Source: an uncultured bacterium
Lineage (GTDB): Bacteria; Fidelibacterota; Marinisomatia; SCGC-AAA003-L08; GCA-002704045
Assembly: GCA_964345035.1 (NCBI GenBank)
Contig: CAYFPO010000003.1
Location: 73,329 to 137,328 of the forward strand
Length of the DNA stretch: 64,000 nt
Reading direction: 5' to 3'
Shown here: in pieces, positions 1-64,000 of the stretch
How the letters are laid out: every line of letters begins with the position of its first letter
Position numbering within the stretch: the first letter of the stretch is position 1
Made by a program: the position numbers and the translations under genes
The notes under the pieces: generated by a model
Database searches by the model: none
What the model was told of the DNA's origin: nothing
The model's input: the letters and a program-made list of their open reading frames with translations, nothing else

Positions 1-578
1 ATCACTGCTTTGACGAGCGAGCAGAAATTATTAAAAAGTATACAGATAAACCTGTTATATTATTTCCCGGATCTTCCGACCAGATAAGCAAATATACTGA
101 CGCAATATTGTATATATCACTATTAAGTGGAAGAAATCCACAATACTTAATTGGTGAACATATACAATCTGCTCCTAAAATACATAGTTTAAATTTAGAA
201 GTTATCCCCACAGGATATCTTTTATTGGATGGTGGTATTCCGACATCTGTGGCAATAATGAGTAAAACAATTCCATTACCAATGGATAAACACGATATCA
301 TTGCAGCGCATGCACTAGCAGGGCAATATCTAGGTATGAAATTGATATACCTTGAAGCCGGCAGTGGTGCAAAAAAACCGGTATCACCGGAATTGATAAA
401 ATATGTTACAAATCTGTTGGGAATTCCTGTCATAGTGGGTGGTGGAATAAATTCACCGGAATCAACCGAAAAAATAGTAAAGGCAGGAGCGGGATATATC
501 GTTATCGGCTCTGCCATTGAAAATGGACAAAAAAATGATAATTTAAAAATTATAAATCGGATAATACATGAGCACTAA
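1..578 (+). CDS. geranylgeranylglyceryl / heptaprenylglyceryl phosphate synthase family protein (GGGPS/PcrB); 5' end lies outside the window
   Basis: Frame 3 is open from base 3 to TAA 576-578 (HCFDERAEIIKKYTDKPVILFPGSSDQ... lies upstream of the listed Met at 108). It has the family's TIM-barrel phosphate-binding motifs (YLEAGSGA ... PVIVGGGINSPE). The 171-aa ORF on the opposite strand is a shadow ORF. Confidence 0.8.
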   Translation, partial: HCFDERAEIIKKYTDKPVILFPGSSDQISKYTDAILYISLLSGRNPQYLIGEHIQSAPKIHSLNLEVIPTGYLLLDGGIPTSVAIMSKTIPLPMDKHDIIAAHALAGQYLGMKLIYLEAGSGAKKPVSPELIKYVTNLLGIPVIVGGGINSPESTEKIVKAGAGYIVIGSAIENGQKNDNLKIINRIIHEH

Positions 579-1533
579 AAATAATTCAAATAAAAACAAT
601 GTGAATGAAAATTTACTGGATCAATATGCAAAAAAATATCTTGTATTTTTACAATTTGAAAAACGACTTTCAAAAAATACTATTGAAGCATATTGGAATG
701 ATTTAAAAAGATATATTAATTATTTAAATGATTATTTTAAAATACGTAAACCAAATAAAATTAGAATTAAACATATACGTGAATTCGCTAATTTATTAAA
801 TACAACACCCATTTTAAGATCAGGCAATGCAGGCGTGCAAGCAACTACATTACATCGTGCATTTTCATCTATTCGTGGTTTTCATAAGTATCTAATAAGT
901 GAAGGAATTACAGATTCAGACCCCACAATTTTCCTTGAATCACCGAACAGTGATAGAAAGCTGCCAATTATTCTCTCTGTGGAAGAAATTGACCAGATAA
1001 TTCAAGCGGTAAATCCTGAGAGCAAGTCATGTTTAAGGGATAAAGCTTTAATTTCATTAATGTATGCAACAGGTTTAAGAGTTAGTGAGGTTGTCAATCT
1101 AAAATTGACAAATATTCTTTGGGATGAACAGATAGTCAGAATAATTGGAAAAGGTGGAAAAGAACGAGTTGTACCAATTGGAATGAGATCATTTCAGCTA
1201 CTGAAGAAATATGTAGATTTGGACAGACCACGACTAGCAAGAAAGGGAGATAGTCAAAGTTATTTATTTTTGAATAATAGAGGCAGACCGACAACACGGA
1301 TGACAATTTGGAATATATTAAATAAACATTTAAAAATGGCTGGAATAGATAAAAATATCAGCCCACACACCCTAAGGCATAGTTTTGCAACGCATCTTGT
1401 TGAAGGAGGCGCAGATTTACGCGCTGTACAGGAAATGCTAGGGCATGCAGATATTTCAACAACCCAAATTTATACACATCTTGATTCAACATATTTGAAG
1501 GAAGTTCACAAGCAGTATCACCCAAGAGCCTAA
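568..1533 (+). CDS. xerD: site-specific tyrosine recombinase XerD/XerC
   Basis: 321 aa. Catalytic C-terminus HTLRHSFATHLVEGGADLRAVQEMLGHADISTTQIYTHL (R..HxxR..Y signature), plus an N-terminal core-binding domain. Overlaps the upstream gene by 11 nt. Confidence 0.85.
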   Translation: MSTKNNSNKNNVNENLLDQYAKKYLVFLQFEKRLSKNTIEAYWNDLKRYINYLNDYFKIRKPNKIRIKHIREFANLLNTTPILRSGNAGVQATTLHRAFSSIRGFHKYLISEGITDSDPTIFLESPNSDRKLPIILSVEEIDQIIQAVNPESKSCLRDKALISLMYATGLRVSEVVNLKLTNILWDEQIVRIIGKGGKERVVPIGMRSFQLLKKYVDLDRPRLARKGDSQSYLFLNNRGRPTTRMTIWNILNKHLKMAGIDKNISPHTLRHSFATHLVEGGADLRAVQEMLGHADISTTQIYTHLDSTYLKEVHKQYHPRA

Positions 1534-2180
1534 TGCTTTTTCGACTACCAGCTCAAGTATTGATACTTCTGATTCCTGTTCTTCTCTTTTCTCTATGTTT
1601 CCATGAATTTTCACACGCCTATTCAGCCTATAAATTGGGTGATAAAACAGCATATCGAATGGGGAGATTAACACTTCATCCTCTTGCACATATAGATCCT
1701 ATGGGTGCAATTATGATTTTATTTGTTGGGTTTGGATGGGCAAAACCGGTCCCAGTTAATCCATATAATTTGAGAAATCCGAGAACAGATATGATGATTA
1801 TTGCAGGTGCAGGACCAGCTTCAAATCTTGTTTTAGCTTTTATTGGCGGTATGTGTATAAGGTTAATCCCCTTTCTCGGTGGGTATTTAAATTTTATAAC
1901 AGGTGATACCATACTCCAATTATTATATTTTTTCACATATATTAATACCGCTTTGGCAATATTCAATCTAATACCTATTCCACCATTAGACGGGTCTCAA
2001 ATATTTTCGGGAATTTTGATTAAAAATAATCCCGATTTCGTACAAAAATTACAATTTTATGGACCACGTGTTCTGTTTGGTATTTTAATTTTAGGTTACA
2101 TTACTGGCGTTCATTTAATCTCCATGATAATGAGTCCATTTATATCCGTTTTTATGTTTTTGTTTGCAGGAATAGGATAA
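1533..2180 (+). CDS. site-2 protease family (peptidase M50) membrane metalloprotease
   Basis: 215 aa, multi-TM. HEFSHAY (HExxH) lies within a TM helix and there is a downstream PPLDGSQ motif. Confidence 0.8.
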   Translation: MLFRLPAQVLILLIPVLLFSLCFHEFSHAYSAYKLGDKTAYRMGRLTLHPLAHIDPMGAIMILFVGFGWAKPVPVNPYNLRNPRTDMMIIAGAGPASNLVLAFIGGMCIRLIPFLGGYLNFITGDTILQLLYFFTYINTALAIFNLIPIPPLDGSQIFSGILIKNNPDFVQKLQFYGPRVLFGILILGYITGVHLISMIMSPFISVFMFLFAGIG

Positions 2181-2316
2181 TTGCTACAATTCAAACATCT
2201 TCTTGATGAATCCTGGAAAAAGAGAAGTTCTCTATTTAAAATTTTACAATATATCATTTTACTTTTTTTAATAATTATTTTATTCTCTTATTTAATTAAT
2301 TTCAGGTGAAATCTAA

Positions 2317-3984
2317 ATGAAAATTATTGAATGTGTACCTAATTTCAGTGATGGGATCAATCACGATAAAATTAAATTAATTACTGATTCCATTACTGCA
2401 ATATCTGGGGTCAATTTACTTGATGTTGACCCAGGACCAGATACAAACAGAACCGTTGTAACCTTTGTAGGTGATTCTGATCATGTTCTTGAAGCTGCAT
2501 TTTGTGCTATTAAAACAGCATCAGAAGTGATAGATATGAGAAATCATACTGGTACTCATGCAAGGATGGGAGCCACAGATGTTTGTCCTTTTGTTCCTGT
2601 GAGTGGGGTTTCCATGGAGGAATGTATTGAATTATCAAAAATGCTTGCCAAACAGGTAGGTGAAGAATTAAAAATTCCCGTTTTTTTATATGAACAATCT
2701 GCATCAAACCATGAGCGCCAGAATCTATCCTTTATACGTCAGGGAGAGTTCGAAGGGATGCCGGAAAAATTAAAAGATTTGAACTGGAAACCTGATTTTG
2801 GTCCTTCTACTTGTCATAAAACCGCTGGTGTCACTGCAATAGGTGCACGTCAATTTCTAATAGCATATAATATTAATTTAAATACAGTTGACAGAAAAAT
2901 AGCATCCGATATCGCATTAGATATCAGAGAAGCAGGACGTGCAAAAAGAGATATCAACGGTAAAATTGTACGAGATAAATCAGATAAAATTATAAAGGTT
3001 CCAGGTACCTTAAAGTCCACCAAAGCTGTTGGTTGGTTTTTGGATGAATACAATATTGCTCAGGTTTCTATCAATTTAGTTGATTATACAGTTACATCTA
3101 TTCATACTGCATTTGAGGAGGTCAGAATCCAAGCTAGAAAAAGAGGAGTAAGAGTCACAGGAAGTGAACTGGTAGGGTTAATCCCTAAAGAAGCTATGTT
3201 AAATGCAGGGATATTTTACCTAAAAAATCAAAAACGATCCATCGGTATCCCAGAAAAAGACATAATTCATATTGCAGTGAAATCATTAGGATTGGATGAC
3301 ATAGAAGAATTTGACCCAAATAAAAAGATTATAGAGTATCTTGTCACCGAAAAATATGGAGATCTTGCATCCTCAAAAATCCATGAATTCATCGATGAAC
3401 TTTCTACTGAAAGTCCCGCACCGGGTGGTGGAAGTGTATCTGCGCTTGCTGGAGCTTTAGCAAGCGGATTAACAGCAATGGTTGCCAATCTCACAACAGG
3501 TAAAAAAGGATTTGAAAAGAGTTGGGTAAAAATGGAATATATTGCTTCTGAAGCCCAAAATATTAAGGATACCTTGATTAATCTCATTGATGCAGATACA
3601 AATGCATTTGATAATTTAATGGATGCTTTCAGATTGCCTAAAAAAACTGAATCCCAAAAAGCCTATAGAAATACATCGATCCAAAAAGCAACGAAATCTG
3701 CTACTGAAGTTCCTTTTAATATATTGCTCCAATGTATAACTTCTATGAAATTGGCTATTCAAGTTGCTGAGGAAGGGAATCCAAATTCCATATCTGATGC
3801 CGGTGTAGCCGGGGAAATGGCTACTGCCGGAGGGCGGGGTGCAGCCATGAATGTTAAGATTAATCTACAATCAATTGAAGATAGAAAATTTGTAACATCA
3901 AAATTAAAATCTGTGAATAAAAGATTATCAGAACTTGAAGATTTATATTTAAAAATAAACAAGATTATCACTAAAATGTTATGA
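2317..3984 (+). CDS. ftcD: bifunctional glutamate formimidoyltransferase / formimidoyl-THF cyclodeaminase
   Basis: 555 aa. The N-terminus MKIIECVPNFSDG is typical of formiminotransferase. The C-terminal cyclodeaminase domain has the PAPGGGSVSALAGALASGL motif. Confidence 0.85.
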   Translation: MKIIECVPNFSDGINHDKIKLITDSITAISGVNLLDVDPGPDTNRTVVTFVGDSDHVLEAAFCAIKTASEVIDMRNHTGTHARMGATDVCPFVPVSGVSMEECIELSKMLAKQVGEELKIPVFLYEQSASNHERQNLSFIRQGEFEGMPEKLKDLNWKPDFGPSTCHKTAGVTAIGARQFLIAYNINLNTVDRKIASDIALDIREAGRAKRDINGKIVRDKSDKIIKVPGTLKSTKAVGWFLDEYNIAQVSINLVDYTVTSIHTAFEEVRIQARKRGVRVTGSELVGLIPKEAMLNAGIFYLKNQKRSIGIPEKDIIHIAVKSLGLDDIEEFDPNKKIIEYLVTEKYGDLASSKIHEFIDELSTESPAPGGGSVSALAGALASGLTAMVANLTTGKKGFEKSWVKMEYIASEAQNIKDTLINLIDADTNAFDNLMDAFRLPKKTESQKAYRNTSIQKATKSATEVPFNILLQCITSMKLAIQVAEEGNPNSISDAGVAGEMATAGGRGAAMNVKINLQSIEDRKFVTSKLKSVNKRLSELEDLYLKINKIITKML

Positions 3985-5750
3985 ACGATATAAAAGTATT
4001 ACCATCAAATCTGATAGACCAAATAGCTGCAGGAGAAGTTATTGAAAGACCTGCTTCTGCAGTTAAAGAATTGGTGGAAAATTCAATTGATGCCGGTGCA
4101 ACACAAATTGATATTAAAATCGATAATGGTGGAAAATCATTGATTTATGTTTCTGACAATGGTTGTGGAATGAATAAAGATAATTTACAATTAAGTTTTA
4201 GACGTCACGCAACCAGCAAATTACATACATCTGAAGAATTAATGAAATTGACCACACTGGGATTTAGAGGTGAAGCTCTGCCAAGTATTGCTTCAGTTTC
4301 CAAAATTCAAGCTAAATCCAATACAGATAAAAATGGTAATGGGTATGAGATTAAAATATTTGGAGGTAAAACAGAAAATATAATACCAACTGCCTGTGCT
4401 GGAGGAACTGCAATTTCAATTAACAATTTATTTTTTAACACTCCTGCAAGAAAGAAATTTTTAAAGAGTACTAATACGGAATTCAGAAATGTCACAAATA
4501 TTATTAGAAGATATATGCTGTCAAATCCGGAAATTGGATTTTCTTTTCAATCGAATGATAAAATTATATATAATGTAAAATCATCAAATTTAATTGATAG
4601 AATAGTAAATATATTTGGAAAGTCTATGCATTCATCCTTAATTCCAATAAATTTTAAAAAAAATCAATATTCTGTAAGGGGCTTCGTAGGAAATTTAAGT
4701 ATTGTTAAAAAACGTCCCGGAGCTCAATATCTTTATATTAATGGTAGATTTGTTCAGGATAGATTGGTAAAATCAGGGATACACAGTGCTTACCACAGTC
4801 TATTATCCAGAGGCGAATATCCATTTTATGTAATTAATATTAATATACCAACAGAAAATGTAGATTTTAATGTCCATCCAGCAAAATTAGAGGTTCGTTT
4901 TCAAGATGAATGGCGAGTTTATCATGTTGCGAAAACAGCAGTTGCAACAGAATTGCAAGATGTTCTTAATGTGAGTCCTACTTTTGATAAACAATTTGAA
5001 AATCAAACCAACTATAACAAACCATTTCAACCAGCTAACTCATTACAGAAATCAAATGTTGTAATTCAACCTGCACCAATACAAAAAACAAATGGGAACA
5101 ACCAGTTTGAAAACGATCATTTCGATCGAGCAAAAAAGAATTTAGATTCAATGTTCTCTAATGATACAAATGAATTGTTTCATAGTCCTGGAGCAATCTG
5201 GCAGATATTGAAAAGATACATTATTACTGAAATAAAAGAAGGGTTATTACTTGTAGATCAGCATGTAGCACATGAACGAATACTTTTTGAAGAGGCATTA
5301 AATGCTATAAATGGTAATGGTTTGCCTTCACAAACATTGATATTTCCTCAAACTGTTTCTTTTCAACCGGATGATTTCAATAAATTAATTGATTTAACCA
5401 TTTATCTGGAGAAAATTGGATTTAAAATAAGGGAATTTGGAGAAAATACAATAATTGTTGAAGGTGTTCCTCCGAATGTGGAATGGGGAAAAGAATCTAA
5501 TATCATCCAGGAAATAATTGATCAGTTTATTGAAACAAAAAATAATGATTCTTCTTTTATTCAATATTTGGCTGCATCATATGCGTGCAAAGCAGCAATA
5601 AAATCAGGAGATTCATTAAATAATGAAGAAATGGTATCACTTATTAATAAGCTATTTTCTACGGAAAATCCGTATTATTGTCCACACGGCCGTCCAATAA
5701 TCATAAAACTCACCGAAGAAGAATTGGATAAGAGATTTGAAAGGATATAA
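3981..5750 (+). CDS. mutL: DNA mismatch repair protein MutL
   Basis: 589 aa. GHKL ATPase motifs (IAAGEVIERPASAVKELVENSIDAG, DNGCGM, LGFRGEAL) and a C-terminal dimerisation domain. ATGA start/stop overlap with ftcD. Confidence 0.95.
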   Translation: MNDIKVLPSNLIDQIAAGEVIERPASAVKELVENSIDAGATQIDIKIDNGGKSLIYVSDNGCGMNKDNLQLSFRRHATSKLHTSEELMKLTTLGFRGEALPSIASVSKIQAKSNTDKNGNGYEIKIFGGKTENIIPTACAGGTAISINNLFFNTPARKKFLKSTNTEFRNVTNIIRRYMLSNPEIGFSFQSNDKIIYNVKSSNLIDRIVNIFGKSMHSSLIPINFKKNQYSVRGFVGNLSIVKKRPGAQYLYINGRFVQDRLVKSGIHSAYHSLLSRGEYPFYVININIPTENVDFNVHPAKLEVRFQDEWRVYHVAKTAVATELQDVLNVSPTFDKQFENQTNYNKPFQPANSLQKSNVVIQPAPIQKTNGNNQFENDHFDRAKKNLDSMFSNDTNELFHSPGAIWQILKRYIITEIKEGLLLVDQHVAHERILFEEALNAINGNGLPSQTLIFPQTVSFQPDDFNKLIDLTIYLEKIGFKIREFGENTIIVEGVPPNVEWGKESNIIQEIIDQFIETKNNDSSFIQYLAASYACKAAIKSGDSLNNEEMVSLINKLFSTENPYYCPHGRPIIIKLTEEELDKRFERI

Positions 5751-6350
5751 ATGATAAAGGATTTTAAAAAAAATATAATTACAGGTGTGCTTGCAATACT
5801 GCCGGCAGCTCTGACCTGGATAATTTTAGTAAAATTATTCGGATTCTTTTCCAATCCAGGATCAAAAATTGTTAAAACTATTTTTGGAGAAAATACACCC
5901 AAATATGTTTCAGATTTTACTGGTTTTATATTAACACTTTTATTTATTTATTTTCTTGGGTTACTTGTAACTAATATTTTTGGTAAAAAATTGGTTAATT
6001 GGTTTGATACATTTATTTCAAAGATTCCAGTTGCAAAAACAATATATAGAACTATTAAACAAATCACTACATCTATTGCAGCTCCAAACAAAAATGCATT
6101 TCAAAAAGTAGTGTTAGTGGAATATCCCAGAAAAGGATTGTGGACAATTACAATGGTAACAGGAAATTCCATGGACAAAGATGGTAATAAATATTACCAT
6201 ATTTTTGTACCGACTACACCTAATCCAACTTCCGGTTTTATGTTAATAATACCTGTAGATGATGTCCGAGAATCTAAATTATCAGTAGAAGAAGGGCTGA
6301 AATCCATTATTTCAGGCGGGATGATTACCCCGGAAATTAATGATTTATAA
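5751..6350 (+). CDS. DUF502 family membrane protein
   Basis: 199 aa with two N-terminal TM helices and the PTTPNPTSGF motif characteristic of DUF502. Confidence 0.7.
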   Translation: MIKDFKKNIITGVLAILPAALTWIILVKLFGFFSNPGSKIVKTIFGENTPKYVSDFTGFILTLLFIYFLGLLVTNIFGKKLVNWFDTFISKIPVAKTIYRTIKQITTSIAAPNKNAFQKVVLVEYPRKGLWTITMVTGNSMDKDGNKYYHIFVPTTPNPTSGFMLIIPVDDVRESKLSVEEGLKSIISGGMITPEINDL

Positions 6351-6361
6351 TTAAGATTATT

Positions 6362-7105
6362 ATGTCATTAAAAAATGAATATGTAAAAACCGGTAATTGG
6401 CTATTTAAGTATAGGGGTTCATTGCCGATTTTTATTTTAATTCCTGCGATTGTGTTTATAAATTTCAATTCTGAAAATTTCTTCTCTAATAATAGTCACT
6501 GGATTTATATATGTTTCTGTATTTCATTATTTGGTGAATTAATCAGAATATTAACAGTAGGATATGTACCAATAGGTACTTCGGGTAGAAATACAGCTGG
6601 TCAAAGCGCAAGATCATTGAACACTACCGGAATTTATTCAATGGTTAGACATCCATTGTATCTGGGAAACTATTTTATTTGGTTGGGAGTTGTCATTTTC
6701 TTCAATAATATTTGGCTAATAGCAATAATTAGTCTTATTTACTTTTTATACTATGAAAGAATTATGTTTGCAGAAGAGGAGTTTCTGATTAATAAATTTG
6801 GTGAAGAATATACAACTTGGGCGAATACTACACCAGCTATAGTTCCTGATTTTAAAGTTTATAGTTCACCTAATTCCAACTTTTCACTTCGCACAGTATT
6901 GTTGAGAGAATATACAGGAATTGGAGGAATTATTGTAATATTTGGATTATTAAATGGATTTCAATCTTACTGTATGAATGGAATATTTATTTTAGAGAAC
7001 AAATGGATTTTCTTATCCAGTATTGGTGTAATTATTTATTTTTTATTGAGGTCATTAAAGAAATATACAAATTATCTAAATACTGTTCGGCATAATACTA
7101 ACTAA
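6362..7105 (+). CDS. isoprenylcysteine carboxyl / phospholipid methyltransferase family membrane protein
   Basis: 247 aa, polytopic. TGIYSMVRHPLYLGNYFIWLG matches the ICMT/PEMT-type SAM-binding motif. Confidence 0.65.
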   Translation: MSLKNEYVKTGNWLFKYRGSLPIFILIPAIVFINFNSENFFSNNSHWIYICFCISLFGELIRILTVGYVPIGTSGRNTAGQSARSLNTTGIYSMVRHPLYLGNYFIWLGVVIFFNNIWLIAIISLIYFLYYERIMFAEEEFLINKFGEEYTTWANTTPAIVPDFKVYSSPNSNFSLRTVLLREYTGIGGIIVIFGLLNGFQSYCMNGIFILENKWIFLSSIGVIIYFLLRSLKKYTNYLNTVRHNTN

Positions 7106-8099
7106 CAATAGTTGCTGATTTTTTAATATTTTCGTTATAATTTTTTAACGCCCAATCCAATAACAACTTAATTTCATCAGTTGATTTAGTTCCCATAAAT
7201 TTCTTTCTTAATTCTGATGCACCGGTAAATCCTTTTAAATACCAACTAAAATGTTTTTTTGTATAGTTAATACACAATTGTTCCGATTTATCATCTAATA
7301 ATAATTTAAAATGTTTTTTACACATTTCGAGTTTTTCTTTAATTCCAACAAAATTATCGGGTTGATTTATTAAATAATTTTTGATCGATTGGATTAACCA
7401 TGGATTTCCTAAAACACCTCTCGCAACCATAACCGCATCACATCCGGTCGATTCAAACATATTTTTTGCGTCATCGACAGTAATTATATCACCATTACCG
7501 ATAACCGGAATTGAAACATTTTTCTTTAAATCACGAATTAAAGACCAATCTGCATTTCCTGTAAAGGACTGGCTTGTTGTTCTTGGATGAAGTGTAATTG
7601 CTTTAATTCCTAATTTTTCCAGCATTATACCTGCTTCTGTAGAAACTATGGTATTGTTATCCCACCCAGCTCTCATTTTAACTGTTACGGGTGTATTCCC
7701 TGCATTTTTAATTACTTCAGATGTTATATTTTGCATTAATTTTAAATCTCTTAATGCACCAGAACCTGCGCCCTTCTTTACAACCTTTGGAACAGGACAT
7801 CCAAAATTGATATCAATGATGTCAGGATTGAACATATTACACACCATTTTTGCTGACTTACCAACGATTATTGGATCGTTACCAAAAATTTGAACACCAA
7901 TCGGTCTTTCTGCGTCTGAAAATTTTATCATATTCAATGTTTTTTCATTTTCATGAATAATTCCATTGGAACTTACAAATTCAGTAAACACCATACCTGC
8001 ACCAAACTCTTTACAAATAATTCTGAATGATCTATCTGTTACTCCAGCCATAGGTGCAAGAATAATCGGAGTAGTTATTTGTATATTACCTATTTTCAT
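7098..8099 (-). CDS. dusB: tRNA dihydrouridine synthase
   Basis: MKIGNIQITTPIILAPMAGVTD..., an FMN TIM barrel and a C-terminal helical domain. The ORF is open to 8147, but the family N-terminus starts at ATG 8099. Confidence 0.9.
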   Translation of the reverse strand: MKIGNIQITTPIILAPMAGVTDRSFRIICKEFGAGMVFTEFVSSNGIIHENEKTLNMIKFSDAERPIGVQIFGNDPIIVGKSAKMVCNMFNPDIIDINFGCPVPKVVKKGAGSGALRDLKLMQNITSEVIKNAGNTPVTVKMRAGWDNNTIVSTEAGIMLEKLGIKAITLHPRTTSQSFTGNADWSLIRDLKKNVSIPVIGNGDIITVDDAKNMFESTGCDAVMVARGVLGNPWLIQSIKNYLINQPDNFVGIKEKLEMCKKHFKLLLDDKSEQLCINYTKKHFSWYLKGFTGASELRKKFMGTKSTDEIKLLLDWALKNYNENIKKSATIVS

Positions 8100-8199
8100 T
8101 CCATCTTTATAATTTAATATGTAACCAAATTTACACCAATCACACAACTTTAAATAACGTGAAACTTTTGTAATTTATTATACTAAATTGGAGGATTAA

Positions 8200-8529
8200 T
8201 TGGATATTTTATTTGGACAATCTGAATCTGCCGGAAGTGGAATTGCAATGTTTTTGCCAATGATACTCATTTTTGCTGTATTTTACTTCCTGATTTTCAG
8301 ACCACAAGCAAAACAAAGAAAACAACACGTAAAACTTTTAGAAAATTTAAAAAAAGGAGATAAGATTATCACTCGAGGCGGAGTATATGGTAAAATTGTT
8401 AATTTTCAAGGCAAAACAAATAATAAGGTAATCATCGATACGGGTAATAATAACAGATTGACTTTATCCCGTGCCTATATCGCAGGATTAGCAGATTCTT
8501 CGGCTGCAGAAAAGCCGGATGGGAATTAA
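8200..8529 (+). CDS. yajC: preprotein translocase subunit YajC
   Basis: 109 aa with a single TM helix then FRPQAKQRKQH...GDKIITRGGVYGKI. The start codon is TTG. Confidence 0.85.
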   Translation: MDILFGQSESAGSGIAMFLPMILIFAVFYFLIFRPQAKQRKQHVKLLENLKKGDKIITRGGVYGKIVNFQGKTNNKVIIDTGNNNRLTLSRAYIAGLADSSAAEKPDGN

Positions 8530-9065
8530 TGTCAATTTTAAAAATTGTAAAATATGGTGATCCCATTCTAAGAAATCAAGTAGTCAAAACAACAGTAAAA
8601 GATGTAAATGATGAATTATTCAATAACATGTTTGAAACAATGTATAATGAAAAAGGAATTGGGCTTGCTGCTAATCAAATTGGCAAAAGTATCAATTTGC
8701 TTATAACAGACACCAGTGGCTTTGATGAAGATTCTGATAATTATCCACCATCAATTTTTATAAATGCTGAAATTGTTCATACCGAAGGTAACTCTGTTAT
8801 GGAAGAGGGATGTTTAAGTATCCCGGAAATACGTGCTGAAATAAACCGCCCTGAAGTTATTACATTGAAATATCAAAATAAACAATTTAATGAAATGACG
8901 GAATCATTTACTGGAATCATGTCAAGAGTAATTCAACACGAAATAGATCACTTAAATGGTAAATATTTTATTGATTACCTACCTCCTGGAAAGCGATTAT
9001 TATTACAAAAAAGGTTAATGGAAATTTCCAAAACAGGAGCTCCCACTACTGGAATTGTTTTGTAG
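8529..9065 (+). CDS. def: peptide deformylase
   Basis: GIGLAANQIG, EGCLSIP and HEIDHLNG motifs. Confidence 0.95.
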   Translation: MSILKIVKYGDPILRNQVVKTTVKDVNDELFNNMFETMYNEKGIGLAANQIGKSINLLITDTSGFDEDSDNYPPSIFINAEIVHTEGNSVMEEGCLSIPEIRAEINRPEVITLKYQNKQFNEMTESFTGIMSRVIQHEIDHLNGKYFIDYLPPGKRLLLQKRLMEISKTGAPTTGIVL

Positions 9066-9107
9066 TGTAAAAGAATAATTAATTATTAAAATAGGAAGTA
9101 ATCTGTT

Positions 9108-10073
9108 ATGCGTGTAGTTTTTATGGGATCCTCCGTGTTTGCGGAACCATCTTTACGGTCAATTCACGCATCATCACATCAAATTGTATCTGTTGTAACT
9201 CATGCAGATAAAACTGCCGGAAGGGGTAAAAAATTACAACCATCTTATATCAAATCAATTTCATATGAATTTGGATATCCTGTTTTACAACCTGTTTTAT
9301 TAAAAGATGAACAATTTATCCGGAATCTAAAGGATTGTTTTTCCGACATATTTGTTGTGGTAGCATTTAGAAAATTGCCGGATATTTTACTGGACATTCC
9401 TAAATTAGGATGCATCAATCTTCACCCGTCATTATTACCAAAATACAGAGGAGCAGCACCAATACATCATTCAATTTTAAATGGTGATAAAAAAACAGGA
9501 ATCACTGTAATTAAAATATCATCTCAACTTGATTCCGGGGATATATTATTTCAAAAAGAATATACAATAATTGACAATGAAAATACAGGTGAATTATCAA
9601 ATAGACTATCTGATTATGGTTCTAAACATCTTGTTGAAACTCTCAATTTAATTGAAGAAAAAAACGAAATTACAGGTGTTAAACAGGATGAATCAATTGT
9701 ATCATTAGCACCTAAAATCCATAAAAATGACTACATGGTAAGCTGGACCGATGATGCAATTAACATACATAATAAAATTCGAGCTCTCGCACCAAAACCG
9801 GGTGCATTTTCTATGTATGGTAAAAAGAGGATGAAACTTATAAAATCTGAAGTGATATTAACTAATATTGATTTTATACAATCTGACGATATTTTGAGAG
9901 AACATTTGTTGAATCTTCATCCTGGGCAGATATTAATGACAAAAAATAAGATATTTACAGGAACGGGGAACGGCATACTTTCTATTTTAGAAATTCAACC
10001 AGAAGGTAAACGTGTAATGAAAAATTCAGAATTTATTTCAGGTTATTATGAAAAAACATCGAATTTCGATTGA
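9108..10073 (+). CDS. fmt: methionyl-tRNA formyltransferase
   Basis: 321 aa. Formyltransferase N-domain (INLHPSLLPKYRGAAPI) plus a C-terminal OB-like domain. Follows def. Confidence 0.95.
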   Translation: MRVVFMGSSVFAEPSLRSIHASSHQIVSVVTHADKTAGRGKKLQPSYIKSISYEFGYPVLQPVLLKDEQFIRNLKDCFSDIFVVVAFRKLPDILLDIPKLGCINLHPSLLPKYRGAAPIHHSILNGDKKTGITVIKISSQLDSGDILFQKEYTIIDNENTGELSNRLSDYGSKHLVETLNLIEEKNEITGVKQDESIVSLAPKIHKNDYMVSWTDDAINIHNKIRALAPKPGAFSMYGKKRMKLIKSEVILTNIDFIQSDDILREHLLNLHPGQILMTKNKIFTGTGNGILSILEIQPEGKRVMKNSEFISGYYEKTSNFD

Positions 10074-11391
10074 TAAAAAAGAACTCTCGCCAAGGAGATT
10101 GGCATGGCAAATAATGTTAAAAGCCAGCGAGAGAAACAGAAGGCTGTCTGATATTACTGCTGAATTTTTATCCGGTGTTAATTTCTCACCATCTCAAAGA
10201 AATTTGACTACAAACTTGGTACAGGGTTGTGTTAGAATGAAAGGACGATTGGATTGGGAATTAAGCAGTATATTTTTCGATGATTATTATGAATTACGTG
10301 ATAATATTAAAGTAATTCTTCAACTTGGTGCATATCAATTGAAATATTTGGATAGCATACCGGATTATGCGGCAGTAACAACTTCAGTTTCACTTGCAAA
10401 ATCATTAAATCCAAAATTGGGTGGATTAGTAAATGCTGTTTTAAGGAAAATTTCAAAAGATGAAATAGAACCACCTGATGTTGATGATTTAGCAGCAACA
10501 TCACAATATTTGAGCCATCCTGAATGGTTGATTGAAAAGTGGACTAAATATTGGGGGAGTGAGAGAGTCTACAAGCTTGCACAATGGAACAACTCTACAC
10601 CAAGAATTTGGTTTAGAGTGAATACATTGCAATTTTCCCCTAACAAATTTATCAATTATTTAAAAAAAGAGGATATAAAATATGAACAGTTTGAAGACGA
10701 CCCTAATTTCTTTACAACCGATAAAACTGCAAAAATAATTGACTGTGAATATTTTAAATTAGGAAATGTAACGGTTCAGGATCCTGCTGCTGGTATGGTT
10801 TGTCATCTACTGGAACCGAACTCAAAGGACTCGATAATTGACGGATGTGCGGCTCCCGGCGGGAAAGCGACATATTTATCTCAATTAATGAATAATAAAG
10901 GGCAGATATGGGCTTATGATAACCATAAACAACGAATAAAACTATTGAAAAATTCTTCTAAAAGATTGAATATCACGAATATAATTCCACAGGAAATTGA
11001 TGTTTCTACTGCTGAATTACCGGTTGTTTCAAAAATATTGTTAGATGTGCCGTGTTCAGGTACAGGTGTTTTGGGTAAAAGAGCCGATTTAAGATGGAGA
11101 AAATCATTTGACGATATTGTTGAAATGTCAGTGCTGCAGAGGAATATTTTATGGAATGCGGCTAAATATTTAAAACCGGGTGGAAAAATTGTTTACAGTA
11201 CTTGCTCAATCGAACCGGAGGAAAATAAATATATAGTTGATTCGTTTTTGGAGCATCATTCAAATTATTATCTTGAACCGGTAAAAACTATTTTACCTGA
11301 AAAATATGTCAATGATGACGGATATTATTTCACATTTCCTCCTGTTCATGGTATTGATGGCGGAAGTGCTGCAATTATAAGAAAAAAATGA
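10048..11391 (+). CDS. rsmB: 16S rRNA (cytosine967-C5)-methyltransferase
   Basis: 447 aa. NusB-like N-domain and SAM MTase core (DGCAAPGGKAT, LLDVPCSGTGV, YSTCS). Sits in a def-fmt-rsmB context. Confidence 0.9.
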   Translation: MKKHRISIDKKELSPRRLAWQIMLKASERNRRLSDITAEFLSGVNFSPSQRNLTTNLVQGCVRMKGRLDWELSSIFFDDYYELRDNIKVILQLGAYQLKYLDSIPDYAAVTTSVSLAKSLNPKLGGLVNAVLRKISKDEIEPPDVDDLAATSQYLSHPEWLIEKWTKYWGSERVYKLAQWNNSTPRIWFRVNTLQFSPNKFINYLKKEDIKYEQFEDDPNFFTTDKTAKIIDCEYFKLGNVTVQDPAAGMVCHLLEPNSKDSIIDGCAAPGGKATYLSQLMNNKGQIWAYDNHKQRIKLLKNSSKRLNITNIIPQEIDVSTAELPVVSKILLDVPCSGTGVLGKRADLRWRKSFDDIVEMSVLQRNILWNAAKYLKPGGKIVYSTCSIEPEENKYIVDSFLEHHSNYYLEPVKTILPEKYVNDDGYYFTFPPVHGIDGGSAAIIRKK

Positions 11392-12128
11392 TAAATAATT
11401 TATTCAGATATATCATTGCAGCCGGAGTATTAATAATAATTGGTGCCTTCTTGGTTGAAATTTTTGTGTTACCCCAATATGTTAGCGTAAATAAAGAACT
11501 TTATCTTCCGGATGTCCGGGGAATGTTTAAACATCATGCAGTAAAACTTTTAAAATCCCACGAATTATCTGTTAAAATTGAAGATATACCCTTTACAACG
11601 GAGGATGAAATTGGAAGAGTATTAAAAATGTCGCCGTTACCACCGATTAAAATAAAATCAGGTAGAACTGTTGAATTATCTATTCCATCAGGAAGAAATA
11701 ATATTTTTGTACCAGAATTGGTAAATATGACACTTCGAAATGCAAAAATTGAAATAGAAAAACATAATATGGAACTAGATACAGTTATGTATGAACATTT
11801 TTCAGAAATAAAAAAAGGATTGATAACAGTTCAAAATCCCAGGGCAGGGCATCTTGTTGAAACAGGTGCTTTAATATCTCTAATGGTTAGTAAAGGACCG
11901 CCACCCGATATTTTCAGAGTACCTGACTTAATAAATTTAAGTTTACAAAGAGCAAAACAAAAATTAAATGAGGCAGGGCTGAGGTTAGGAATTGTAGAGT
12001 ATGAATATCAACCTGGTTTATTAAAGGGAACGGTAATTGAGCAAAGTCTTACCCCTGGAATGAGTGTCAGCATTCCTGCTGCTGTAGATATAATTGTCAG
12101 TTCAGATAAAAAAGAGGACAGAAAATGA
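11388..12128 (+). CDS. membrane-anchored PASTA domain protein
   Basis: 246 aa. N-terminal TM helix followed by three ~65-aa PASTA-like repeats (LPDVRG.., VPELVNMTLRNAK.., VPDLINLSLQRAK..). Confidence 0.7.
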   Translation: MINNLFRYIIAAGVLIIIGAFLVEIFVLPQYVSVNKELYLPDVRGMFKHHAVKLLKSHELSVKIEDIPFTTEDEIGRVLKMSPLPPIKIKSGRTVELSIPSGRNNIFVPELVNMTLRNAKIEIEKHNMELDTVMYEHFSEIKKGLITVQNPRAGHLVETGALISLMVSKGPPPDIFRVPDLINLSLQRAKQKLNEAGLRLGIVEYEYQPGLLKGTVIEQSLTPGMSVSIPAAVDIIVSSDKKEDRK

Positions 12129-12766
12129 GAAATATATCACCATCCGTACTTTCCGCTGATTTTACCAATATTGAAAAAGATATACGAAAAGTAGAAAGGA
12201 CTGGTGCAACCAGACTCCATTTAGATGTTATGGATGGACATTTTGTGCCTAATTTGACCTTTGGACCACTAATTGTTGATTCAATCAGAAGATTAACTGA
12301 TCTTCATTTAGAAACCCATTTAATGATATCCAACCCTGATAAATATCTAGTACAATTCATTGAAGCAGGGTCTGATACTGTAATTTTTCATTTAGAAGCA
12401 TCTACAGATATTGAACGAGATATTAATATAATAAAATCAAATGATGTGCTGGCTGGAATTGCAATTAATCCGGATACAAAAGTTGAAAAAATAATTCCAT
12501 ACTTGGATGATATTGATTATGTGCTTGTGATGTCGGTATTTCCGGGGTTTGGAGGGCAGTCATTTATTGAAGATACACTCTTAACTATGGAGCAATTGGT
12601 AGAAATAAGAAATGGCCGTAAATATCTGGTTGGTGTTGATGGCGGGATAAATACCAATACTATAAGAAAAGTGTATGAAACCGGAATTGATATTACAATA
12701 GTAGGTTCTAATTTATTTGGTGCAAATGATTTTCAATCCAGATATATAGAATTAATGAATGAATGA
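12125..12766 (+). CDS. rpe: ribulose-phosphate 3-epimerase
   Basis: ISPSVLSADF, HLDVMDGHFVPN, VMSVFPGFGGQSF and VDGGIN motifs. Confidence 0.95.
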   Translation: MRNISPSVLSADFTNIEKDIRKVERTGATRLHLDVMDGHFVPNLTFGPLIVDSIRRLTDLHLETHLMISNPDKYLVQFIEAGSDTVIFHLEASTDIERDINIIKSNDVLAGIAINPDTKVEKIIPYLDDIDYVLVMSVFPGFGGQSFIEDTLLTMEQLVEIRNGRKYLVGVDGGINTNTIRKVYETGIDITIVGSNLFGANDFQSRYIELMNE

Positions 12767-13349
12767 TCAAATCACATATAAAGGAGAAATCCTTAGAAAG
12801 CTTATACATATTTTCTCCATTGTATTTGCAATATGCTTGGTGTTGTTTGGACGGGAACTAATTTTACTACCGTTAATTTTAATTTCGATTATTTTCATTA
12901 TGTTCGATTACTCCAGGATTAGGTTTAAAATTATTCATAATATTTATACAAGATTTTTTAGGGATATAACCCGACCGGCAGAAAAAAGTAAACTGACCGG
13001 CGCAAGTTTTTCATTTATTGGCGCTTCATTAACTATCTTATTATTTTCTGAATCAGCAGCATTTATTGGACTTCTATTTTTAAGTATTGGTGATTCTATG
13101 GCTGCGTTGATAGGAAGAAAATATGGTAAAACAAAATTTGGTATGAAATCAATAGAGGGATCAGTTGCTTTATTTTTAAGTTGTTCTATTCTTGCGTTTA
13201 TTTTCACATCTCTACCTATCCTCTCAATAATACTAACTGCATTCGTTGCTACTGTACTAGAAGCAATAATAATTCCAATGGTGGATGATAATATTACTAT
13301 TCCTGTTGGTTCAGCTTTTGCAATTCAAACAATAACCAAAATTCTATGA
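12759..13349 (+). CDS. CTP-dependent polyprenol/diacylglycerol kinase or cytidylyltransferase-like membrane protein (DolK/VTE5/CdsA superfamily)
   Basis: 196 aa, polytopic. RKLIHI... and GDSMAALIGRKYGKTKF...KSIEGSVA motifs. The exact substrate cannot be assigned. Confidence 0.55.
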   Translation: MNDQITYKGEILRKLIHIFSIVFAICLVLFGRELILLPLILISIIFIMFDYSRIRFKIIHNIYTRFFRDITRPAEKSKLTGASFSFIGASLTILLFSESAAFIGLLFLSIGDSMAALIGRKYGKTKFGMKSIEGSVALFLSCSILAFIFTSLPILSIILTAFVATVLEAIIIPMVDDNITIPVGSAFAIQTITKIL

Positions 13350-15334
13350 ATTTTCTTGCACCAACATTTCTCTGGCTGCTTCCATTGGCATCCATCCCAA
13401 TAATTATTCATATTTTAAACCAAATGAATATACAAACAGTGGAATTCAGTTCAATAAAATTTCTACGTCTAATAGAGCATGATTCAATAAAAAAACTGAA
13501 ATTACTCCAATTAATTCTTCTCATAATTCGCACTATTATGATATTATTGATCATTTTGATGATTTCACGTCCCGTGATACATGGGATTTATCAACATTGG
13601 ATAGAAGATCCCAACTCTACATTCACAGTAATAATGGTAGATAATTCATTTTCTAATTCCGGTGAATCTAATAGCCAACCCAGAATTGATATGATAAATT
13701 CATCATTATCACGTATTTTAGAACAAATACATAAGGATTCACACATTGTATTATCTACAACTACTGCCGGTGTAATTTATTCCGGTAAAAGAAATAATCT
13801 TCCAGATGGTTTACGTACTATACAGCAATCCTATCTGGAAGGTGAATTATCCTTTAACTTTATTCAATCCCTGGAATATAAAAGCAGGGAATTTGCAAAT
13901 TATGAATTATACCTATTATCGGACTGTCAAAACAATACATTCACAAATATCGAAAGTATTAATGATATACTTGAAGATTGGAATATTTATATTATTAAAC
14001 CTCCTATTCAAAATGCTAATTATGGGATTTTAGATGTGGAGATTGAAAATGATTTTCTGTTAACTAATACTCCAATTAACATAGTGGTTTCTGTGAGTAA
14101 TATGGCAACAGAAACTATTGAAAATGTATTAATGGAACTATTAATAGATGACATTAATGTGGGGCAACAATTAATCACAATATCCAGCGGGGAAAGTGCC
14201 AATTATAGATTTATAACTGCATTACCCGAACCAGGAATGTATATTGGACAGATAAAATTACAAAATGATGAACGAATTGGAGATAATACACATTATTTTG
14301 TAATCAATATACAGGAAGAAATAAAAGTAATGTCTTACAATATGAATAACATCTATTTTAATCAATCTATTAAAGCAATCAAGCAAAAAAAGACGGATAT
14401 TCAAAATTTTCAATTTAATGATAATGAATTTAGAACAGTTGATAAAGATGTAATTATCATTCAGGGTGAACCAAATAATATTACTCAACATATAAATATT
14501 TTAAAATTATTTGTAGAAGGTGGGGGACACATTATTTATTTTCCTGATAAAAATACAAAATATATACCCGATTTCATTGCACAATTAACAGGAGATAATT
14601 TTAAGGAAGAAAAGGTGGAAAGTGCATCAACATTATTCCAAACGATCAGCAGAAAGTCTCCGGGAATACACTATTTTTTAAATCAAAATCAAAATGACCA
14701 AATAGACAATATTCAATATTTTAAATATATTCCGTTACAGAATACGAGTAGCAGCCAAATTGAACTATTAAACAATGTAAGTATTTGGAATCGGTACAAC
14801 AGATTAAACGGAATTATTGATGTATTCGGGTTCTCATTGGATTTATCTTGGACAACTCTACCTCTTAGAGGGAGTTTTATTCCCTTCACTAATAATTTAC
14901 TTCATTCAAGCCTCAATACAAACAGCAAAAAGTATTTTACCGGAGAAAATTGGAAATTTTCATTGGATAGTAAATATTTTAATACAGCATTACACTATAT
15001 TTCGCCAAATGGAAGCAAGGATATTATAACTTCTGAAACAAAATATATATCCTTATTAGAACCTGGAATACACAGGATTTTATCGAACAATGAACCTATT
15101 TCGGAAATTCCTGTTAATATTTCAGAAAATGAGTTAAGATCACCATATTTAACTGATTCTGAAATGGAGTCACTATTTCCTAACAAAATTGTTATTTTGG
15201 ATGATAATTTTGCAGAAGGGATAAAACAGGCAAGATATGGTACTGAAATTTGGAGTTATCTACTCTTGTTTTTAGTTTTACTGACATGTTTTGAAATGAT
15301 TTTGTCTAACGGAAAGAGATTTCAAAACAGTTAA
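13346..15334 (+). CDS. BatA-N (aerotolerance N-terminal double-TM) domain membrane protein
   Basis: 662 aa. N-terminus MNFLAPTFLWLLPLASIPIIIHILN is typical of the BatA_N/TIGR02226 type. It has a large extracytoplasmic body and a C-terminal TM helix. Confidence 0.6.
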   Translation: MNFLAPTFLWLLPLASIPIIIHILNQMNIQTVEFSSIKFLRLIEHDSIKKLKLLQLILLIIRTIMILLIILMISRPVIHGIYQHWIEDPNSTFTVIMVDNSFSNSGESNSQPRIDMINSSLSRILEQIHKDSHIVLSTTTAGVIYSGKRNNLPDGLRTIQQSYLEGELSFNFIQSLEYKSREFANYELYLLSDCQNNTFTNIESINDILEDWNIYIIKPPIQNANYGILDVEIENDFLLTNTPINIVVSVSNMATETIENVLMELLIDDINVGQQLITISSGESANYRFITALPEPGMYIGQIKLQNDERIGDNTHYFVINIQEEIKVMSYNMNNIYFNQSIKAIKQKKTDIQNFQFNDNEFRTVDKDVIIIQGEPNNITQHINILKLFVEGGGHIIYFPDKNTKYIPDFIAQLTGDNFKEEKVESASTLFQTISRKSPGIHYFLNQNQNDQIDNIQYFKYIPLQNTSSSQIELLNNVSIWNRYNRLNGIIDVFGFSLDLSWTTLPLRGSFIPFTNNLLHSSLNTNSKKYFTGENWKFSLDSKYFNTALHYISPNGSKDIITSETKYISLLEPGIHRILSNNEPISEIPVNISENELRSPYLTDSEMESLFPNKIVILDDNFAEGIKQARYGTEIWSYLLLFLVLLTCFEMILSNGKRFQNS

Positions 15335-15770
15335 GCCTTTAGAAAAAGCAATACTGGTTGGTGCTCGTTTTCCTCTTATCAGTGAGAGAGAAATCTCGGA
15401 TGAGATTGAAGAATTAAAATTACTATCTCAAACAGCTGGTGCTGAAATTGATCACACATTCATACAAAACATTGAAAAGATCAATTCTGCTACATATATT
15501 GGAAAGGGGAAAGCTGAAGAAATAATTCAGTATTCCCTCAGCCACAAAATACAATTAATCATTTTTAATGATGATATTTCTCCCGCACAATTAAAAAATC
15601 TCCAAAAACTGGCTGAAGATAAAATTAAAATAATTGACAGATCCGGACTTATAATAGATATCTTTAAACAACATGCAAAAACCAGAGAAGCAAAAACTCA
15701 GGTAGAATTAGCAAGCCTGGAATATTTACTTCCAAGATTAACCCGGCAATGGACTCACTTAGAAAGGCAA

Positions 15771-16592
15771 ATGGGAGGGATTGGAACCAGAGGCGGTCCA
15801 GGTGAGACACAGATCGAGGTCGACCGGCGGTTGATAGGTACTCAAATTACCCGACTAAAACACACATTAAAGAAAATTGAAAACCAAAGGAAAACACAAA
15901 ATAAAAGAAGGGAAACTGAGTTTAAAGTAGGCTTAGCCGGATATACAAATGCCGGTAAATCTACCTTGATGTGTGCTTTAACAGATTCTAATGTATATGT
16001 TAAAGACCAGTTATTTGCAACTCTCGATACAACTACCAGAAAATGTACTGTATCTGGTAATAAATCAATTTTGATTAGTGATTCAGTTGGATTTATACAA
16101 AAATTACCTCATAATTTAATTGCATCATTTCGGTCCACATTGGGTGTATTAAAAGATGCTAATTTGATCTTAAAAGTAATAGATGGATCTTCTAACAGTA
16201 TTGATCTTCATATACATACAATTAATAACACTATTAGATCACTAAATATTGACGACACAAATTCCATATTGGTATTTAATAAAATTGACCTAATACAAAA
16301 AAAGGGAAAATTAATACAGTTAATGAGAAAATATCCGGAGAGCATATTTATTTCAGCATTAAAACAATTAAAATTAGATGTATTGATAAAACGAATTGAA
16401 GAAAATATAACGCAGAATTATGTAACGTCAACCTTACTCGTGCCATATTCATCAGCAAATTTGATCGGCGAAATATATGATTCCATTGAAGTATTACATC
16501 AGGAAAATACAGCTACAGGAATTTTGGTGGAAGTAAGCGGGGACAGAGAATTAGTGTTGTCACTGAAAAATAAATTAATTTCTGTTCATTGA
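15771..16592 (+). CDS. hflX: GTPase HflX (coordinates are the minimal ATG-bounded ORF; the true gene almost certainly begins near 15300-15360)
   Basis: G-domain GYTNAGKST, DTVGF-like SDSVGFI, NKID. The same frame is open from 15300 and encodes the HflX N-terminal domain (KPLEKAILVGARF...IFKQHAKTREAKTQVELASLEYLLPRLT). It contains no ATG/GTG/TTG before 15771. Confidence 0.85.
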   Translation: MGGIGTRGGPGETQIEVDRRLIGTQITRLKHTLKKIENQRKTQNKRRETEFKVGLAGYTNAGKSTLMCALTDSNVYVKDQLFATLDTTTRKCTVSGNKSILISDSVGFIQKLPHNLIASFRSTLGVLKDANLILKVIDGSSNSIDLHIHTINNTIRSLNIDDTNSILVFNKIDLIQKKGKLIQLMRKYPESIFISALKQLKLDVLIKRIEENITQNYVTSTLLVPYSSANLIGEIYDSIEVLHQENTATGILVEVSGDRELVLSLKNKLISVH

Positions 16593-16613
16593 TAGGAAAT
16601 ACCTGTAAAAATG

Positions 16614-16801
16614 ATTATTCCGTAAGAAGCAGGATTTCAGATATCCTTTTATTTAGTTTACGGTGGGAATCTCTTCTGAAATCGCAAGTTTCCTTCATCC
16701 CGATATTACAACCGGGAAAGGCCTGCTTTTGACTACAGGAATTAAAACTCCCTGGATTTAATTTGAAAGTTCTGAAATGCACTAACTCCTTACGGAATAA
16801 T
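16614..16801. repeat. 188-nt element closed by perfect 13-bp inverted repeats (ATTATTCCGTAAG / CTTACGGAATAAT); candidate structured sRNA or MITE
   Basis: The inverted repeats are at 16614-16626 and 16789-16801. Internal helices: AAGCAGG (16627-33) with CCTGCTT (16722-28); ATTTCAGA (16634-41) with TCTGAAAT at either 16675-82 or 16771-78; hairpin TCCCG/CGGGA at 16698-16717. Lies between the convergent hflX and symporter genes. Confidence 0.55.
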
Positions 16802-16833
16802 TGGTAAAAGCATTGATTAAAATTTACATAAAT

Positions 16834-18069
16834 TTACATTATATCCTTATATAAATTATCTTCACCTTCTGATTTTGCAATTATTGCTGTTCCTACGCTA
16901 TCACTGAATACATTAACCATCGTTCTGACCATATCCAATGGACGATCCACTGCTAACATTGTTCCTACAATCAATGCAACTTCCGGATGTGTTCCAAGCC
17001 CAACAGCATCTAATACTATAAAAATCATCACCAGCCCAGCAGAAGGAATTCCAGCAGCACCAACGGATGCCAAAAATGCAGTAATAACAATAACTAATTG
17101 TTGTGAAAGATCTAACGGAACACCCAATGCCTGTGCAATAAATAATACGCCGGCACATTCATATAATGCCGTTCCATCCATATTTACAGTTGCCCCAAGA
17201 GGTAGTACGAAACTGGATACTTTATTAGATGCTCCGACCTTATTTTCAACACAGTTGAGAGTTACCGGAAGTGTGGCTCCCGATGAACTGGTAGAAAAGG
17301 CCATTGCCAGTGCTGATGCCATGGCTTTAAAATGACGGATTGGATGTATCTTTGTAAATAAATAGAATAAAACCGGAAGAACAATAAACAGATGTATGGT
17401 TAATCCGGATGCAATGGTAACCATATAAAGACCGACTGCACGGAAAATATCAAAGCCGGTAGTGGCTATTGCCTTAATGATTAATCCAAATACACCGATG
17501 GGAGCTAATTTTATGATCAAAAATGTAATTTGCATCATAATTTGAAATGCACTGTTAAACCAATTTAAAATCTGGTTTTGTCGTTCCGATGGAATTTTTG
17601 TGATACCAAAACCAAAAAATAATGCAAAAAATATTATTCCCAACATATCCCCAGATGCTGCAGAATTAATGGGATTCAGTGGAATCATTCGAATTAATAT
17701 TTCTCCAAGGGAATTCGGTTTTTCTAAATTTGATATATTAAACTGATCGCTGGAAACAGTTATATTTGCGTTTACTCCAGGTTGTATCATATTTGTTAGA
17801 GTGAGCCCTATCATTATTGCAAGGAGAGAGGTACAAAAATAATATAACAGTGTTTTTATTCCAAGACGTGTAAAATTAGCTGCAGATCCCACACTTGCAA
17901 CTCCAGTAACTATTGATGTAAAAATAAGTGGTACAATCACCATTTTTAATAATCGGATGAATATATGCCCTAATGGAGCAAAAAAGAGCGATCTGTCTCC
18001 AAATACCGTACCAACAGCACATCCCAGTATCAATGCAATAAAAATCTGCCAATGTAGTTTTAATTTCAT
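16834..18069 (-). CDS. dicarboxylate/amino acid:cation symporter (DAACS/SLC1 family)
   Basis: 411 aa, polytopic. Family motifs SSSGATLP, VNMDGTALYE and AVDRPLDMVRT. Confidence 0.9.
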   Translation of the reverse strand: MKLKLHWQIFIALILGCAVGTVFGDRSLFFAPLGHIFIRLLKMVIVPLIFTSIVTGVASVGSAANFTRLGIKTLLYYFCTSLLAIMIGLTLTNMIQPGVNANITVSSDQFNISNLEKPNSLGEILIRMIPLNPINSAASGDMLGIIFFALFFGFGITKIPSERQNQILNWFNSAFQIMMQITFLIIKLAPIGVFGLIIKAIATTGFDIFRAVGLYMVTIASGLTIHLFIVLPVLFYLFTKIHPIRHFKAMASALAMAFSTSSSGATLPVTLNCVENKVGASNKVSSFVLPLGATVNMDGTALYECAGVLFIAQALGVPLDLSQQLVIVITAFLASVGAAGIPSAGLVMIFIVLDAVGLGTHPEVALIVGTMLAVDRPLDMVRTMVNVFSDSVGTAIIAKSEGEDNLYKDIM

Positions 18070-18143
18070 TTTATTCCCATAATTGACTTGGTCAATTTAT
18101 TAAAAATACAATATGCTATAATGAACAAATAAAGTAAATAAAT

Positions 18144-18452
18144 ATGAAAATTGTAATAACTACCGAAAAAGATTCAGATTCAGCATATAAATTGGCAGAT
18201 CAAATAATTGATAAAAAACTGGGTGGGTGTGTCCAATGTATTTCAAACATTCAATCAAAGTATTTTTGGAAAGATAAAATTGTAAATGATACAGAAATAT
18301 TATTGATAATTAAAACTATTAATGAAAAGGTAAATGTATTAAAAGAATTTTTAAAAGAGAATCATTCATATCAAATACCGGAAATTATACTGATTGATGT
18401 AGATTCCTTAACCAAGGATTATAGCGATTGGATACAGAATTATCTAAGGTAA
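18144..18452 (+). CDS. cutA: divalent-cation tolerance protein CutA
   Basis: 102 aa. ...CVQCISNIQSKYFWKDKI...LLIIKT...YQIPEII pattern of the CutA1 family. Confidence 0.8.
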   Translation: MKIVITTEKDSDSAYKLADQIIDKKLGGCVQCISNIQSKYFWKDKIVNDTEILLIIKTINEKVNVLKEFLKENHSYQIPEIILIDVDSLTKDYSDWIQNYLR

Positions 18453-18881
18453 TTGCTAAATATCCTGTATAAACTGATATTATATTGTATTACCGATAAC
18501 ATATATTATGTAAAGTTATAGAAATGTTTAATAATGATAGAATCACCTTCTTAAACCAGGAATCCCGGCGATTTTTCTTTTTATGTATATTTTTTTAAAT
18601 TACCAGCTTGAATCCTGATAAAGTCAAAAGTAACCATTCCAGTAGGAAAAATAAATGCAGCTTCTTGTCCAGTAAATTAACAGACCCAAATGAGATATGG
18701 CATTATTTTTAACACACTCCAAGAATAAATTGCACTTAATTCATAAAATCACCCATGAAGTTGATCCAGTGGTTTTGTTTAATGAGTTTTGTCAAAGTAC
18801 TCTTTCATTTATTATTTGTATTAATTGCTTCAAAATTCCATTTAGTTGTGAATTGACTATATCAGGAGTTGTTCTTCCTTC

Positions 18882-19484
18882 TTATACTTTATCCCCCGAA
18901 TAGAAGATAACCTCTTCTGAAATAAATGAATTTAACAGGGTGCCTAAATTTGAATAGAAATCATCTTTTGATTTTTTTAATAACTTTTTTGCGAATTCAC
19001 CTGTCCATTTACTCAAATGGTTTGTTAGAAATTTTTTTGATATTGTTTCTTTTGATGTATCATTTTTCACAACGGAATTAAAAATCAGGTAATACATAAA
19101 TTCTAATTCTGTGGATATATGGTCTGGTGGTTCCTTATTGTCATCGTTGGGATTAAGACCGGCATCAACATAATATTCAATAGCATCAATAGTTGATTCT
19201 CCCATAACCAAACCTTGGGGGTCAAGATAAACAGAACTAAATGGCGCTGCTTCAACCTGATAAGGACCAACAAATAACCTGGAGTATTCTATTTGTAAAT
19301 CCTTCAGAGTATTCTCGTGCTCCAATCTTGTTACGAGTGTATTAACAAGTGTTTCAAATTTGGGGGAAAGATTGCTAAATGTGTCAAATATCGTAGATGA
19401 CAGTTCTGTTAACCTTTTGTCCGGATACTTAAACAATTCTGAAAGAATTTTATATGCATTTGCTCGATATACACTTGGTTGCAT
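18882..19484 (-). CDS. TorD/DmsD-family redox-enzyme maturation chaperone (ArrD-like)
   Basis: 200 aa, helical. YSRLFVGP...APFSSVY motif typical of TorD-like chaperones. Last gene of the molybdoenzyme operon. Confidence 0.7.
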   Translation of the reverse strand: MQPSVYRANAYKILSELFKYPDKRLTELSSTIFDTFSNLSPKFETLVNTLVTRLEHENTLKDLQIEYSRLFVGPYQVEAAPFSSVYLDPQGLVMGESTIDAIEYYVDAGLNPNDDNKEPPDHISTELEFMYYLIFNSVVKNDTSKETISKKFLTNHLSKWTGEFAKKLLKKSKDDFYSNLGTLLNSFISEEVIFYSGDKV

Positions 19485-19501
19485 TGTGATATGGTTCTTA
19501 T

Positions 19502-20191
19502 CTAGAATTCGTCAATGTAAAACACTTTTGGTTTAGTTCCTTTACTTGGTAACAGGGTCCGTACTGAACGCATATTTATGAGTGTTTTTTCTTTGCTGTT
19601 TAGGTTATCCAAATCAACTAAGAGCCGCGCTTCTGCGGGACATACTTCAACACACCAGGGCTTTTCACCATCTGCAAGGCGGTGGTCGCACAGGGTGCAT
19701 TTTTCTACAATACCCTTCCGCCTAACACCTTCATAGGTTTTAGCACGGTCCGGATTGTAGTGGGGAAATGGTACACCATCAAATTTGTCCGCCACTTCTT
19801 TTGCACTCGCGGTAATACCCGGTATTGTTTCCTCTTTGTCATTACGCCATTGGTGTTGTTTTTCTTCATTAAAGCTTATTACATCGTAAGGGCAGGCCAG
19901 TTCACAACTTCTACAGCCGATACAAATATCTGGATCATGCAATGTCAATCCGTCTTCATTCTTATGCATAGCTTCGGTGGGACAGGCTTTAATACATGCT
20001 GCATTCTCGCAATGATTGCATAATTTCGGAATATATTTCCACTTTACATTTGGGAAGACACCCGTGGTTTCTTGGGTATGAAAAGACCAGCTAATATTGT
20101 GATCTAGATTGTTTTCGGTTTTACATGCAATATCACACCCTGCACATCCGACGCAGTTATTTAGATCAATTATCATTCCGTAGTTAGCCAT
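19502..20191 (-). CDS. 4x[4Fe-4S] ferredoxin-type electron-transfer subunit of Mo-bisPGD oxidoreductase (PsrB/ArrB-like)
   Basis: 229 aa. Four Cys groups: CVGCAGCDIAC, CNHCENAACIKACP, CIGCRSCELACP, CTLCDHR...CVEVCP. Confidence 0.9.
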   Translation of the reverse strand: MANYGMIIDLNNCVGCAGCDIACKTENNLDHNISWSFHTQETTGVFPNVKWKYIPKLCNHCENAACIKACPTEAMHKNEDGLTLHDPDICIGCRSCELACPYDVISFNEEKQHQWRNDKEETIPGITASAKEVADKFDGVPFPHYNPDRAKTYEGVRRKGIVEKCTLCDHRLADGEKPWCVEVCPAEARLLVDLDNLNSKEKTLINMRSVRTLLPSKGTKPKVFYIDEF

Positions 20192-20203
20192 AAGATTTCT
20201 CCT

Positions 20204-22750
20204 TTAACTAATTTTTGTAAGATTAACACGAGTTACACCGCCGTGCCTTGCGGTACTCCCACTCAGACGGTCATAATCGGGCGGCAACAAAGCATTATTA
20301 TTTCCGCCCCTTGCTTCACCTTTTGCAAAATCTTTTGAAGCGATACGGCCATAAGCCCAATGTCCTTGCCCATAACATTTTGTTATGGTACCGGGGCGAA
20401 CGCCTTCCCACAGCTTCACATGACAGTTTAACTCACCGCTTGGTGATTGTAATTTTATCAAATCGCCATTTTTTAATGAAAACTGTTTTGCATCTATCGG
20501 GTTGATTTTTGCAACATCATCCCATTTTTCATCACCGGGATCTGCATCTTTATGTGCAAGATACCAGGTAATATTTGCAGATCGGCCCTCACGATTTAAT
20601 CGCGAACGATGTTCAAAAAATATAAATGGATATTTCTTTGGGTCACCGCGCCTGAATGCAGGTTCATAATGAGGGATAAAAGCGATTTCATCCTTTGCTA
20701 AATAATCACATTCGTTAAGAACATGATTAATACTCACACCATGTTTTTCTGCGTGTGCAGCTAAGGATTTTTTGAGTGTTTCACTATAAAATTCGAACTT
20801 TTTAGTTTTGGTCCCAAAGTTGCCCCATTTTTTACGATAGGGATATTTTTTTGAATTCCAAACACCTTTTTCGTAAAGGTCATTCCAGCCTTTGGGGGCA
20901 TCTCCATATTTGCCATAGTTTTTATGGTTTTTATCCCAAAGCGGGTTTGTATAGTACTTTAAGGCAAATAACGAAAATTCAAGACTGTTTTTGGGTTCCA
21001 ATCCGGTTTCAGGATCTTTGAATTCGGTCTTGAAACAATTCAGGAGATTTGGGAATCCTTTCTTATTCAGACTTTCAGCAATTAACCATGGCACTTCAGT
21101 TTCATCCATTTTAGTATCCCAGATGGGTTCAAGAATAGGTTTATTAAGGGCTGCGTAAGCATATAAGTTTTGTTTACTCTTAATAAAGCCATACTTTTCA
21201 AACATTTGGTGACTGGCAGGTAGTACAATATCTGCGAAGTGGCTCATCTCGGATGCATGGGTTGTTATGTGAGCAAAAAAGGGCAGTTTTGTTAATGCTT
21301 TTTCCCACCGGTCGGCTCCACTGCAGGAAAAGGCAAAATTATTCCAATACCCAATGACCACTTTTATATCATAGGGTTTTTCTGCGAGAATTGCGTCAGC
21401 TGCATTATTGGTTACCACACCTTTCCCTGATTTACCTTTTTTTAGGGCAGGGAACTTGAGTGAACCCCGTTGGTCCATTTTTTTATGTTTGTTCCCGGCC
21501 TTTGCAATATCATCGTAATAAGATTTATAAGAAGGCACTTTATTTACGGGAATTTTAGCTGAACGTACGGTACCGCCTTCATTGTCCACAGAACCGACCA
21601 GCCCATTCAAAGCATGCGCAGCCATAGCACTGTACCCACCGCGTACGTGCATTGAAGCACCCGGAGATAACCATGAAATTGCTCTCGGGGCAGCGTCTGC
21701 GAATCCTTTTGCAACGCGGATGATTTGTTCTGCCGGGATGCCGGCACGTTTTTCTGCCCACGACGGTGTTCTGTCTTTGAGTTCTAAATTCCACCATTTT
21801 ATTAAACCGTTTGTATGAATTTCCTTAAATAACGTTTCATCAATTTCCTGGCCTGCTACAAAATGATTTTTACCATCAATAAAATCACCGACAAATTCTT
21901 TAGACCACATTCCATTTTTTAAAATGGTATGTGCAATAGCAACAGCCAGAGCACCATCTTCTCCGGGTATAACAGGCAGCCATTCATTTGCTTTAGTAGC
22001 AGTAGCGGACAATCTTGGGTCAACTACAGCTATTTGTGCCTGTTTGCGAACTTGTCCCCATATACTTGTTGCGTGAGGGACTTGGCGGTTAGAGGCAAGC
22101 GGATCAGCACCCCAACTTAAAACATAGCGAGTCCTTTCCAAATCATAATCTCTGTATCCCCAATATCCTTCCGTAAAAAAAGCGCCAAATTTTTCACTTT
22201 CAGCACAAATAGCGCTATGGGATATACCATTGGGTGATCCAAAAACCTTTGGCATCACTTCATAAATAATGTCTCGCATGTATGTATAACGACCTCTGAA
22301 TACCACAAATTTGTGTGTTTCATTGGACCGTCTTAAGTCCATCATTCTATCGGTAATTGCATCTATGGCTTCTTCCCATGTAATCGGAATAAACTTTGGA
22401 TTTTCGTGGCGTCCCTTTTTCGGATTTGTTCGCTTCATGGGCACTTTGATTCTATCGGGATCATACAGCTGTTGGATGGCCATGTGTGACCGGACACAGG
22501 CTTTCCCATGATTTGCTTTTGAGTAATCATTGCCATTCACTTTTACTGCTCGGCCACCTACAACATTAACCTTAACCGGACACCATGTTGTACATCCCTG
22601 GCAAACACTCGTCATCCAGCTTGATATATTTGCGGTGCTATCTTTTGTCTCCTTAAAAGCACCCAAAAGGGGGAAGCCATTCGCTAATCCCAATATACCT
22701 AAACCAGTAATTGTAGAGAGTGATAGAAATTCTTTTCTTGTGATTCCCAT
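20204..22750 (-). CDS. periplasmic molybdopterin (Mo-bisPGD) oxidoreductase catalytic subunit, Psr/Phs/Arr clade, with ArrA-type active-site pattern
   Basis: 848 aa. Tat-like leader MGITRKEFLSL...; C50-x2-C-x3-C-x27-C85 cluster motif; FRGRY (152-155); H178-S-A-I-C182-A-E-S-E-K187; Y199. Confidence 0.85.
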   Translation of the reverse strand: MGITRKEFLSLSTITGLGILGLANGFPLLGAFKETKDSTANISSWMTSVCQGCTTWCPVKVNVVGGRAVKVNGNDYSKANHGKACVRSHMAIQQLYDPDRIKVPMKRTNPKKGRHENPKFIPITWEEAIDAITDRMMDLRRSNETHKFVVFRGRYTYMRDIIYEVMPKVFGSPNGISHSAICAESEKFGAFFTEGYWGYRDYDLERTRYVLSWGADPLASNRQVPHATSIWGQVRKQAQIAVVDPRLSATATKANEWLPVIPGEDGALAVAIAHTILKNGMWSKEFVGDFIDGKNHFVAGQEIDETLFKEIHTNGLIKWWNLELKDRTPSWAEKRAGIPAEQIIRVAKGFADAAPRAISWLSPGASMHVRGGYSAMAAHALNGLVGSVDNEGGTVRSAKIPVNKVPSYKSYYDDIAKAGNKHKKMDQRGSLKFPALKKGKSGKGVVTNNAADAILAEKPYDIKVVIGYWNNFAFSCSGADRWEKALTKLPFFAHITTHASEMSHFADIVLPASHQMFEKYGFIKSKQNLYAYAALNKPILEPIWDTKMDETEVPWLIAESLNKKGFPNLLNCFKTEFKDPETGLEPKNSLEFSLFALKYYTNPLWDKNHKNYGKYGDAPKGWNDLYEKGVWNSKKYPYRKKWGNFGTKTKKFEFYSETLKKSLAAHAEKHGVSINHVLNECDYLAKDEIAFIPHYEPAFRRGDPKKYPFIFFEHRSRLNREGRSANITWYLAHKDADPGDEKWDDVAKINPIDAKQFSLKNGDLIKLQSPSGELNCHVKLWEGVRPGTITKCYGQGHWAYGRIASKDFAKGEARGGNNNALLPPDYDRLSGSTARHGGVTRVNLTKIS

Positions 22751-22767
22751 AATGATACTCCTTTTAG

Positions 22768-23682
22768 TTAAAATTGAAACCCAGCAGATATGTGTATTTG
22801 CCCGCCGATAATCATTAAATGTTTCATTGTAAATCCGCCAAAGAGGATGAGTACACAGATTAAGATTGTCATGAAATTAGGCAGCTCGCGTTCCCGTCTC
22901 ATTATTGACCTAAAACACAGGAGCATTGGTATAATTGTGCCCCCAAACAAAACAATCAACGTCCAGATAACACCATAATTTTCCATAAAAATACCAAAGC
23001 TTAATCCCTGTTCAAGGTCTAATCTTCCAGAGTAATATTGCCATAAAATAATCGATATTAATTGCACGATTAAAAGAATGATGAACATTACTCTAAAGCG
23101 ATCTAATCCTAAGGGAAGATGAATTTTGGCTTCTTCACCATGATCTTTATGTCCACCTTTTTTTAGCTGTTGAAACAGGAGGACAAAAGCAATTCCTGAT
23201 GTTAAAGAAGATGCAATAAACATGCCCGGGGTAAGTTCTGACCATAACACTCTCCCCAATGATGACATATATAATCCGTGGTACAAACCGACCGAAAGTG
23301 CCAGAAAAGACCCTACAATTTTTACAAAATGCATCTGAGGTTTGTGGTGAAAATTCTTATAAACTAAATAAGCATAATATGTAGAGAATATGACAAAGAA
23401 TGTTTGTAAAAATACACCAATTGACATAACGGATTGAAGATTGATATTCCAGAAGGTTTTAATAAACCTAGAGGGAACGCCCAATTTCCAGATAAGAATT
23501 AATAATCCGGATATGACAGTGACCGGTGCAATATAAGCACCGAGTTTAATTGAAAGGGTGTGTTCTTCCTTGTCGTAAATACTTAATAAAACAGACAGCA
23601 AAAATGCACCAACACCAATCCCCCCTAAAAATAAATCAATGGTTACACGAACATCCCAGGCACCTAAATTCAAATAATCCAT
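22768..23682 (-). CDS. NrfD/PsrC-type integral membrane quinol-interacting anchor subunit
   Basis: 304 aa with about 8 TM helices and no haem motifs. Sits 17 nt upstream of the catalytic subunit gene. Confidence 0.8.
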   Translation of the reverse strand: MDYLNLGAWDVRVTIDLFLGGIGVGAFLLSVLLSIYDKEEHTLSIKLGAYIAPVTVISGLLILIWKLGVPSRFIKTFWNINLQSVMSIGVFLQTFFVIFSTYYAYLVYKNFHHKPQMHFVKIVGSFLALSVGLYHGLYMSSLGRVLWSELTPGMFIASSLTSGIAFVLLFQQLKKGGHKDHGEEAKIHLPLGLDRFRVMFIILLIVQLISIILWQYYSGRLDLEQGLSFGIFMENYGVIWTLIVLFGGTIIPMLLCFRSIMRRERELPNFMTILICVLILFGGFTMKHLMIIGGQIHISAGFQF

Positions 23683-23730
23683 GGTTATCTCCTTAATTTT
23701 GTTGAATTGGTAAAATCATAATTTCTACAG

Positions 23731-24681
23731 TTAAAACTTGAACTGAAAGTTTATAAAAAAGACAGTTGTTTTATCTTCTCCACCGACAGTTGTCATTCTT
23801 AGGTTTGGTGCAATATAAAGACCTTTACCCGGCTTAAGTTCTATACCAGCTATTATGTAATCTTCGCCATCATTGTCTGTATTTGTATCCGGGTCAAACA
23901 TATCATATCGCCCAAAAATATTGATCTTATCTGAAACCTTGTAAACCGCATAAGACGAAATAAGTTGTTCGGACTGATCAATACCACCATCTTTTTTAGA
24001 ATTAAACTCAACGCCGAGTCTAACATTATTCCCTGCATATCCGCCAAATATTCCCTGTACGGTTTCATTTTCAACAGTTACAGAGTCAACATCATAGGGC
24101 TCATAAGAAAAAACCAATCCCGCATTGAAACCATCTTTTGAAGAAAGTTTTTTCTGTCCAATCATCCCAAGAAATGAAATCTTTTTGTGTGAATCATCTT
24201 CGCTTTTCTTATAGCCTACACCATTTGTGTAAAGAGCACTAATAAAGATATTCCTGCCAAAAGTATTTGAATATCCAATCCCCATGTCTGCAGAACTCGA
24301 GAACTTATTTTTATCCATCGCCGATTTTTCAATGAAGCGATAACCCCAGGTTTTTTCCTGCACACCAAATATATTCATACCCTGCAATCCTATTGTTATT
24401 TTCCCGTTCGTAGTTTTCCAATCAACTTTGGCATTTTTTAGATAAACATTTTTAGGGGAGTTTTTATAGTCAATATCGGTCTGGATCTTAATGCTCAGAT
24501 TCTCATCCAGGTTATTAGTAAAGGTTAAATAAACTCTGGAGACTTTAAACCCGGCATCATTTTCTGCATTTTCAGTAAAATCGTATGAATAATCATAAAA
24601 TACAAGATTTCCAATTTTTGGATTTCCATAAATAACTGTTACACACACAGTAATCAAAAATATTATTATTCGTTTAAACAT
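23731..24681 (-). CDS. outer-membrane beta-barrel (porin-like) protein
   Basis: 316 aa with a signal peptide, alternating amphipathic beta-strand pattern and a C-terminal ...FINFQFKF ending in Phe. First gene of the molybdoenzyme operon (48-nt gap to the next gene). Confidence 0.65.
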   Translation of the reverse strand: MFKRIIIFLITVCVTVIYGNPKIGNLVFYDYSYDFTENAENDAGFKVSRVYLTFTNNLDENLSIKIQTDIDYKNSPKNVYLKNAKVDWKTTNGKITIGLQGMNIFGVQEKTWGYRFIEKSAMDKNKFSSSADMGIGYSNTFGRNIFISALYTNGVGYKKSEDDSHKKISFLGMIGQKKLSSKDGFNAGLVFSYEPYDVDSVTVENETVQGIFGGYAGNNVRLGVEFNSKKDGGIDQSEQLISSYAVYKVSDKINIFGRYDMFDPDTNTDNDGEDYIIAGIELKPGKGLYIAPNLRMTTVGGEDKTTVFFINFQFKF

Positions 24682-25079
24682 GGTTTTCTCCTTTATTTAA
24701 TTAACCAAAGTTTTTTATTCATAATGCTTCTGCCATATCCCTTTCATCCACAGGGTAATTCTTTGATTGTGCTTCAAGGAACATTACAGCTTGAACAGCA
24801 TATTGATATAAATTTGAATATAAATGTGAAATAATCAACATATTTACGATAATTTGGTCTATTTATCTTATAATAAATTAGAGCTATATTTTTATATATA
24901 TCAAATATGATTTAGTAAAATATAGTATTAATGTAGCTTATGGGTTTAACAAGAAGATTGATTTATTTTTATAGGTGGTATTAGAGGATATATTTTAAAA
25001 TATCTCAGAAATTATTTTTAATTAGTTAGAAATATTCCTAAATATTGGTAATTTACTATAGTTAGTATAACTAATAGTT
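24682..25079. promoter_or_regulatory. divergent control region between the porin/molybdoenzyme operon and the LysR gene
   Basis: 398-bp very AT-rich non-coding spacer between divergent starts. Contains the dyad TAGTTA-GTA-TAACTA at 25059-25073, just upstream of the LysR ATG. No promoter elements were assigned with confidence. Confidence 0.4.
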
Positions 25080-25970
25080 ATGAAAGGTTCACGAATTTAT
25101 ATTGATATATTTAAAGTGTTCTGTAATGCTGCTGAAACAAAGAGTTTTTCCAGGGCGGCTGAAATTAATTTCATCACTCAATCTGCAGTAAGTCAACAGA
25201 TTTCATTCCTGGAGAGTTACTTTGGTAAGCAGCTCATTATCCGAGGTAAAGGAAAATTTGCCCTAACTCAAGAGGGAGAACTATTTTTAAAGGGCTGTAA
25301 AACTATTCTTCATACCTATCAATCCACTTTAGATAAAATGCAGTCTGAACCCGGTGAAATAGCCCAAACCATCAATATAGAAACTATTTACTCAATTGGT
25401 TTCTATCATCTTCCCCCTTTGGTGAAATCATTTATGAAAAAGTATAATCAGCTGAATCTTCATTTGGAATATAACCGCTCAGACAAAATTTATTCAGATG
25501 TTATTCAGGGTGTATGTGATTTTGGAATTGTTGCCTACCCCTGGCAGCATCCTCTGGTGGATATAATCTTAGGACCTAAGGAAAAACTTATTTGCGTCTT
25601 TTCACCATCATTTGAGTTTGCACAAAAAACAAGACTTCGTGTAAAAGATATGGATGGAAAAAGTTGTATTGGATTTAGTAAAGAGATTCCAACTCGGAGT
25701 GCAGTTGATTCTTTATTTGCCGGGAGCAAAACTAAAGTAAATATTATTCATGAGTTTGATAATTTAGAAACTCTGAAAAGGTGTTTGGAGCTGGGGCAGG
25801 GATTTTCATTTTTACCTGAGAATACAGTGCAGGAGGAATTGAAGAAAAAAGACTTAATGACAGTACCAGTTACCGGAGAACCTATTTACAGAGAAACAGG
25901 AATAATCACCCGTAAAGACCGCCCCCTTTCACGGGCAACAACAGCAGCAATAAATCATCTCCTTAAATAA
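25080..25970 (+). CDS. LysR-family transcriptional regulator
   Basis: 296 aa. N-terminal wHTH (FSRAAEINFITQSAVSQQISFLE) plus a periplasmic-binding-protein-like effector domain. Confidence 0.9.
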   Translation: MKGSRIYIDIFKVFCNAAETKSFSRAAEINFITQSAVSQQISFLESYFGKQLIIRGKGKFALTQEGELFLKGCKTILHTYQSTLDKMQSEPGEIAQTINIETIYSIGFYHLPPLVKSFMKKYNQLNLHLEYNRSDKIYSDVIQGVCDFGIVAYPWQHPLVDIILGPKEKLICVFSPSFEFAQKTRLRVKDMDGKSCIGFSKEIPTRSAVDSLFAGSKTKVNIIHEFDNLETLKRCLELGQGFSFLPENTVQEELKKKDLMTVPVTGEPIYRETGIITRKDRPLSRATTAAINHLLK

Positions 25971-26064
25971 TCCCTAACAAATCCATGGTGGTCGTTCTCC
26001 CAATAACATTTTCACAATCTTTTCCGGCCAAATAACTGTTTCATGGTGGCTTTACACTATTTTT

Positions 26065-27879
26065 TTAACCTGGTCCCGATTTAAGGAGAAACGATTCATA
26101 GATATTTTGGATTTTTGATTTATAAATCGTCACCCATTTATTTATAGATTTTATATTTTCATCCATATAAGGCTTTGCCCTGGAAATTTCCATACAATAG
26201 TCCATGCCATCGCACATATTTTCGTAGAAAGATTTCAAAAATTTCAGGGAATGTTTTGAACCATCACTTTCCTTCACTCGATCTATAAAATACTCAACAT
26301 ACATTTGAATTTCTTTTGCAAACATATGTGGTCGATTGGAATCTACCAGAGATTTGCAACGGCCATAGAAATGATCAATCATTTCTTTAAGCGTATATTC
26401 TCTATTGAACCATGCGGTGTTTTGCCCTGGGCAAATTGCTGTTGGTAAATCCAACTTCCGTGAAATACCCAATTCAATTAAAGCACCATTACCCAGGTGA
26501 TCACATAAGCAAGTTTTTGTAATAACCTCCAAATGTTTTGATTTTTGAATATTTAAATCTCTGAAATTACCATCTAATTCAGCAATTTTTTTAGATTGAT
26601 AGTCGCAGGATGCAGTACATATCTCTTTTTCTGTAAACTCAGTATTGGATTTTAGAAATCCTTTGGGACACGGTGAACCCGGTTTCCCTAATTCATATTG
26701 CTGTTCTGTCCAGAGTTGAGATTCTGAGTTACGTAAATTATTAAAAGGAACACCTAATGGTGAAGCATTACTCAGATACAAGTCTTTTTCCCCAGCGTTC
26801 ATTAATTTATTTCGTGTAGGCGGGTCAACACAAGTAGCCTCAGGGACTAGTAAGAAAGGAGATGCAACACCCACCAAATCCATCCCAAAATTTTCAATGA
26901 GACGTTTTACCTCACCAGAAGTACCCACACCACCCTGAACAGTAATCAAAGGATTATGCTCTTTTACAGAAGCGGGTATGTCCCAACCCATTTTATCGTA
27001 GTACTTTTCAATAAGTGGTCGAAATGCTACTGATAATTGCTCTCTCTTTTCTCTAAATTCTTTTAATAAGACAGGAAGTAAATACCCATTAGACGCAAAG
27101 GCGTGCCCCCCACAGTTTAATCCTGATTCAATTCGAAATTCAAATACTTCCAAACCCTTCTTAGCTAAGAATTTACCCTGAATTAGTGCCGATCTGAAGT
27201 CACTTACTTTCAGTATAATCTTCTTTTTTATTTTTCCGGTTTTATCACGGAAAAAATCCAAATACTCACCCATAGAGCTGTATAGTCCTTGATTAATTCC
27301 TGCAGAAAATATGATACATGAGTTTAAAGTGCTGTTTGCAAATCCACGTAATGCTGATCTGGCATCACTAAATTCCTCACTTAATCGATTCCCCATTTTA
27401 TCTAAGTGCAATCGATCTACTTTTGACATGATATTTACATTGATTGATCCTGGAGTCATTTGCATTGTGAGCTCATCTGCTTTTTCATTTTTCAACTTAC
27501 CGGGCACCATTTCCTTTAGTTGAATCCAGGCACTTTTTAATGGACTATCTTCCGGGAGCATAGAAAAGTACCTTTCTTTATCATTATTCTGAAAAAAAGG
27601 TTGGGCTTGAACTTCTTTAAATTTCAAATTTACAATTTGTTGAACTGTTTCTAAATATGCCGTAATTCGTTTGGCTCTACCGTCTTTAGTCCGTCGAGGT
27701 ATCACCTTGTAGGGCAATGAAAATTCATTACAATAATGTTTCCTAATTTTTTCCACTAACAAATCATCGATAATAGAAATGACTGATGTAATTCCCAAAT
27801 GAGCCACTCTGATTGGAGAATCTATCGTAAATCCTGTTCCCATTACAGGAATATGAATATTGTGTGTATTATTATCCAT
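26065..27879 (-). CDS. uncharacterised 604-aa protein with NMO/FabK-like FMN TIM-barrel motifs and a Cys-rich C-terminal region
   Basis: IESGLNCGGHAF and VQGGVGTSGEVKRLIENFGMDLVGVASPFLLVPEA resemble the EAGGH and GGI..G...GA.gv..GT.fl..E motifs of nitronate monooxygenase/enoyl-reductase-like enzymes. The C-terminus carries several Cys pairs (CPKG, CTASC, CLCDH, CPG). Confidence 0.4.
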   Translation of the reverse strand: MDNNTHNIHIPVMGTGFTIDSPIRVAHLGITSVISIIDDLLVEKIRKHYCNEFSLPYKVIPRRTKDGRAKRITAYLETVQQIVNLKFKEVQAQPFFQNNDKERYFSMLPEDSPLKSAWIQLKEMVPGKLKNEKADELTMQMTPGSINVNIMSKVDRLHLDKMGNRLSEEFSDARSALRGFANSTLNSCIIFSAGINQGLYSSMGEYLDFFRDKTGKIKKKIILKVSDFRSALIQGKFLAKKGLEVFEFRIESGLNCGGHAFASNGYLLPVLLKEFREKREQLSVAFRPLIEKYYDKMGWDIPASVKEHNPLITVQGGVGTSGEVKRLIENFGMDLVGVASPFLLVPEATCVDPPTRNKLMNAGEKDLYLSNASPLGVPFNNLRNSESQLWTEQQYELGKPGSPCPKGFLKSNTEFTEKEICTASCDYQSKKIAELDGNFRDLNIQKSKHLEVITKTCLCDHLGNGALIELGISRKLDLPTAICPGQNTAWFNREYTLKEMIDHFYGRCKSLVDSNRPHMFAKEIQMYVEYFIDRVKESDGSKHSLKFLKSFYENMCDGMDYCMEISRAKPYMDENIKSINKWVTIYKSKIQNIYESFLLKSGPG

Positions 27880-28954
27880 CGATTAAGATAATATCCACTA
27901 ATTGTACAATATCAAGTATATCAAGGGAGGAATCACCATTCATATCAGAATTTTCAATTACTTCTCCATTTAATATAGAATCAACCATTATCACAATATC
28001 CATTACATCTAAGTATCCATCACCATTCACATCACCTAATAAATTTGTTTCTCCAAATCCATCGGTCAGAACATCTAAATCTCTTACTGAACAATAGGGG
28101 ATGAATCCGTTTTCTTCAGCGTGGTCTAAGTAATTAATAATTTTATCGGTGTCTGTCAAATATTCAATGGAGAATACAGGCCATCCTGCAGGTTGATATA
28201 CTTCATTTAGGAGTTCTAATCGCTCTTCATCAGGATTATATGAATTATTCATATCTTGATTTCCATAAAAAAATATATCTTCCACTCCAATTGCATCGCA
28301 TGCAGATAGATATCTATTCACATCTGCATTGGTTACATGATTTTCCCACACAATATATTCTCCATTTTGTGGAATCATCACCATATTTTCGCCACCGTTT
28401 CCATCTAAATAATTTCTAATATTCTCCACAAAATCTATCATATAAACTGCAGCATAAGGCTCTTGTTGATCATTATTTACCTCTTCCATCCAATAGTAAT
28501 ATGCATCAATAATGTCCATATAAATCCCATCAAAACCTTGGGCAATAATGGTATCAATCCAATCAAAAATGATATTTTGCCATTCCGGATACCAAAATTT
28601 AACTTTGTAATTTCCTTCCCAATCTGGATTTTCTGCACCCAACCATTCAGGCGGATTGTTATTCCATAAATTTTGCCAATAGGAACGATATTCTTCGGCT
28701 TCACCAATTGAAATATAACTAATTGCCATCTTTCCACTATTCTTAATAAGCTGAATTTCTTCAGAAGAATATGCTGATTCGTCGTCACCCCAATAAGCAT
28801 AGTCCATCACCATTAATTCAAATGTATTGTTTTCTGATATTTCAATGGGGTCAGCAATTTGGAGTTGATATGCCCAAGACTGAATATTTTGAAGAGATTG
28901 GCAAAACCCAATACTAATTATAAACAATAAAACAGTTATTACTTTATTAATCAT
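27872..28954 (-). CDS. GH114-like (endo-alpha-1,4-polygalactosaminidase/PelA-hydrolase-type) secreted glycosidase with C-terminal dockerin-type module
   Basis: Signal peptide. YISIGEAEEYRSYW and GFDGIYMDIIDAY motifs of the GH114 TIM barrel. C-terminal GDVNGDGYLDVMDIVIMVDSIL...DMNGDSSLDILDIVQLVDIIL (nt 27875-28036). Confidence 0.7.
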   Translation of the reverse strand: MINKVITVLLFIISIGFCQSLQNIQSWAYQLQIADPIEISENNTFELMVMDYAYWGDDESAYSSEEIQLIKNSGKMAISYISIGEAEEYRSYWQNLWNNNPPEWLGAENPDWEGNYKVKFWYPEWQNIIFDWIDTIIAQGFDGIYMDIIDAYYYWMEEVNNDQQEPYAAVYMIDFVENIRNYLDGNGGENMVMIPQNGEYIVWENHVTNADVNRYLSACDAIGVEDIFFYGNQDMNNSYNPDEERLELLNEVYQPAGWPVFSIEYLTDTDKIINYLDHAEENGFIPYCSVRDLDVLTDGFGETNLLGDVNGDGYLDVMDIVIMVDSILNGEVIENSDMNGDSSLDILDIVQLVDIILIDG

Positions 28955-29040
28955 TTAAATTTATATTATTAATTTAGGTAATTACTCCCTTTTAAAAAAT
29001 CCATAATTTGTTTTTCATTCTTCATTTTTCAACTACTTTA

Positions 29041-30003
29041 TTAATATTTAAAATCTGCACAAGGGTCCTTATCATCCTTTCGATTGGTAAACCAGTAGTA
29101 TTCATGATTGGGTAGAAATTTATACCCTTCAATTTGTGGAGTTTCAAAATAATCTTCCAATTTTGAATCATCTATGTGAACTTCTTTAAATCCTAAATTT
29201 AATTGTGTCAAATTTGAATTTAAATACTCAACTCGTTCATAAATTCCCATATTATGCTCTACATGTCCACCGCCAAATATAAGGATTATCGGTCTATTTA
29301 ATTCAGCCATTTTTACAATTGAAACTGCCATTGCATCGTTCCTTGCGATCCATGTTTGGTATAATTTTTCAAAATTATCTTGAGGTACCCAGCCACAGTG
29401 GCTATCTGTAAATTTTTGTATCATTAAAGAGTTATAAACAGCATTACTAAACCCGGTTGGAGATAATTCGTTTTTTTCAATGGGAGATAATGCTTCAATC
29501 CCGCTTCTGGAGATTCTGGAAACTAATCCTGAATGTAAATCTGCACCAAATACATCCAGTTTTTTTTCCTTTGCTAATTTGATAAAAGAAAAATAAAACT
29601 GCCAATCTTCATCTTTTCGATTTTGCCACCCTAATTTTTCTCTTAGTGTAGATTCTTCTTTAACAGGATCTACTTCACCATGTCGGAAAGGTGACTTAAT
29701 CCCTCTTGTATATTTTAATAAATCACTGGTTTGATGTTGATAAAAAAATTCAAACCCAATAATGGGGTTTATCCCTTTCTCTATCAATGATTCGATTATT
29801 TTGATTTGATTTTGATGATGTTCAGCGTTGTCATGTTTTTCGCCTAAATAGATAACATCGATATTGGACATTTTATCGGTTAATTCAGAATAGCTAAGTT
29901 CTTTACCAGATGTGGAATTATATATTTTCCCAATCAAATCATCTTTTTTTTGATTTGAAAACAAAATTGAAAAAAGACCAATTAATAGAAAAACAATTTT
30001 CAT
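29041..30003 (-). CDS. ChaN-family (haem/iron-associated, Tiki/TraB superfamily) secreted protein
   Basis: 320 aa with a signal peptide. DVIYLGEKHDNAEHHQNQIKIIESL matches the ChaN N-terminal motif, and a GGGHVEH motif lies downstream. Confidence 0.65.
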   Translation of the reverse strand: MKIVFLLIGLFSILFSNQKKDDLIGKIYNSTSGKELSYSELTDKMSNIDVIYLGEKHDNAEHHQNQIKIIESLIEKGINPIIGFEFFYQHQTSDLLKYTRGIKSPFRHGEVDPVKEESTLREKLGWQNRKDEDWQFYFSFIKLAKEKKLDVFGADLHSGLVSRISRSGIEALSPIEKNELSPTGFSNAVYNSLMIQKFTDSHCGWVPQDNFEKLYQTWIARNDAMAVSIVKMAELNRPIILIFGGGHVEHNMGIYERVEYLNSNLTQLNLGFKEVHIDDSKLEDYFETPQIEGYKFLPNHEYYWFTNRKDDKDPCADFKY

Positions 30004-30410
30004 TAATCTAATATTACTCCACTCGCAGTGAACAAATGAGATAAAACTTCTATCTCTTCTCCAGCATCATTAGTTTGTGTTTCGATAGAATTGGAATATA
30101 TACCTTGAGCTAATACTTTTCTACCAAAACCATCTTTTGGCATAAAAAATCCATAATCCTTAAAGCGAACAAAAATTTCTGTATTATCAAGATCTTTAAT
30201 TGTCATCCAACATCCTTTTTTTTGACAGACATTTGTCATTTCTCCAGAAATAAGAAATTCTTTTCCTTTATTTTCTTCAGGTTGTTCAAGAATAGATTGA
30301 ATACTTGATTTATTTGTAAGCGAAATTATTTCACCATATTTTTCACCACTTTTTCCATTATTAGAACATCCAACTAATATTAATGAAAATAAGAATACTA
30401 TTTTTTTCAT
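30003..30410 (-). CDS. DUF4920 lipoprotein
   Basis: 135 aa with lipobox LILVGC and the CQKKGCWM motif characteristic of DUF4920. Start/stop overlaps with both neighbours. Confidence 0.6.
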   Translation of the reverse strand: MKKIVFLFSLILVGCSNNGKSGEKYGEIISLTNKSSIQSILEQPEENKGKEFLISGEMTNVCQKKGCWMTIKDLDNTEIFVRFKDYGFFMPKDGFGRKVLAQGIYSNSIETQTNDAGEEIEVLSHLFTASGVILD

Positions 30411-30820
30411 TTTTTACCTTTCTTCTTCCGTGTTAAATAAAAAAACATATAAAATCCTGTTACCGTATAAACCAATAGTGCAACGGATAGTAAATCATAA
30501 TAAACCCATCCATACTTACCAAATATTTCACCAGAATGCAAATCATAGATAATCCATGAAAGCGGGACCGAGTCTCTATCTTTTGAGAATTGTTGAGTTA
30601 CACCCTGTGACCTTCGCATATTGTCTAATTTATGCTGATAACTATCCGGTAAAATTAAAGTTGGAATACGAGTTTGTGAAAAAAAGTTAGTATCATGTTC
30701 ATGTATGAGAATTATCCCAGTCAATGTAATTAGGAAAAATATTATACTGGTGAATCCCATAAACCATCTCAAATTACTAAAACTATATTTATGTATTAGT
30801 CGCCAGGTTCTGTAACTCAT
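30407..30820 (-). CDS. PepSY-associated TM helix family membrane protein
   Basis: 137 aa. WRLIHKY... N-terminus, two TM helices and a DLHSGEIFG motif as in PiuB/PepSY_TM proteins. Confidence 0.55.
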   Translation of the reverse strand: MSYRTWRLIHKYSFSNLRWFMGFTSIIFFLITLTGIILIHEHDTNFFSQTRIPTLILPDSYQHKLDNMRRSQGVTQQFSKDRDSVPLSWIIYDLHSGEIFGKYGWVYYDLLSVALLVYTVTGFYMFFYLTRKKKGKK

Positions 30821-30899
30821 TTTTCCCTACTATTATATAAAATTTAAATCCTTTATAAATTTAACAAATTTAAAATCTTTAGGACGGCTGTAATTATAC

Positions 30900-33305
30900 T
30901 TATTTAACTACCAAATTTACCAATCTATTTGGCACAACTATTTCCCGAATTATTGCCATCCCGTCTAATCTCACTTTAATCTTTTCCCGTAATTTAACCT
31001 TGGAGAGCAAATCATCCTTCTCGATGGATTTTTCTACTTCAATTTCGTCACGTAATTTACCGTTTATCTGAATTGCAATTGTGACAGTGTTTTTTTCAGC
31101 CAATTCTGGATCGAATTTTGGCCAATATTCCTTAAATACTGAATCATTTTTTCCAAGGGTTGTTCTCCAGATTTCTTCAGCCAGATGTGGTGTTATAGGT
31201 GCAATTAACTTTATTAGTGTTTCTTTTGATTTTTGCATGATTGTTTTTCTGGTTGAATACCCATTTACAAATTCCATTAATCGGCTGATTGCAGTATTGA
31301 ATTTCATCTGTGATAAATCATCGGTCACATATTTAATTGTACTGTGTAAAAGTTGAATATCTTTATTTACAGTTTCATCAGTTTCCTGTAATCTACTAAT
31401 TCTCCATACTTTGTTGATAAATCTGTCAATTCCGGTAATTCCTTTATCGCTCCAGTCGCCTCCTTCATCAAATGGCCCCATAAACATCAGATATGCCCTG
31501 AATATATCAGAACCATACTTTTCAATAAATTCATCGGGAGATACGGTGTTCCCTTTGGATTTGGACATTTTAGTCCCATCTTTGGTTATAGTACCTTGAT
31601 GGTATAACTTGGAAAATGGTTCTTCGAAATGTAAAATTCCTGCATCTTTTAATGCCATCGTAACAAATCTCGCATACAGCAAATGCATGGTGGCATGCTC
31701 CGCACCTCCTACATACAAATCAACCGGCAGCCAATTCAACCTTTTCTCACTAAATGAATTTTTATGGTTATTCGCATCGACATACCGTAAAAAATACCAG
31801 GAGGAACAGACAAAAGTGTCCATAGTATCTGCGTCCCTTCTTCCAATATCTCCACAATCCGGGCATTCAGCCTGAATATATTCAGGAATTGCAGAAAGCG
31901 GGGAAATATCTTCACCATAAGATTCAGAAAATTCTACATTTTCAGGTAGATTTACAGGTAAATCTTTTTCTGGAACCGGCACAATTCCACATTTTTCACA
32001 ATGAATAACCGGAATTGGAGCACCCCAATATCGCTGCCTGCTGATGAGCCAGTCGTGAAGTCTGTACTGGGTATGACCTCCACCCCATCCAAATTCCTTT
32101 AAATGGGAATTGATCTTGCTTATAGCTTCTCTTGAAGTTAATCCATTATATTCATTAGAATTGACAAGAATACCAAAGTCAGAATAGCAAATATCATTGC
32201 CATGCAATTTACCATCTGGAGAAATAACTTCAATGATTGGAAGATCATATTTTTTTGCAAATTCAAAATCCCTTTCATCACCAGATGGCACTGCCATAAT
32301 CGCCCCTGTTCCATAAGAGATTATTACATAATCCGCTATCCAAATAGGAATTTCTGTTTTTGTAAAAGGATTTACTGCATAAGAGCCGGTAAAAACACCT
32401 GTTTTAGTCCTATCAAGTGATAATCGTTCTATTTCAGTTTTTGATTTTGCTTCCTGAATATAAGTGAGTGCAGCTTTACTGTTTTCACTCTTGATCAATG
32501 AGCTGGATAGCGGATGTTCAGGTGCTATTACCATGTATGTTGCACCGAATATTGTATCAGGTCTTGTGGTAAATACTTCAAGAAAATCGTCAGAGTTACT
32601 AATTTTAAATTCAATCTTTGCACCATCACTCCTGCCTATCCAATTCCGCTGCATATGTTTTGTTTTTTCAGGCCAATCCAGGTCATCCAAATTTTTTAGA
32701 AGTTTTTCAGCATAATCTGTTATTTTAAAGAACCATTGTTTCAAATTTCTCTTGGTAACTTCTGTGCTGCATCTATCACAATATCCTTCTTTAACCTGTT
32801 CATTGGCTAAAACAGTAGCACAATCAGGACACCAGTTAACCGGAGCTGTTTTTTGATATGCTAATCCCATTTTATATAATTTTAGGAATAACCACTGCGT
32901 CCATTTATAATAATCCGGCTCACAAGTGACTACTTCATGATCCCAATCAAACATTGCACCAATTCGTTTTAATTGTGATCTCATAATTGATATATTATTT
33001 TTAGTGCTTTCAGCAGGATGAATTCCGTGCTTAATTGCATAATTTTCAGCAGGCAAACCAAATGCATCAAACCCCTGCGGCTGAAATACATTATTTCCCT
33101 TCATTTTCATAAATCTGGCATAGGTGTCAACAGGACCGTAATTATACCAATGTCCAATATGCAATTTGTCACCAGAGGGATAACTGAACATAGTTAGACA
33201 ATAGAATTTGTTATCAGTTATTGATAAATCTGTTTTATGGGATTTCTCTTTTTCCCAAATTCCCTGCCATTTTGGCTCTATGGATTTAAAGTTGTATTTT
33301 TCCAT
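30900..33305 (-). CDS. leuS: leucine--tRNA ligase
   Basis: 801 aa. HIGH-type motif (HIGHWYNY), KMSKS, a CP1 editing domain and Zn-Cys clusters. Confidence 0.97.
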   Translation of the reverse strand: MEKYNFKSIEPKWQGIWEKEKSHKTDLSITDNKFYCLTMFSYPSGDKLHIGHWYNYGPVDTYARFMKMKGNNVFQPQGFDAFGLPAENYAIKHGIHPAESTKNNISIMRSQLKRIGAMFDWDHEVVTCEPDYYKWTQWLFLKLYKMGLAYQKTAPVNWCPDCATVLANEQVKEGYCDRCSTEVTKRNLKQWFFKITDYAEKLLKNLDDLDWPEKTKHMQRNWIGRSDGAKIEFKISNSDDFLEVFTTRPDTIFGATYMVIAPEHPLSSSLIKSENSKAALTYIQEAKSKTEIERLSLDRTKTGVFTGSYAVNPFTKTEIPIWIADYVIISYGTGAIMAVPSGDERDFEFAKKYDLPIIEVISPDGKLHGNDICYSDFGILVNSNEYNGLTSREAISKINSHLKEFGWGGGHTQYRLHDWLISRQRYWGAPIPVIHCEKCGIVPVPEKDLPVNLPENVEFSESYGEDISPLSAIPEYIQAECPDCGDIGRRDADTMDTFVCSSWYFLRYVDANNHKNSFSEKRLNWLPVDLYVGGAEHATMHLLYARFVTMALKDAGILHFEEPFSKLYHQGTITKDGTKMSKSKGNTVSPDEFIEKYGSDIFRAYLMFMGPFDEGGDWSDKGITGIDRFINKVWRISRLQETDETVNKDIQLLHSTIKYVTDDLSQMKFNTAISRLMEFVNGYSTRKTIMQKSKETLIKLIAPITPHLAEEIWRTTLGKNDSVFKEYWPKFDPELAEKNTVTIAIQINGKLRDEIEVEKSIEKDDLLSKVKLREKIKVRLDGMAIIREIVVPNRLVNLVVK

Positions 33306-33324
33306 TAATAATTAAACATTAACT

Positions 33325-33400
<76 letters not shown>

Positions 33401-33535
33401 AAAGACTCTTATTTTAGTAAAATATTCCCCATATTTATTACCCTTAAATTTATTAATTAATTTTACCTTATGGATGGATATTGTAAATATTTAGATGATC
33501 GTTATAATATCTGTAATTTCAAAAGTTGTTCGTTG

Positions 33536-33609
33536 TCGGAACGAGAGGATTTGAACCTCCGACCCCATGACCCCCAGTCATGTGCGCTACCAGACTGCGC
33601 CACGTCCCG
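33536..33609 (-). tRNA. tRNA-Pro (anticodon GGG)
   Basis: Manual cloverleaf: CGGGACG-TG-GCGC-AGTCTGGTA-GCGC-A-CATGA-CTGGGGG-TCATG-GGGTC-GGAGG-TTCAAAT-CCTCT-CGTTCCG-A. 74 nt; CCA not encoded. Confidence 0.9.
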
Positions 33610-33688
33610 TTCAATTTGATGTTTTATCCGGTATGTGTTGATATAAAATTAGATATATTTCTTAACATTATACACTTCGTTTATTTCA

Positions 33689-34111
33689 TTAATTGACTAC
33701 AAAATATCCGGTCATTGTTAATATTGTTACGATGCATGCACTTATACATAATCCAATAAAAATTGCGATAAACGAAACTTTTTTAGACAATCCAAAGATA
33801 TAAGCTGCAACACAGCCTGTCCATGCTCCGGTCACAGGTAATGGGATTCCTACAAACACCACTAATCCCCAGAATTCAATTTTTTCTATAATTCTTCCTT
33901 TTTTTCTGGTTCTTGCAAAAAGCCAGTTGAAAAATCGATCCCATACATTCCATCGTCTTAATAAATTTGACACAGGTTCAATTAAAAACAATATAGGTAT
34001 TGTAATTAAAAAATTACCAAATACAGCAAATAAAACGGCATGATACCAGGGGATATTTTGTATCAATATAGCCCAGGGGATTGCGGCTCTGAGCTCAGTT
34101 ATTGGGAGCAT
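33689..34111 (-). CDS. small multidrug-export-like membrane protein (COG2426 family)
   Basis: 140 aa, 4 TM helices. ELRAAIPWAI N-terminus typical of the family. Confidence 0.6.
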   Translation of the reverse strand: MLPITELRAAIPWAILIQNIPWYHAVLFAVFGNFLITIPILFLIEPVSNLLRRWNVWDRFFNWLFARTRKKGRIIEKIEFWGLVVFVGIPLPVTGAWTGCVAAYIFGLSKKVSFIAIFIGLCISACIVTILTMTGYFVVN

Positions 34112-34182
34112 TGCAAGAAAGAAAGGAACCCATACAGTATTAGAGAAATATACGCTGAAAATTTCACTGATCTGCCTACTGT

Positions 34183-34842
34183 CTACCAGAATATACTCCT
34201 AACAATTAAGGATATAAATTGCAGTGTGTCTGAAAGATGTTTAATATGACTTCCTTCGTCATTATAGATAGTAGGGATATTTATTTGTGCAAATGTACCA
34301 CCATTACACAAAATTTTCATCAATACTTCAGACTCAAAATGAAATCCCTTCTCATTGAAATCATATTTTGAAATAGATTTCAATTTATACCGCCTATAGC
34401 CGCATTGTGAGTCTGAAATAATTTTCCCACATCGTAATGAAAGGATAAATGACGTGATAAAATTTGATATCCTACGGTGAAATGGCATTCCATCTGAGAA
34501 ATTTCTATTTCCGGATACGATATCAATTGACTGATCTAATTGAATAAATTCCTGGATACAGCTTGGATCGTGCTGACCATCTGAATCAATAGTAATTGCA
34601 GAAGTATAATTGTTCTCAATGGCGTATTTAAAACCACGCATTAAACTGAATCCCTTACCGTAATTAGTTTGATTTTTTAGCACTACAGCACCTAAACAAT
34701 CTATAGAAATTGGCACCTCAGATCCATCATCAATAATAATTATATTTGGTATTTGTTGAATTACATCCTCAATGAGTGAGTTGAATCTATTGTTTGGATT
34801 ATAGGCAGGGATGACAACAACAATATTTTCCATTGATTTCAT
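34183..34842 (-). CDS. family 2 glycosyltransferase
   Basis: 219 aa. VVIPAYNP...IIIIDDGS...DSDGQHD motifs of a GT-A fold. Confidence 0.85.
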   Translation of the reverse strand: MKSMENIVVVIPAYNPNNRFNSLIEDVIQQIPNIIIIDDGSEVPISIDCLGAVVLKNQTNYGKGFSLMRGFKYAIENNYTSAITIDSDGQHDPSCIQEFIQLDQSIDIVSGNRNFSDGMPFHRRISNFITSFILSLRCGKIISDSQCGYRRYKLKSISKYDFNEKGFHFESEVLMKILCNGGTFAQINIPTIYNDEGSHIKHLSDTLQFISLIVRSIFW

Positions 34843-34892
34843 GGCTTAACGTGAACAGAATTAATATTAGCCGGGAATTGTTAAAATTAAAT

Positions 34893-35252
34893 TTATTTAC
34901 AACGATCAATTAAATCTTGAATTGAATCCAATTCAGATTTAATCCGTTTAAATCGTTTGATTTTAGCACTGTTATCTGATTGTGGTGGAGATTGTGCAGC
35001 CTTTTGATCCTGATGGTCACTTTTTAAGAATTGGCGGGCACCGTTGATTGTAAATTTTTGATTATACAATAAATCTTTTATTTTTAATATAAAATCAATG
35101 TCTGATTTCCTATAAGTTCTATTTCCTGCTTTATTTTTAGGAGGATTTAATTGAGAAAATTCCGTTTCCCAATATCGCAGTACATATTGTTTTAAATCGG
35201 CCAATTTGCTGACCTCACTAATTGAATAATATAATTTTTTTATTTCTTTCAT
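34893..35252 (-). CDS. MerR-family transcriptional regulator
   Basis: 119 aa. YSISEVSKLADLKQYVLRYWETEF...RTYRKSDIDFILKIKDLL is a MerR wHTH. Confidence 0.85.
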   Translation of the reverse strand: MKEIKKLYYSISEVSKLADLKQYVLRYWETEFSQLNPPKNKAGNRTYRKSDIDFILKIKDLLYNQKFTINGARQFLKSDHQDQKAAQSPPQSDNSAKIKRFKRIKSELDSIQDLIDRCK

Positions 35253-35312
35253 TTGTTTTTTGAACTGATTATTAGTTAAAGTAACACTTTATTTTAATAA
35301 TATTAGTTGATA

Positions 35313-36113
35313 TTAAACCAGCTCTTTTACGCATATAGTTGCATTAGAACAAAATTGTATTATTTTACTGAAGAATGTATCTATTGAATTTTGCTCATTA
35401 ATAAGAGTTTCAATTGATTTCAGTGTAGTTGTTCCAAATATTTGAAATCTGTAAATTATTCTATTATTATTAATATGATTATTACTACAGAATGGCCGCT
35501 GCATAAAGATGTTGTCAAAACCTGATTCAAATATTAAATCCAGAATCCAGGGATTATAGGTATTGAATGGAATACAATAGGAATGAATTTCTTTATCTAA
35601 TTTATCTTCAAGTGTATATTTTGCGGTCAATATATCATTTTTTATTTCGTCTGATGTCATAGATGAATACGGATGATGATAGAATCCATGACATCCTACC
35701 TCCCAACCATAATCTACCAATTCTTTTAGCTGTTCCAGGTTTAAATGTGTTAAAGAATTTAGTAATATATTATAGTCCCAGGAATTAGTTTTTCCAATAT
35801 ATGCAGTAACAGGAAATACAATTCCTTTCATACCATAATTTTCCATCAATGGAAATACTTCAGTAAAAACAGATTCATATCCATCATCAAATGTAATGTA
35901 AATAGAATTTCCTTTGATTGGTTGATTGGTAGTGATCGGACATTTATTTAAATCAGAAATTAAATCCAGGATAGTTGCAAATCTTTTGGGGTTTAGGTGA
36001 TTTAATCCCGGCATCATCTTTGGTGAGATATTGTGAAAGGAGAAAGCTAACGGGTGATCAATTGGGGAGGACATCCTCAATTGAATGATATTCCAAATTA
36101 AATGTGTCTGCAA
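35313..36113 (-). CDS. polysaccharide deacetylase (CE4) family protein
   Basis: ITFDDGYESV, HGFYHHP motifs. The listed start overlaps the ald 3' end by 56 nt, so the true start may be an internal Met (36074 or 36017). Confidence 0.8.
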   Translation of the reverse strand: MQTHLIWNIIQLRMSSPIDHPLAFSFHNISPKMMPGLNHLNPKRFATILDLISDLNKCPITTNQPIKGNSIYITFDDGYESVFTEVFPLMENYGMKGIVFPVTAYIGKTNSWDYNILLNSLTHLNLEQLKELVDYGWEVGCHGFYHHPYSSMTSDEIKNDILTAKYTLEDKLDKEIHSYCIPFNTYNPWILDLIFESGFDNIFMQRPFCSNNHINNNRIIYRFQIFGTTTLKSIETLINEQNSIDTFFSKIIQFCSNATICVKELV

Positions 36114-37176
36114 CTCCTTTGTGTGTCACTTTACCTTTATAAAGATTTAGACCTTTTTGCAGCTCGATATCCGTTTTAATTATTTTATCAAATCCATGAA
36201 TTGCAATTTTTTCAACATATGGATACGTGACATTTGCCAATGCAATAGTTGAGGTATACGGAACAGCTCCCGGCATATTAGCTACACAGTAGTGCATAAT
36301 TCCATCTATTTCAAAAATAGGATTTTTGTGGGTTGTAGGTTTGGATGTTTCAACGCACCCGCCCTGATCAACAGCAACATCAACAATAACAGCACCGCGG
36401 GGCATTAATTTCAGCATGCTTCTGGTTACTAAATTTGGTGCTTTCGCACCAACAATCAACACAGCTCCTATCAAAAGATCTGTTTTTGGCAATAATTCTC
36501 TGATATTATGTTCATGTGAATACATTGTGAATACATTGGAAGGCATAATATCATCAAGATATTTCAATCTTTCAGGGCTTATATCCAAAATATATACCTT
36601 AGCACCAATACCAGCGGCAAGCTTTGCTGCATTCATCCCTACAATGCCGCCACCTAAAATTGTAATAGTTGCAGGCTCAACACCCGGGACACCGCTTAAT
36701 AATAATCCTTTGCCTCCCATATTAGATTCCAAAGCCTTTGCACCATTTTGAATTGCCATTCTGCCTGCTACCTCACTCATTGGTACAAGTAATGGTAATT
36801 CACCATTTTGAACCTGGACTGTCTCATACGCAAGAGCTATTCCTCCAGTATCAATAAATTTAGTTGTAAGGTTTTCATCGGCGGCAAAATGAAAATATGT
36901 GAATACAACTTGATTCAATCGGATTTTTTTTAATTCAACTTCCTGTGGTTCTTTTACTTTAACGATAATTTCAGAACGTTCATATATTTCATCTGGTGAA
37001 CTGATTATTTCAGCTCCAGCGTCTATATAAGCTTTATCTGTGAAACCACTTCGTATACCAGCATCTTTTTCAACTAAAACGGTTGCTCCCAATCTGGTTA
37101 AGCTTTGTACACCAAATGGAATCATAGATACACGATTCTCATCTGATTTAATTTCCCTTGGAATTCCAATAATCAT
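36058..37176 (-). CDS. ald: alanine dehydrogenase
   Basis: 372 aa. MIIGIPREIKSDENRV, Rossmann motif ILGGGIVGMNAA. Confidence 0.93.
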   Translation of the reverse strand: MIIGIPREIKSDENRVSMIPFGVQSLTRLGATVLVEKDAGIRSGFTDKAYIDAGAEIISSPDEIYERSEIIVKVKEPQEVELKKIRLNQVVFTYFHFAADENLTTKFIDTGGIALAYETVQVQNGELPLLVPMSEVAGRMAIQNGAKALESNMGGKGLLLSGVPGVEPATITILGGGIVGMNAAKLAAGIGAKVYILDISPERLKYLDDIMPSNVFTMYSHEHNIRELLPKTDLLIGAVLIVGAKAPNLVTRSMLKLMPRGAVIVDVAVDQGGCVETSKPTTHKNPIFEIDGIMHYCVANMPGAVPYTSTIALANVTYPYVEKIAIHGFDKIIKTDIELQKGLNLYKGKVTHKGVADTFNLEYHSIEDVLPN

Positions 37177-37205
37177 ATTGAAAATAAGATTATTTTATTA
37201 AACTA

Positions 37206-39371
37206 TTATGTCCGCTGTTTTTGAAATCCTTTAGATCGTTTTTTGTGTTTATTTCCACTATTAAAGGATTTATTATTGTTACCTTTATAATTATCCGGCT
37301 TAGGCAATAAAGCCTTTATACTAAAATTCAATCGTTTCATGTTGTCAATTTCTTGAAGTTTCACCTTTACTTCATCACCAACTTTTACCACATCTTCAAC
37401 TTTACCAACATGTTCCCAGGCCAATTCAGATATATGCACCAATCCTTCATGTCCTGGTGCAATAGACACAAATGCGCCAAAATCCATAATTTTAACTACT
37501 GTTGCATCGTAAGATTCACCTGGTTCAGGTACAAGATTGTATTTTTCAACAATACTTTTTACCTTTTCCATTGGTTCAGAATCAATTCCCATAATTATAA
37601 CCCTGCCGTCATCATCAACATTAATTTGGCATTCATAATCTTCTATCAGCTTTTTAATATTCTTTCCGCCTGGCCCTATAAAATCACCTATTCTGTCTAC
37701 AGGCAATTCACTTTGTATGATTTTAGGGGCAAATTTTGACAACTGTTTTCGGGGAGATGACAGTTCATCATTCATTTTTTGCAGAATATGTAATCGCCCA
37801 TCTTTTGCTTGTTGTAGTGCCTTTTTCATAATAGGAATGGGTAGTCCATCAATTTTAAGGTCCATTTGTATTGCCGTAATTCCTTTATCAGAACCTGTAA
37901 CTTTAAAGTCCATGTCACCAAGATGATCTTCCGTTCCAAGGATGTCTGACAATATTGCGTAATTATCCTCATCTTCCATAATTAACCCCATAGCAATACC
38001 AGCTACTGGAGTGGTTATTGGTACACCGGCATCCATTAATGACATAGTTGCACCGCATACTGTTGCCATAGAGGATGATCCATTGGATTCCAAAATATCT
38101 GACACAATCCGATAAGTATACGGAAATTCTTCTTGTGTAGGTATCACCCGTTTTAATGCCCGTTCAGCAAGATTTCCATGTCCTACTTCTCTCCTTGATA
38201 AACCCATGAATTTTCTGACTTCACCTACACTGAATGGCGGAAAATTATAATGAAGCATATAATTTTTGTACGATAACCCATCAATATTGTCAAGCATTTG
38301 TTCATCTCTTTTACCACCCAATGTTGTTACCACAAGAGCTTGAGTTTCACCTCTAGTAAAAAGTGCAGAACCGTGAGTCCTTGGAAGAACCTCTGTTTGA
38401 ATGGATATATCCCGAATATCTGAATGCCCCCTTCCGTCAGCTCGAACACCATTAATTGTTTTAGTCCGCAAATCAATGCTGACTTTCTCATTGATGATAT
38501 TTCTGATGGTCTTTTCATCATCTGGATATTCTTCAATCAAATTATCAACTATGGAATCAGTAAATTCCTGTATATCCTGGTACCTTTCGTCTTTCATTTT
38601 AGGGTCATTCAGTGATGAAATATTCCCTTCAATTAAATTTAAAACTGTATCATTCAATTTAGAATCTAATTCAGTCGGAATAAATTCTTTTTTTTCTTTA
38701 CCACATTCTTCAGCTAATTCTATCTGAACTTTTATAATATCTTTAATTGCTTCATGAGCGTATTGAATCCCAGAAAGAAATGTATCTTCAGAAATAAAGT
38801 TTGCTTCCCCTTCTACCATGACAATAGAATCTTTTGTACCTGAAACAATTATCTCCATATCGCTTATCTCAGATTGTTCTTTCGTTGGATTGATAATAAA
38901 TTTATCTTCAATTTTACCGACTCTTACCGATGCAATAGGTCCATTCCATGGAATATCTGAAATAGTCAATGCTGCTGAAGCTCCAATACTTCCTAAAATA
39001 TCAGGATCGTGTTCACCATCATAAGATAGAACATTGATTAAAATCTGAACTTCACACATAAATCCATCCGGAAACAGTGGTCTAATTGGCCTGTCAGTTA
39101 GTCTGGATGCGATTATTTCATCTTCTGAAGGTCTACCCTCTCTTTTAAAAAATCCACCGGGGATTTTTCCTGCAGCATACATTTTTTCACGATAATCGAC
39201 ACTGAGCGGGAAATACCCTAAATCAGTGCTTTGATTCATATTGGATGTTGCTGTTACTAATACAATTGTATCTCCGTAAGTCACCGTTACTGCGCCGTTG
39301 GCTTGCTTAGCCATTTTTCCGGTTTCAATAATTAAATTCTTATCGGAAATATTTATTTCCTTTTTATACAT
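37206..39371 (-). CDS. pnp: polyribonucleotide nucleotidyltransferase (PNPase)
   Basis: 721 aa. Two RNase PH domains, then KH (IGPGGKNIK) and S1 domains. Confidence 0.97.
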   Translation of the reverse strand: MYKKEINISDKNLIIETGKMAKQANGAVTVTYGDTIVLVTATSNMNQSTDLGYFPLSVDYREKMYAAGKIPGGFFKREGRPSEDEIIASRLTDRPIRPLFPDGFMCEVQILINVLSYDGEHDPDILGSIGASAALTISDIPWNGPIASVRVGKIEDKFIINPTKEQSEISDMEIIVSGTKDSIVMVEGEANFISEDTFLSGIQYAHEAIKDIIKVQIELAEECGKEKKEFIPTELDSKLNDTVLNLIEGNISSLNDPKMKDERYQDIQEFTDSIVDNLIEEYPDDEKTIRNIINEKVSIDLRTKTINGVRADGRGHSDIRDISIQTEVLPRTHGSALFTRGETQALVVTTLGGKRDEQMLDNIDGLSYKNYMLHYNFPPFSVGEVRKFMGLSRREVGHGNLAERALKRVIPTQEEFPYTYRIVSDILESNGSSSMATVCGATMSLMDAGVPITTPVAGIAMGLIMEDEDNYAILSDILGTEDHLGDMDFKVTGSDKGITAIQMDLKIDGLPIPIMKKALQQAKDGRLHILQKMNDELSSPRKQLSKFAPKIIQSELPVDRIGDFIGPGGKNIKKLIEDYECQINVDDDGRVIIMGIDSEPMEKVKSIVEKYNLVPEPGESYDATVVKIMDFGAFVSIAPGHEGLVHISELAWEHVGKVEDVVKVGDEVKVKLQEIDNMKRLNFSIKALLPKPDNYKGNNNKSFNSGNKHKKRSKGFQKQRT

Positions 39372-39384
39372 TATTTTCCTTTTT

Positions 39385-39654
39385 TTATTTTCTTAATCCC
39401 AGTTCTGTCCTGAGTTTTTCATATTTCCCTGGATCTTGCTTAATTAGGTATTTTGCCAGTTTTCTTCTCTGTGCTACCATTTTTGTCAATCCCCTTTCAC
39501 CGCTGAAGTCCTTTTTATTTTTCTTTAAATGTTCAGTGATGTTTCTAATTCTTTCAGTTAACAAAGCTATTTGTGCCTCAATAGAACCTGAATTTGATTC
39601 TATTCCGCCAAATTGATTAATTAACTCCATTTTTCTTTCTTTCGTTATAGACAT
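39385..39654 (-). CDS. rpsO: 30S ribosomal protein S15
   Basis: MSITKERKMELINQFG...GSIEAQIALLTERI..HLK.NKKD..S.RGL. The ORF is open to 39669, but the 89-aa form starting at 39654 fits the family and avoids overlap with the ribF stop. Confidence 0.93.
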   Translation of the reverse strand: MSITKERKMELINQFGGIESNSGSIEAQIALLTERIRNITEHLKKNKKDFSGERGLTKMVAQRRKLAKYLIKQDPGKYEKLRTELGLRK

Positions 39655-39668
39655 AAGTCTCCTGTTCA

Positions 39669-40598
39669 TTAAACTTCTAAATATTGCTTACAAACTTCCC
39701 TATCAATTTTCAGTTGACTAATAAGTTCATCAGTTGAATTGAATTTTTTCTCTGGTCTGAGAAACTTTAGAAAAGTGATTTTAATTTTTTCTCCATATAA
39801 ATTGTTGGTGAAATCTTTAAATAAATTTACCTCGATTTCTGCACTCCTTGTATCATTAAAAGTTGGTCTGAATCCAATATTGCACATTCCATTTATAATA
39901 TAGCCTTGAAATTCTGCACGTATGCAATATGATCCATTTGCGGGGATCAATTGATCTTTGTTCACTGGTTCTAAATTTGCAGTTGGAAATGATAAATTCA
40001 CACCTCGACCACTGCCTTGTTTAATTTTACCCACTAATTCATATTCCCAGCCCAGATATTTATTTGCAGATTCAATGTCATTATTTTTAATGCAATTTCT
40101 AATCAAAGTGCTGTTGATAATCTTTCCGTCCACTTCTAATGGCCCCAATAGAATTGAATTATACCCAAATATTTCTTCACGAGACTTCAATAATTGGTAA
40201 TTCCCCTCGCGATTATGGCCAAAATGGTGGTCATGTCCTACGATAATAAACTTTGGATTGAAAAACCGTATTATTATATTTTTGAGGAATTCATCAGCAG
40301 AAATATTAGATATATTTTTTGAGAAAGGAATGACAATGAGATTCTGAATTCCAAATTTTTCAATTAGACTGATTTTTTTTTCTATGGTTGTAAGTAATTT
40401 TTTATTTTTTTGAGGATTTAATATTTGTTGTGGATGAGGATCAAATGTAATAAGCACTGAATCTAGACCATCTCTGGCTATGTATTTAATTTCATTGAGC
40501 AGACTTTGATGCCCTAAATGAATCCCGTCAAAAGTCCCTATACTGACAACACAGTCTTTTTTAGGCTGTAATTCTTTTAGATCTTTGCAGACAACCAT
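39669..40598 (-). CDS. ribF: bifunctional riboflavin kinase / FMN adenylyltransferase
   Basis: 309 aa. IGTFDGIHLGHQ nucleotidyltransferase motif and a C-terminal riboflavin kinase domain (PTANL, E.NLF). Confidence 0.93.
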   Translation of the reverse strand: MVVCKDLKELQPKKDCVVSIGTFDGIHLGHQSLLNEIKYIARDGLDSVLITFDPHPQQILNPQKNKKLLTTIEKKISLIEKFGIQNLIVIPFSKNISNISADEFLKNIIIRFFNPKFIIVGHDHHFGHNREGNYQLLKSREEIFGYNSILLGPLEVDGKIINSTLIRNCIKNNDIESANKYLGWEYELVGKIKQGSGRGVNLSFPTANLEPVNKDQLIPANGSYCIRAEFQGYIINGMCNIGFRPTFNDTRSAEIEVNLFKDFTNNLYGEKIKITFLKFLRPEKKFNSTDELISQLKIDREVCKQYLEV

Positions 40599-41251
40599 TC
40601 TTTTATATTTTCAATTTCAACTGCATCATCCAATAAATAATTTCCAATCCTCGTTCTCTTTAATGTTTTTAATAAACCAACAGTCCCTAAGCATTCAGCA
40701 AAATCTCTTGCAATAGCCCGTATATAGGTTCCACGTCCGCATACAATTCTAAAAGTAAATGAATCCTTTAATATTTTAATAATTTCAAATTCATAAATAT
40801 GTACTTTTCTCGGAGGGATATCAATTTTTATTCCTTTTCTTGCATATGAATATAAAGGTTTACCATTCACTTTTAATGCTGAATATTGGGGAGGTACTTG
40901 ATTAATTTCTCCAATAAAAGAATTAGCAATTGATTGAAGATGCTCTGCATTTAAATTTTGAACAGGCAATTTTTTTGTTACTGGCGATTCAGGGTCAAGT
41001 GTATCTGTGGTTTTTCCCAGCTGTATTTCGCCTGTATATTCTTTTTTCCTGTTCATCAAACTGTTGACCATAGAAGTTGATTTTCCAGTGCAAATTAACA
41101 GCAATCCTTCTGCAAATGGATCAAGGGTACCAGAATGACCAACTTTTTTCTGTTTTACGATACCTCTAACCTTCTTCACAACATCAAATGAAGTCCAATT
41201 CACTGGTTTCCAAACAGGAATTATAGTATTAATGGTATTAGTTTGTGTCAT
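40577..41251 (-). CDS. truB: tRNA pseudouridine(55) synthase
   Basis: 224 aa. KVGHSGTLDPFAEGLL catalytic Asp motif. Confidence 0.93.
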   Translation of the reverse strand: MTQTNTINTIIPVWKPVNWTSFDVVKKVRGIVKQKKVGHSGTLDPFAEGLLLICTGKSTSMVNSLMNRKKEYTGEIQLGKTTDTLDPESPVTKKLPVQNLNAEHLQSIANSFIGEINQVPPQYSALKVNGKPLYSYARKGIKIDIPPRKVHIYEFEIIKILKDSFTFRIVCGRGTYIRAIARDFAECLGTVGLLKTLKRTRIGNYLLDDAVEIENIKEWLSAKI

Positions 41252-41604
41252 TTGTCAATGCGCTTAAGCAATTCATTTATTTTAGATGCATTTTCAAATG
41301 TATCATCATAGTAAAAATTTATCTCAGGAACGTATTTTGTTCTTAATTTTTTACCCATCTGAAAACGAACGTTTTTTTTATTATTATCAAGTTCCATAAG
41401 GATTTCTTCTATAGACAATTTGTTATCAATACAACTTACAAAAATTTTCGCGTGTTTTAGATCTGAAGAAATTTGAACTTTTGTTATCGTTAAAAGGCCA
41501 GTATCTTTAATAAATACTTTATTAAGGAATACATCTCCAAGTATGGATTTGAGCTCATCACCAAGTCGTTCCGCCCTGGTATATGGTTTTATAGAGAAAT
41601 TCAT
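41248..41604 (-). CDS. rbfA: ribosome-binding factor A
   Basis: 118 aa. Sits in an infB-rbfA-truB context and has the ITKVQISSDLKHAKIFV motif. Confidence 0.9.
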   Translation of the reverse strand: MNFSIKPYTRAERLGDELKSILGDVFLNKVFIKDTGLLTITKVQISSDLKHAKIFVSCIDNKLSIEEILMELDNNKKNVRFQMGKKLRTKYVPEINFYYDDTFENASKINELLKRIDK

Positions 41605-44147
41605 GCATGCAATTTTCTTTTAACTTCTTTTATTTCATAGAATTCAATAATATCACCTTCATTGAAATCAATAAACCCTTCTATAGCAATTCCGCATTCG
41701 AATCCTTCAAGGACTTCACTAGCATCGTCTTTAAATCGCTTTAGTGAAGTTAATAATCCTTCGTGAATTATTTCATCTTCCCGTTTAATTCGTAATTTAG
41801 TATTCCGTATTGCTTTACCTGATTTTATATATGAACCTGCAATAGCAGATTTCCTGCCTACTTTAAAGATATTCCTAACTTCTGCAATACCAATTGCAGA
41901 TTCAATTTCATCTGGTGTCAGCAACCCTTCCAGCGCTAATTTGACTTCGTCAACTGCATCATAAATTATCGAATAATTTCTGATATCAATTCCACGACGT
42001 TTTGCTATTACTTTTGCTTCCGGGGAAGTTTTTACATTAAAAGCAATAATAACAGCATTAGAAGCCGCAGACAATCTAACATCATTTTCAGTGATCATAC
42101 CCACGGCTCTATGTATAATGTTCACTGCAACCTCTTTAAATGACAGTGCCATAAGTGAATCACTTAAGGCTTCAATTGACCCGTCTACATCTCCCTTGAT
42201 AATAATATCAAGGTTTTTAATTTCACCTTCAGAAATCTGTTGTCCAATCTGTTCCAATGTGCGGTATTTAAACCTTCGGTGTTCGGCTTCACGTTTGATC
42301 TGCGACCTTCCCAGTGCTATCTTTTTAGCTTCCCGTTCATCGCTCATTACTATAAAATTATCTCCGGCATTTGGTACATCTTCAAATCCGAGCACTTGGA
42401 CAGGATCCGATGGGGTTGCCATTTTTATTCTTTGATTCCGTTCATTCAATAATGCCCGAACTTTAGAATGCTGTGTTCCGCAAACAAAAATATCACCTTT
42501 ATGGAGGGTGCCTTGTTCAATTAATATTGTAGAAATTGGACCAAGCCCTTTGTCCAATCTGGATTCTATAACAGTTCCTTTTGCGGCACCTTCTTTAATA
42601 GCTTTTAGATCAAGTACCTCAGATTCCAGGAGTATTTTATCAAGCAGGTCATCTATCCCATCACCCGTTTTAGCAGAAATATTGGAAGACTGAACTTTTC
42701 CGCCATATTCTTCAACAAGTATATTTTCTTCCGAAAGCTCCCGTTTAATTTTTTCTATATCTGATTGTGGTCGGTCAATTTTATTTATGGCAATAATCAT
42801 CGGAACATCAGCCGCTTGAGCATGATGGATTGCCTCTTTTGTTTGCGGCATTACTGCATCATCCGCTGCAACCACAATAACAACTATATCCGTAACTTGT
42901 GCTCCTCTGGCCCGCATTGCAGTAAAAGCTTCGTGACCCGGAGTGTCAATAAATGTAATTTTTTTGTTATTTTTTACGGTTACTTCATATGCCCCTATAT
43001 GTTGAGTTATGCCGCCTGATTCACCAGCCACCACGTTAGTATCACGAATATAATCCAGCAGAGATGTTTTTCCGTGGTCAACATGCCCCATTACCGTGAC
43101 AACCGGTGGACGAAAAACAGCATCACCAGTTTCTTTCTCTGCCAGAACATTTTCAAGTATATCTTCACCAAATTCTGTATCCGATGAAATTTGAAATTTG
43201 AATTCATCTGCAATCAGCATCAAGTTTTCCATATCCAACCGCTGATTGATAGTTACCATCATTCCCATTTTCATACACGCCATTATTACTTCATTTGATG
43301 GTACAGACATAGACTGTGCTAATTCATCCACAGTACTGAATTCTGGTATTTTCAAAATATGATTTGATATGGTCTCATCAGATTTTGATTCGTGTTTTTT
43401 CTCGACACGCTTTTGTTTCTTTTTCGGAGTTTTTACATCAAATACTGGAAGTGGCTGTTTAGCTTTAATCTTTTCAGGAGTTTTTACTTCTTTCGATTCG
43501 TTCCCCGGCTTTTTAACTTTTCTGTTTTTATTAATCTTGTCTGCAATCGCAGAGATATCTACTTCTTTTAATTTATGACTACCAGACAGTATTTCCTTTA
43601 AAACACGATCTTTGTCTGATTTTTTACCAATTGATGGTTTTTGTTTTCCGGGTTTACCTCTACCTGCTTTGGAATGTACTGAAGGTAAAGAATCAGCTGG
43701 TACTCTGGGTTTTACATCTTTTTTGTCTTTTTTAGGATCCTGAGAAGATTGGTGTTCTTCTCGTTCGAGTTTTAGCCTTTCTGATTCTTTTTTAATTTTA
43801 TCCTTTAATAATTGATGTGCATTAGCATCTTTTTGTTTTTTTGATTCTAATTTCTTAGAAGGTTTTATTGTTTTACTAATTGGAGTTTTTGTTTTTTCAT
43901 CTATATCCTTTTTTCTCCGTGTATCAACAATCGCCTTTCGAGCCTGCTCTTTTCTAAATCTTTCAATTTGAAGTTTTTCTTTTGAAAATTCACCAAGAAT
44001 TTTTTCATAAATCTCAATATCAACTTCGGACATTAAACTCTCTACTTTTATATTTTCATCCTTTAAAAAGGACATAATATCATTGTGAGAAATATTTAAT
44101 TCCTTAGCAATATGAAAAATTCTTTTCTTTTTTACATCTGAGGTCAT
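41601..44147 (-). CDS. infB: translation initiation factor IF-2
   Basis: 848 aa. Lys-rich N-region, G-domain [14 protein letters not shown] / DTPGHEAF / NKID, and C-terminal domains. Confidence 0.97.
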
Positions 44148-44148
44148 T

Positions 44149-45462
44149 TCAGGATTCAGCTACTTCCTCCATAGTATTTTCTGGTTTATTTTTATCATTG
44201 CTATCAGTATCGCCCTCATTCTGTTCTTGTACAAACTCAGTAATTAATTCTGAAATTTTATCAACAGTTTTTTCTCCGAATCCTTTAATAGAAAGCAGAT
44301 CACTCCGATTTGTATTTAAAAATTCTTCACAATTATTGATATTATTATCCAATAATATTGCCAGTTGTGATGGTGTAATTCCTTCAACATCTTTGAGAAG
44401 CTTTTCAGGTGATTCAGCAGGTTTATATTCTGATTTTCTCACAGCGTCAATTGTATACCCGGTAACATCTGATGCAAGTTTAATATTTTGACCATTTCTG
44501 CCAATCGCAATTGGTAATTCGTCGTCATTGAAAATTGCTACAACGTATTTTTTCTCCTCATCTATAAACATATTTACAGGTTTAACCGGCGCCAATGCTC
44601 TAGATATTAAAATTTCCGGTTGATTACTCCAATTAATTATATCAATTTTTTCACCGTTCAGTTCACGTACAATAGCTTGAATTCTACTTCCCCTCATTCC
44701 TACACAGGCACCAACTGCATCAATTCGTTTGTCAGAAGAAAATACAATTATTTTGCTCCTGTCTCCTGCAATCCTGGAAACATCTTTAATTTCGATTATT
44801 CCGTCTTCTATCTCCGGAATTTCCATTTCAAATAATCGCTTCAGAAAAAGATCATCACTGCGGGATAATACAATGTCCGGACCTCTGGGAGTCCAATCAA
44901 TGCTTTTCACAATTGCACGCATTGTATCGCCTCTCCTATATCTGTCGTTCATCATTTGATTTTCAAGTGGTATACGTAATTCTATTTTATCAATATTTAC
45001 ATACACATTATCGCGGTGTATTTGATGAATATAACCCATAACAATTTCTCCAATTTTGGATTCATATTCATCATAGACTACTTGCTTTTCAACGTCCTTT
45101 ATTTTCTGATGTAAATGTTGTTTAGCAGTGTTTACCAACCTCCTGCCAAAATCTGCTGGTGTATATACTTTTATGAATGGATCACCGATAGAGAGGGATT
45201 TATCTACTTGTTGTGCTTCTTCCAAGCTGATTTCAATTACTGAATCAGTAACATTGTCAACGATAGTCATTTCCTGATAAATTTCAATTTCACCCTTTTC
45301 CATATTCACAATTACGCTAAAATTTTCATACCCCTCTCCAAATTTTTTCTCTACAAGGGTCATGAATAAATCCTCGATAATAGTACCAAGATTGGTTCTA
45401 TCAATATTTTTTTCCCGTGCTATCACGGAAAATGCTTCAATAATTGTTTGATTATTACGCAT
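44149..45462 (-). CDS. nusA: transcription termination/antitermination factor NusA
   Basis: 437 aa. N-terminal domain, S1, two KH domains (GACVGMRGSRIQ, AIGRNGQNIKLA) and a C-terminal HhH region. Confidence 0.95.
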   Translation of the reverse strand: MRNNQTIIEAFSVIAREKNIDRTNLGTIIEDLFMTLVEKKFGEGYENFSVIVNMEKGEIEIYQEMTIVDNVTDSVIEISLEEAQQVDKSLSIGDPFIKVYTPADFGRRLVNTAKQHLHQKIKDVEKQVVYDEYESKIGEIVMGYIHQIHRDNVYVNIDKIELRIPLENQMMNDRYRRGDTMRAIVKSIDWTPRGPDIVLSRSDDLFLKRLFEMEIPEIEDGIIEIKDVSRIAGDRSKIIVFSSDKRIDAVGACVGMRGSRIQAIVRELNGEKIDIINWSNQPEILISRALAPVKPVNMFIDEEKKYVVAIFNDDELPIAIGRNGQNIKLASDVTGYTIDAVRKSEYKPAESPEKLLKDVEGITPSQLAILLDNNINNCEEFLNTNRSDLLSIKGFGEKTVDKISELITEFVQEQNEGDTDSNDKNKPENTMEEVAES

Positions 45463-45489
45463 ATCTCCTCAATCAATATAATTTCTTAC

Positions 45490-45523
45490 TAAAAAACAGA
45501 AAGTGGGTATTTTCCCCACTTTC
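45490..45523 (-). terminator. rho-independent terminator / possible attenuator between the TPR gene and nusA
   Basis: Minus-strand RNA GAAAGUGGG-GAAAAUA-CCCACUUUC-UGUUUUUU: a 9-bp stem plus U-tract. Lies 44 nt after the TPR gene stop and 28 nt before the nusA ATG. Confidence 0.75.
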
Positions 45524-45566
45524 GACTGTTAAAATTACGACTTTTTGGTAATTGGCTACAAAATCT

Positions 45567-46235
45567 TTATTGGTTCATTAAATATTCCAATTCACCCAAG
45601 AGTTCCTCTGAATCATTTTTAATATTATACTTTAAATTTTCGGTATCCAGAATGTCTGAAACTATATCATGTGCCAGCTTTATTTGATTATTCAATTTAT
45701 ACCCTCTTGCTGCATTTAATTGATATTGATGTTTGAATGGACCTAATTCAACCGATTTTGACGCATCCAGATATCTGTCAATTGCATCATCGTAATTTTC
45801 CTGGTCCATATGAAGATTACCAATGGTATTCAGAACAGATGACAAGAGTATATCATCTTCAATTTGACTTGCAAGTTCTTCAAACAATATCAATGCTTTT
45901 TCTGATTCTCCGTTTTTAATATGCTCCGTAGCAAGATAAAATTTTGCAAGGTTACTACCGGTCGTGCCATTATAATCATCCGTCGCATTTTGAAATTCAA
46001 TTTTAGCAAGATCTAACTGGGTATCAATATACATATTTTGTGCTTTACCAAAAATTACTGCAGCTTCGTTTTCGTTTGTTTGTAGGGAATTGTTATAAAT
46101 CCAATACCCTGTAACAACGACAGCTATTCCCACAACAGCTTGAGTAATCTTTTTTTGGTTCTTTTTGACCAATTCAATTCCTTGAAAAATGTTCTCACGA
46201 ACGGGATCATGTTTTAATTCTTTTTTGTTAGTCAT
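45567..46235 (-). CDS. membrane-anchored tetratricopeptide-repeat protein (YfgM-like)
   Basis: 222 aa. One N-terminal TM helix (AVVGIAVVVTGYWIY) followed by TPR-like helical repeats. Confidence 0.6.
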   Translation of the reverse strand: MTNKKELKHDPVRENIFQGIELVKKNQKKITQAVVGIAVVVTGYWIYNNSLQTNENEAAVIFGKAQNMYIDTQLDLAKIEFQNATDDYNGTTGSNLAKFYLATEHIKNGESEKALILFEELASQIEDDILLSSVLNTIGNLHMDQENYDDAIDRYLDASKSVELGPFKHQYQLNAARGYKLNNQIKLAHDIVSDILDTENLKYNIKNDSEELLGELEYLMNQ

Positions 46236-46286
46236 TTAATTTCCTTAAAATATTTTTTAATACTGTAAAACCTGGTTTCCGATCGG

Positions 46287-46360
46287 TACCCTCGTCCGGA
46301 ATCGAACCGGAAGCCTTTCACTTAGGAGGCGAATGCTCTATCCTATTGAGCTACGAGGGC
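46287..46360 (-). tRNA. tRNA-Arg (anticodon CCT)
   Basis: Manual cloverleaf: GCCCTCG-TA-GCTC-AATAGGATA-GAGC-A-TTCGC-CTCCTAA-GTGAA-AGGCT-TCCGG-TTCGATT-CCGGA-CGAGGGT-A. 74 nt, G1-U72 pair, no full CCA. Confidence 0.85.
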
Positions 46361-46428
46361 AAAAATGTAAATTTTGTTGAATATTTACGGGCGAAGTTAT
46401 TGCTATATTCTGATAGTAGACAAAGATA

Positions 46429-48528
46429 TTAATGTAGCACTAAAAACTTTTCAGTTTTTATCATTTCCCCTGCCTTGTGAGTCATCAAATACATACCAGA
46501 ACTTACTATATTTCCGCTAAAATCCCTTCCATTCCAGGATAATTGGATGTATTTATCAATTGGAGGGTATTCATTATATAAATTTGCTACTTTCCTGCCT
46601 AAAATGTCGTATATATCTACAGAATACGGTACATTTTCATCTGTTATTACATAGGTATCAACAAAACTATATTGATTGGTATAAAAGGGATTTGGGTGAA
46701 CAATGATCTCATTCAGTGTGTCCTGAATTGCAATAAAACTGGAATCAATAAATGAAATTCTAACAGCCCAATTCCCAATTAATTGATCACCTGATGTAAA
46801 TGTGACATTTTCCAACTTAGAAAATGTATTTCCATTCAAAGAATAATATGAATGTCCATTGTGTATTAAAGATTCGCTGTAACCAATTGCATTATCATAC
46901 ATTTCAATAACCACATAAACAATTTCATTATCAACTAAAATCTCAGAGTCTGTCAAATTGATCTTATTCCAACCAGTGCCGATAGGTGAGCATATATATT
47001 CAAAATATTGTGGAGTGTAAGTAAATCCACCCTTCATTATTTTAATGGTAACCGGTGAATCATTTGCAACATTAATCTCTACTTCAGTCAATAATGCTCC
47101 GGATTCAAATAGAAATGTATTTGCGCCATACCACCCATCTGTATTGCCAATATCAATATATGCAAATATTTCATCATTGTCATAATTAATCTGATTGACT
47201 GAATTTATAGAATCCATCGTTATTGTTGTCTCACTTGCTTGATTTTCAGCATCATGGGTAATAAATGAATACATATATTCATTTCCATAATTATTCTGAG
47301 GAAATATCCAAATTCCCTCCTCAGAGTTTTCCAGAATTTCTTTGATTGTTAGATCTATAAGGCTGCTGGTCTCGCGGGTATTTAATTCTGTGAGTAATTC
47401 TTTCTGTACATTTTCGGGTATAAATATATGCCTGGAAGAATATGCGGGTAGTGTGGGAGAATTTATTTCCACTTCGTCATCTAAATTTAATGTAATATCT
47501 TCCTGGGGCGAAATACCGCTGATACAATCTGTGATTGGATAATTATCAAGTATTATATCCACTATCCATTGATCAAAGAATTGGTCAAATGGAATTTCAG
47601 TAATATATGTAGCATACCAATATTTTACAGATTCCAGCCGATTATATTCTGCATCCAGAAAAATCTGTTGAATAAAGGGTAGTCCCAGTTCGTCATTTTC
47701 GTAAAGATACTGCATAAATAATGCAGATTTTGAATAATATGGAAGAGTATTCGCCCCCCATTCATCAAGACCGATCTGTGTATCTGCAAGAAAATGGCCA
47801 TAATTTCTGTGACCTAATCCCAAGATTGACGGTGCAAGATCTGCCAATCCTTCATCCAGCCAAGGATTCCCAACCGCTTCATTTGGATCAGAATTATAAT
47901 GGAGTAAATGCTCATACTCATGAGCCAATGTATACATTGCTTCTTCAGGGTTATTGGAGGTTATATCAACAGGATCACAGTCAATATATATGATATCCAT
48001 CTCATTACTCGTAGGTGAATTGGTTTGGTCATTTTGATCAAAATAACCTGCCACATAATTTCCGGAGCCGGAAAAGTTATCACGGACATCCAATATCAAA
48101 ATATTGACTATTTCTGTGCCGTCTTTATTTGGTGGTGGACCAAATAAAGATTCCTCAGCAGATTTGATTCCAAATTTATGTTCAATATGATTAGCAAAAG
48201 GGGTTTCGGCGGTAAAAATATTCACAAGGTTGGTCAACCCTGCCGGTGAAATATACTCTGAGTTATTTTTTGACGACTCTATAAAAAACCTGGAATTCTC
48301 ATTTTCTGCAGCGAGGTCAAATTCTACGCATTCAAAATAATAATCACCGGTATTAGGCTGGAGAACATTCTTACGGATCTTGAATTGATTACTGTCGCAT
48401 TCCAGGTATTGGCGTGAAAGATATTCTCCTTGAATCAGGTCAGAATTTCCACACAGTCCGTATTGAGTATAACAAATTGAAATTAATGATATACTGATTC
48501 CAATGAATTTAATCCGAATGTTCATCAA
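46429..48528 (-). CDS. secreted gluzincin-type zinc metalloprotease with T9SS C-terminal sorting domain
   Basis: 699 aa with a signal peptide. HEYEH-x18-E (AHEYEHLLH...WLDEGLA) is the HEXXH-X18-E signature. The C-terminus HPNPF...SGMYLM...KFLVLH is a T9SS CTD-like beta-sandwich. Confidence 0.7.
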   Translation of the reverse strand: MMNIRIKFIGISISLISICYTQYGLCGNSDLIQGEYLSRQYLECDSNQFKIRKNVLQPNTGDYYFECVEFDLAAENENSRFFIESSKNNSEYISPAGLTNLVNIFTAETPFANHIEHKFGIKSAEESLFGPPPNKDGTEIVNILILDVRDNFSGSGNYVAGYFDQNDQTNSPTSNEMDIIYIDCDPVDITSNNPEEAMYTLAHEYEHLLHYNSDPNEAVGNPWLDEGLADLAPSILGLGHRNYGHFLADTQIGLDEWGANTLPYYSKSALFMQYLYENDELGLPFIQQIFLDAEYNRLESVKYWYATYITEIPFDQFFDQWIVDIILDNYPITDCISGISPQEDITLNLDDEVEINSPTLPAYSSRHIFIPENVQKELLTELNTRETSSLIDLTIKEILENSEEGIWIFPQNNYGNEYMYSFITHDAENQASETTITMDSINSVNQINYDNDEIFAYIDIGNTDGWYGANTFLFESGALLTEVEINVANDSPVTIKIMKGGFTYTPQYFEYICSPIGTGWNKINLTDSEILVDNEIVYVVIEMYDNAIGYSESLIHNGHSYYSLNGNTFSKLENVTFTSGDQLIGNWAVRISFIDSSFIAIQDTLNEIIVHPNPFYTNQYSFVDTYVITDENVPYSVDIYDILGRKVANLYNEYPPIDKYIQLSWNGRDFSGNIVSSGMYLMTHKAGEMIKTEKFLVLH

Positions 48529-49501
48529 CCAATGTACGGCTCATTAATTCACGTATTGCCTGTCTTGGATCTTTCTGATTATATAATGTTTCGTAAACCT
48601 GTTCACAAATAGGCATATCTATTGAATGTTTTTTCATTAATTGATGAATGGATTTTGAAGTTTCTATACCCTCCGCAACCATACCAAGTTCAGATATAAT
48701 CTCTTTTAAATTAATCCCATGACCAATTTTTTCACCTACCAGTCGATTACGGCTGTGTTTACTGGTAGCTGTAACAATTAGATCGCCAAGACCGCTGAGT
48801 CCTGAGAATGTTTTTGATTTTGCACCAAGAGACTCTCCTAATCGTTGAATTTCATTTAAACCCCGTGTAATTAATGCAGATAATGTATTATCTCCATATC
48901 CGATCCCTTTACAAATGCCTGCAGCAATGGCAATAACATTTTTGACAGCTCCACCCAATTCAACACCAATTATATCGTTATTTGAATATACACGGAAATA
49001 ATTATTTGAAAATACTTTCTGGATAATCCTTGCAGTGGTAATATTCTCAGAAGCTGAAACAATTGTAGTTGGTAATTTTTGTATTACCTCCTCAGCGTGA
49101 CTGGGACCGTGCAAAGCGGCTATATTTGCATAGGATATGTGAGTTTCATATTGTATCACTTCTGACATCCTCAATAATGAATCCACTTCAATACCTTTGG
49201 ATGCATTAACAATAATTGTATCCTTTGAATTTATCGGCAGCTTTTGTATTGTCTCTCTAAGTTTTTGTGATGGCACAGCAATTATAATCATTTCATTTGT
49301 AGGTAATTTATCAAATGTACTTGTAATTTGAATGTTATCAGAAATAATATGATTATTAAGGGTAGGATGGGATTTATTTTGGTTTAGATTATCTACAAAT
49401 TCCTTACGATAATGCCATAGATACACCTTAAATCCATTTTCATTTAAGACTTCAGCAAGCGTGGTTCCCCACGTCCCCGCACCCAATACTGTAATTTTCA
49501 C
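48509..49501 (-). CDS. gpsA: NAD(P)H-dependent glycerol-3-phosphate dehydrogenase
   Basis: 330 aa. MKITVLGAGTWGT Rossmann motif, plus GLGDL and KN.IAIAAG motifs. Confidence 0.93.
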   Translation of the reverse strand: MKITVLGAGTWGTTLAEVLNENGFKVYLWHYRKEFVDNLNQNKSHPTLNNHIISDNIQITSTFDKLPTNEMIIIAVPSQKLRETIQKLPINSKDTIIVNASKGIEVDSLLRMSEVIQYETHISYANIAALHGPSHAEEVIQKLPTTIVSASENITTARIIQKVFSNNYFRVYSNNDIIGVELGGAVKNVIAIAAGICKGIGYGDNTLSALITRGLNEIQRLGESLGAKSKTFSGLSGLGDLIVTATSKHSRNRLVGEKIGHGINLKEIISELGMVAEGIETSKSIHQLMKKHSIDMPICEQVYETLYNQKDPRQAIRELMSRTLVDEHSD

Positions 49502-49505
49502 AGAA

Positions 49506-50534
49506 TTAAGCTATATTGCCTATTTGATAATAATTTTCCTGACAGGTATTCAGGTAATTTTTTAGATCTGGAAATCCATCGGGTGAAACCGCCAAAATCA
49601 ATCCAATACCAAGATTCATACTCTGACGGATATCTTCTTCCGGTACATTTCCAATCTGCTGAATCAGATTAAATACTGGGAGTCTGTCCCAACTTTCCCA
49701 ATCGATATTCAATTTCTGATCTGCACTAATAATACGTTTGGTATTACCTTCGATTCCCCCTCCTGTAATATGGGCTAATCCGTGGAGCCAATCTTTTTTT
49801 ATGATAGGTTTGATTATATTGAGATATGATTTATGTACTTTCAAAAGTTCTTCACCAACAGAGCAATTTAGTTCAGATACAAATTCATCCGAATCAAAAT
49901 ATTCCAGTAAAACTTTTCTGGCGAGGGAATATCCATTAGTATGAAGTCCAGTGGAAGGAAGTCCTATTAAAATATCCCCTGTATTCACGGTTCTGTTTGG
50001 GAGCATATATTTTTTTTCGGCAACTCCCACAATTGTTCCGGATATATCATATTCACCATCTTTGTAAAATCCGGGCATTTCAGCGGTCTCACCACCTATT
50101 AATGCACAATTGTTTTCTCGACAAGCAGTGCTAAGTCCGGTAACAACAGATTCAAATACAGTGCTGTCCAGTTTTCCAATGGCGAAATAGTCCAGGAAAA
50201 AGAGTGGTTCGGCGCCAACAACCAGTATATCATTTACACAATGATTTACCAGACATTGGCCAATTGTATCATGATTTTTTGTGAGAAATGCCAATTTTAG
50301 TTTTGTCCCAACACCATCTGAGCTGGAAATTAATACCGGGTTTTTGAATTTATTTTGAGGAAATTCAAAACAACCACCGAACCCGCCTATATCTGTGATT
50401 ACCTGGCTGTTAAACGTACTTTGTACGTGTTTTTTTATTCGCTGGACTGCCTTTTCACCGGCAGCTACATCAACACCTGCTTCCTTATATGTCGTCAATT
50501 TCTTCTGCCAGTGGTTCAGCGTAAATACTGTCAA
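49506..50534 (-). CDS. purM: phosphoribosylformylglycinamidine cyclo-ligase (AIR synthetase)
   Basis: 342 aa. YKEAGVDV, DGVGTK and GGETAEMPG motifs. An alternative TTG start at 50498 (MTTYKEAGVD) would shorten the overlap with the upstream gene. Confidence 0.93.
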   Translation of the reverse strand: MTVFTLNHWQKKLTTYKEAGVDVAAGEKAVQRIKKHVQSTFNSQVITDIGGFGGCFEFPQNKFKNPVLISSSDGVGTKLKLAFLTKNHDTIGQCLVNHCVNDILVVGAEPLFFLDYFAIGKLDSTVFESVVTGLSTACRENNCALIGGETAEMPGFYKDGEYDISGTIVGVAEKKYMLPNRTVNTGDILIGLPSTGLHTNGYSLARKVLLEYFDSDEFVSELNCSVGEELLKVHKSYLNIIKPIIKKDWLHGLAHITGGGIEGNTKRIISADQKLNIDWESWDRLPVFNLIQQIGNVPEEDIRQSMNLGIGLILAVSPDGFPDLKNYLNTCQENYYQIGNIA

Positions 50535-52308
50535 TTACTTCCATGTAATTTTTACAAACAGTTTTACGAACAATACTCATTTTCGGGGTTATTTCTCCTT
50601 TTTCAATAGTAAACGGCTTGGCAAGTAACTTAAATTTTTTCACTTTTTCGTAATTTGAAAATCCACTCATAGCATTATTCACTTCGTTCTCGAATAAATT
50701 CAGTACATCCGGATGTTCAATCATACCCTGGTTACCGGAGACAGATTTTCCTTTGGAATTAAGATAATTAGTTACATTTTCATAACCGGGAACAATTAAA
50801 GCACTGATGAATTTTCTTTTATCCCCAAGAACCAGCACCTGATCTACATACCCGGATGTAGCCAATGCATTTTCCAGCGGTGCCGGTGCTACATTCTTAC
50901 CGCCTGAGGTTACCAATATATTCTTCTTTCTATCTGTAATCTTCAAATATCCGTCACTGTCAATTTCACCTATATCGCCGGTTGAAAACCAGCCATCACT
51001 TGAAAGGACTTCTGCAGTAGATTCGGGATCATTATAATAACCTTGCATAATGTTCGGTCCTTTTGCCAAAATTTCGCCATCATCTGCAATTTTGATCTCT
51101 ACATTGTACACCGGTTTCCCCACAGTTCCAAATCTTACTGCATCCGGTACATTTGCAGATAATACAGGGCTTGTTTCAGTTAATCCATATCCTTCGAGGA
51201 TGGTAACATCTGCAGAGGAGAAAAATTCTGCAATTTCCTGGGATAACGGTGCACCACCGGAAATGAAAAACCGTAATCTTCCGCCAAGTTTTGCGTGCAC
51301 TTTGCTGAATACTAACTTTGATGCTACTTTATATTTGAATCCCAGGATAAATGGTAAATTCTCTCCTGCCAACTTTAGCATGGAAACTTGCTGCCCCACA
51401 CCGATAGACCACCAGAATATTTTTTGGCGGACTGCGGGTGCAGTTTTCAATCCTTCCAATATTTTGGTATACATTTTTTCGTATAGCCTTGGTACGGAGA
51501 GCATTAATGTGGGCTTTACTTCACTCATATTTTCCGCTACAGTTTCAATACTTTCCGCGTAGTAAATGGTGCATCCGTTTGAAAATGATGTAAAATGTCC
51601 ACCCATTCTTTCAAATACGTGGCTTAATGGTAGAAAAGACAAAAAGGTATCACTCGGACTAAAATCAATTCCGTTCATCACTGCTTTGATATTTGATACC
51701 AGATTATTATGAGTCAGCATCACTCCTTTGGGTGTTCCTGTGGTTCCGGACGTATAAATCAATGTTAAGAGATCGTCTGGTTTTGCTGTTTTGACCAAGT
51801 CTGAAAAGGAAGATTCTGAATCAAGTGCATTCTTACTGCCCAATTCCAGAAAATCCAGAAAATTAAATACATTTTCTGCATCGCCGGTATAGCTGTCATC
51901 CATTACTACAATAGAATCAACTGTTGGACATTTGTCCATAATACCAGCAGCTTTTTGATACTGCTCATCATTTTCAACAAAAATGAGTTTAGATCCGGAA
52001 TCATTCAGAATATACTCTACCTGTGATGCAATCAATGTGGGATATACACTTACTGTGACGGAGCCTGAACATAACACCCCATAGTCCGCCATTGCCCAGC
52101 GTGGAGAATTGTTGGACATTATTGCGACCATTTGTCCTGGTTCTATGCCTAATGCTTTTAGCCCGAATGCAATGTCCTTAACCGTGATCTGGATGTCATT
52201 TCCGGTAAGACCTATCCATTCGCCCTTCTTTTTGTAATAAAATAATTGCTTCTGGGGGAAGTTTTCAGTGGTTTGCTGAAACATTTCTGGTATAGTTGTA
52301 AATGACAT
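50485..52308 (-). CDS. AMP-dependent long-chain fatty-acid--CoA ligase
   Basis: 607 aa. AMP-binding motif IYTSGTTGTPKGVMLTH, then GYGLTETS and TGDIG...DRKK. Confidence 0.9.
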   Translation of the reverse strand: MSFTTIPEMFQQTTENFPQKQLFYYKKKGEWIGLTGNDIQITVKDIAFGLKALGIEPGQMVAIMSNNSPRWAMADYGVLCSGSVTVSVYPTLIASQVEYILNDSGSKLIFVENDEQYQKAAGIMDKCPTVDSIVVMDDSYTGDAENVFNFLDFLELGSKNALDSESSFSDLVKTAKPDDLLTLIYTSGTTGTPKGVMLTHNNLVSNIKAVMNGIDFSPSDTFLSFLPLSHVFERMGGHFTSFSNGCTIYYAESIETVAENMSEVKPTLMLSVPRLYEKMYTKILEGLKTAPAVRQKIFWWSIGVGQQVSMLKLAGENLPFILGFKYKVASKLVFSKVHAKLGGRLRFFISGGAPLSQEIAEFFSSADVTILEGYGLTETSPVLSANVPDAVRFGTVGKPVYNVEIKIADDGEILAKGPNIMQGYYNDPESTAEVLSSDGWFSTGDIGEIDSDGYLKITDRKKNILVTSGGKNVAPAPLENALATSGYVDQVLVLGDKRKFISALIVPGYENVTNYLNSKGKSVSGNQGMIEHPDVLNLFENEVNNAMSGFSNYEKVKKFKLLAKPFTIEKGEITPKMSIVRKTVCKNYMEVIDSIYAEPLAEEIDDI

Positions 52309-52462
52309 TTTTCCGCCTTTCTTTAATCTTTTCTCAGGTCGTAATTCTACCTATTAATTCAAACGTAAACCAAAACCATTTTTATGTACTTTTATGAATT
52401 ATTACAGGATTGATTATTGTCGGTCACTTAGTGAGAGACATAAATTTTACCAACTGCTTTTT

Positions 52463-52546
52463 GCCGAGGTGGTGAAATTGGTAGACACGCCGGATTCAAA
52501 ATCCGGTGGACTTCGGTCTGTGTGGGTTCGAGTCCCACCCTCGGTA
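52463..52546 (+). tRNA. tRNA-Leu (anticodon CAA)
   Basis: Class II tRNA: GCCGAGG-TG-GTG..GGTAGA-CAC-G-CCGGA-TTCAAAA-TCCGG-[long variable arm GGACTTCGGTCT]-GTGGG-TTCGAGT-CCCAC-CCTCGGT-A. 84 nt. Confidence 0.9.
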
Positions 52547-52691
52547 CTACTCGAGATACTACCTTCCTCAATTGTATTTTTCATCCATTAATTGTAATCA
52601 CTTTGTGACAATCAAAATATCTTATTTGGCGATTAAGCAACAAGAAAGATCAATTGTCAGGGGTAAATATGCAATAAAGCAGACAAGTAAC

Positions 52692-54149
52692 TTAATTACT
52701 TGGTACTTCAACCGTCCTGCCTTTTCTGTCAGTCTTTACAAGCCAGACATCGCAGAGACCGGCACCATAAGAGCAAGTAGTACCAAGTATGATATTCCCA
52801 CCATCGGTGGTTGGATGCATCACTCTGGCAAAATCAAATTTTGCACCGCCGATTACTTCTTTCCACAGAATTACTCCATCCTTATCTGTCTGAAAATAAA
52901 TCAAGTCTGAGAACATATCTATTTGAGTGTAGCCGGATATTAGATACTCACCCGTTTTCATTGCAACCACAGAATTTCCCCAATGATAACCCGATTCGTG
53001 AAAAGTTCGGGTCCATTCCTCAATTCCCAATTTGTCTGTCTTAATGAGCCATAAATCGGATATATTTTCTACAATGGATTTGGTCATTCCGGTGATGATA
53101 TATCCACCATCTAAAGTTGGTGAAATATCATGTCCAATATCCTCGCCGGGTCCACCAAATTGGTTTTCCCAGATAATTTCACCTTCAGTGCTTAATGCTG
53201 CAACCCAACAGTTTGAATCATCAGCATCATTTGATCTGATAGATCCTGTCATAATAACTCCACCACTTTTCAATGGCTTAAATGACCTGCTGATCCTAAG
53301 ATAATTATCTGAATATTTTTTCTCCCAGATAATTTTACCATCTATATTTATTCCCATTAAAAATGTACCAAATTTATCTGTGCTGTTCTCTATATTGTTT
53401 GAGAAATAGCCGGTTACAATGATATGATCATTTATCCAGATTACGTCATTCGCCCAGTTAAATCCTGTATCATAGATAGTTCTCTCCCATATAATTTCAC
53501 CGGTGAGTGTCAATTTAATAATCCATACTTTCGAGTATTCTGAATTCCCAATTTTACCTGATAAATACAAATGATTATCATTACTCAATACTGCTGCATT
53601 TACTTCATCAGTCTGTTCCCTATCAATTCTTTTCTCCCATTCTTTGACACCCACACTATCTGTTTTTACAACCCAGGCATCCATATCCCGTGTATCCTTG
53701 TGCTTACTGGTGGCTATGAGTAAGTAACCTCCATCAGGACAAAAAATGAGGTCCATACCTTTTTCATTTTGATCAGTGCCGTAGGTATTTGAAAAAATCA
53801 AAGTTGGGTTGATATAGAACTCATTTTCAGCACTCCAATCACTTTTATCTTTATTGTTAACAGCACGAACTTTCCAAATATAATGTCCAATCGGAATTTC
53901 TGGCAGGAGCATAAGTGTATCCTTCATATTAAAAATCAGTGTATTTTCTAAATTATCCACCGGCTGAATGTGCAAATCGTAAGATTTAGAATTTTCGGAA
54001 CCGTGCCACTTAAATGTAAGATGTGCAGTATCACGTATTAATAATTTTTCTAGTGGAATTATTTTAGGTATGGATAATGTACTTGTTGGATTATCCTGAG
54101 ATAATACTATGCAGATAAGTATCACCGGAAAATACAGATAATATTTCAA
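52692..54149 (-). CDS. secreted repeat protein (Fn3-like N-domain plus about seven beta-propeller-type repeats)
   Basis: 485 aa with a signal peptide. Seven recurrences of the pattern GGY.I.G......D.W..K.D..G...WE (for example DAWVVKTDSVGVKEWEK, DLWLIKTDKLGIEEWTR, DVWLVKTDRKGRT). Confidence 0.6.
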   Translation of the reverse strand: MKYYLYFPVILICIVLSQDNPTSTLSIPKIIPLEKLLIRDTAHLTFKWHGSENSKSYDLHIQPVDNLENTLIFNMKDTLMLLPEIPIGHYIWKVRAVNNKDKSDWSAENEFYINPTLIFSNTYGTDQNEKGMDLIFCPDGGYLLIATSKHKDTRDMDAWVVKTDSVGVKEWEKRIDREQTDEVNAAVLSNDNHLYLSGKIGNSEYSKVWIIKLTLTGEIIWERTIYDTGFNWANDVIWINDHIIVTGYFSNNIENSTDKFGTFLMGINIDGKIIWEKKYSDNYLRISRSFKPLKSGGVIMTGSIRSNDADDSNCWVAALSTEGEIIWENQFGGPGEDIGHDISPTLDGGYIITGMTKSIVENISDLWLIKTDKLGIEEWTRTFHESGYHWGNSVVAMKTGEYLISGYTQIDMFSDLIYFQTDKDGVILWKEVIGGAKFDFARVMHPTTDGGNIILGTTCSYGAGLCDVWLVKTDRKGRTVEVPSN

Positions 54150-54169
54150 TTGTGTTTTTCTATTATTGA

Positions 54170-54421
54170 TTAAGGATCAATTCGCGGCCATTTTCCGACA
54201 GGACAATCAGATGCTGCAGTCCGCAATTTAAATCGTAAAAAACATTTACAGAGTGAGCAGCGGAAATTTTTCTCTGAATCTCCTCTCAGATAAATGCAAT
54301 CCTGGCAAATCAATAATCTTCTGTATTCCTCACCTGGAGTGACGATAATGGTATTTCCTCTGAGGAATCGTTTAAGTGTTAACCAGGCTGTTTCCGAGAA
54401 GTCTAATATTATATCAAGCAT
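54170..54421 (-). CDS. small Cys-rich hypothetical protein
   Basis: 83 aa. CQDC...CSLCKC...DCPVGKW is probably a zinc-ribbon-like motif. Separated by 10 nt from the upstream gene. Confidence 0.5.
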   Translation of the reverse strand: MLDIILDFSETAWLTLKRFLRGNTIIVTPGEEYRRLLICQDCIYLRGDSEKNFRCSLCKCFLRFKLRTAASDCPVGKWPRIDP

Positions 54422-54431
54422 GAATCATTAT

Positions 54432-54665
54432 TTAGTGATATTTTCCACAATTAGGGCAATATTGGCTTGTATTTTCTGTAGGGTCTGACTGGAGGTAATC
54501 TACATAGCCATACACCAGCATAGCAAAGAACAATACACCTAATACAACCATTATTATATTGGATTTAAAATGCCAGAATGACCTCTGGACTTTTTCCCTT
54601 CCACAACAATGTTTGAACTTTTTGCCACTACCACAGGAACATGGCGAATTTCTGTGCTCTTTCAT
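54432..54665 (-). CDS. SEC-C motif, single-TM small protein
   Basis: 77 aa. N-terminal SPCSCGSGKKFKHCCG (SEC-C metal-binding motif), one TM helix, and C-terminal CPNCG. Confidence 0.6.
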   Translation of the reverse strand: MKEHRNSPCSCGSGKKFKHCCGREKVQRSFWHFKSNIIMVVLGVLFFAMLVYGYVDYLQSDPTENTSQYCPNCGKYH

Positions 54666-54666
54666 A

Positions 54667-55080
54667 TTATCGTGCCTGTATCAACAGATTCTTGATGAGT
54701 TGATAATTATTTCCACAATTTTCATTGGGATCAGGATTATTATAAGTGAGATTAATTTTTGCTACCAGTTCACTCTGTCTATTGAGAATGAAGAAGTCTC
54801 TGATTGTTACATCCCATAACCCCCAAACGTATGGCTCAAAACAATAATCATCATTATCATGCCAAGTATAGCCGGCGTCTTCACAATCATCTTCATTGTA
54901 TAGAAGTTCCAGTATTTGGAGCAATGTATCTTGTGTCCATGGAAGAACCCTATCTTCTACACAGGAACCTGATTCACAATCACACAACATACAGGTATCA
55001 CTTGAATAATCATATTGTTTTCCATTAACTCCCATAATTTTTATATCCGTATAGCCTTCAGAAACCAATTCAAGATACAT
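54667..55080 (-). CDS. C-terminal (thioredoxin-fold) part of a candidate selenoprotein; annotated ORF starts at an internal Met
   Basis: 137 aa. ...DIKIMGVNG...LPWTQD...RDFFILNRQSELVAKINL is the distal part of a TlpA/redoxin-like fold. The reading frame is continuous with ORF 55117..55977 through TGA 55117-55119 and 12 open codons. Confidence 0.6.
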   Translation of the reverse strand: MYLELVSEGYTDIKIMGVNGKQYDYSSDTCMLCDCESGSCVEDRVLPWTQDTLLQILELLYNEDDCEDAGYTWHDNDDYCFEPYVWGLWDVTIRDFFILNRQSELVAKINLTYNNPDPNENCGNNYQLIKNLLIQAR

Positions 55081-55083
55081 ATC

Positions 55084-55113
55084 ATTTAAAACACCGAACC
55101 GGTGCTGACAAAC
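55084..55113 (-). promoter_or_regulatory. SECIS-like hairpin immediately 3' of the in-frame UGA
   Basis: mRNA UGA-GGAGUUUGUC-AGCACCG-GUU-CGGUGUU-UUAAAUGAU. Core stem 55090-55106 has 7 bp including one G-U, with a 3-nt G/U loop beginning 17 nt after the UGA. A UUU/AAA lower stem is possible. Confidence 0.45.
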
Positions 55114-55116
55114 TCC

Positions 55117-55977
55117 TCATCCGGCTTTACCAAAATAATATCCTGAAACATAACCCTCAAAATATGACGGTCCAATATCTACTCCAAAATACGGTGAATT
55201 AGGATTAATGTCTTCAAGTGAATAATCAGGCATAGGTTCCGGACCGTTTAAGATGACATCAACGATTAAAACAATATCAAGGATATCTACTGACAGATCG
55301 TGATTCATATCTGCAGACATAATTTGGTCACCGTCAAATTCAATATCACCTAGAATATAACCAACAGTAAGAACAATATCTAAAATGTCTACAGTAATAT
55401 CAAAATTTACATCTCCGGACAAATATTCAGGATCATACACATATATTTGCTCTGCCCAGACCTTGGCTGCTCCAACCTGACCGGATTCAGGGACTGTCCA
55501 AGTATTTCCCCCATCACTACTTGTCGTAAATGTATAATATGTTGACTCAGGGTATTGCCATACAGCTTGGGTAGTTGTATCCGAAGCCTGAAGTACAAGC
55601 CAGTAGTTCTGATAACTAATCAGGTTAATACAATCTGAAACAGTACTGGTTAAATATTCAAAACCAAGTTCTTGTCCGGGAAGTAAATTAATGGTCCACT
55701 CTCCCATCACATTGCCAGGCACTCCATCTATATCATCCCTAATTTGAGCTGTTAAATGCCCACCATCAGATGAATATCCGCACCAGACAGAAAAAGCTTC
55801 AAGTACATAGTCATTAACCGGAGTAAATCTGTCTGCCACTGCATTCCCGATTTCTCCGTCAAAATAGATATCATGTCCATCAGAACCTACCGGCAGTCCG
55901 GTATAAAATATTACCGATCTATCCTGTGAAAGGAGGATGACAATAGAACATAAAGCCAAAATCAGTTTAATTTTCAT
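55117..55977 (-). CDS. N-terminal part of a candidate selenoprotein: signal peptide, beta-rich domain, dockerin-type module, start of a thioredoxin-like domain; ends at TGA
   Basis: 286 aa. Dockerin-type duplicated segment GDVNFDITVDILDIVLTV...DMNHDLSVDILDIVLIVDVIL (nt 55243-55416). The tail ...SLEDINPNSPYFGVDIGPSYFEGYVSGYYFGKAG stops where a CxxC motif is expected. Confidence 0.65.
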   Translation of the reverse strand: MKIKLILALCSIVILLSQDRSVIFYTGLPVGSDGHDIYFDGEIGNAVADRFTPVNDYVLEAFSVWCGYSSDGGHLTAQIRDDIDGVPGNVMGEWTINLLPGQELGFEYLTSTVSDCINLISYQNYWLVLQASDTTTQAVWQYPESTYYTFTTSSDGGNTWTVPESGQVGAAKVWAEQIYVYDPEYLSGDVNFDITVDILDIVLTVGYILGDIEFDGDQIMSADMNHDLSVDILDIVLIVDVILNGPEPMPDYSLEDINPNSPYFGVDIGPSYFEGYVSGYYFGKAG

Positions 55978-56070
55978 ACGCTAAAATTACATCAAGAAAT
56001 TGAATTTATCAATTCAAGATAACAAAACTCTGCTTTAAATTAAATATATAACACCCGTAATTTACCTATA

Positions 56071-56919
56071 ATGAAAACAATGATCATCCAATTGACCTGC
56101 CCGGATCAGGAAGGAATAGTTGCAAAATTCACAGGTGTAATTTTTGATGCAGGCGCAAATATTTTATCTTTAGAGCAGCATGTAGAACCGGAAGAAAATC
56201 TCTTTTTTATGAGGATAAAGCTGGATTTATCTGCATTAACTGAATTAGATGCTCTGGAAAAAGATATTAAAAGTTTAGCAACAGAATTCCACGGTAAATG
56301 TAGAATTTACAATGCAGATTATCCCCTGAAATCCGCCATATTTGTAACTAAGGAATCTGCATGCTTGTATGACCTGCTAATGAAACAAAATTCCGGTGAG
56401 CTGGATATGTCACTCCAATTGATCATAAGTAATTATAATAATCTAAAATCCATTGCAAATCAATATGATATACCATTTCACATTTTTTCAATCTCAGATA
56501 CTACAAAATCAGTCCAGGAAAATAAGATCATAACCCTCTTGAAGGATAATAACATTGAAGTTATCATTTTGGCAAGATATATGCAGATATTAACAGAAGA
56601 TTTTGTAAATCAGTATTTAGGGAAAATAATCAATATACACCACGGATTTCTACCGGCATTTAAAGGTAAGAAACCGTATCATCAAGCCTGGGAAAAAGGT
56701 GTTAAAATAATAGGGGCGACTGCACATTATGTAACCAAATTACTGGATGATGGTCCAATTATTGCCCAGGATACAGCATCGGTTACACATCAGCATTCTC
56801 CCAGAGAAATGATTCATGCAGGCAGAGATATTGAACGGCGTGTGTTAACAGCTGCTGTTAAAGCACATCTTGAGAGAAGAATTATTATCCACGGTAAGCG
56901 GACTATTATTTTTCATTGA
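56071..56919 (+). CDS. purU: formyltetrahydrofolate deformylase
   Basis: 282 aa. N-terminal ACT domain and formyltransferase core (INIHHGFLPAFKG, HYV). Its stop lies 3 nt from the stop of the convergent gene. Confidence 0.93.
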   Translation: MKTMIIQLTCPDQEGIVAKFTGVIFDAGANILSLEQHVEPEENLFFMRIKLDLSALTELDALEKDIKSLATEFHGKCRIYNADYPLKSAIFVTKESACLYDLLMKQNSGELDMSLQLIISNYNNLKSIANQYDIPFHIFSISDTTKSVQENKIITLLKDNNIEVIILARYMQILTEDFVNQYLGKIINIHHGFLPAFKGKKPYHQAWEKGVKIIGATAHYVTKLLDDGPIIAQDTASVTHQHSPREMIHAGRDIERRVLTAAVKAHLERRIIIHGKRTIIFH

Positions 56920-56922
56920 ATT

Positions 56923-57486
56923 TTATCTGGTGATTGCGTAGAAGAACGCCTGTGTCAGATTGGATATGTCCTGTGTCATCATCGCTATCCTCTCTACTGC
57001 AGTTTTAGCGACCTCAAAATATACCAATCCACCAATTTTGGGATTTTCCTGAACTATTTGTGAAAAATCCGCAAGTTTCAGCACACCATAATTGACATCC
57101 GTTGTACTGTTTACATTTGCTGTCCGAATTGCATCATCTAATACCAATGAAAATTCACCAATACCAAAAGCAGGCTCCTTTATCACCACCACTGATGAAT
57201 TTGAAACGGGTGATTTCTTTGGTGGAGGTTCAGTAGTCTCCAATCTTATAATGGGCTTCCTGGATGTTGTAAATCCACCTGAAGCTTTAACCATCATATC
57301 CTTTGTAACTTCAACTTGTCCTTGAAATATCAATATCATTGTATTTCCAGTATTTCCCTCTTTTAATAGCTGGGTATTTGGTTTACAAGATTTCAACTCA
57401 ACTTTGGCTGCTATAATTTTACACATATCTAAAGACAGTTTATTAAAAAAGTTAATTTTCTGTAATTGTTCCGGACTTACACTCAT
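56923..57486 (-). CDS. stand-alone cyclic-nucleotide-binding domain protein
   Basis: 187 aa. FFNKLS...LLKEGNTGNTMILIFQGQVEV...FGIGEFSLVLDDAIRTANV shows a phosphate-binding-cassette-like GE...R(T)A. An insertion of about 35 aa lies within the beta-roll. Confidence 0.7.
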   Translation of the reverse strand: MSVSPEQLQKINFFNKLSLDMCKIIAAKVELKSCKPNTQLLKEGNTGNTMILIFQGQVEVTKDMMVKASGGFTTSRKPIIRLETTEPPPKKSPVSNSSVVVIKEPAFGIGEFSLVLDDAIRTANVNSTTDVNYGVLKLADFSQIVQENPKIGGLVYFEVAKTAVERIAMMTQDISNLTQAFFYAITR

Positions 57487-57488
57487 AA

Positions 57489-58871
57489 TTACCTCAATAT
57501 AATTGCAGAATGTTTTTTATCAATTTGATAATCATCTGCAGGATTTAACTCAACAGCGATAAATTCATCACTTGATAATTTTATACCAGCGACTTCCAAT
57601 TGATCGGTTATCATATCCCTTATAAAAGAATCACCTTTGTCGCTCATTTGATCTTCAAGACTAAAACCGGATTTTCTAACTGCATAACCAATCAATAAAG
57701 AATTGTATTTCAGCTTGAAAAATGCTGCTATTTTATTATGATTAAGAATTGCAATTTCATCAGGAATCTTTGCAACCTGAAATCCCTGGCTGCCATTTTT
57801 ATGTTGAATTAACTCATCATATAATTGGGGAATCCCAGGGTCTGTAACATGTTTAGCCAATAGATATGGGATATGCACATCAGTGAAAACAATTTCGTTC
57901 ACATTTGCACGTTTCAAATGAGAAATATATTCAGAATTAAAAATATGGGAAACAACCTGAATATCTTCTGAAATGGATTTTGCTGTCAATGCAGTCAGGA
58001 CAGTCCTATCCTCATCGGGTGTTTCATTCGGCATCAATCCTGTTTCATCAGGCACTATCATAAAAGTATTACATGAATGTATGAATGCTTTTTTCAGCAC
58101 AGTTTCTTTAGTATAGTTTTCTGATAAATGTGTAATTTCCAATCTCTCAAACCCGGAAATTGCTCTATTGATCAATTCAGTATCCATCTCATTTATTAAT
58201 ATAACCGCTGAATTTGCCCCGCGGTCTAATTCTATTAATTTAAGAGTGGACGGAACGAAACTATTCCAACCAGCAATGATCAAATGTCCTTTAAATTTAC
58301 TTTCATCCAATGTATCATCTCCTTTCAGGCGGGCTGCCACCATGACTGACGCAACAGCACCACCAAGCAATGTAACTATTCCAAAATTCAACAACATAAT
58401 AATAATAGATAATCCTTTACCTAAATGGGTAACCGGACTGATATCCCCGTATCCAACAGTTGTAAATGTAACTACTGCCCACCAGAAAGTATTAAACAGA
58501 GTGTCCAGTAAATTTGGATTTTCCTTCGCTATATCTTCTGATACGGTACTGTAAAAGGTATCCCATTCTATAATTGACAATGTAATTGTGGAAATAAATA
58601 ATAAACCTGTTGCCCATACTGCATACTTAAATAAGTCATTATTCCGGTAAAAGTTTTTGATTCGTTGGAAAATATTTGATTCAGATGCAGCTATGTGTTT
58701 TTTGGGGACAGAAATAGTTTCTAAATGACTATCAACTGATGATAAATATTTATTACTCAATGAGGATTGTAATTCAGTCATTACGGCAATATTCTTATCA
58801 ACAAATTCCTGGATTTTCAACTCCAGATCTAAATTTGATTTATTATCAATTGGTGGATTTTCGGGAACCAT
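57489..58871 (-). CDS. 2-TM potassium channel with cytoplasmic RCK/TrkA-N domain (MthK-like)
   Basis: 460 aa. Selectivity filter TFTTVGYGD, then GHLIIAGWNSF Rossmann-like RCK domain and an ~85-aa N-terminal extension. Confidence 0.85.
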   Translation of the reverse strand: MVPENPPIDNKSNLDLELKIQEFVDKNIAVMTELQSSLSNKYLSSVDSHLETISVPKKHIAASESNIFQRIKNFYRNNDLFKYAVWATGLLFISTITLSIIEWDTFYSTVSEDIAKENPNLLDTLFNTFWWAVVTFTTVGYGDISPVTHLGKGLSIIIMLLNFGIVTLLGGAVASVMVAARLKGDDTLDESKFKGHLIIAGWNSFVPSTLKLIELDRGANSAVILINEMDTELINRAISGFERLEITHLSENYTKETVLKKAFIHSCNTFMIVPDETGLMPNETPDEDRTVLTALTAKSISEDIQVVSHIFNSEYISHLKRANVNEIVFTDVHIPYLLAKHVTDPGIPQLYDELIQHKNGSQGFQVAKIPDEIAILNHNKIAAFFKLKYNSLLIGYAVRKSGFSLEDQMSDKGDSFIRDMITDQLEVAGIKLSSDEFIAVELNPADDYQIDKKHSAIILR

Positions 58872-58888
58872 TTTTTGTTAAAACTCAG

Positions 58889-60397
58889 TTAATTTTCCAG
58901 AATAATATTTACAACCTGAATTATATCTAATACATTAATAATACCATCCTGGTTTAAATCTGCTGCCCAGAATTGTGCGGGTGAAAGTTCTGCTCCTAAA
59001 ATTGCATTTACCATTGATATTATATCCAGAATGTCAATTGTATCATCCAAATTCACATCCCCTAAAATACCATTAAATGGAATACTAAATTCATAAGTAT
59101 GAATTTCGTGAGCATAAACTTCAAATGTGACAGTTTCTATGATTTCATCCTCCACAATATAATCAAATGTCTGTTCCCCTTCCGGAAAACCAAAATAAAA
59201 ATGACCAGTAGAGTCCTGACTGAATATTTTACTGTTTAATTCAGAAACTAATACACCATTTAAAAAAGGATTGTCCGGAGATGAATTTATGTTAATATCC
59301 AGCCAACCTGCATACGCAGGGTCGAATTCAAATACAAACAATCCATGCTGCATATCAGTAGCATATACATAATTATTTCCAGTAAACGGAAATGCACCCC
59401 AGCATCCAAAATAACCGTTATTATTATCTTCAGGATAAGTATCATAAGCTGCTATTTCAATGGGATCATCCGGATTAAACATATCAACAATTTTAAGTCC
59501 GGTAGTATAATGAGAAATATAGACTAAATCACCTTTAATATGAACATTGTGGGCGAGGTTATTTTCTCCCAAATATTCTCCACGCAACTCGATATTATTT
59601 AAATTAGAAATATCCCATATTTTAACAGTCTTATTGGGAGTTTCTTCAGTGGTTACAATAAAATTATTATCTTCAGTGACCCAGGCATTATGGGCATATC
59701 CGGGTGCAGGCGGCGTTATTCCTGCGAGCAATTGTAAATTATCCAAATCTGATATATCATAGATTCTATAATGATATTCCCAACCTTCAGAAACATAGGC
59801 AATTCCATTTTGAGTAAATACATCATGACAATTTATTCCATAGGAATTTTGAAAACTCCCGACATGTTCCGGATCACCAGGATTCGTAAGATCAACTATA
59901 TGTATATTATCCGGCCAGGTGTGTTCTATAAATGCAAATCCTAAGGATTGATCAATCCACAGATTATGTGATCGAACTATGCCTGTATAAGTGTTGAGTT
60001 TTATCGGAGGATTATCTGGTAATGGGCTGAGATCCACGATCTGCATTCCTTCATCCTCACCTGACATTTCATTCACAATATATAGATGATCATTAAAAGT
60101 TTTATAATCCCGATGATAATAATAATCACCTCCAGAAGGACCGGGGATATCAGCAATCTCAATGGGATTTTCAGGATCTGTAGATACATCCAGTATGATT
60201 GTTCCGAATCGATAGCCAAAAATTGCATACTCAATACCCGTTTCATCGGTATATCCCCAAACATCTGAAATGCCATAATTATTGCCCGCATTTTGAACCA
60301 TTGTAATACTCACCAATTCCAAATTATAATTAACCGGATTAGAGAATAATATCTTAAAACAAAATAATAAAATTGTATTTCTTGTGGAATTTTTCAT
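58889..60397 (-). CDS. LVIVD-repeat (choice-of-anchor-B-like) beta-propeller protein with C-terminal dockerin-type module
   Basis: Repeats such as LYIVNE..GMQIVDLS, IHIVDLTNPGDPE, YRIYDISD, VKIWDISN, LKIVDMFNPDDP. C-terminal GDVNLDDTIDILDIISMVNAIL...ADLNQDGIINVLDIIQVVNIIL (nt 58892-59062). The ORF is open to 60475; the start at 60397 gives a signal peptide. Confidence 0.75.
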   Translation of the reverse strand: MKNSTRNTILLFCFKILFSNPVNYNLELVSITMVQNAGNNYGISDVWGYTDETGIEYAIFGYRFGTIILDVSTDPENPIEIADIPGPSGGDYYYHRDYKTFNDHLYIVNEMSGEDEGMQIVDLSPLPDNPPIKLNTYTGIVRSHNLWIDQSLGFAFIEHTWPDNIHIVDLTNPGDPEHVGSFQNSYGINCHDVFTQNGIAYVSEGWEYHYRIYDISDLDNLQLLAGITPPAPGYAHNAWVTEDNNFIVTTEETPNKTVKIWDISNLNNIELRGEYLGENNLAHNVHIKGDLVYISHYTTGLKIVDMFNPDDPIEIAAYDTYPEDNNNGYFGCWGAFPFTGNNYVYATDMQHGLFVFEFDPAYAGWLDININSSPDNPFLNGVLVSELNSKIFSQDSTGHFYFGFPEGEQTFDYIVEDEIIETVTFEVYAHEIHTYEFSIPFNGILGDVNLDDTIDILDIISMVNAILGAELSPAQFWAADLNQDGIINVLDIIQVVNIILEN

Positions 60398-60473
60398 TTT
60401 CGATTGATATTCCTTATTGGGAATATAAATAAATTCAATAATGTTAAAAAAGGTATCATAGGAAGAATTTCTC

Positions 60474-60516
60474 AAAAAAGCAGAAGAGCCCCGAATAAAT
60501 TCCGGGGCTCTTCTGC
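60474..60516 (-). terminator. rho-independent terminator of the 1001-aa surface protein gene
   Basis: Minus-strand RNA GCAGAAGAGCCCCG-GAAUUUAUU-CGGGGCUCUUCUGC-UUUUUU: a 14-bp GC-rich stem plus U6, 28 nt after the stop codon. Confidence 0.9.
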
Positions 60517-60544
60517 CTCACCAAACTGTAGAGAATCGATTTCT

Positions 60545-63500
60545 CTACTTCATTAATAATAACTTCTGTGTATGGCTATAAGTTCCAGCGTTCATTTTAA
60601 CATAATAAATACCGCTAGAAAATTCAGCGCCATTCCATGTTAACGTATGATTTCCACTGGATACTGTACCATTCACCAGAGTCTCAATCTGACGTCCCAT
60701 AATATCATACACTGCAATCATAACACTGCCAGTTTCTGGCATAGAATAACTGATTGTAGTTGCAGGATTAAATGGATTTGGATATGCTGGAGATAAACGA
60801 TAATTTACAGGTGCATTTGAAATAGATGAAGAAACTTCTTCTCCATTCCAATTTGCGACAAGAACTTCATTTAATTCCAGATTTCCGGTATAATTGAACA
60901 ATTCACCGGTTATATCCTTACCTTCAAGTGAGATTATCAATACAGTGCCATTATGTTCATACAGATCATATTCGGAATTTCCTGTAATTGTGTAATCTCC
61001 GGATACAGATAATTGAATACCGCCAATACTTGATTCAGCATCAATTGCCAACGAATGATCATTCAAAATGAAAGATGCATTACCTGTAGTGGAAGATTCA
61101 ACCCGATTGGTTCCAAGGATCCAGTTTACGATAATCACGATATCAAGAACATTTATCTCGCCGTCACCATTCACATCAGAAGCAGCTGCTTCATCCGGTG
61201 TAGGATCATCTGTATCAAGGATGAAGTTCACCATAATCACGATATCAAGTACATTTATTTCACCGTCACCATTCACATCACCAGGAGTGACTGAACTTTC
61301 AATCTCTGCACAAGCAGTGTTGGATGCTGCAGATTCACCTTCATCATATACAGCAGTCACAAAATAGCAATGTTCTGTTCCTGCCATTGCAGATCCATCC
61401 ACAAAGCCGGTATCAGTTGTGTAATCAAGTATTTCACCGTCACGATACACATTGTATCCGTTTAATTCTCTGGATACTTCACCGTAATCCAGTCTTGCAA
61501 ATCCATATCCTTCTTCAGTTAATGTAGCAGGTTTTATGAATATACCAAGTTCTGGATTAGTGATACGATTCCCGTATTCATCATGGTATAGATCATATAA
61601 TGCCTGTTCTTCTTCAGAACGACCACAGTCATATCCGCAGAACTCACATGCATCCGGGCAGCAGTCACCATATCCTTCACATAATGAATCACAATAGCAA
61701 CCGCCAGGTGACTGATCTTCGCAATATCCTTCACAGGTAGCATCGCCACCACCGCCGCCACCGCAGTCGGTGCTTGAGGAGGTAGCAGTAACAACTTCTG
61801 ACATTATATCACCGGCGCCAATCTGGAATACATACGTTTCACTTGGACCGAATCCAAAGAAAATAAAAGATTCATTGAATCCATATCCTGTTAAGTCAAA
61901 CGGGTTTTCACTTGGATCATCTACACCAAATCCAAGAAAATCTAATTCACATCCGCCTTCCCAGGATATTTCGAAATAATTACTGTTTTCATAGCAATCT
62001 TCCGGACTGACAACCATAAAGTTATCAATGGATTCACAATCTCCTGGAGGAGGTGGTGGTTCACCACTACATACTCCATAAGGATCGTCAATAGCTTCAC
62101 AGTCACCACAGTCGTTACCATACTCCGGACATTCACCACCGGGTAACCAAAAGGTTAATCCATAATCACCGTTATCACACCAACCATCACCAAGCCATGT
62201 TGTTTGACCTTCTACACAACCGTCGTAGGTGTCATTTGCACAATCTTCATTATTAAAACACACACCGGCACAATCTACATATTCAGCAGAACCATCGGGG
62301 CATGGTGGGAAATCTCCACCTCCGCCACCACCGGGTGATGACCAGGATAATGTAATGTCACTATCGCCTGCTGTTGCAGTAAGATTAGATGGTGGATCTA
62401 AATCCGGATCCGGACAATCATCCAGTGTTTCAGCACATGAACCATCAGGACATGTAACCAATCCCTGGTCTTCACAGGATTCTACTTCACCAACTGTGAA
62501 ATCAAAAGTCCCTACAGCACCACTTGCGATTATATTACCGTTTGCATCGGTAATATCCCATGTAATTTCACTGTCCCAGCTTCCACCACCAACTGTGATA
62601 GAATAATTACCTGCTTCGAGACAGAGTATATCAGTTCCTTCGGAGCCATTATCCAATGTACCGGATGCTACTACACTTCCACCTGCATCAGAGATAGTAT
62701 ATGAAGCACCATTCCATCCGTCACCATAGGAATCATACATATTCATAAATAATGTTGTACAATCCGGACAATCATCCATTGTTTCTGCACAGGAACCGTC
62801 AGGACAGGTAACTAATCCCTGATCCTCGCATGATTCTGATCCGCCTTCACAACCTGGATCATCTTCCGGACAGTCACCGCCGTCACAATCGTAACATGTC
62901 AAATCTGCGCCATACTGCTGATCATTACAGTCGGGGTAGCCATCACCAATCCAACTTTCAGGCCAGCATTCAAATGTACCATCGCAATCCAGTACGTAAC
63001 CTTCACCGCAGTCACCTTCTTCCGGACAGTCTTCCAGTGTTTCTGCACAGGAACCGTCCCAGCAGGTAATAAGACCTAATTCTTCACAAGTCGCACAATC
63101 ATTTGTAGCTTCACTTGCACCTACATTTCCGTCATCAAATGTAATGATAAAAACTTCTGTGACACCCGGTTCAAATCCAAAGAAATAGAAACCACTTGTA
63201 AAACCATAAGATGCGATGTCCAAGAAGCCGCCGCTATATTCCAATCCTGTAGCAAGACATCCGCCTTCCCAAAATAGATAAAAGTAACCGCTTCCATCGT
63301 CCCAGCAGAGATCATTTTCACCATCTCCGTCAAGATCATCACTACCATACGCAATAAAAGTTTCATCACACACATCTCTTAAACCTTCATCCTGAATTTC
63401 ATTCTGAAGTTGTTCTAGTTTAAATGAATGATCAGTATCACTTTTCTTTGTTATCCTATTTTTATTCAGCGAATCAGTTGCAAAGGTGAAGCCAATTACC

Positions 63501-63550
63501 AAAACACCCGTCAATAAAACGCTTAAATAATAGTTATATCCTTTTTTCAT
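60545..63550 (-). CDS. 1001-aa mosaic Cys-rich secreted protein with Fn3-like segment, dockerin-type module and T9SS C-terminal sorting domain
   Basis: Signal/anchor MKKGYNYYLSVLLTGVLVIGF. Three CE(D/E)(Q/L)GL(V/I)TC(P/W)DGSCAET..DCP modules, two W(I/L)GDG..DC...DGGDC/DCGDC modules, one C.G.C-x7-C.CD..C...GDCC.D....C module, poly-Gly and poly-Pro tracts. Dockerin at aa 757-813. C-terminal PNPFNP...SGIYYVKM...LLLMK. Confidence 0.8.
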   Translation of the reverse strand: MKKGYNYYLSVLLTGVLVIGFTFATDSLNKNRITKKSDTDHSFKLEQLQNEIQDEGLRDVCDETFIAYGSDDLDGDGENDLCWDDGSGYFYLFWEGGCLATGLEYSGGFLDIASYGFTSGFYFFGFEPGVTEVFIITFDDGNVGASEATNDCATCEELGLITCWDGSCAETLEDCPEEGDCGEGYVLDCDGTFECWPESWIGDGYPDCNDQQYGADLTCYDCDGGDCPEDDPGCEGGSESCEDQGLVTCPDGSCAETMDDCPDCTTLFMNMYDSYGDGWNGASYTISDAGGSVVASGTLDNGSEGTDILCLEAGNYSITVGGGSWDSEITWDITDANGNIIASGAVGTFDFTVGEVESCEDQGLVTCPDGSCAETLDDCPDPDLDPPSNLTATAGDSDITLSWSSPGGGGGGDFPPCPDGSAEYVDCAGVCFNNEDCANDTYDGCVEGQTTWLGDGWCDNGDYGLTFWLPGGECPEYGNDCGDCEAIDDPYGVCSGEPPPPPGDCESIDNFMVVSPEDCYENSNYFEISWEGGCELDFLGFGVDDPSENPFDLTGYGFNESFIFFGFGPSETYVFQIGAGDIMSEVVTATSSSTDCGGGGGGDATCEGYCEDQSPGGCYCDSLCEGYGDCCPDACEFCGYDCGRSEEEQALYDLYHDEYGNRITNPELGIFIKPATLTEEGYGFARLDYGEVSRELNGYNVYRDGEILDYTTDTGFVDGSAMAGTEHCYFVTAVYDEGESAASNTACAEIESSVTPGDVNGDGEINVLDIVIMVNFILDTDDPTPDEAAASDVNGDGEINVLDIVIIVNWILGTNRVESSTTGNASFILNDHSLAIDAESSIGGIQLSVSGDYTITGNSEYDLYEHNGTVLIISLEGKDITGELFNYTGNLELNEVLVANWNGEEVSSSISNAPVNYRLSPAYPNPFNPATTISYSMPETGSVMIAVYDIMGRQIETLVNGTVSSGNHTLTWNGAEFSSGIYYVKMNAGTYSHTQKLLLMK
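61131..61280 (-). repeat. 48-bp direct repeat (3 mismatches, 102-nt period) encoding the two Ca-loop/helix halves of the dockerin-type module
   Basis: 61131-61178 and 61233-61280 align as ataatcacgatatcaag[a/t]acatttat[c/t]tc[g/a]ccgtcaccattcacatca. Both copies encode DVNGDGEINVLDIVI(M/I)V. Confidence 0.9.
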
Positions 63551-63714
63551 TTTTTCCCTTTCCTTGAGTAATCAATAATAGATTGTTTAATTGATTTATT
63601 ATTTAGTTACGTAATTTATGAATTAATTTCCCTGTAACTATAATAATAAAGATTACATAAATATTGGTTCTTTAATAAAGGACAGAATGGTTTCAAATTG
63701 TAACAGAAGCTACA

Positions 63715-64000
63715 TTAATACCATATAATTATATAAGATGACAAAGCGATTTCAGGGCAATACCCATCACCAAGGCAGGTCGGCGGTTCTACACAATTTG
63801 CTCCATCTACTCTGCAGGCGTCATATTCAAGGACATTTTCTTCTCCGACTTCAATAAATTCTGTTATGTCTACGATATACGGTTCTACATCCATTCCAGG
63901 GCACCATCCTGCTCTACCGTAACCCCAAGTTCCAAATTGGTTCGGAACTACTCCCTGGCTAATTGTTTCAGGCTCCATACAGTAATCTAAATCTCCTGCT
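63715..64000 (-). CDS. PNGase F-like / Cys-rich secreted protein, C-terminal fragment (5' end outside the window)
   Basis: The frame stays open upstream of the listed Met to the window edge (...AGDLDYCMEPE...). GTWGYGRAGWCPGMDVEP resembles the RAGWCPG motif of the peptide-N-glycosidase F C-terminal domain. Confidence 0.5.
   Translation of the reverse strand, partial: AGDLDYCMEPETISQGVVPNQFGTWGYGRAGWCPGMDVEPYIVDITEFIEVGEENVLEYDACRVDGANCVEPPTCLGDGYCPEIALSSYIIIWY

Follow-up and report, generated by a model that had tools for sequence, protein, structure and literature searches.

Predicted respiratory arsenate reductase operon headed by a porin gene in an uncultured marine Marinimicrobia (SAR406) bacterium

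Sequence comparison identifies ArrA, the catalytic subunit of respiratory arsenate reductase, as the product of a gene from a marine, uncultured bacterium of the Marinimicrobia (SAR406). The gene occupies positions 20204-22750 of the window, by which we mean the whole 64,000-nt stretch of DNA analysed. It lies in a complete chromosomal porin-arrCABD operon that most likely encodes a quinol:arsenate oxidoreductase for anaerobic respiration, and this Marinimicrobia lineage can probably breathe arsenate. A sequence-only reading had proposed arsenate respiration here; homology, active-site residues, clade membership and operon content all favour that proposal, with the activity itself predicted. 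The host follows from the window's PNPase, whose best named matches come from Ca. Marinimicrobia at 64-66% identity. The Arr enzyme is already well known, and what is new is the host and the attached porin. The locus comprises these features:

18882-19484, minus strand: arrD, TorD/DmsD-family chaperone for Tat proofreading and cofactor insertion, 200 aa (Pfam, NCBIfam)
19502-20191, minus strand: arrB, electron-transfer subunit of 229 aa, its 16 Cys arranged in four groups for four [4Fe-4S] clusters (NCBIfam, PDB)
20204-22750, minus strand: arrA, Mo-bisPGD catalytic subunit, 848 aa (homology, HMM, tree)
22154-22297, minus strand: active-site segment of ArrA with R152-G-R154-Y155, H178, S179, Mo-ligand C182, K187 and Y199 (alignment)
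22496-22603, minus strand: [4Fe-4S] (FS0) motif of ArrA, C50-x2-C53-x3-C57-x27-C85 (correspondence with ANA-3, invariance)
22658-22750, minus strand: putative Tat-type signal peptide spanning roughly residues 1-31 of ArrA, motif T-R-K-E-F-L (alignment with relatives)
22768-23682, minus strand: arrC, NrfD/PsrC-type membrane anchor, predicted to oxidise quinol, 304 aa (Pfam NrfD)
23731-24681, minus strand: outer-membrane porin encoded at the head of the operon, 316 aa, predicted to have 16 strands and probably of the phosphate-porin O/P family (family, AF2)
25080-25970, plus strand: LysR-family regulator, divergent from the operon (Pfam HTH_1 and LysR_substrate)

Full-length similarity to characterised ArrA exceeds that to ArxA, PhsA or PsrA. 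Re-translation returned the 848-aa minus-strand reading frame and every residue and nucleotide coordinate first given for arrA. In a phmmer search of PDB sequences, the top match was ArrA of Shewanella sp. ANA-3 (6cz7_A; E 1.5e-287, 959 bits), aligned over query residues 41-845, and the next family behind it, Thermus PSR, reached 174 bits. The E-value and score mark the similarity to ANA-3 ArrA as homology and not chance. Identity is 49.9% to ANA-3 ArrA, 31% to ArxA and 24-27% to PhsA/PsrA. The ArxA reference (Cereibacter azotoformans pORIO3) and the PhsA reference were taken from a tblastn search of plasmids, which found no ArrA above 31% identity there.

The residues that contact arsenate in the crystallised ANA-3 enzyme are all identical in the window protein. 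The active-site sequence reads F-R152-G-R154-Y155, H178-S179-A-I-C182-A-E-S-E-K187 and Y199, from R152 at nt 22295-22297 to Y199 at nt 22154-22156. Throughout the phmmer alignment the window number equals the native ANA-3 number minus 11, and R, Y, H, S, C, K and Y stand at native positions 165, 166, 189, 190, 193, 198 and 210 (PDB chain index + 40). The constant offset of 11 first claimed for all seven residues thus holds column for column. The equivalents of Arg165 and Cys193 (R154 and C182) are conserved in this alignment, and Arg165 is presumably an arsenate contact. PMC10654088 names Tyr166, His189, Ser190, Lys198 and Tyr210 as substrate hydrogen-bonding residues and Cys61/64/68/96 as [4Fe-4S] ligands; these match window residues 155/178/179/187/199 and 50/53/57/85 exactly, in agreement with the ANA-3 numbering that the sequence-only reading had given. 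The four cluster cysteines, from C50 (nt 22601-22603) to C85 (nt 22496-22498), are invariant among 199 relatives. RGRY, H, S, C and Y are likewise invariant in 199/199 close relatives, and K is kept in 194/199. The N terminus can be aligned with the S/T-R-R-x-F-L signal of these relatives, 193 of 199 of which have R-R; the window protein and one other have R-K, a change that could slow export.

ArrA is encoded among the partners of a complete Arr system, whose composition is given as ArrABC (PMC8076601). The operon runs porin-arrC-arrA-arrB-arrD, its five intact ORFs separated by gaps of 12-48 nt, and Pfam and NCBIfam bear out the order NrfD anchor, A, B, TorD-like chaperone noticed earlier. 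ArrB has 6cz7_B as its best PDB match (E 3e-74, 253 bits) and the NCBIfam ArrB model as its top model (299.7 bits). ArrC matches Pfam NrfD over residues 8-298 (E 2.2e-30) and has at least seven hydrophobic segments, and ArrD matches Pfam Nitrate_red_del (E 5e-31) and the NCBIfam TorD/DmsD models. Across 80 related loci, arrB is syntenic with arrA in all 80, 75 have an arrD homologue downstream of arrB, and an arrC homologue stands directly upstream of arrA in 36. Promoter and terminator scans of 18300-25200 returned sites no commoner than in shuffled sequence. We rejected a chimeric contig as the source of this arrangement: housekeeping genes lie on both flanks, and the LysR-porin-arrCABD unit also occurs in an independent Marinimicrobia metagenome-assembled genome (MAG).

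The operon begins with a porin gene. The product has a signal peptide and a C-terminal F, and its AF2 model (pLDDT 91) shows 16 strands and a helix-bearing constriction loop. Pfam Porin_O_P (PF07396) is matched by 27 of 55 members of the porin family, the window porin itself having no Pfam match at E 0.01. Foldseek retrieved trimeric porins with the model, including the anion-selective Omp32 and OprP. The model shares its 16-stranded beta-barrel and helix-bearing constriction loop with OprP/OprO (PDB 2O4V), but OprP is the longer protein by about 100 residues. A reading specific to OprP was rejected: Foldseek ranks general porins (OmpT, OmpF/C, Omp32) level with OprP, and homologues of the porin stand at the start of a Psr-like operon as well, so the family is not specific to arsenate. 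The protein is best described as an O/P-family member with a putative role in arsenate passage. At 8 of 80 GTDB loci, and likewise at L085, L086, L089 and L090, a porin gene runs in the same direction as the arr genes, and arr loci of Gemmatimonadota, Rhodothermales and Thermoanaerobaculia also carry the porin. One porin paralogue adjoins genes for a Na/Pi cotransporter and PhoU.

Comparison of related loci shows how the cluster is kept and what surrounds it. The divergent LysR gene probably controls the porin-arrCABD operon. In the Marinimicrobia MAG L090, LysR-porin-arrCABD is followed by Moco-biosynthesis genes, and its LysR, 60% identical to that of the window, holds the same divergent position. 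Protein identity across the unit is 58-78% between the window and L090, and conservation at this level in another Marinimicrobia MAG argues for purifying selection on LysR-porin-arrCABD. In L002, the closest relative from GTDB (80%), most of arrC is gone; the cluster is therefore not uniformly maintained. Homologue and Pfam surveys found no ACR3, ArsC, ArsR, ArsA or ArsP homologue within the 64-kb window, the lack of ars detoxification genes being a caution already raised in the sequence-only reading; an ArrX/S/R sensor system is likewise missing from the window. That caution is softened because in L089, whose ArrA is 78% identical, arsR-CDF-arsC(LMW-PTP)-ACR3 adjoins a like operon, sensor-kinase-regulator-tatA-porin-arrCABD. 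Among the 80 related loci, arsenic genes near arr include an ArxX/ArrX-like binding protein (28), ArsR (21), ACR3 (14) and ArsP (13).

These surroundings bear on whether the locus encodes an ArrA-clade enzyme for another oxyanion, such as selenate, antimonate or another tetrahedral anion, or a decaying, non-functional relic, either of which we consider unlikely. Seawater arsenate lies in the tens of nanomolar, a level that lends this explanation some weight. So does the regulator, whose best NCBIfam match is 'selenium metabolism-associated LysR' at 156 bits, under the cut-off of 250, and which is accompanied by no ArrX/S/R sensor in the window. The R-K of the Tat motif, the loss of arrC in L002 and the membership of the porin in a family that also heads a Psr-like operon and adjoins phosphate-transport genes would fit as well. 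Against it stand the identity of every arsenate-contact residue with the crystallised enzyme, the five closely spaced intact ORFs, the retention of the whole unit at 58-78% identity in L090, and the adjacency of arsR-arsC-acr3 to the operon of the 78%-identical relative.

Phylogeny and active-site motif place the window protein among the arsenate reductases rather than with their sister family, ArxA. We built a neighbour-joining (NJ) tree of 100 taxa from 840 columns with 100 bootstraps, its outgroups limited to a single ArxA, a single PhsA and a partial PsrA. The window protein fell inside the ArrA clade that contains ANA-3 ArrA with 100% bootstrap, together with homologues from Mesobacillus selenatarsenatis SF-1 and Tepidibacillus infernus. 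ArxA was sister to this clade, and PhsA/PsrA formed the outgroup with 100% support. Placement inside a PsrA, PhsA or TtrA clade had been named as the outcome that would overturn the proposal; the tree puts the protein with ArrA and not with PsrA/PhsA, and TtrA, which has no member in the tree, gives an HMM score of 87 bits.

An Arr/Arx-type enzyme run as an anaerobic arsenite oxidase into the quinone pool, for instance coupled to nitrate reduction in oxygen-deficient water, seems to us quite unlikely. Arr enzymes are reported to be reversible in vitro, so the direction of the reaction is not fixed by sequence alone. ArxA is 31% identical to the window protein and has the equivalents of H, S, C, Y199 and R154 in common with it, and NrfD- and TorD-type genes occur in Arx clusters too. 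However, the ArxA reference has YGRGWG and lacks the equivalents of Y166 and K198 (V for K198), whereas the window protein has RGRY; according to PMC6549141, (R/K)GRY of ArrA versus XGRGWG of ArxA separates the reductases from the Arx oxidases. No arxB2 homologue lies beside arrA, the protein nests with homologues of cultured arsenate reducers and outside ArxA at 100% bootstrap, and the ArrA HMM gives the ArxA reference 438 bits against 1128 for the window protein. The combination of RGRY and H-S-x2-C-x4-K...Y, whose specificity had been raised as a weak point, is absent from ArxA, PhsA and Thermus PsrA; among 50%-identity cluster representatives it is confined to proteins at least about 38% identical to the query.

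A polysulfide, thiosulfate or sulfur reductase of the PsrABC/PhsABC type, acting in sulfur cycling, is highly improbable and already contradicted by sequence: it would fit the identical subunit plan (A, four-cluster B and NrfD anchor), the psrABC and sulfur metabolism ascribed to Marinimicrobia (PMC8359478) and the rank of PhsA as second-best NCBIfam model at 260 bits, but that score is far under both the PhsA cut-off of 694 and the ArrA score, identity to PhsA/PsrA is 24-27% against 50% to ArrA, PhsA and Thermus PsrA lack the equivalents of R152, R154, K187 and Y199, both fall in the outgroup at 100% support, and other Marinimicrobia (L084) have a separate Psr/Phs-like enzyme (PhsA HMM 387 bits) that is 25% identical to the window ArrA.

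The NCBIfam ArrA model is narrow. The window protein scores 1128 bits with this model (NF041714), short of the equivalog cut-off of 1600 bits. In calibration, ANA-3 scored 1702, T. infernus 1147, M. selenatarsenatis 1120 and ArxA 438; only the Shewanella-type sequence passed, and the homologues from cultured arsenate-reducing Firmicutes, whose physiology is cited via PMC12016495, fell below as well. We therefore rejected the missed cut-off as a sign against ArrA: with homologues of cultured arsenate reducers at 1120-1150, it points to a narrow model and not to a different family. As a consequence, most non-Shewanella ArrAs, the window's included, are labelled 'molybdopterin-dependent oxidoreductase'. 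The expectation that such enzymes are usually annotated psrABC failed here, since database homologues bear generic names of this kind or 'anaerobic selenocysteine-containing dehydrogenase', not psrA.

As an arsenate reductase, the system would pass electrons from the quinol pool to periplasmic arsenate. Arsenate would cross the outer membrane through the operon-encoded channel of the phosphate-porin family. In the inner membrane, ArrC, of a type without cofactors of its own, would by family resemblance oxidise menaquinol, the presumed donor. Electrons would then move through the four ArrB [4Fe-4S] clusters to the [4Fe-4S] cluster of ArrA and on to Mo-bisPGD on the periplasmic side, where R154, Y155, H178, S179, K187 and Y199 would hold arsenate beside the Mo-ligand C182 for reduction to arsenite, the predicted direction in vivo. 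ArrD would hold ArrA for cofactor insertion ahead of Tat export. How much energy this would yield in open-ocean water is uncertain because ArrAB reportedly has a Km in the tens of micromolar, far from the nanomolar arsenate of seawater.

The locus could alter the metabolism ascribed to an abundant uncultured group. Marinimicrobia (SAR406) belong to the most abundant heterotrophs in dark and oxygen-poor ocean waters. They are routinely read as sulfur-cycling from Psr-like molybdoenzymes (PMC8359478), and at least one lineage has a true Arr-type enzyme instead or in addition. Within the literature searched, no paper linked Marinimicrobia, Marinisomatota or SAR406 to arrA or arsenate respiration. 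Melioribacter roseus, an arsenate respirer of the FCB group, was rejected as a model: its enzymes are of Ttr and Psr type, not Arr. We tentatively suggest, at somewhat less than even chances, that SAR406 bacteria host pelagic dissimilatory arsenate reduction through a self-contained LysR-porin-arrCABD unit, that the porin channel aids capture of nanomolar arsenate and is an undescribed Arr accessory in diderms, and that part of what is called 'psr' in Marinimicrobia is arsenic respiration. If so, the inferred electron acceptors of the group would change, and a taxonomic host would be supplied for the arsenate-respiration genes that Saunders et al. 2019 report from marine oxygen-deficient waters. 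The recurrent phosphate-porin-family gene heading arr operons of diderms is itself a small, testable addition to the Arr system.

The locus can be compared with several known systems. To our knowledge, the ANA-3 operon has no porin or arrD of the window's kind. ANA-3 ArrAB (PDB 6CZ7-6CZA) has the same cluster cysteines, Mo-ligand Cys, (R/K)GRY and contact residues and a four-cluster ArrB, but it passes the NCBIfam cut-off that the window protein misses and, according to PMC2762525, lacks ArrC and receives its electrons from the tetrahaem CymA, whereas the window encodes an NrfD-type ArrC. The Arx system of C. azotoformans pORIO3 (arxXSRB2ABCD) shares the DMSO-reductase subfamily, the A/B/NrfD/TorD set and the H, S, Mo-Cys and Y210 equivalents, and differs in its YGRGWG, its V for K198, its extra arxB2, its 31% identity and its position outside the ArrA clade. 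PsrABC (Thermus, PDB 2VPW) and PhsABC have the same three-subunit CISM plan with an NrfD anchor and give the second-best structural and HMM matches, but lack the arsenate-binding residue set at 24-27% identity. A further likeness is to arrCABD of Firmicutes (Desulfitobacterium/Desulfosporosinus MAGs; SF-1 and T. infernus homologues), which has the same C-A-B-D order, 60-67% ArrA identity, similar NCBIfam ArrA scores (1120-1150) and sister-clade placement. Those hosts are monoderms without the porin, and their clusters usually lie near an ArrX-like binding protein, kinase and regulator and/or arsR, acr3 or arsP, whereas the window's operon is accompanied by LysR only.

The window encodes a candidate arsenate-respiration operon, porin-arrC-arrA-arrB-arrD. 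Its five genes are all encoded on the minus strand, separated by 12–48 nt, and a regulator gene is divergent from them across a 398-bp intergenic region (24682–25079).

Genes of the arr operon and its divergent regulator
25080–25970, plus strand: LysR regulator, divergent from the arr operon
23731–24681, minus strand: porin, a signal-peptide protein of 316 aa
22768–23682, minus strand: arrC, 304 aa, matching Pfam NrfD over its whole length, with at least 7 hydrophobic segments
20204–22750, minus strand: arrA, 848 aa
19502–20191, minus strand: arrB, 229 aa, with 6cz7_B as top hit among PDB chains (253 bits) and four cluster motifs made up of 16 Cys
18882–19484, minus strand: arrD, 200 aa, TorD/DmsD family

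On sequence grounds, the ArrA residue pattern of the 848-aa protein reflects homology rather than chance, because its best match among all PDB chain sequences (phmmer) is the crystallised ArrA of Shewanella sp. ANA-3 (6cz7_A, E 1.5e-287, 959 bits). The second family in this search is Thermus polysulfide reductase (2vpw_A, 174 bits). The alignment to 6cz7_A covers residues 41–845 and is almost gap-free. With ANA-3 native numbering taken as PDB chain index + 40, the aligned ANA-3 residues are R165, Y166, H189, S190, C193, K198 and Y210, and the constant offset proposed in the sequence-only reading (window number = ANA-3 native number − 11) holds throughout. That reading had placed the cluster motif C50-x2-C53-x3-C57-x27-C85 at nt 22496–22603, and F-R152-G-R154-Y155, H178-S179-A-I-C182-A-E-S-E-K187 and Y199 at nt 22154–22297; a script check found all its residue and codon coordinates for arrA correct. 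Its ANA-3 numbering agrees with the alignment and with PMC10654088, which names Cys61/64/68/96 as the ArrA [4Fe-4S] ligands and Tyr166, His189, Ser190, Lys198 and Tyr210 as substrate hydrogen-bonding residues. All residues named there map onto window ArrA. PMC6549141 gives the rule that the anaerobic arsenite oxidase ArxA carries XGRGWG in place of the (R/K)GRY of ArrA.

Comparison with related molybdoenzymes groups the protein with ArrA. Outgroup references were obtained by tblastn against plasmids, among them an ArxA from a Cereibacter azotoformans plasmid, where a textbook arxX-S-R-B2-A-B-C-D cluster adjoins arsA-acr3-arsC, and the PhsA of phsABC on an E. coli plasmid. In BLASTP comparisons, the window protein shares 49.9% identity with ANA-3 ArrA, 31.0% with ArxA, 24.4% with PhsA and 27.5% with Thermus PsrA. 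Across 199 relatives (119 from a protein search and 80 from GTDB species genomes), R152, G153, R154, Y155, H178, S179, C182 and Y199 never vary, and 194 of the sequences retain K187. In contrast, ArxA has Y at 152, G at 155 and V at 187 (motif YGRGWG in C. azotoformans), and most of the active-site set is absent from PhsA and PsrA. A neighbour-joining tree (100 taxa, 840 columns, Kimura-corrected distances, 100 bootstraps), distance-based and with few outgroups, groups the protein with ANA-3 ArrA (100%) and not within PsrA/PhsA, bearing out the proposal of an arsenate rather than polysulfide reductase; ArxA is sister and PhsA/PsrA the outgroup. Inside the ArrA clade it groups in a marine subclade (100%) next to the Firmicutes ArrA group; one member of this subclade is labelled Candidatus Marinimicrobia by NCBI. 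The Tat signal of arrA reads T-R-K-E-F-L, with the R5-K6 codons at 22733–22738; the canonical R-R occurs in 193 of the 199 relatives and R-K only in the window protein and one relative (P0002).

The motif is limited to close ArrA relatives. Among 1.84 billion cluster representatives searched exhaustively with phmmer, those that are full-length and share at least 38% identity with window ArrA have RGRY, bar two KGRS exceptions. H-S-C-K-Y is likewise found in nearly all of them, with Y/F, N or E at the final two positions in four. Under about 36% identity, the motif becomes GRGWG and other forms. The combination of RGRY with H-S-x2-C-x4-K...Y, presented earlier as distinguishing ArrA, was not found in the PhsA and PsrA references. 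Two homologous proteins (P0364 and P0366, 44–47% identical to window ArrA) have K-G-R-S for R-G-R-Y and H-D-C-K-Y for H-S-C-K-Y, and may represent a group sister to ArrA whose substrate pocket is altered.

Among NCBIfam models, the ArrA equivalog ranks first for the window protein (1128 bits, against 260 for PhsA, 167 for DmsA and 87 for TtrA) and falls short of its curated cut-off of 1600 bits.

Scores against the NCBIfam ArrA model
Mature ANA-3 ArrA: 1702 bits
Anoxybacillus sp. TBDG-1 homologue: 1149 bits
Desulfitobacterium MAG homologue: 1148 bits
Tepidibacillus infernus homologue: 1147 bits
Window protein: 1128 bits
Mesobacillus selenatarsenatis SF-1 homologue: 1120 bits
Validated ArxA: 438 bits

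In titles cited by PMC12016495, T. infernus is called ‘selenate- and arsenate-respiring’, M. selenatarsenatis SF-1 ‘selenate- and arsenate-reducing’. Going by those titles, homologues from cultured arsenate reducers score 1120–1147 bits, and the cut-off therefore takes in only Shewanella-type sequences. So narrow a cut-off accounts for the generic labels that public homologues bear, either ‘molybdopterin-dependent oxidoreductase’ or ‘anaerobic selenocysteine-containing dehydrogenase’.

The partner genes recur beside related ArrA genes. ArrB follows ArrA in all 80 GTDB loci and ArrD follows in 75, with an ArrC homologue immediately upstream in 36; the loci include those of Desulfitobacterium, Desulfosporosinus and M. 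selenatarsenatis. ArrABC is a quinol:arsenate oxidoreductase with a single Mo-bisPGD and a single [4Fe-4S] cluster in ArrA, four [4Fe-4S] clusters in ArrB and an NrfD-like quinol site in ArrC, and with ArrAB oriented to the positive side of the membrane (PMC8076601). As read from sequence, the window ArrA has a Tat-type signal, Fe-S and Mo ligands and a complete arsenate pocket, accompanied by a four-cluster ArrB and homologues of the quinol anchor and the chaperone. Electrons would pass from menaquinol through ArrC, ArrB and ArrA to arsenate, forming arsenite in the periplasm; arsenate would enter via the operon porin, and LysR would control the operon. The predicted direction is reduction rather than oxidation, because RGRY and GRGWG correlate with the two activities and the protein shares a clade with cultured arsenate reducers. 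The predicted role of window ArrA is arsenate respiration. Marine arsenate is nanomolar, so the physiological yield is uncertain.

The arr-operon porin would admit arsenate, a phosphate analogue. The 316-aa protein itself matched no Pfam or NCBIfam model, and 27 of 55 homologues matched Pfam Porin_O_P, the phosphate-selective porin O/P family. Its AlphaFold2 model, made with the homologue alignment, is confident (pLDDT 91, pTM 0.83) and shows a barrel of 16 strands in which residues 103–124 form a helical loop. Foldseek with this model retrieved trimeric porins, including anion-selective Omp32 and OprP, with OprP not singled out. Eight of the 80 GTDB loci, hosted by Gemmatimonadota, Rhodothermales, Thermoanaerobaculia and uncultured lineages, have a co-directional porin homologue no more than 2.5 kb from arrA. 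In other Marinimicrobia (L087/L088:5009-7948), a 49% identical paralogue is divergent beside a Na/Pi cotransporter and PhoU, with PhoH nearby, and this adjacency fits a phosphate-uptake role for the ancestral porin family. A 63% paralogue heads a separate Psr/Phs-like molybdoenzyme operon in a Marinimicrobia contig (L084:2378-11893), in the order PhnD-like binding protein, kinase, sigma54 regulator, porin, Fe-S subunit (299 aa), molybdoenzyme, TorD-like gene. This operon has B-A-D order and no NrfD gene; its 818-aa molybdoenzyme scores 387 bits with the PhsA HMM, below cut-off, and is 25% identical to window ArrA. We infer a family of oxyanion-admitting porins, copies of which were recruited to operons of periplasmic oxyanion reductases.

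Arsenic genes accompany some of the related loci. The 64-kb window contains no ACR3, ArsC, ArsR, ArsA or ArsP homologue, and the remaining genes have housekeeping functions (IF-2, NusA, PNPase, LeuRS, MutL, Fmt, Def and similar). Within 10 kb of 80 related ArrA genes, an ArxX/ArrX-like periplasmic binding protein occurs in 28 loci, ArsR in 21, ACR3 in 14, an ArsP-like permease in 13 and ArsA in 4. On a 236-kb JGI contig (L089) with an ArrA 78% identical to the window's, the order is arsR, CDF, LMW-PTP arsC and ACR3, then PhnD-like, histidine kinase and sigma54 regulator, then tatA-porin-arrC-arrA-arrB-arrD. The Marinimicrobia MAG GCA_022562605.1 (L090; ArrA 78%) has exactly the window's layout, LysR-porin-arrC-arrA-arrB-arrD (LysR 60%, porin 58%, arrC 58%, arrB 72%), and continues after arrD with moaA, moaC/B, moeA and a ThiF-family (moeB-like) gene. 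In loci L085 and L086, porin-arrCABD appears again in another chromosomal neighbourhood, that of L085 differing from the window's. In the nearest GTDB relative (L002; ArrA 80%), all that is left of arrC between porin and arrA is short pieces from its N- and C-termini (L002:7981-8165), which may reflect an internal deletion or an assembly artefact. Upstream this locus has PhnD-like, kinase and sigma54-regulator genes, with no LysR in that place.

GC3 in arrA, arrB and arrC is 0.33–0.37 versus 0.18–0.29 in flanking housekeeping genes, a difference that hints at lateral acquisition of the arr module. The window PNPase is at most 70% identical to any database protein; its named best matches (64–66%) are Candidatus Marinimicrobia, except one labelled Thaumarchaeota, which we take to be mis-binned. 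Porin family members are mostly Marinimicrobia. In ENA the contig is k127_56023 of ERZ930066 / ERR2281805 (135 kb). Judged by isolate names only, anoxic marine basins are the source of many related ArrA genes (Saanich Inlet ‘SI’ bins; Black Sea ‘NIOZ-UU’ and ‘BS750m’ bins).

The ArrA family is already known, as are its motifs and the arrCABD layout, and marine pelagic arrA was reportedly described by Saunders et al. in 2019. A limited literature search found no paper linking Marinimicrobia to arrA. Marinimicrobia are absent from a 2023 survey of known arrA lineages (PMC10060404), and reviews on the group give only psrABC and sulfur (PMC8359478). The operon-encoded O/P-family porin with LysR is a modestly new accessory feature of the arr operon.

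Several other features were observed in the window. Between the LysR gene and the porin, the public annotation places a 40-codon ORF (24719–24841) that may be a gene fragment; over the 28 residues at its C-terminus it matches (68%) an L090 stretch inside a called Rrf2-family gene downstream of arrD. No Pfam or NCBIfam model matches the large ORFs at 26065–27879 (604 aa), 46429–48528 (699 aa) and 52692–54149 (485 aa). The first of them, of 604 aa, has the LysR gene on one side and a GH114 gene on the other, and no related arr locus has a homologue of it. A XerC/D-type tyrosine recombinase (Phage_integrase and SAM-like domains) is encoded at 568–1533, about 17 kb from the arr operon.

Follow-up and report, generated by a model that had tools for sequence, protein, structure and literature searches.

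The closest described counterpart of the gene analyzed here is Prx-like 2, a selenoprotein family from the GOS marine metagenome (Zhang and Gladyshev, 2008; PMC2398784). The supplement of that study already showed the same fused architecture with the U annotated, and the adjacency of Prx and Prx-like 2 genes was reported there as well; the underlying data were reads of ~800 nt without an organism, and the fused modules were named 'Unknown_2' and 'distant Secretin_N' (PMC2398784). The family, its motif, the fusion, and a weak link to selenoprotein P are already known, having been published in 2008 and curated in NCBIfam, where the family is listed as the 'TUGYCR motif thioredoxin fold (seleno)protein' (NF053656). 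Since the family was described in 2008 and is curated by NCBI, the gene presented below confirms known biology and does not constitute a discovery. In particular, the suggestion of the initial annotation that a dockerin-bearing secreted selenoenzyme was undescribed did not hold, as the same fused architecture with U appears in the 2008 GOS supplement. The additions made in this study are small, namely the identification of the fused module as a dockerin and of the host as Marinimicrobia, and a quantification of the SECIS evidence. Literature searches on selenoprotein together with dockerin, and on Marinimicrobia together with selenocysteine, returned nothing relevant.

Gene layout and family assignment

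The gene is located on the minus strand of the window, the whole 64-kb stretch of DNA analyzed in this study. An ORF of 286 codons starts at ATG 55977 and is closed by TGA 55119..55117, and the frame beyond this TGA stays open for 149 more codons, via GVCQHRFGVLND and ATG 55080, to TAA 54669..54667. The initial annotation had joined this ORF with the same-frame downstream ORF into one protein of 436 residues by reading the TGA as a sense codon, and both the coordinates and the frame were verified. The features of the gene and its product are as follows.

54667..55977, minus strand: complete recoded CDS, 436 sense codons (TGA as Sec, codon 287) plus TAA 54669..54667
55927..55977, minus strand: predicted signal peptide MKIKLILALCSIVILLS, residues ~1-17, with a conserved QDRS after it; charged n-region and hydrophobic core as read from the sequence
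55447..55917, minus strand: beta-sandwich (jelly-roll) domain, residues ~21-177; AF2 pLDDT ~90, 12 strands
55246..55416, minus strand: dockerin type I module, residues ~188-244; PF00404, E = 5.8e-6, 26.9 bits against a cutoff of 22.9
54670..55230, minus strand: thioredoxin-fold redox domain (Prx-like 2 / NF053656 / SelP_N-like), residues ~250-436, with a variable Cys-rich, acidic insertion
55117..55119, minus strand: Sec codon (TGA), codon 287; TGA in 38 of 38 loci, Cys aligned in CxxC homologues
55108..55119, minus strand: redox motif U-G-V-C, codons 287-290; second Cys invariant in the alignment
55090..55106, minus strand: SECIS-type stem-loop AGCACCG-GUU-CGGUGUU, 7-bp stem and GUU loop, nt 14-30 with the U of UGA as 1
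55094..55102, minus strand: SECIS core C-CGG-UUC-GG (CCGGUUCGG), nt 18-26, identical in 33 distinct sequences

The window protein matched NF053656 with 123.9 bits (cutoff 100, E = 4.7e-36), the match being split into two stretches by the insertion, and aligned over 313 aa at 44% identity (E = 6e-83) with the GOS Prx-like 2 read JCVI_READ_1189786 (Dataset S1). The GOS proteins and the window protein have in common the same domain, Sec in the first position of U-x-x-C, a marine origin, the N-terminal 'Unknown_2' fusion, and the flanks YYFGK[AQ]G-U-xxC-xxRFG, and no essential difference was found between them. Full-length orthologues were present in 31 genomes. It is highly probable that 54667..55977 represents a single gene of the Prx-like 2 / NF053656 family, encoding a secreted selenoprotein of Candidatus Neomarinimicrobiota (Marinimicrobia, SAR406), with Sec inserted via the hairpin.

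In public assemblies, the gene is present as two unnamed ORFs (P0001 and P0183), or the Sec codon is shown as Trp. Because the gene is split in two or its Sec is read as Trp, too few selenoproteins are counted in SAR406 and other abundant ocean bacteria. The importance for annotation is modest. In biological terms, a family hitherto known only from anonymous reads is now tied to a named, globally abundant phylum, and selenoprotein biology as known is unchanged by the window gene.

Conservation of the TGA codon and the SECIS-type hairpin

The set of orthologous loci (n = 38) consisted of 31 Marinimicrobia species genomes, six metagenome contigs, and the window. TGA occupied the position of codon 287 in every one of them (37 of 37, plus L037), at protein identities of 35-74% across the TGA-bearing loci, and was followed by 112-211 open conserved codons in 37 loci. 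In the comparison with the closest relative (74% identical), for which dS was saturated, dN/dS was 0.034 downstream of the TGA and 0.068 upstream; both sides were under purifying selection, and the downstream part was conserved more than the upstream part. In the homologues P0198, P0220, P0305, P0313, P0321, P0327, P0328, and P0336, the first Cys of CxxC was aligned with the TGA. The initial annotation had proposed looking for Cys homologues that align across the junction and for orthologues that end at it. A profile search gave CxxC homologues whose alignment was unbroken there, and no orthologue ended at the junction except through the TGA itself. This exhaustive search was partly swamped by dockerin-only matches, owing to the N-terminal columns in the profile, and still yielded the Cys forms. 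In the 64-kb window, only one credible candidate for TGA read-through was detected; given this single candidate, and given that all 38 related loci preserve the TGA together with its frame and the sequence that follows, the pattern is far beyond chance. These comparisons show that the UGA at codon 287 is recoded as a sense codon and does not act as a stop, and the residue decoded there is almost certainly selenocysteine.

The bSECIS model (PMC13188914, summarizing the bSECISearch of Zhang and Gladyshev, 2005) describes a loop of 3-9 nt with a G within its first two positions, a stem of at least 4 bp, a spacing of 16-37 nt, and an MFE of -7.5 kcal/mol or lower. The hairpin downstream of the TGA agreed with all four constraints, having a 3-nt loop that opens with G and then U, a 7-bp stem, a 17-nt spacing, and an MFE of -9.2 kcal/mol. 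The SECIS-like hairpin noticed earlier, with a loop starting 17 nt from the UGA, was accordingly confirmed in its position, in its fit to the model, and in the conservation of its core. The core is made up of rare codons: CGG accounts for 3.4% of the Arg codons and TTC for 15% of the Phe codons elsewhere in these genes, and the corresponding value for the preceding NNC codon is 9-19%. Judging from this codon usage, the hairpin core CCGGUUCGG is preserved at synonymous sites through rare codons. As for the base pairs, A-U at 17-27 was replaced by C-G in five sequences and broken in four, and pair 18-26 was flipped to G-C in a paralogue with the 18-nt offset unchanged, while the closest relative L037 carried U18 and retained a U-G pair; the covariation was confined to these one or two pairs.

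The folding energy of the hairpin was ordinary (z = -1.2), and since thermodynamics alone is not significant, the argument for a SECIS is based on the comparisons between loci. An Rfam scan of the hairpin at both gathering and permissive thresholds gave no SECIS family and only chance matches to eukaryotic snoRNAs and miRNAs. Like the bSECIS consensus and the SECIS of E. coli fdhF, the element is an intragenic stem-loop immediately 3' of the UGA with a small apical loop opening with G-U, whereas it differs from them in its very short conserved stem (3-4 invariant pairs) and in having no evident bulged U. In the proposed mechanism, SelB with Sec-tRNA(Sec) would recognize the hairpin on the translating mRNA, whereupon Sec would be inserted.

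Sec machinery and alternative readings of the TGA

An AhpC-type Prx gene adjoined the gene in 29 related loci, and its peroxidatic Cys codon was TGA in 12 of them and TGC or TGT in the other 17; this neighbor was missing at the window's own locus. The Sec-containing peroxiredoxin (T-x-x-U) resembles the window protein in being a Sec/Cys-variable thioredoxin-fold enzyme, but belongs to another family (AhpC-TSA with 1-cysPrx_C) and has no signal peptide. On the basis of the window gene and the adjoining Sec/Cys peroxiredoxin together, Marinimicrobia very probably decode Sec. Sec use in the clade is also indirectly supported by SelD, which has been reported from SAR406 single-cell genomes (PMC5029168). 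The 64-kb window and 496 kb of related loci, which amount to a small part of each genome, yielded no gene for tRNA-Sec, selA, selB, or selD; likewise, tblastn with E. coli SelD and SelA against all 496 kb gave no matches, and ARAGORN, run on the window and on 26 loci, detected no tRNA-Sec. The ORF 49506..50534 on the minus strand, considered as a SelD candidate for its AIRS/AIRS_C domains, is actually PurM (TIGR00878, E = 7.8e-112).

A single base change from TGY to TGA would suffice to turn a Cys codon into a stop and the gene into a pseudogene, with the downstream ORF as a decaying remnant, and the two separate ORFs listed in public records would fit such a course. However, the TGA was found in all 38 loci in spite of identities as low as 35%, the downstream part had a dN/dS of 0.034 and was conserved more than the upstream part, and the hairpin was kept at synonymous sites; in addition, no frameshifts or stops were seen in the downstream frame of close relatives. 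The conservation data refute the pseudogene reading, which retains practically no probability. Two genes are another conceivable arrangement, in which a stop at the TGA gives a dockerin protein and a nearby restart gives a separate thioredoxin-like protein. In many orthologues the second codon after the TGA is indeed an ATG (S-M-C), at which gene callers place a start, and in the window an ATG lies 13 codons downstream. Nevertheless, both parts were always in the same frame with zero spacing, at least 12 loci were without a Met near the TGA (STC, TTC, GLC, SLC, and GVC), and the stretch between the TGA and the ATG of the window, GVCQHRFGVLND, was the most conserved part of the protein. Furthermore, beta1 and the first redox residue would fall on the other polypeptide, and the Cys-type homologues are single chains, so that a pair of genes must be regarded as very improbable.

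The W shown at this position in public gene calls could point to an alternative code in the host, in which TGA would encode Trp or Gly (codes 4 or 25). The codon underlying this W is nonetheless TGA, and the W is an artefact explained by code-4 calling on short contigs. Moreover, TGA stops 13 of the 47 long ORFs in the window and table-11 ORFs cover 88% of it, in line with the earlier claim of local recoding instead of an alternative code, and the ATGA stop/start overlaps cited for that claim were found at 3981-3984, 11388-11391, and 12125-12128. Relatives without the TGA carry Cys at the position and not Trp or Gly, and no in-frame TGA was seen at conserved Trp or Gly positions of housekeeping genes, with IF-2, NusA, LeuRS, and PNPase intact; the likelihood of an alternative code is hence negligible. 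In programmed read-through independent of selenium, the TGA would instead be decoded by a near-cognate tRNA (Trp, Cys, or Arg), with stimulation by the hairpin, in a genome without Sec machinery. This reading draws on the failure to find such machinery in the window and the 496 kb of related loci, and on the SelD of SAR406 single-cell genomes, which was earlier scored as 'orphan' (Peng et al., 2016; PMC5029168). Against it, the codon falls on the first, catalytic residue of a CxxC-type motif, a position at which Sec and Cys as a rule replace each other, and in these same genomes the peroxidatic residue of the neighboring Prx is likewise a Sec/Cys pair. The hairpin also fits the SelB-type bSECIS model, and curation places the family among the selenoproteins (NF053656; PMC2398784). 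We therefore consider selenium-free read-through improbable and retain the insertion of selenocysteine as the preferred reading.

Domain architecture, proposed function, and relation to selenoprotein P

Two AF2 models were used: P0001, from the window itself, covered the N-terminal part, and the homologue P0170 stood in for the redox domain. The N-terminal segment MKIKLILALCSIVILLS, whose position is conserved in homologues and which was modeled as a helix at 2-16, is predicted to be a cleavable signal peptide. The following beta-sandwich appears to be close to the choice-of-anchor R domain (NF041539), with 27.1 bits against a cutoff of 30, and aligned with 'Unknown_2' of GOS Fig. S1C. Its Foldseek matches were jelly-roll proteins such as phage baseplate, viral capsids, and CBM6, with a query-normalized TM of 0.41 at most, and because these matches were weak and heterogeneous, no function was assigned to the domain from them. 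The dockerin-type module recognized in the initial annotation was substantiated by its PF00404 score, which lies above the cutoff; it comprises two Ca2+-type D-x-N-x-D-x-x-x-D-x-x-D loops, DVNFDITVDILD and DMNHDLSVDILD, and helices at 198-209, 216-222, and 232-244 in the model. The pairing of the redox domain with a dockerin recurred in at least three different arrangements, Cys forms among them, and no cohesin was matched among the ~47 window ORFs scanned.

The redox domain of P0170 (core pLDDT 77-96) was modeled with strands at 66-72, 101-107, 146-150, and 156-161 and helices at 78-95 and 170-185, that is, in a beta-alpha-beta...beta-beta-alpha topology with the redox motif between beta1 and alpha1, at the alpha1 N-terminus. 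Foldseek gave 177 PDB matches at E ≤ 1e-3, led by ResA and with DsbE, StoA, and TlpA-like proteins also on top (best E ~4e-6), whereas PDB searches by sequence only gave nothing significant. The model and the structural matches of this homologue agree with the earlier placement of the TGA at the first position of U-x-x-C in a thioredoxin fold of the TlpA/ResA/redoxin type. ResA, TlpA, DsbE/CcmG, and StoA are the best structural matches (target-normalized TM up to 0.67); they have in common with the family an extracytoplasmic location and a redox motif where helix alpha1 begins. In contrast, identity to them is only 15-20%, the family has Sec for the first Cys and R-D for the cis-Pro lead-in, and no cytochrome-maturation genes lie near the window gene. 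In the family alignment, the cis-Pro that precedes beta3 in the thioredoxin fold is missing, and an invariant R-D (LRDFxILD) is found there instead.

The identification of the fused module as a dockerin suggests a surface-tethered selenoenzyme. After Sec-dependent export, the protein would be held at the cell envelope by the dockerin and the beta-sandwich, and its selenolate would attack a disulfide or peroxide substrate. A selenenylsulfide would then link it to the resolving Cys, which lies three residues further along, and a reductant would recycle the enzyme. The product may thus act outside the cytoplasm, as a thiol/selenol oxidoreductase or a peroxidase whose function would be allied to that of the peroxiredoxin encoded next to it in most genomes.

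The profile comparisons indicate that the redox domain is a distant relative of the N-terminal domain of selenoprotein P (SELENOP; SelP_N, PF04592), which is likewise secreted and has Sec at the same U-x-x-C position. With hhalign, the family profile was aligned with the human SELENOP N-terminal domain at a probability of 90.9% (E = 1.2e-6, 119 columns), Sec on Sec; the human query itself matched SelP_N at E = 9.5e-116. Common segments were found in alpha1 (..L.DL...L..EGY), in beta2 (I.VN), and in 'DVW..(x)..DF.I.DR.G'. The window protein itself scored 11-14 bits against SelP_N (E 0.03-0.28), below the gathering threshold of 23.2, and sub-threshold matches were obtained in 13 of 21 family members, while the homologue P0096, with 24.5 bits, passed the gathering cutoff. 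A further proposal is that Prx-like 2 / NF053656 forms the specific bacterial sister group of the SELENOP N-terminal domain, given the common Sec position, secreted location, and DVW...DFxIxDRxG block, and that it is displayed by dockerins on the surfaces of Marinimicrobia and other marine bacteria in an extracellular selenium redox system. This appears unlikely at present; if true, SELENOP would gain a concrete prokaryotic ancestor and non-cellulosomal dockerins a new role. The window protein differs from SELENOP in that it is bacterial, lacks the Sec-rich C-terminal tail and the His-rich region, carries the Cys-rich/acidic insertion and the dockerin, and has its SECIS in the coding region and not in the 3'UTR. 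At the cis-Pro position, SELENOP has D-D, and the Prx-like 2 family has R-D.

Conservation of the recoded reading frame

On the minus strand of the window, the ORF starting at ATG 55977 was found to run for 286 codons to TGA 55119..55117, past which the same frame stays open for 149 further codons up to TAA 54669..54667 (junction ...YVSGYYFGKAG-[TGA]-GVCQHRFGVLNDMYLELVSEGY...). Both the coordinates and the junction were as given in the initial annotation, and its view that TGA is an ordinary stop elsewhere was likewise borne out: read with the standard bacterial code, the window is 88% covered by 47 ORFs that do not overlap and measure 150 aa or more, 13 of them terminated by TGA, and the gene 54667..55977 was the only credible candidate for TGA read-through in the window.

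A protein search with the fused protein as query returned 63 strong homologues, mostly of approximately 283 aa and ending in ...YYFGKAG, with W at the TGA position in the few "full-length" ones. In the DNA encoding the public proteins P0003, P0005, and P0006, this W codon is actually TGA, the contigs having been called with genetic code 4. W also occupies the Sec codon in P0004, P0007, P0009, P0170, P0229, P0257, P0281, P0283, P0285, P0295, and P0310, where the identical motif position implies that the underlying codon is probably TGA as well. Trp thus arises in public calls because short metagenomic contigs are called under code 4, and this artefact can pass for a Trp homologue when Sec candidates are tested.

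A locus scan using one genome per species gave 31 loci, whose taxon, where the record names one, was always Candidatus Neomarinimicrobiota/Marinimicrobia (SAR406), the records of the remaining loci reading just "uncultured bacterium" or "bacterium TMED". The codon was TGA in 37 of 37 loci, followed by 112–211 conserved same-frame codons, and L037, the closest relative with the same synteny, likewise carries TGA. Between the window and L037, at saturated dS, dN/dS was 0.068 before the TGA and 0.034 after it, with amino-acid identities of 74% and 88%, respectively. The TGA in all loci, the conserved downstream frame, and the low downstream dN/dS therefore exclude a pseudogene. An exhaustive profile search further detected Cys-type homologues with CxxC exactly over UxxC, namely P0198 (YYFSSVH-C-GTC-QVRFG), P0220, P0305, P0313, P0321, P0327, P0328, and P0336, which provide the Sec/Cys pairing across the junction that had been proposed as a check. 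The UGA in the gene was thereby shown to be recoded as a sense codon.

The SECIS-type hairpin

The hairpin AGCACCG-GUU-CGGUGUU, described earlier as SECIS-like, was confirmed at 55106..55090 on the minus strand (MFE = -9.2 kcal/mol). It exhibits all four features of the published bacterial SECIS model (PMC13188914), i.e., a 3-nt loop, a 7-bp stem, a loop-opening G-U, and 17-nt spacing. Its folding energy by itself was unremarkable (z = -1.2), and an Rfam search yielded no SECIS model matching it.

Counted from the U of UGA, nt 18–26 (C-CGG-UUC-GG) were invariant in 33 distinct orthologous sequences. At this core, Arg is encoded by CGG and Phe by TTC in all sequences, and the preceding codon always ends in C; elsewhere in the same genes, these choices represent 3.4% of Arg codons, 15% of Phe codons, and 9–19%, respectively. 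Given such rare codon use, protein conservation does not account for the invariant core. Among the 33 sequences, pairs 18-26, 19-25, and 20-24 showed no variation; pair 17-27 was A-U in 24 and C-G in 5, and was disrupted in the remaining 4. Pair 18-26 is U18-G26 in L037 and G18-C26 in a paralogue, with an identical 18-nt offset from its own TGA; covariation was confined to one or two pairs. The hairpin is a conserved SECIS-type element.

Tandem paralogues with swapped modules were also observed (L029:16646-17340 and L019 around 15407; L029:16072). One comprises a signal peptide, a U-G-L-C domain, and a C-terminal dockerin, and the other, of UxxU type, has 6 nt between its two TGAs (TGA GCG GGC TGA), with a GGAC-AGUU-GUCC hairpin after them that would need to act for the pair. 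Each type of paralogue is present in the GOS 2008 dataset (PMC2398784).

Domain architecture and family relationships

The gene encodes a modular protein with a thioredoxin-fold U-x-x-C domain. A confident model of its N-terminal product (pLDDT 84.7) shows a helix at the N-terminus, then a beta-sandwich of 12 strands and a dockerin of three helices, the last being identified as type I by a Pfam match above the gathering score and by two canonical D-x-N-x-D-x-x-x-D-x-x-D loops, in line with the dockerin-type module predicted initially. The beta-sandwich gave only weak structural matches (jelly-roll and CBM-like), and scored slightly under the cutoff for NCBIfam "choice-of-anchor R", a type of domain characteristic of surface proteins. 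The redox domain was modelled from the homologue P0170, a stand-alone, lipoprotein-type form, rather than from the window protein. This model displayed the thioredoxin-fold order with U-x-x-C between beta1 and alpha1, and its best PDB matches were ResA, DsbE/DsbF, StoA, and TlpA-like extracytoplasmic oxidoreductases, in good agreement with the proposed TlpA/ResA-type fold carrying TGA at the first motif position. Between beta2 and the LPWTQD motif lies a variable Cys-rich insertion (CMLCDCESGSC ... C...C; residues ~323-335 and 365-380), present in most orthologues and wholly absent from one sub-clade (L012, L023, L025, L028, L030), whose cysteines may pair in structural disulfides or bind a metal. 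Another, near-invariant Cys is located close to the C-terminus (NP[DS]P..x..C.xNY) within 54670..55230 (minus strand).

In the CxxC members P0327, P0336, P0198, P0313, P0321, and P0328, the domain occurs in much larger (up to 1609 aa) or differently ordered proteins, with dockerin-like repeats C-terminal to it in P0327 and P0336 and N-terminal in P0198. Judging from composition, these proteins may come from high-GC organisms, for example Planctomycetes.

The gene belongs to an already described, curated selenoprotein family of the same fusion architecture: it scored 123.9 bits against NCBIfam NF053656 "TUGYCR motif thioredoxin fold (seleno)protein" (cutoff 100). GOS Dataset S1 holds reads of exactly this architecture with U annotated (e.g., JCVI_READ_1189786, 1091140728852), besides the paralogue type and UxxU variants, and GOS Fig. 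S1C aligns this N-terminal domain (PMC2398784). The window protein was 44% identical to one such read over 313 aa (E=6e-83). The overall observation and biological interpretation of the initial annotation were thus correct and well supported, and the novelty it suggested for the signal peptide–dockerin fusion does not stand, the same architecture with U being in the 2008 dataset (PMC2398784). What is added here is modest: identification of the fused module as a dockerin, placement of the family in Marinimicrobia, figures for how well the SECIS is conserved at synonymous sites, firmer evidence for the SelP_N link, and recognition of the code-4 "W" artefact and of the split gene calls in public data.

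The redox-domain profile aligned to the human SELENOP N-terminal domain, Sec on Sec, over 119 columns (90.9% probability, E=1.2e-6), and SelP_N gave sub-threshold matches in 13 of 21 family members, with one passing the threshold. A 2008 paper (PMC2397514) had already reported that the SelP N-terminal domain is distantly related to bacterial oxidoreductases of the thioredoxin fold. The most novel interpretation, in which the family would be specifically linked by evolution to animal selenoprotein P and would form an extracellular selenoenzyme system displayed on dockerins, is considered unlikely.

Neighbouring genes and probable Sec decoding

Other genes in the window
58889..60475, minus strand: secreted protein with LVIVD repeats and C-terminal dockerin, just upstream of the gene
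60545..63550, minus strand: 1001-aa secreted protein with dockerin and T9SS Por_Secre_tail, just upstream of the gene
46429..48528, minus strand: 699-aa protein with T9SS sorting tail
54432..54665, minus strand: 77-aa ORF with SEC-C metal-binding motif and predicted hydrophobic segment, directly downstream; also conserved in L037 at this position
54170..54421, minus strand: 83-aa Cys-rich ORF, directly downstream of the gene; no family match
18882..23682, minus strand: PsrABC-like cluster
568..1533, plus strand: tyrosine recombinase (Phage_integrase, XerC/D-like), at the window start

Since two further dockerin proteins lie just upstream, the dockerin appears to be a common module of the organism's secreted proteins; the window showed no cohesin. 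The PsrABC-like cluster encodes an 848-aa molybdopterin oxidoreductase catalytic subunit, whose ORF is uninterrupted and has no Sec codon, a 4Fe-4S subunit, an NrfD membrane subunit, and a TorD/NarJ-type chaperone.

Neither the window nor approximately 0.5 Mb of related loci yielded a tRNA-Sec, selA, selB, or selD, and an AIRS-domain ORF 4 kb from the gene, considered as a selD candidate, proved to be PurM. Peng et al. 2016 (PMC5029168) list SelD for SAR406 single-cell genomes, which lends indirect support to Sec decoding. In 29 related loci (L001:1611, L003:4825, L010:11508, L013:9849, L016:10187, L020:11630, and others), an AhpC-type peroxiredoxin adjoins the gene immediately downstream; the window lacks this neighbour. 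At its peroxidatic codon (FTFV-?-PTE), 12 loci have TGA and the other 17 have TGC or TGT, a textbook case of a Sec/Cys pair. Sec forms are experimentally known in the peroxiredoxin family. This pair offers independent, indirect support for Sec decoding by the clade.

In the proposed working, Sec would be inserted at the UGA through SelB, and the protein would be exported via its signal peptide and held at the envelope by its dockerin and beta-sandwich. The selenolate would then act on disulfides or peroxides, pairing with the Cys three positions further on as a selenenylsulfide. Frequent peroxiredoxin adjacency suggests a possible oxidative-stress role; the adjoining peroxiredoxin has no signal peptide, and its link to the present protein is therefore thematic, not physical.
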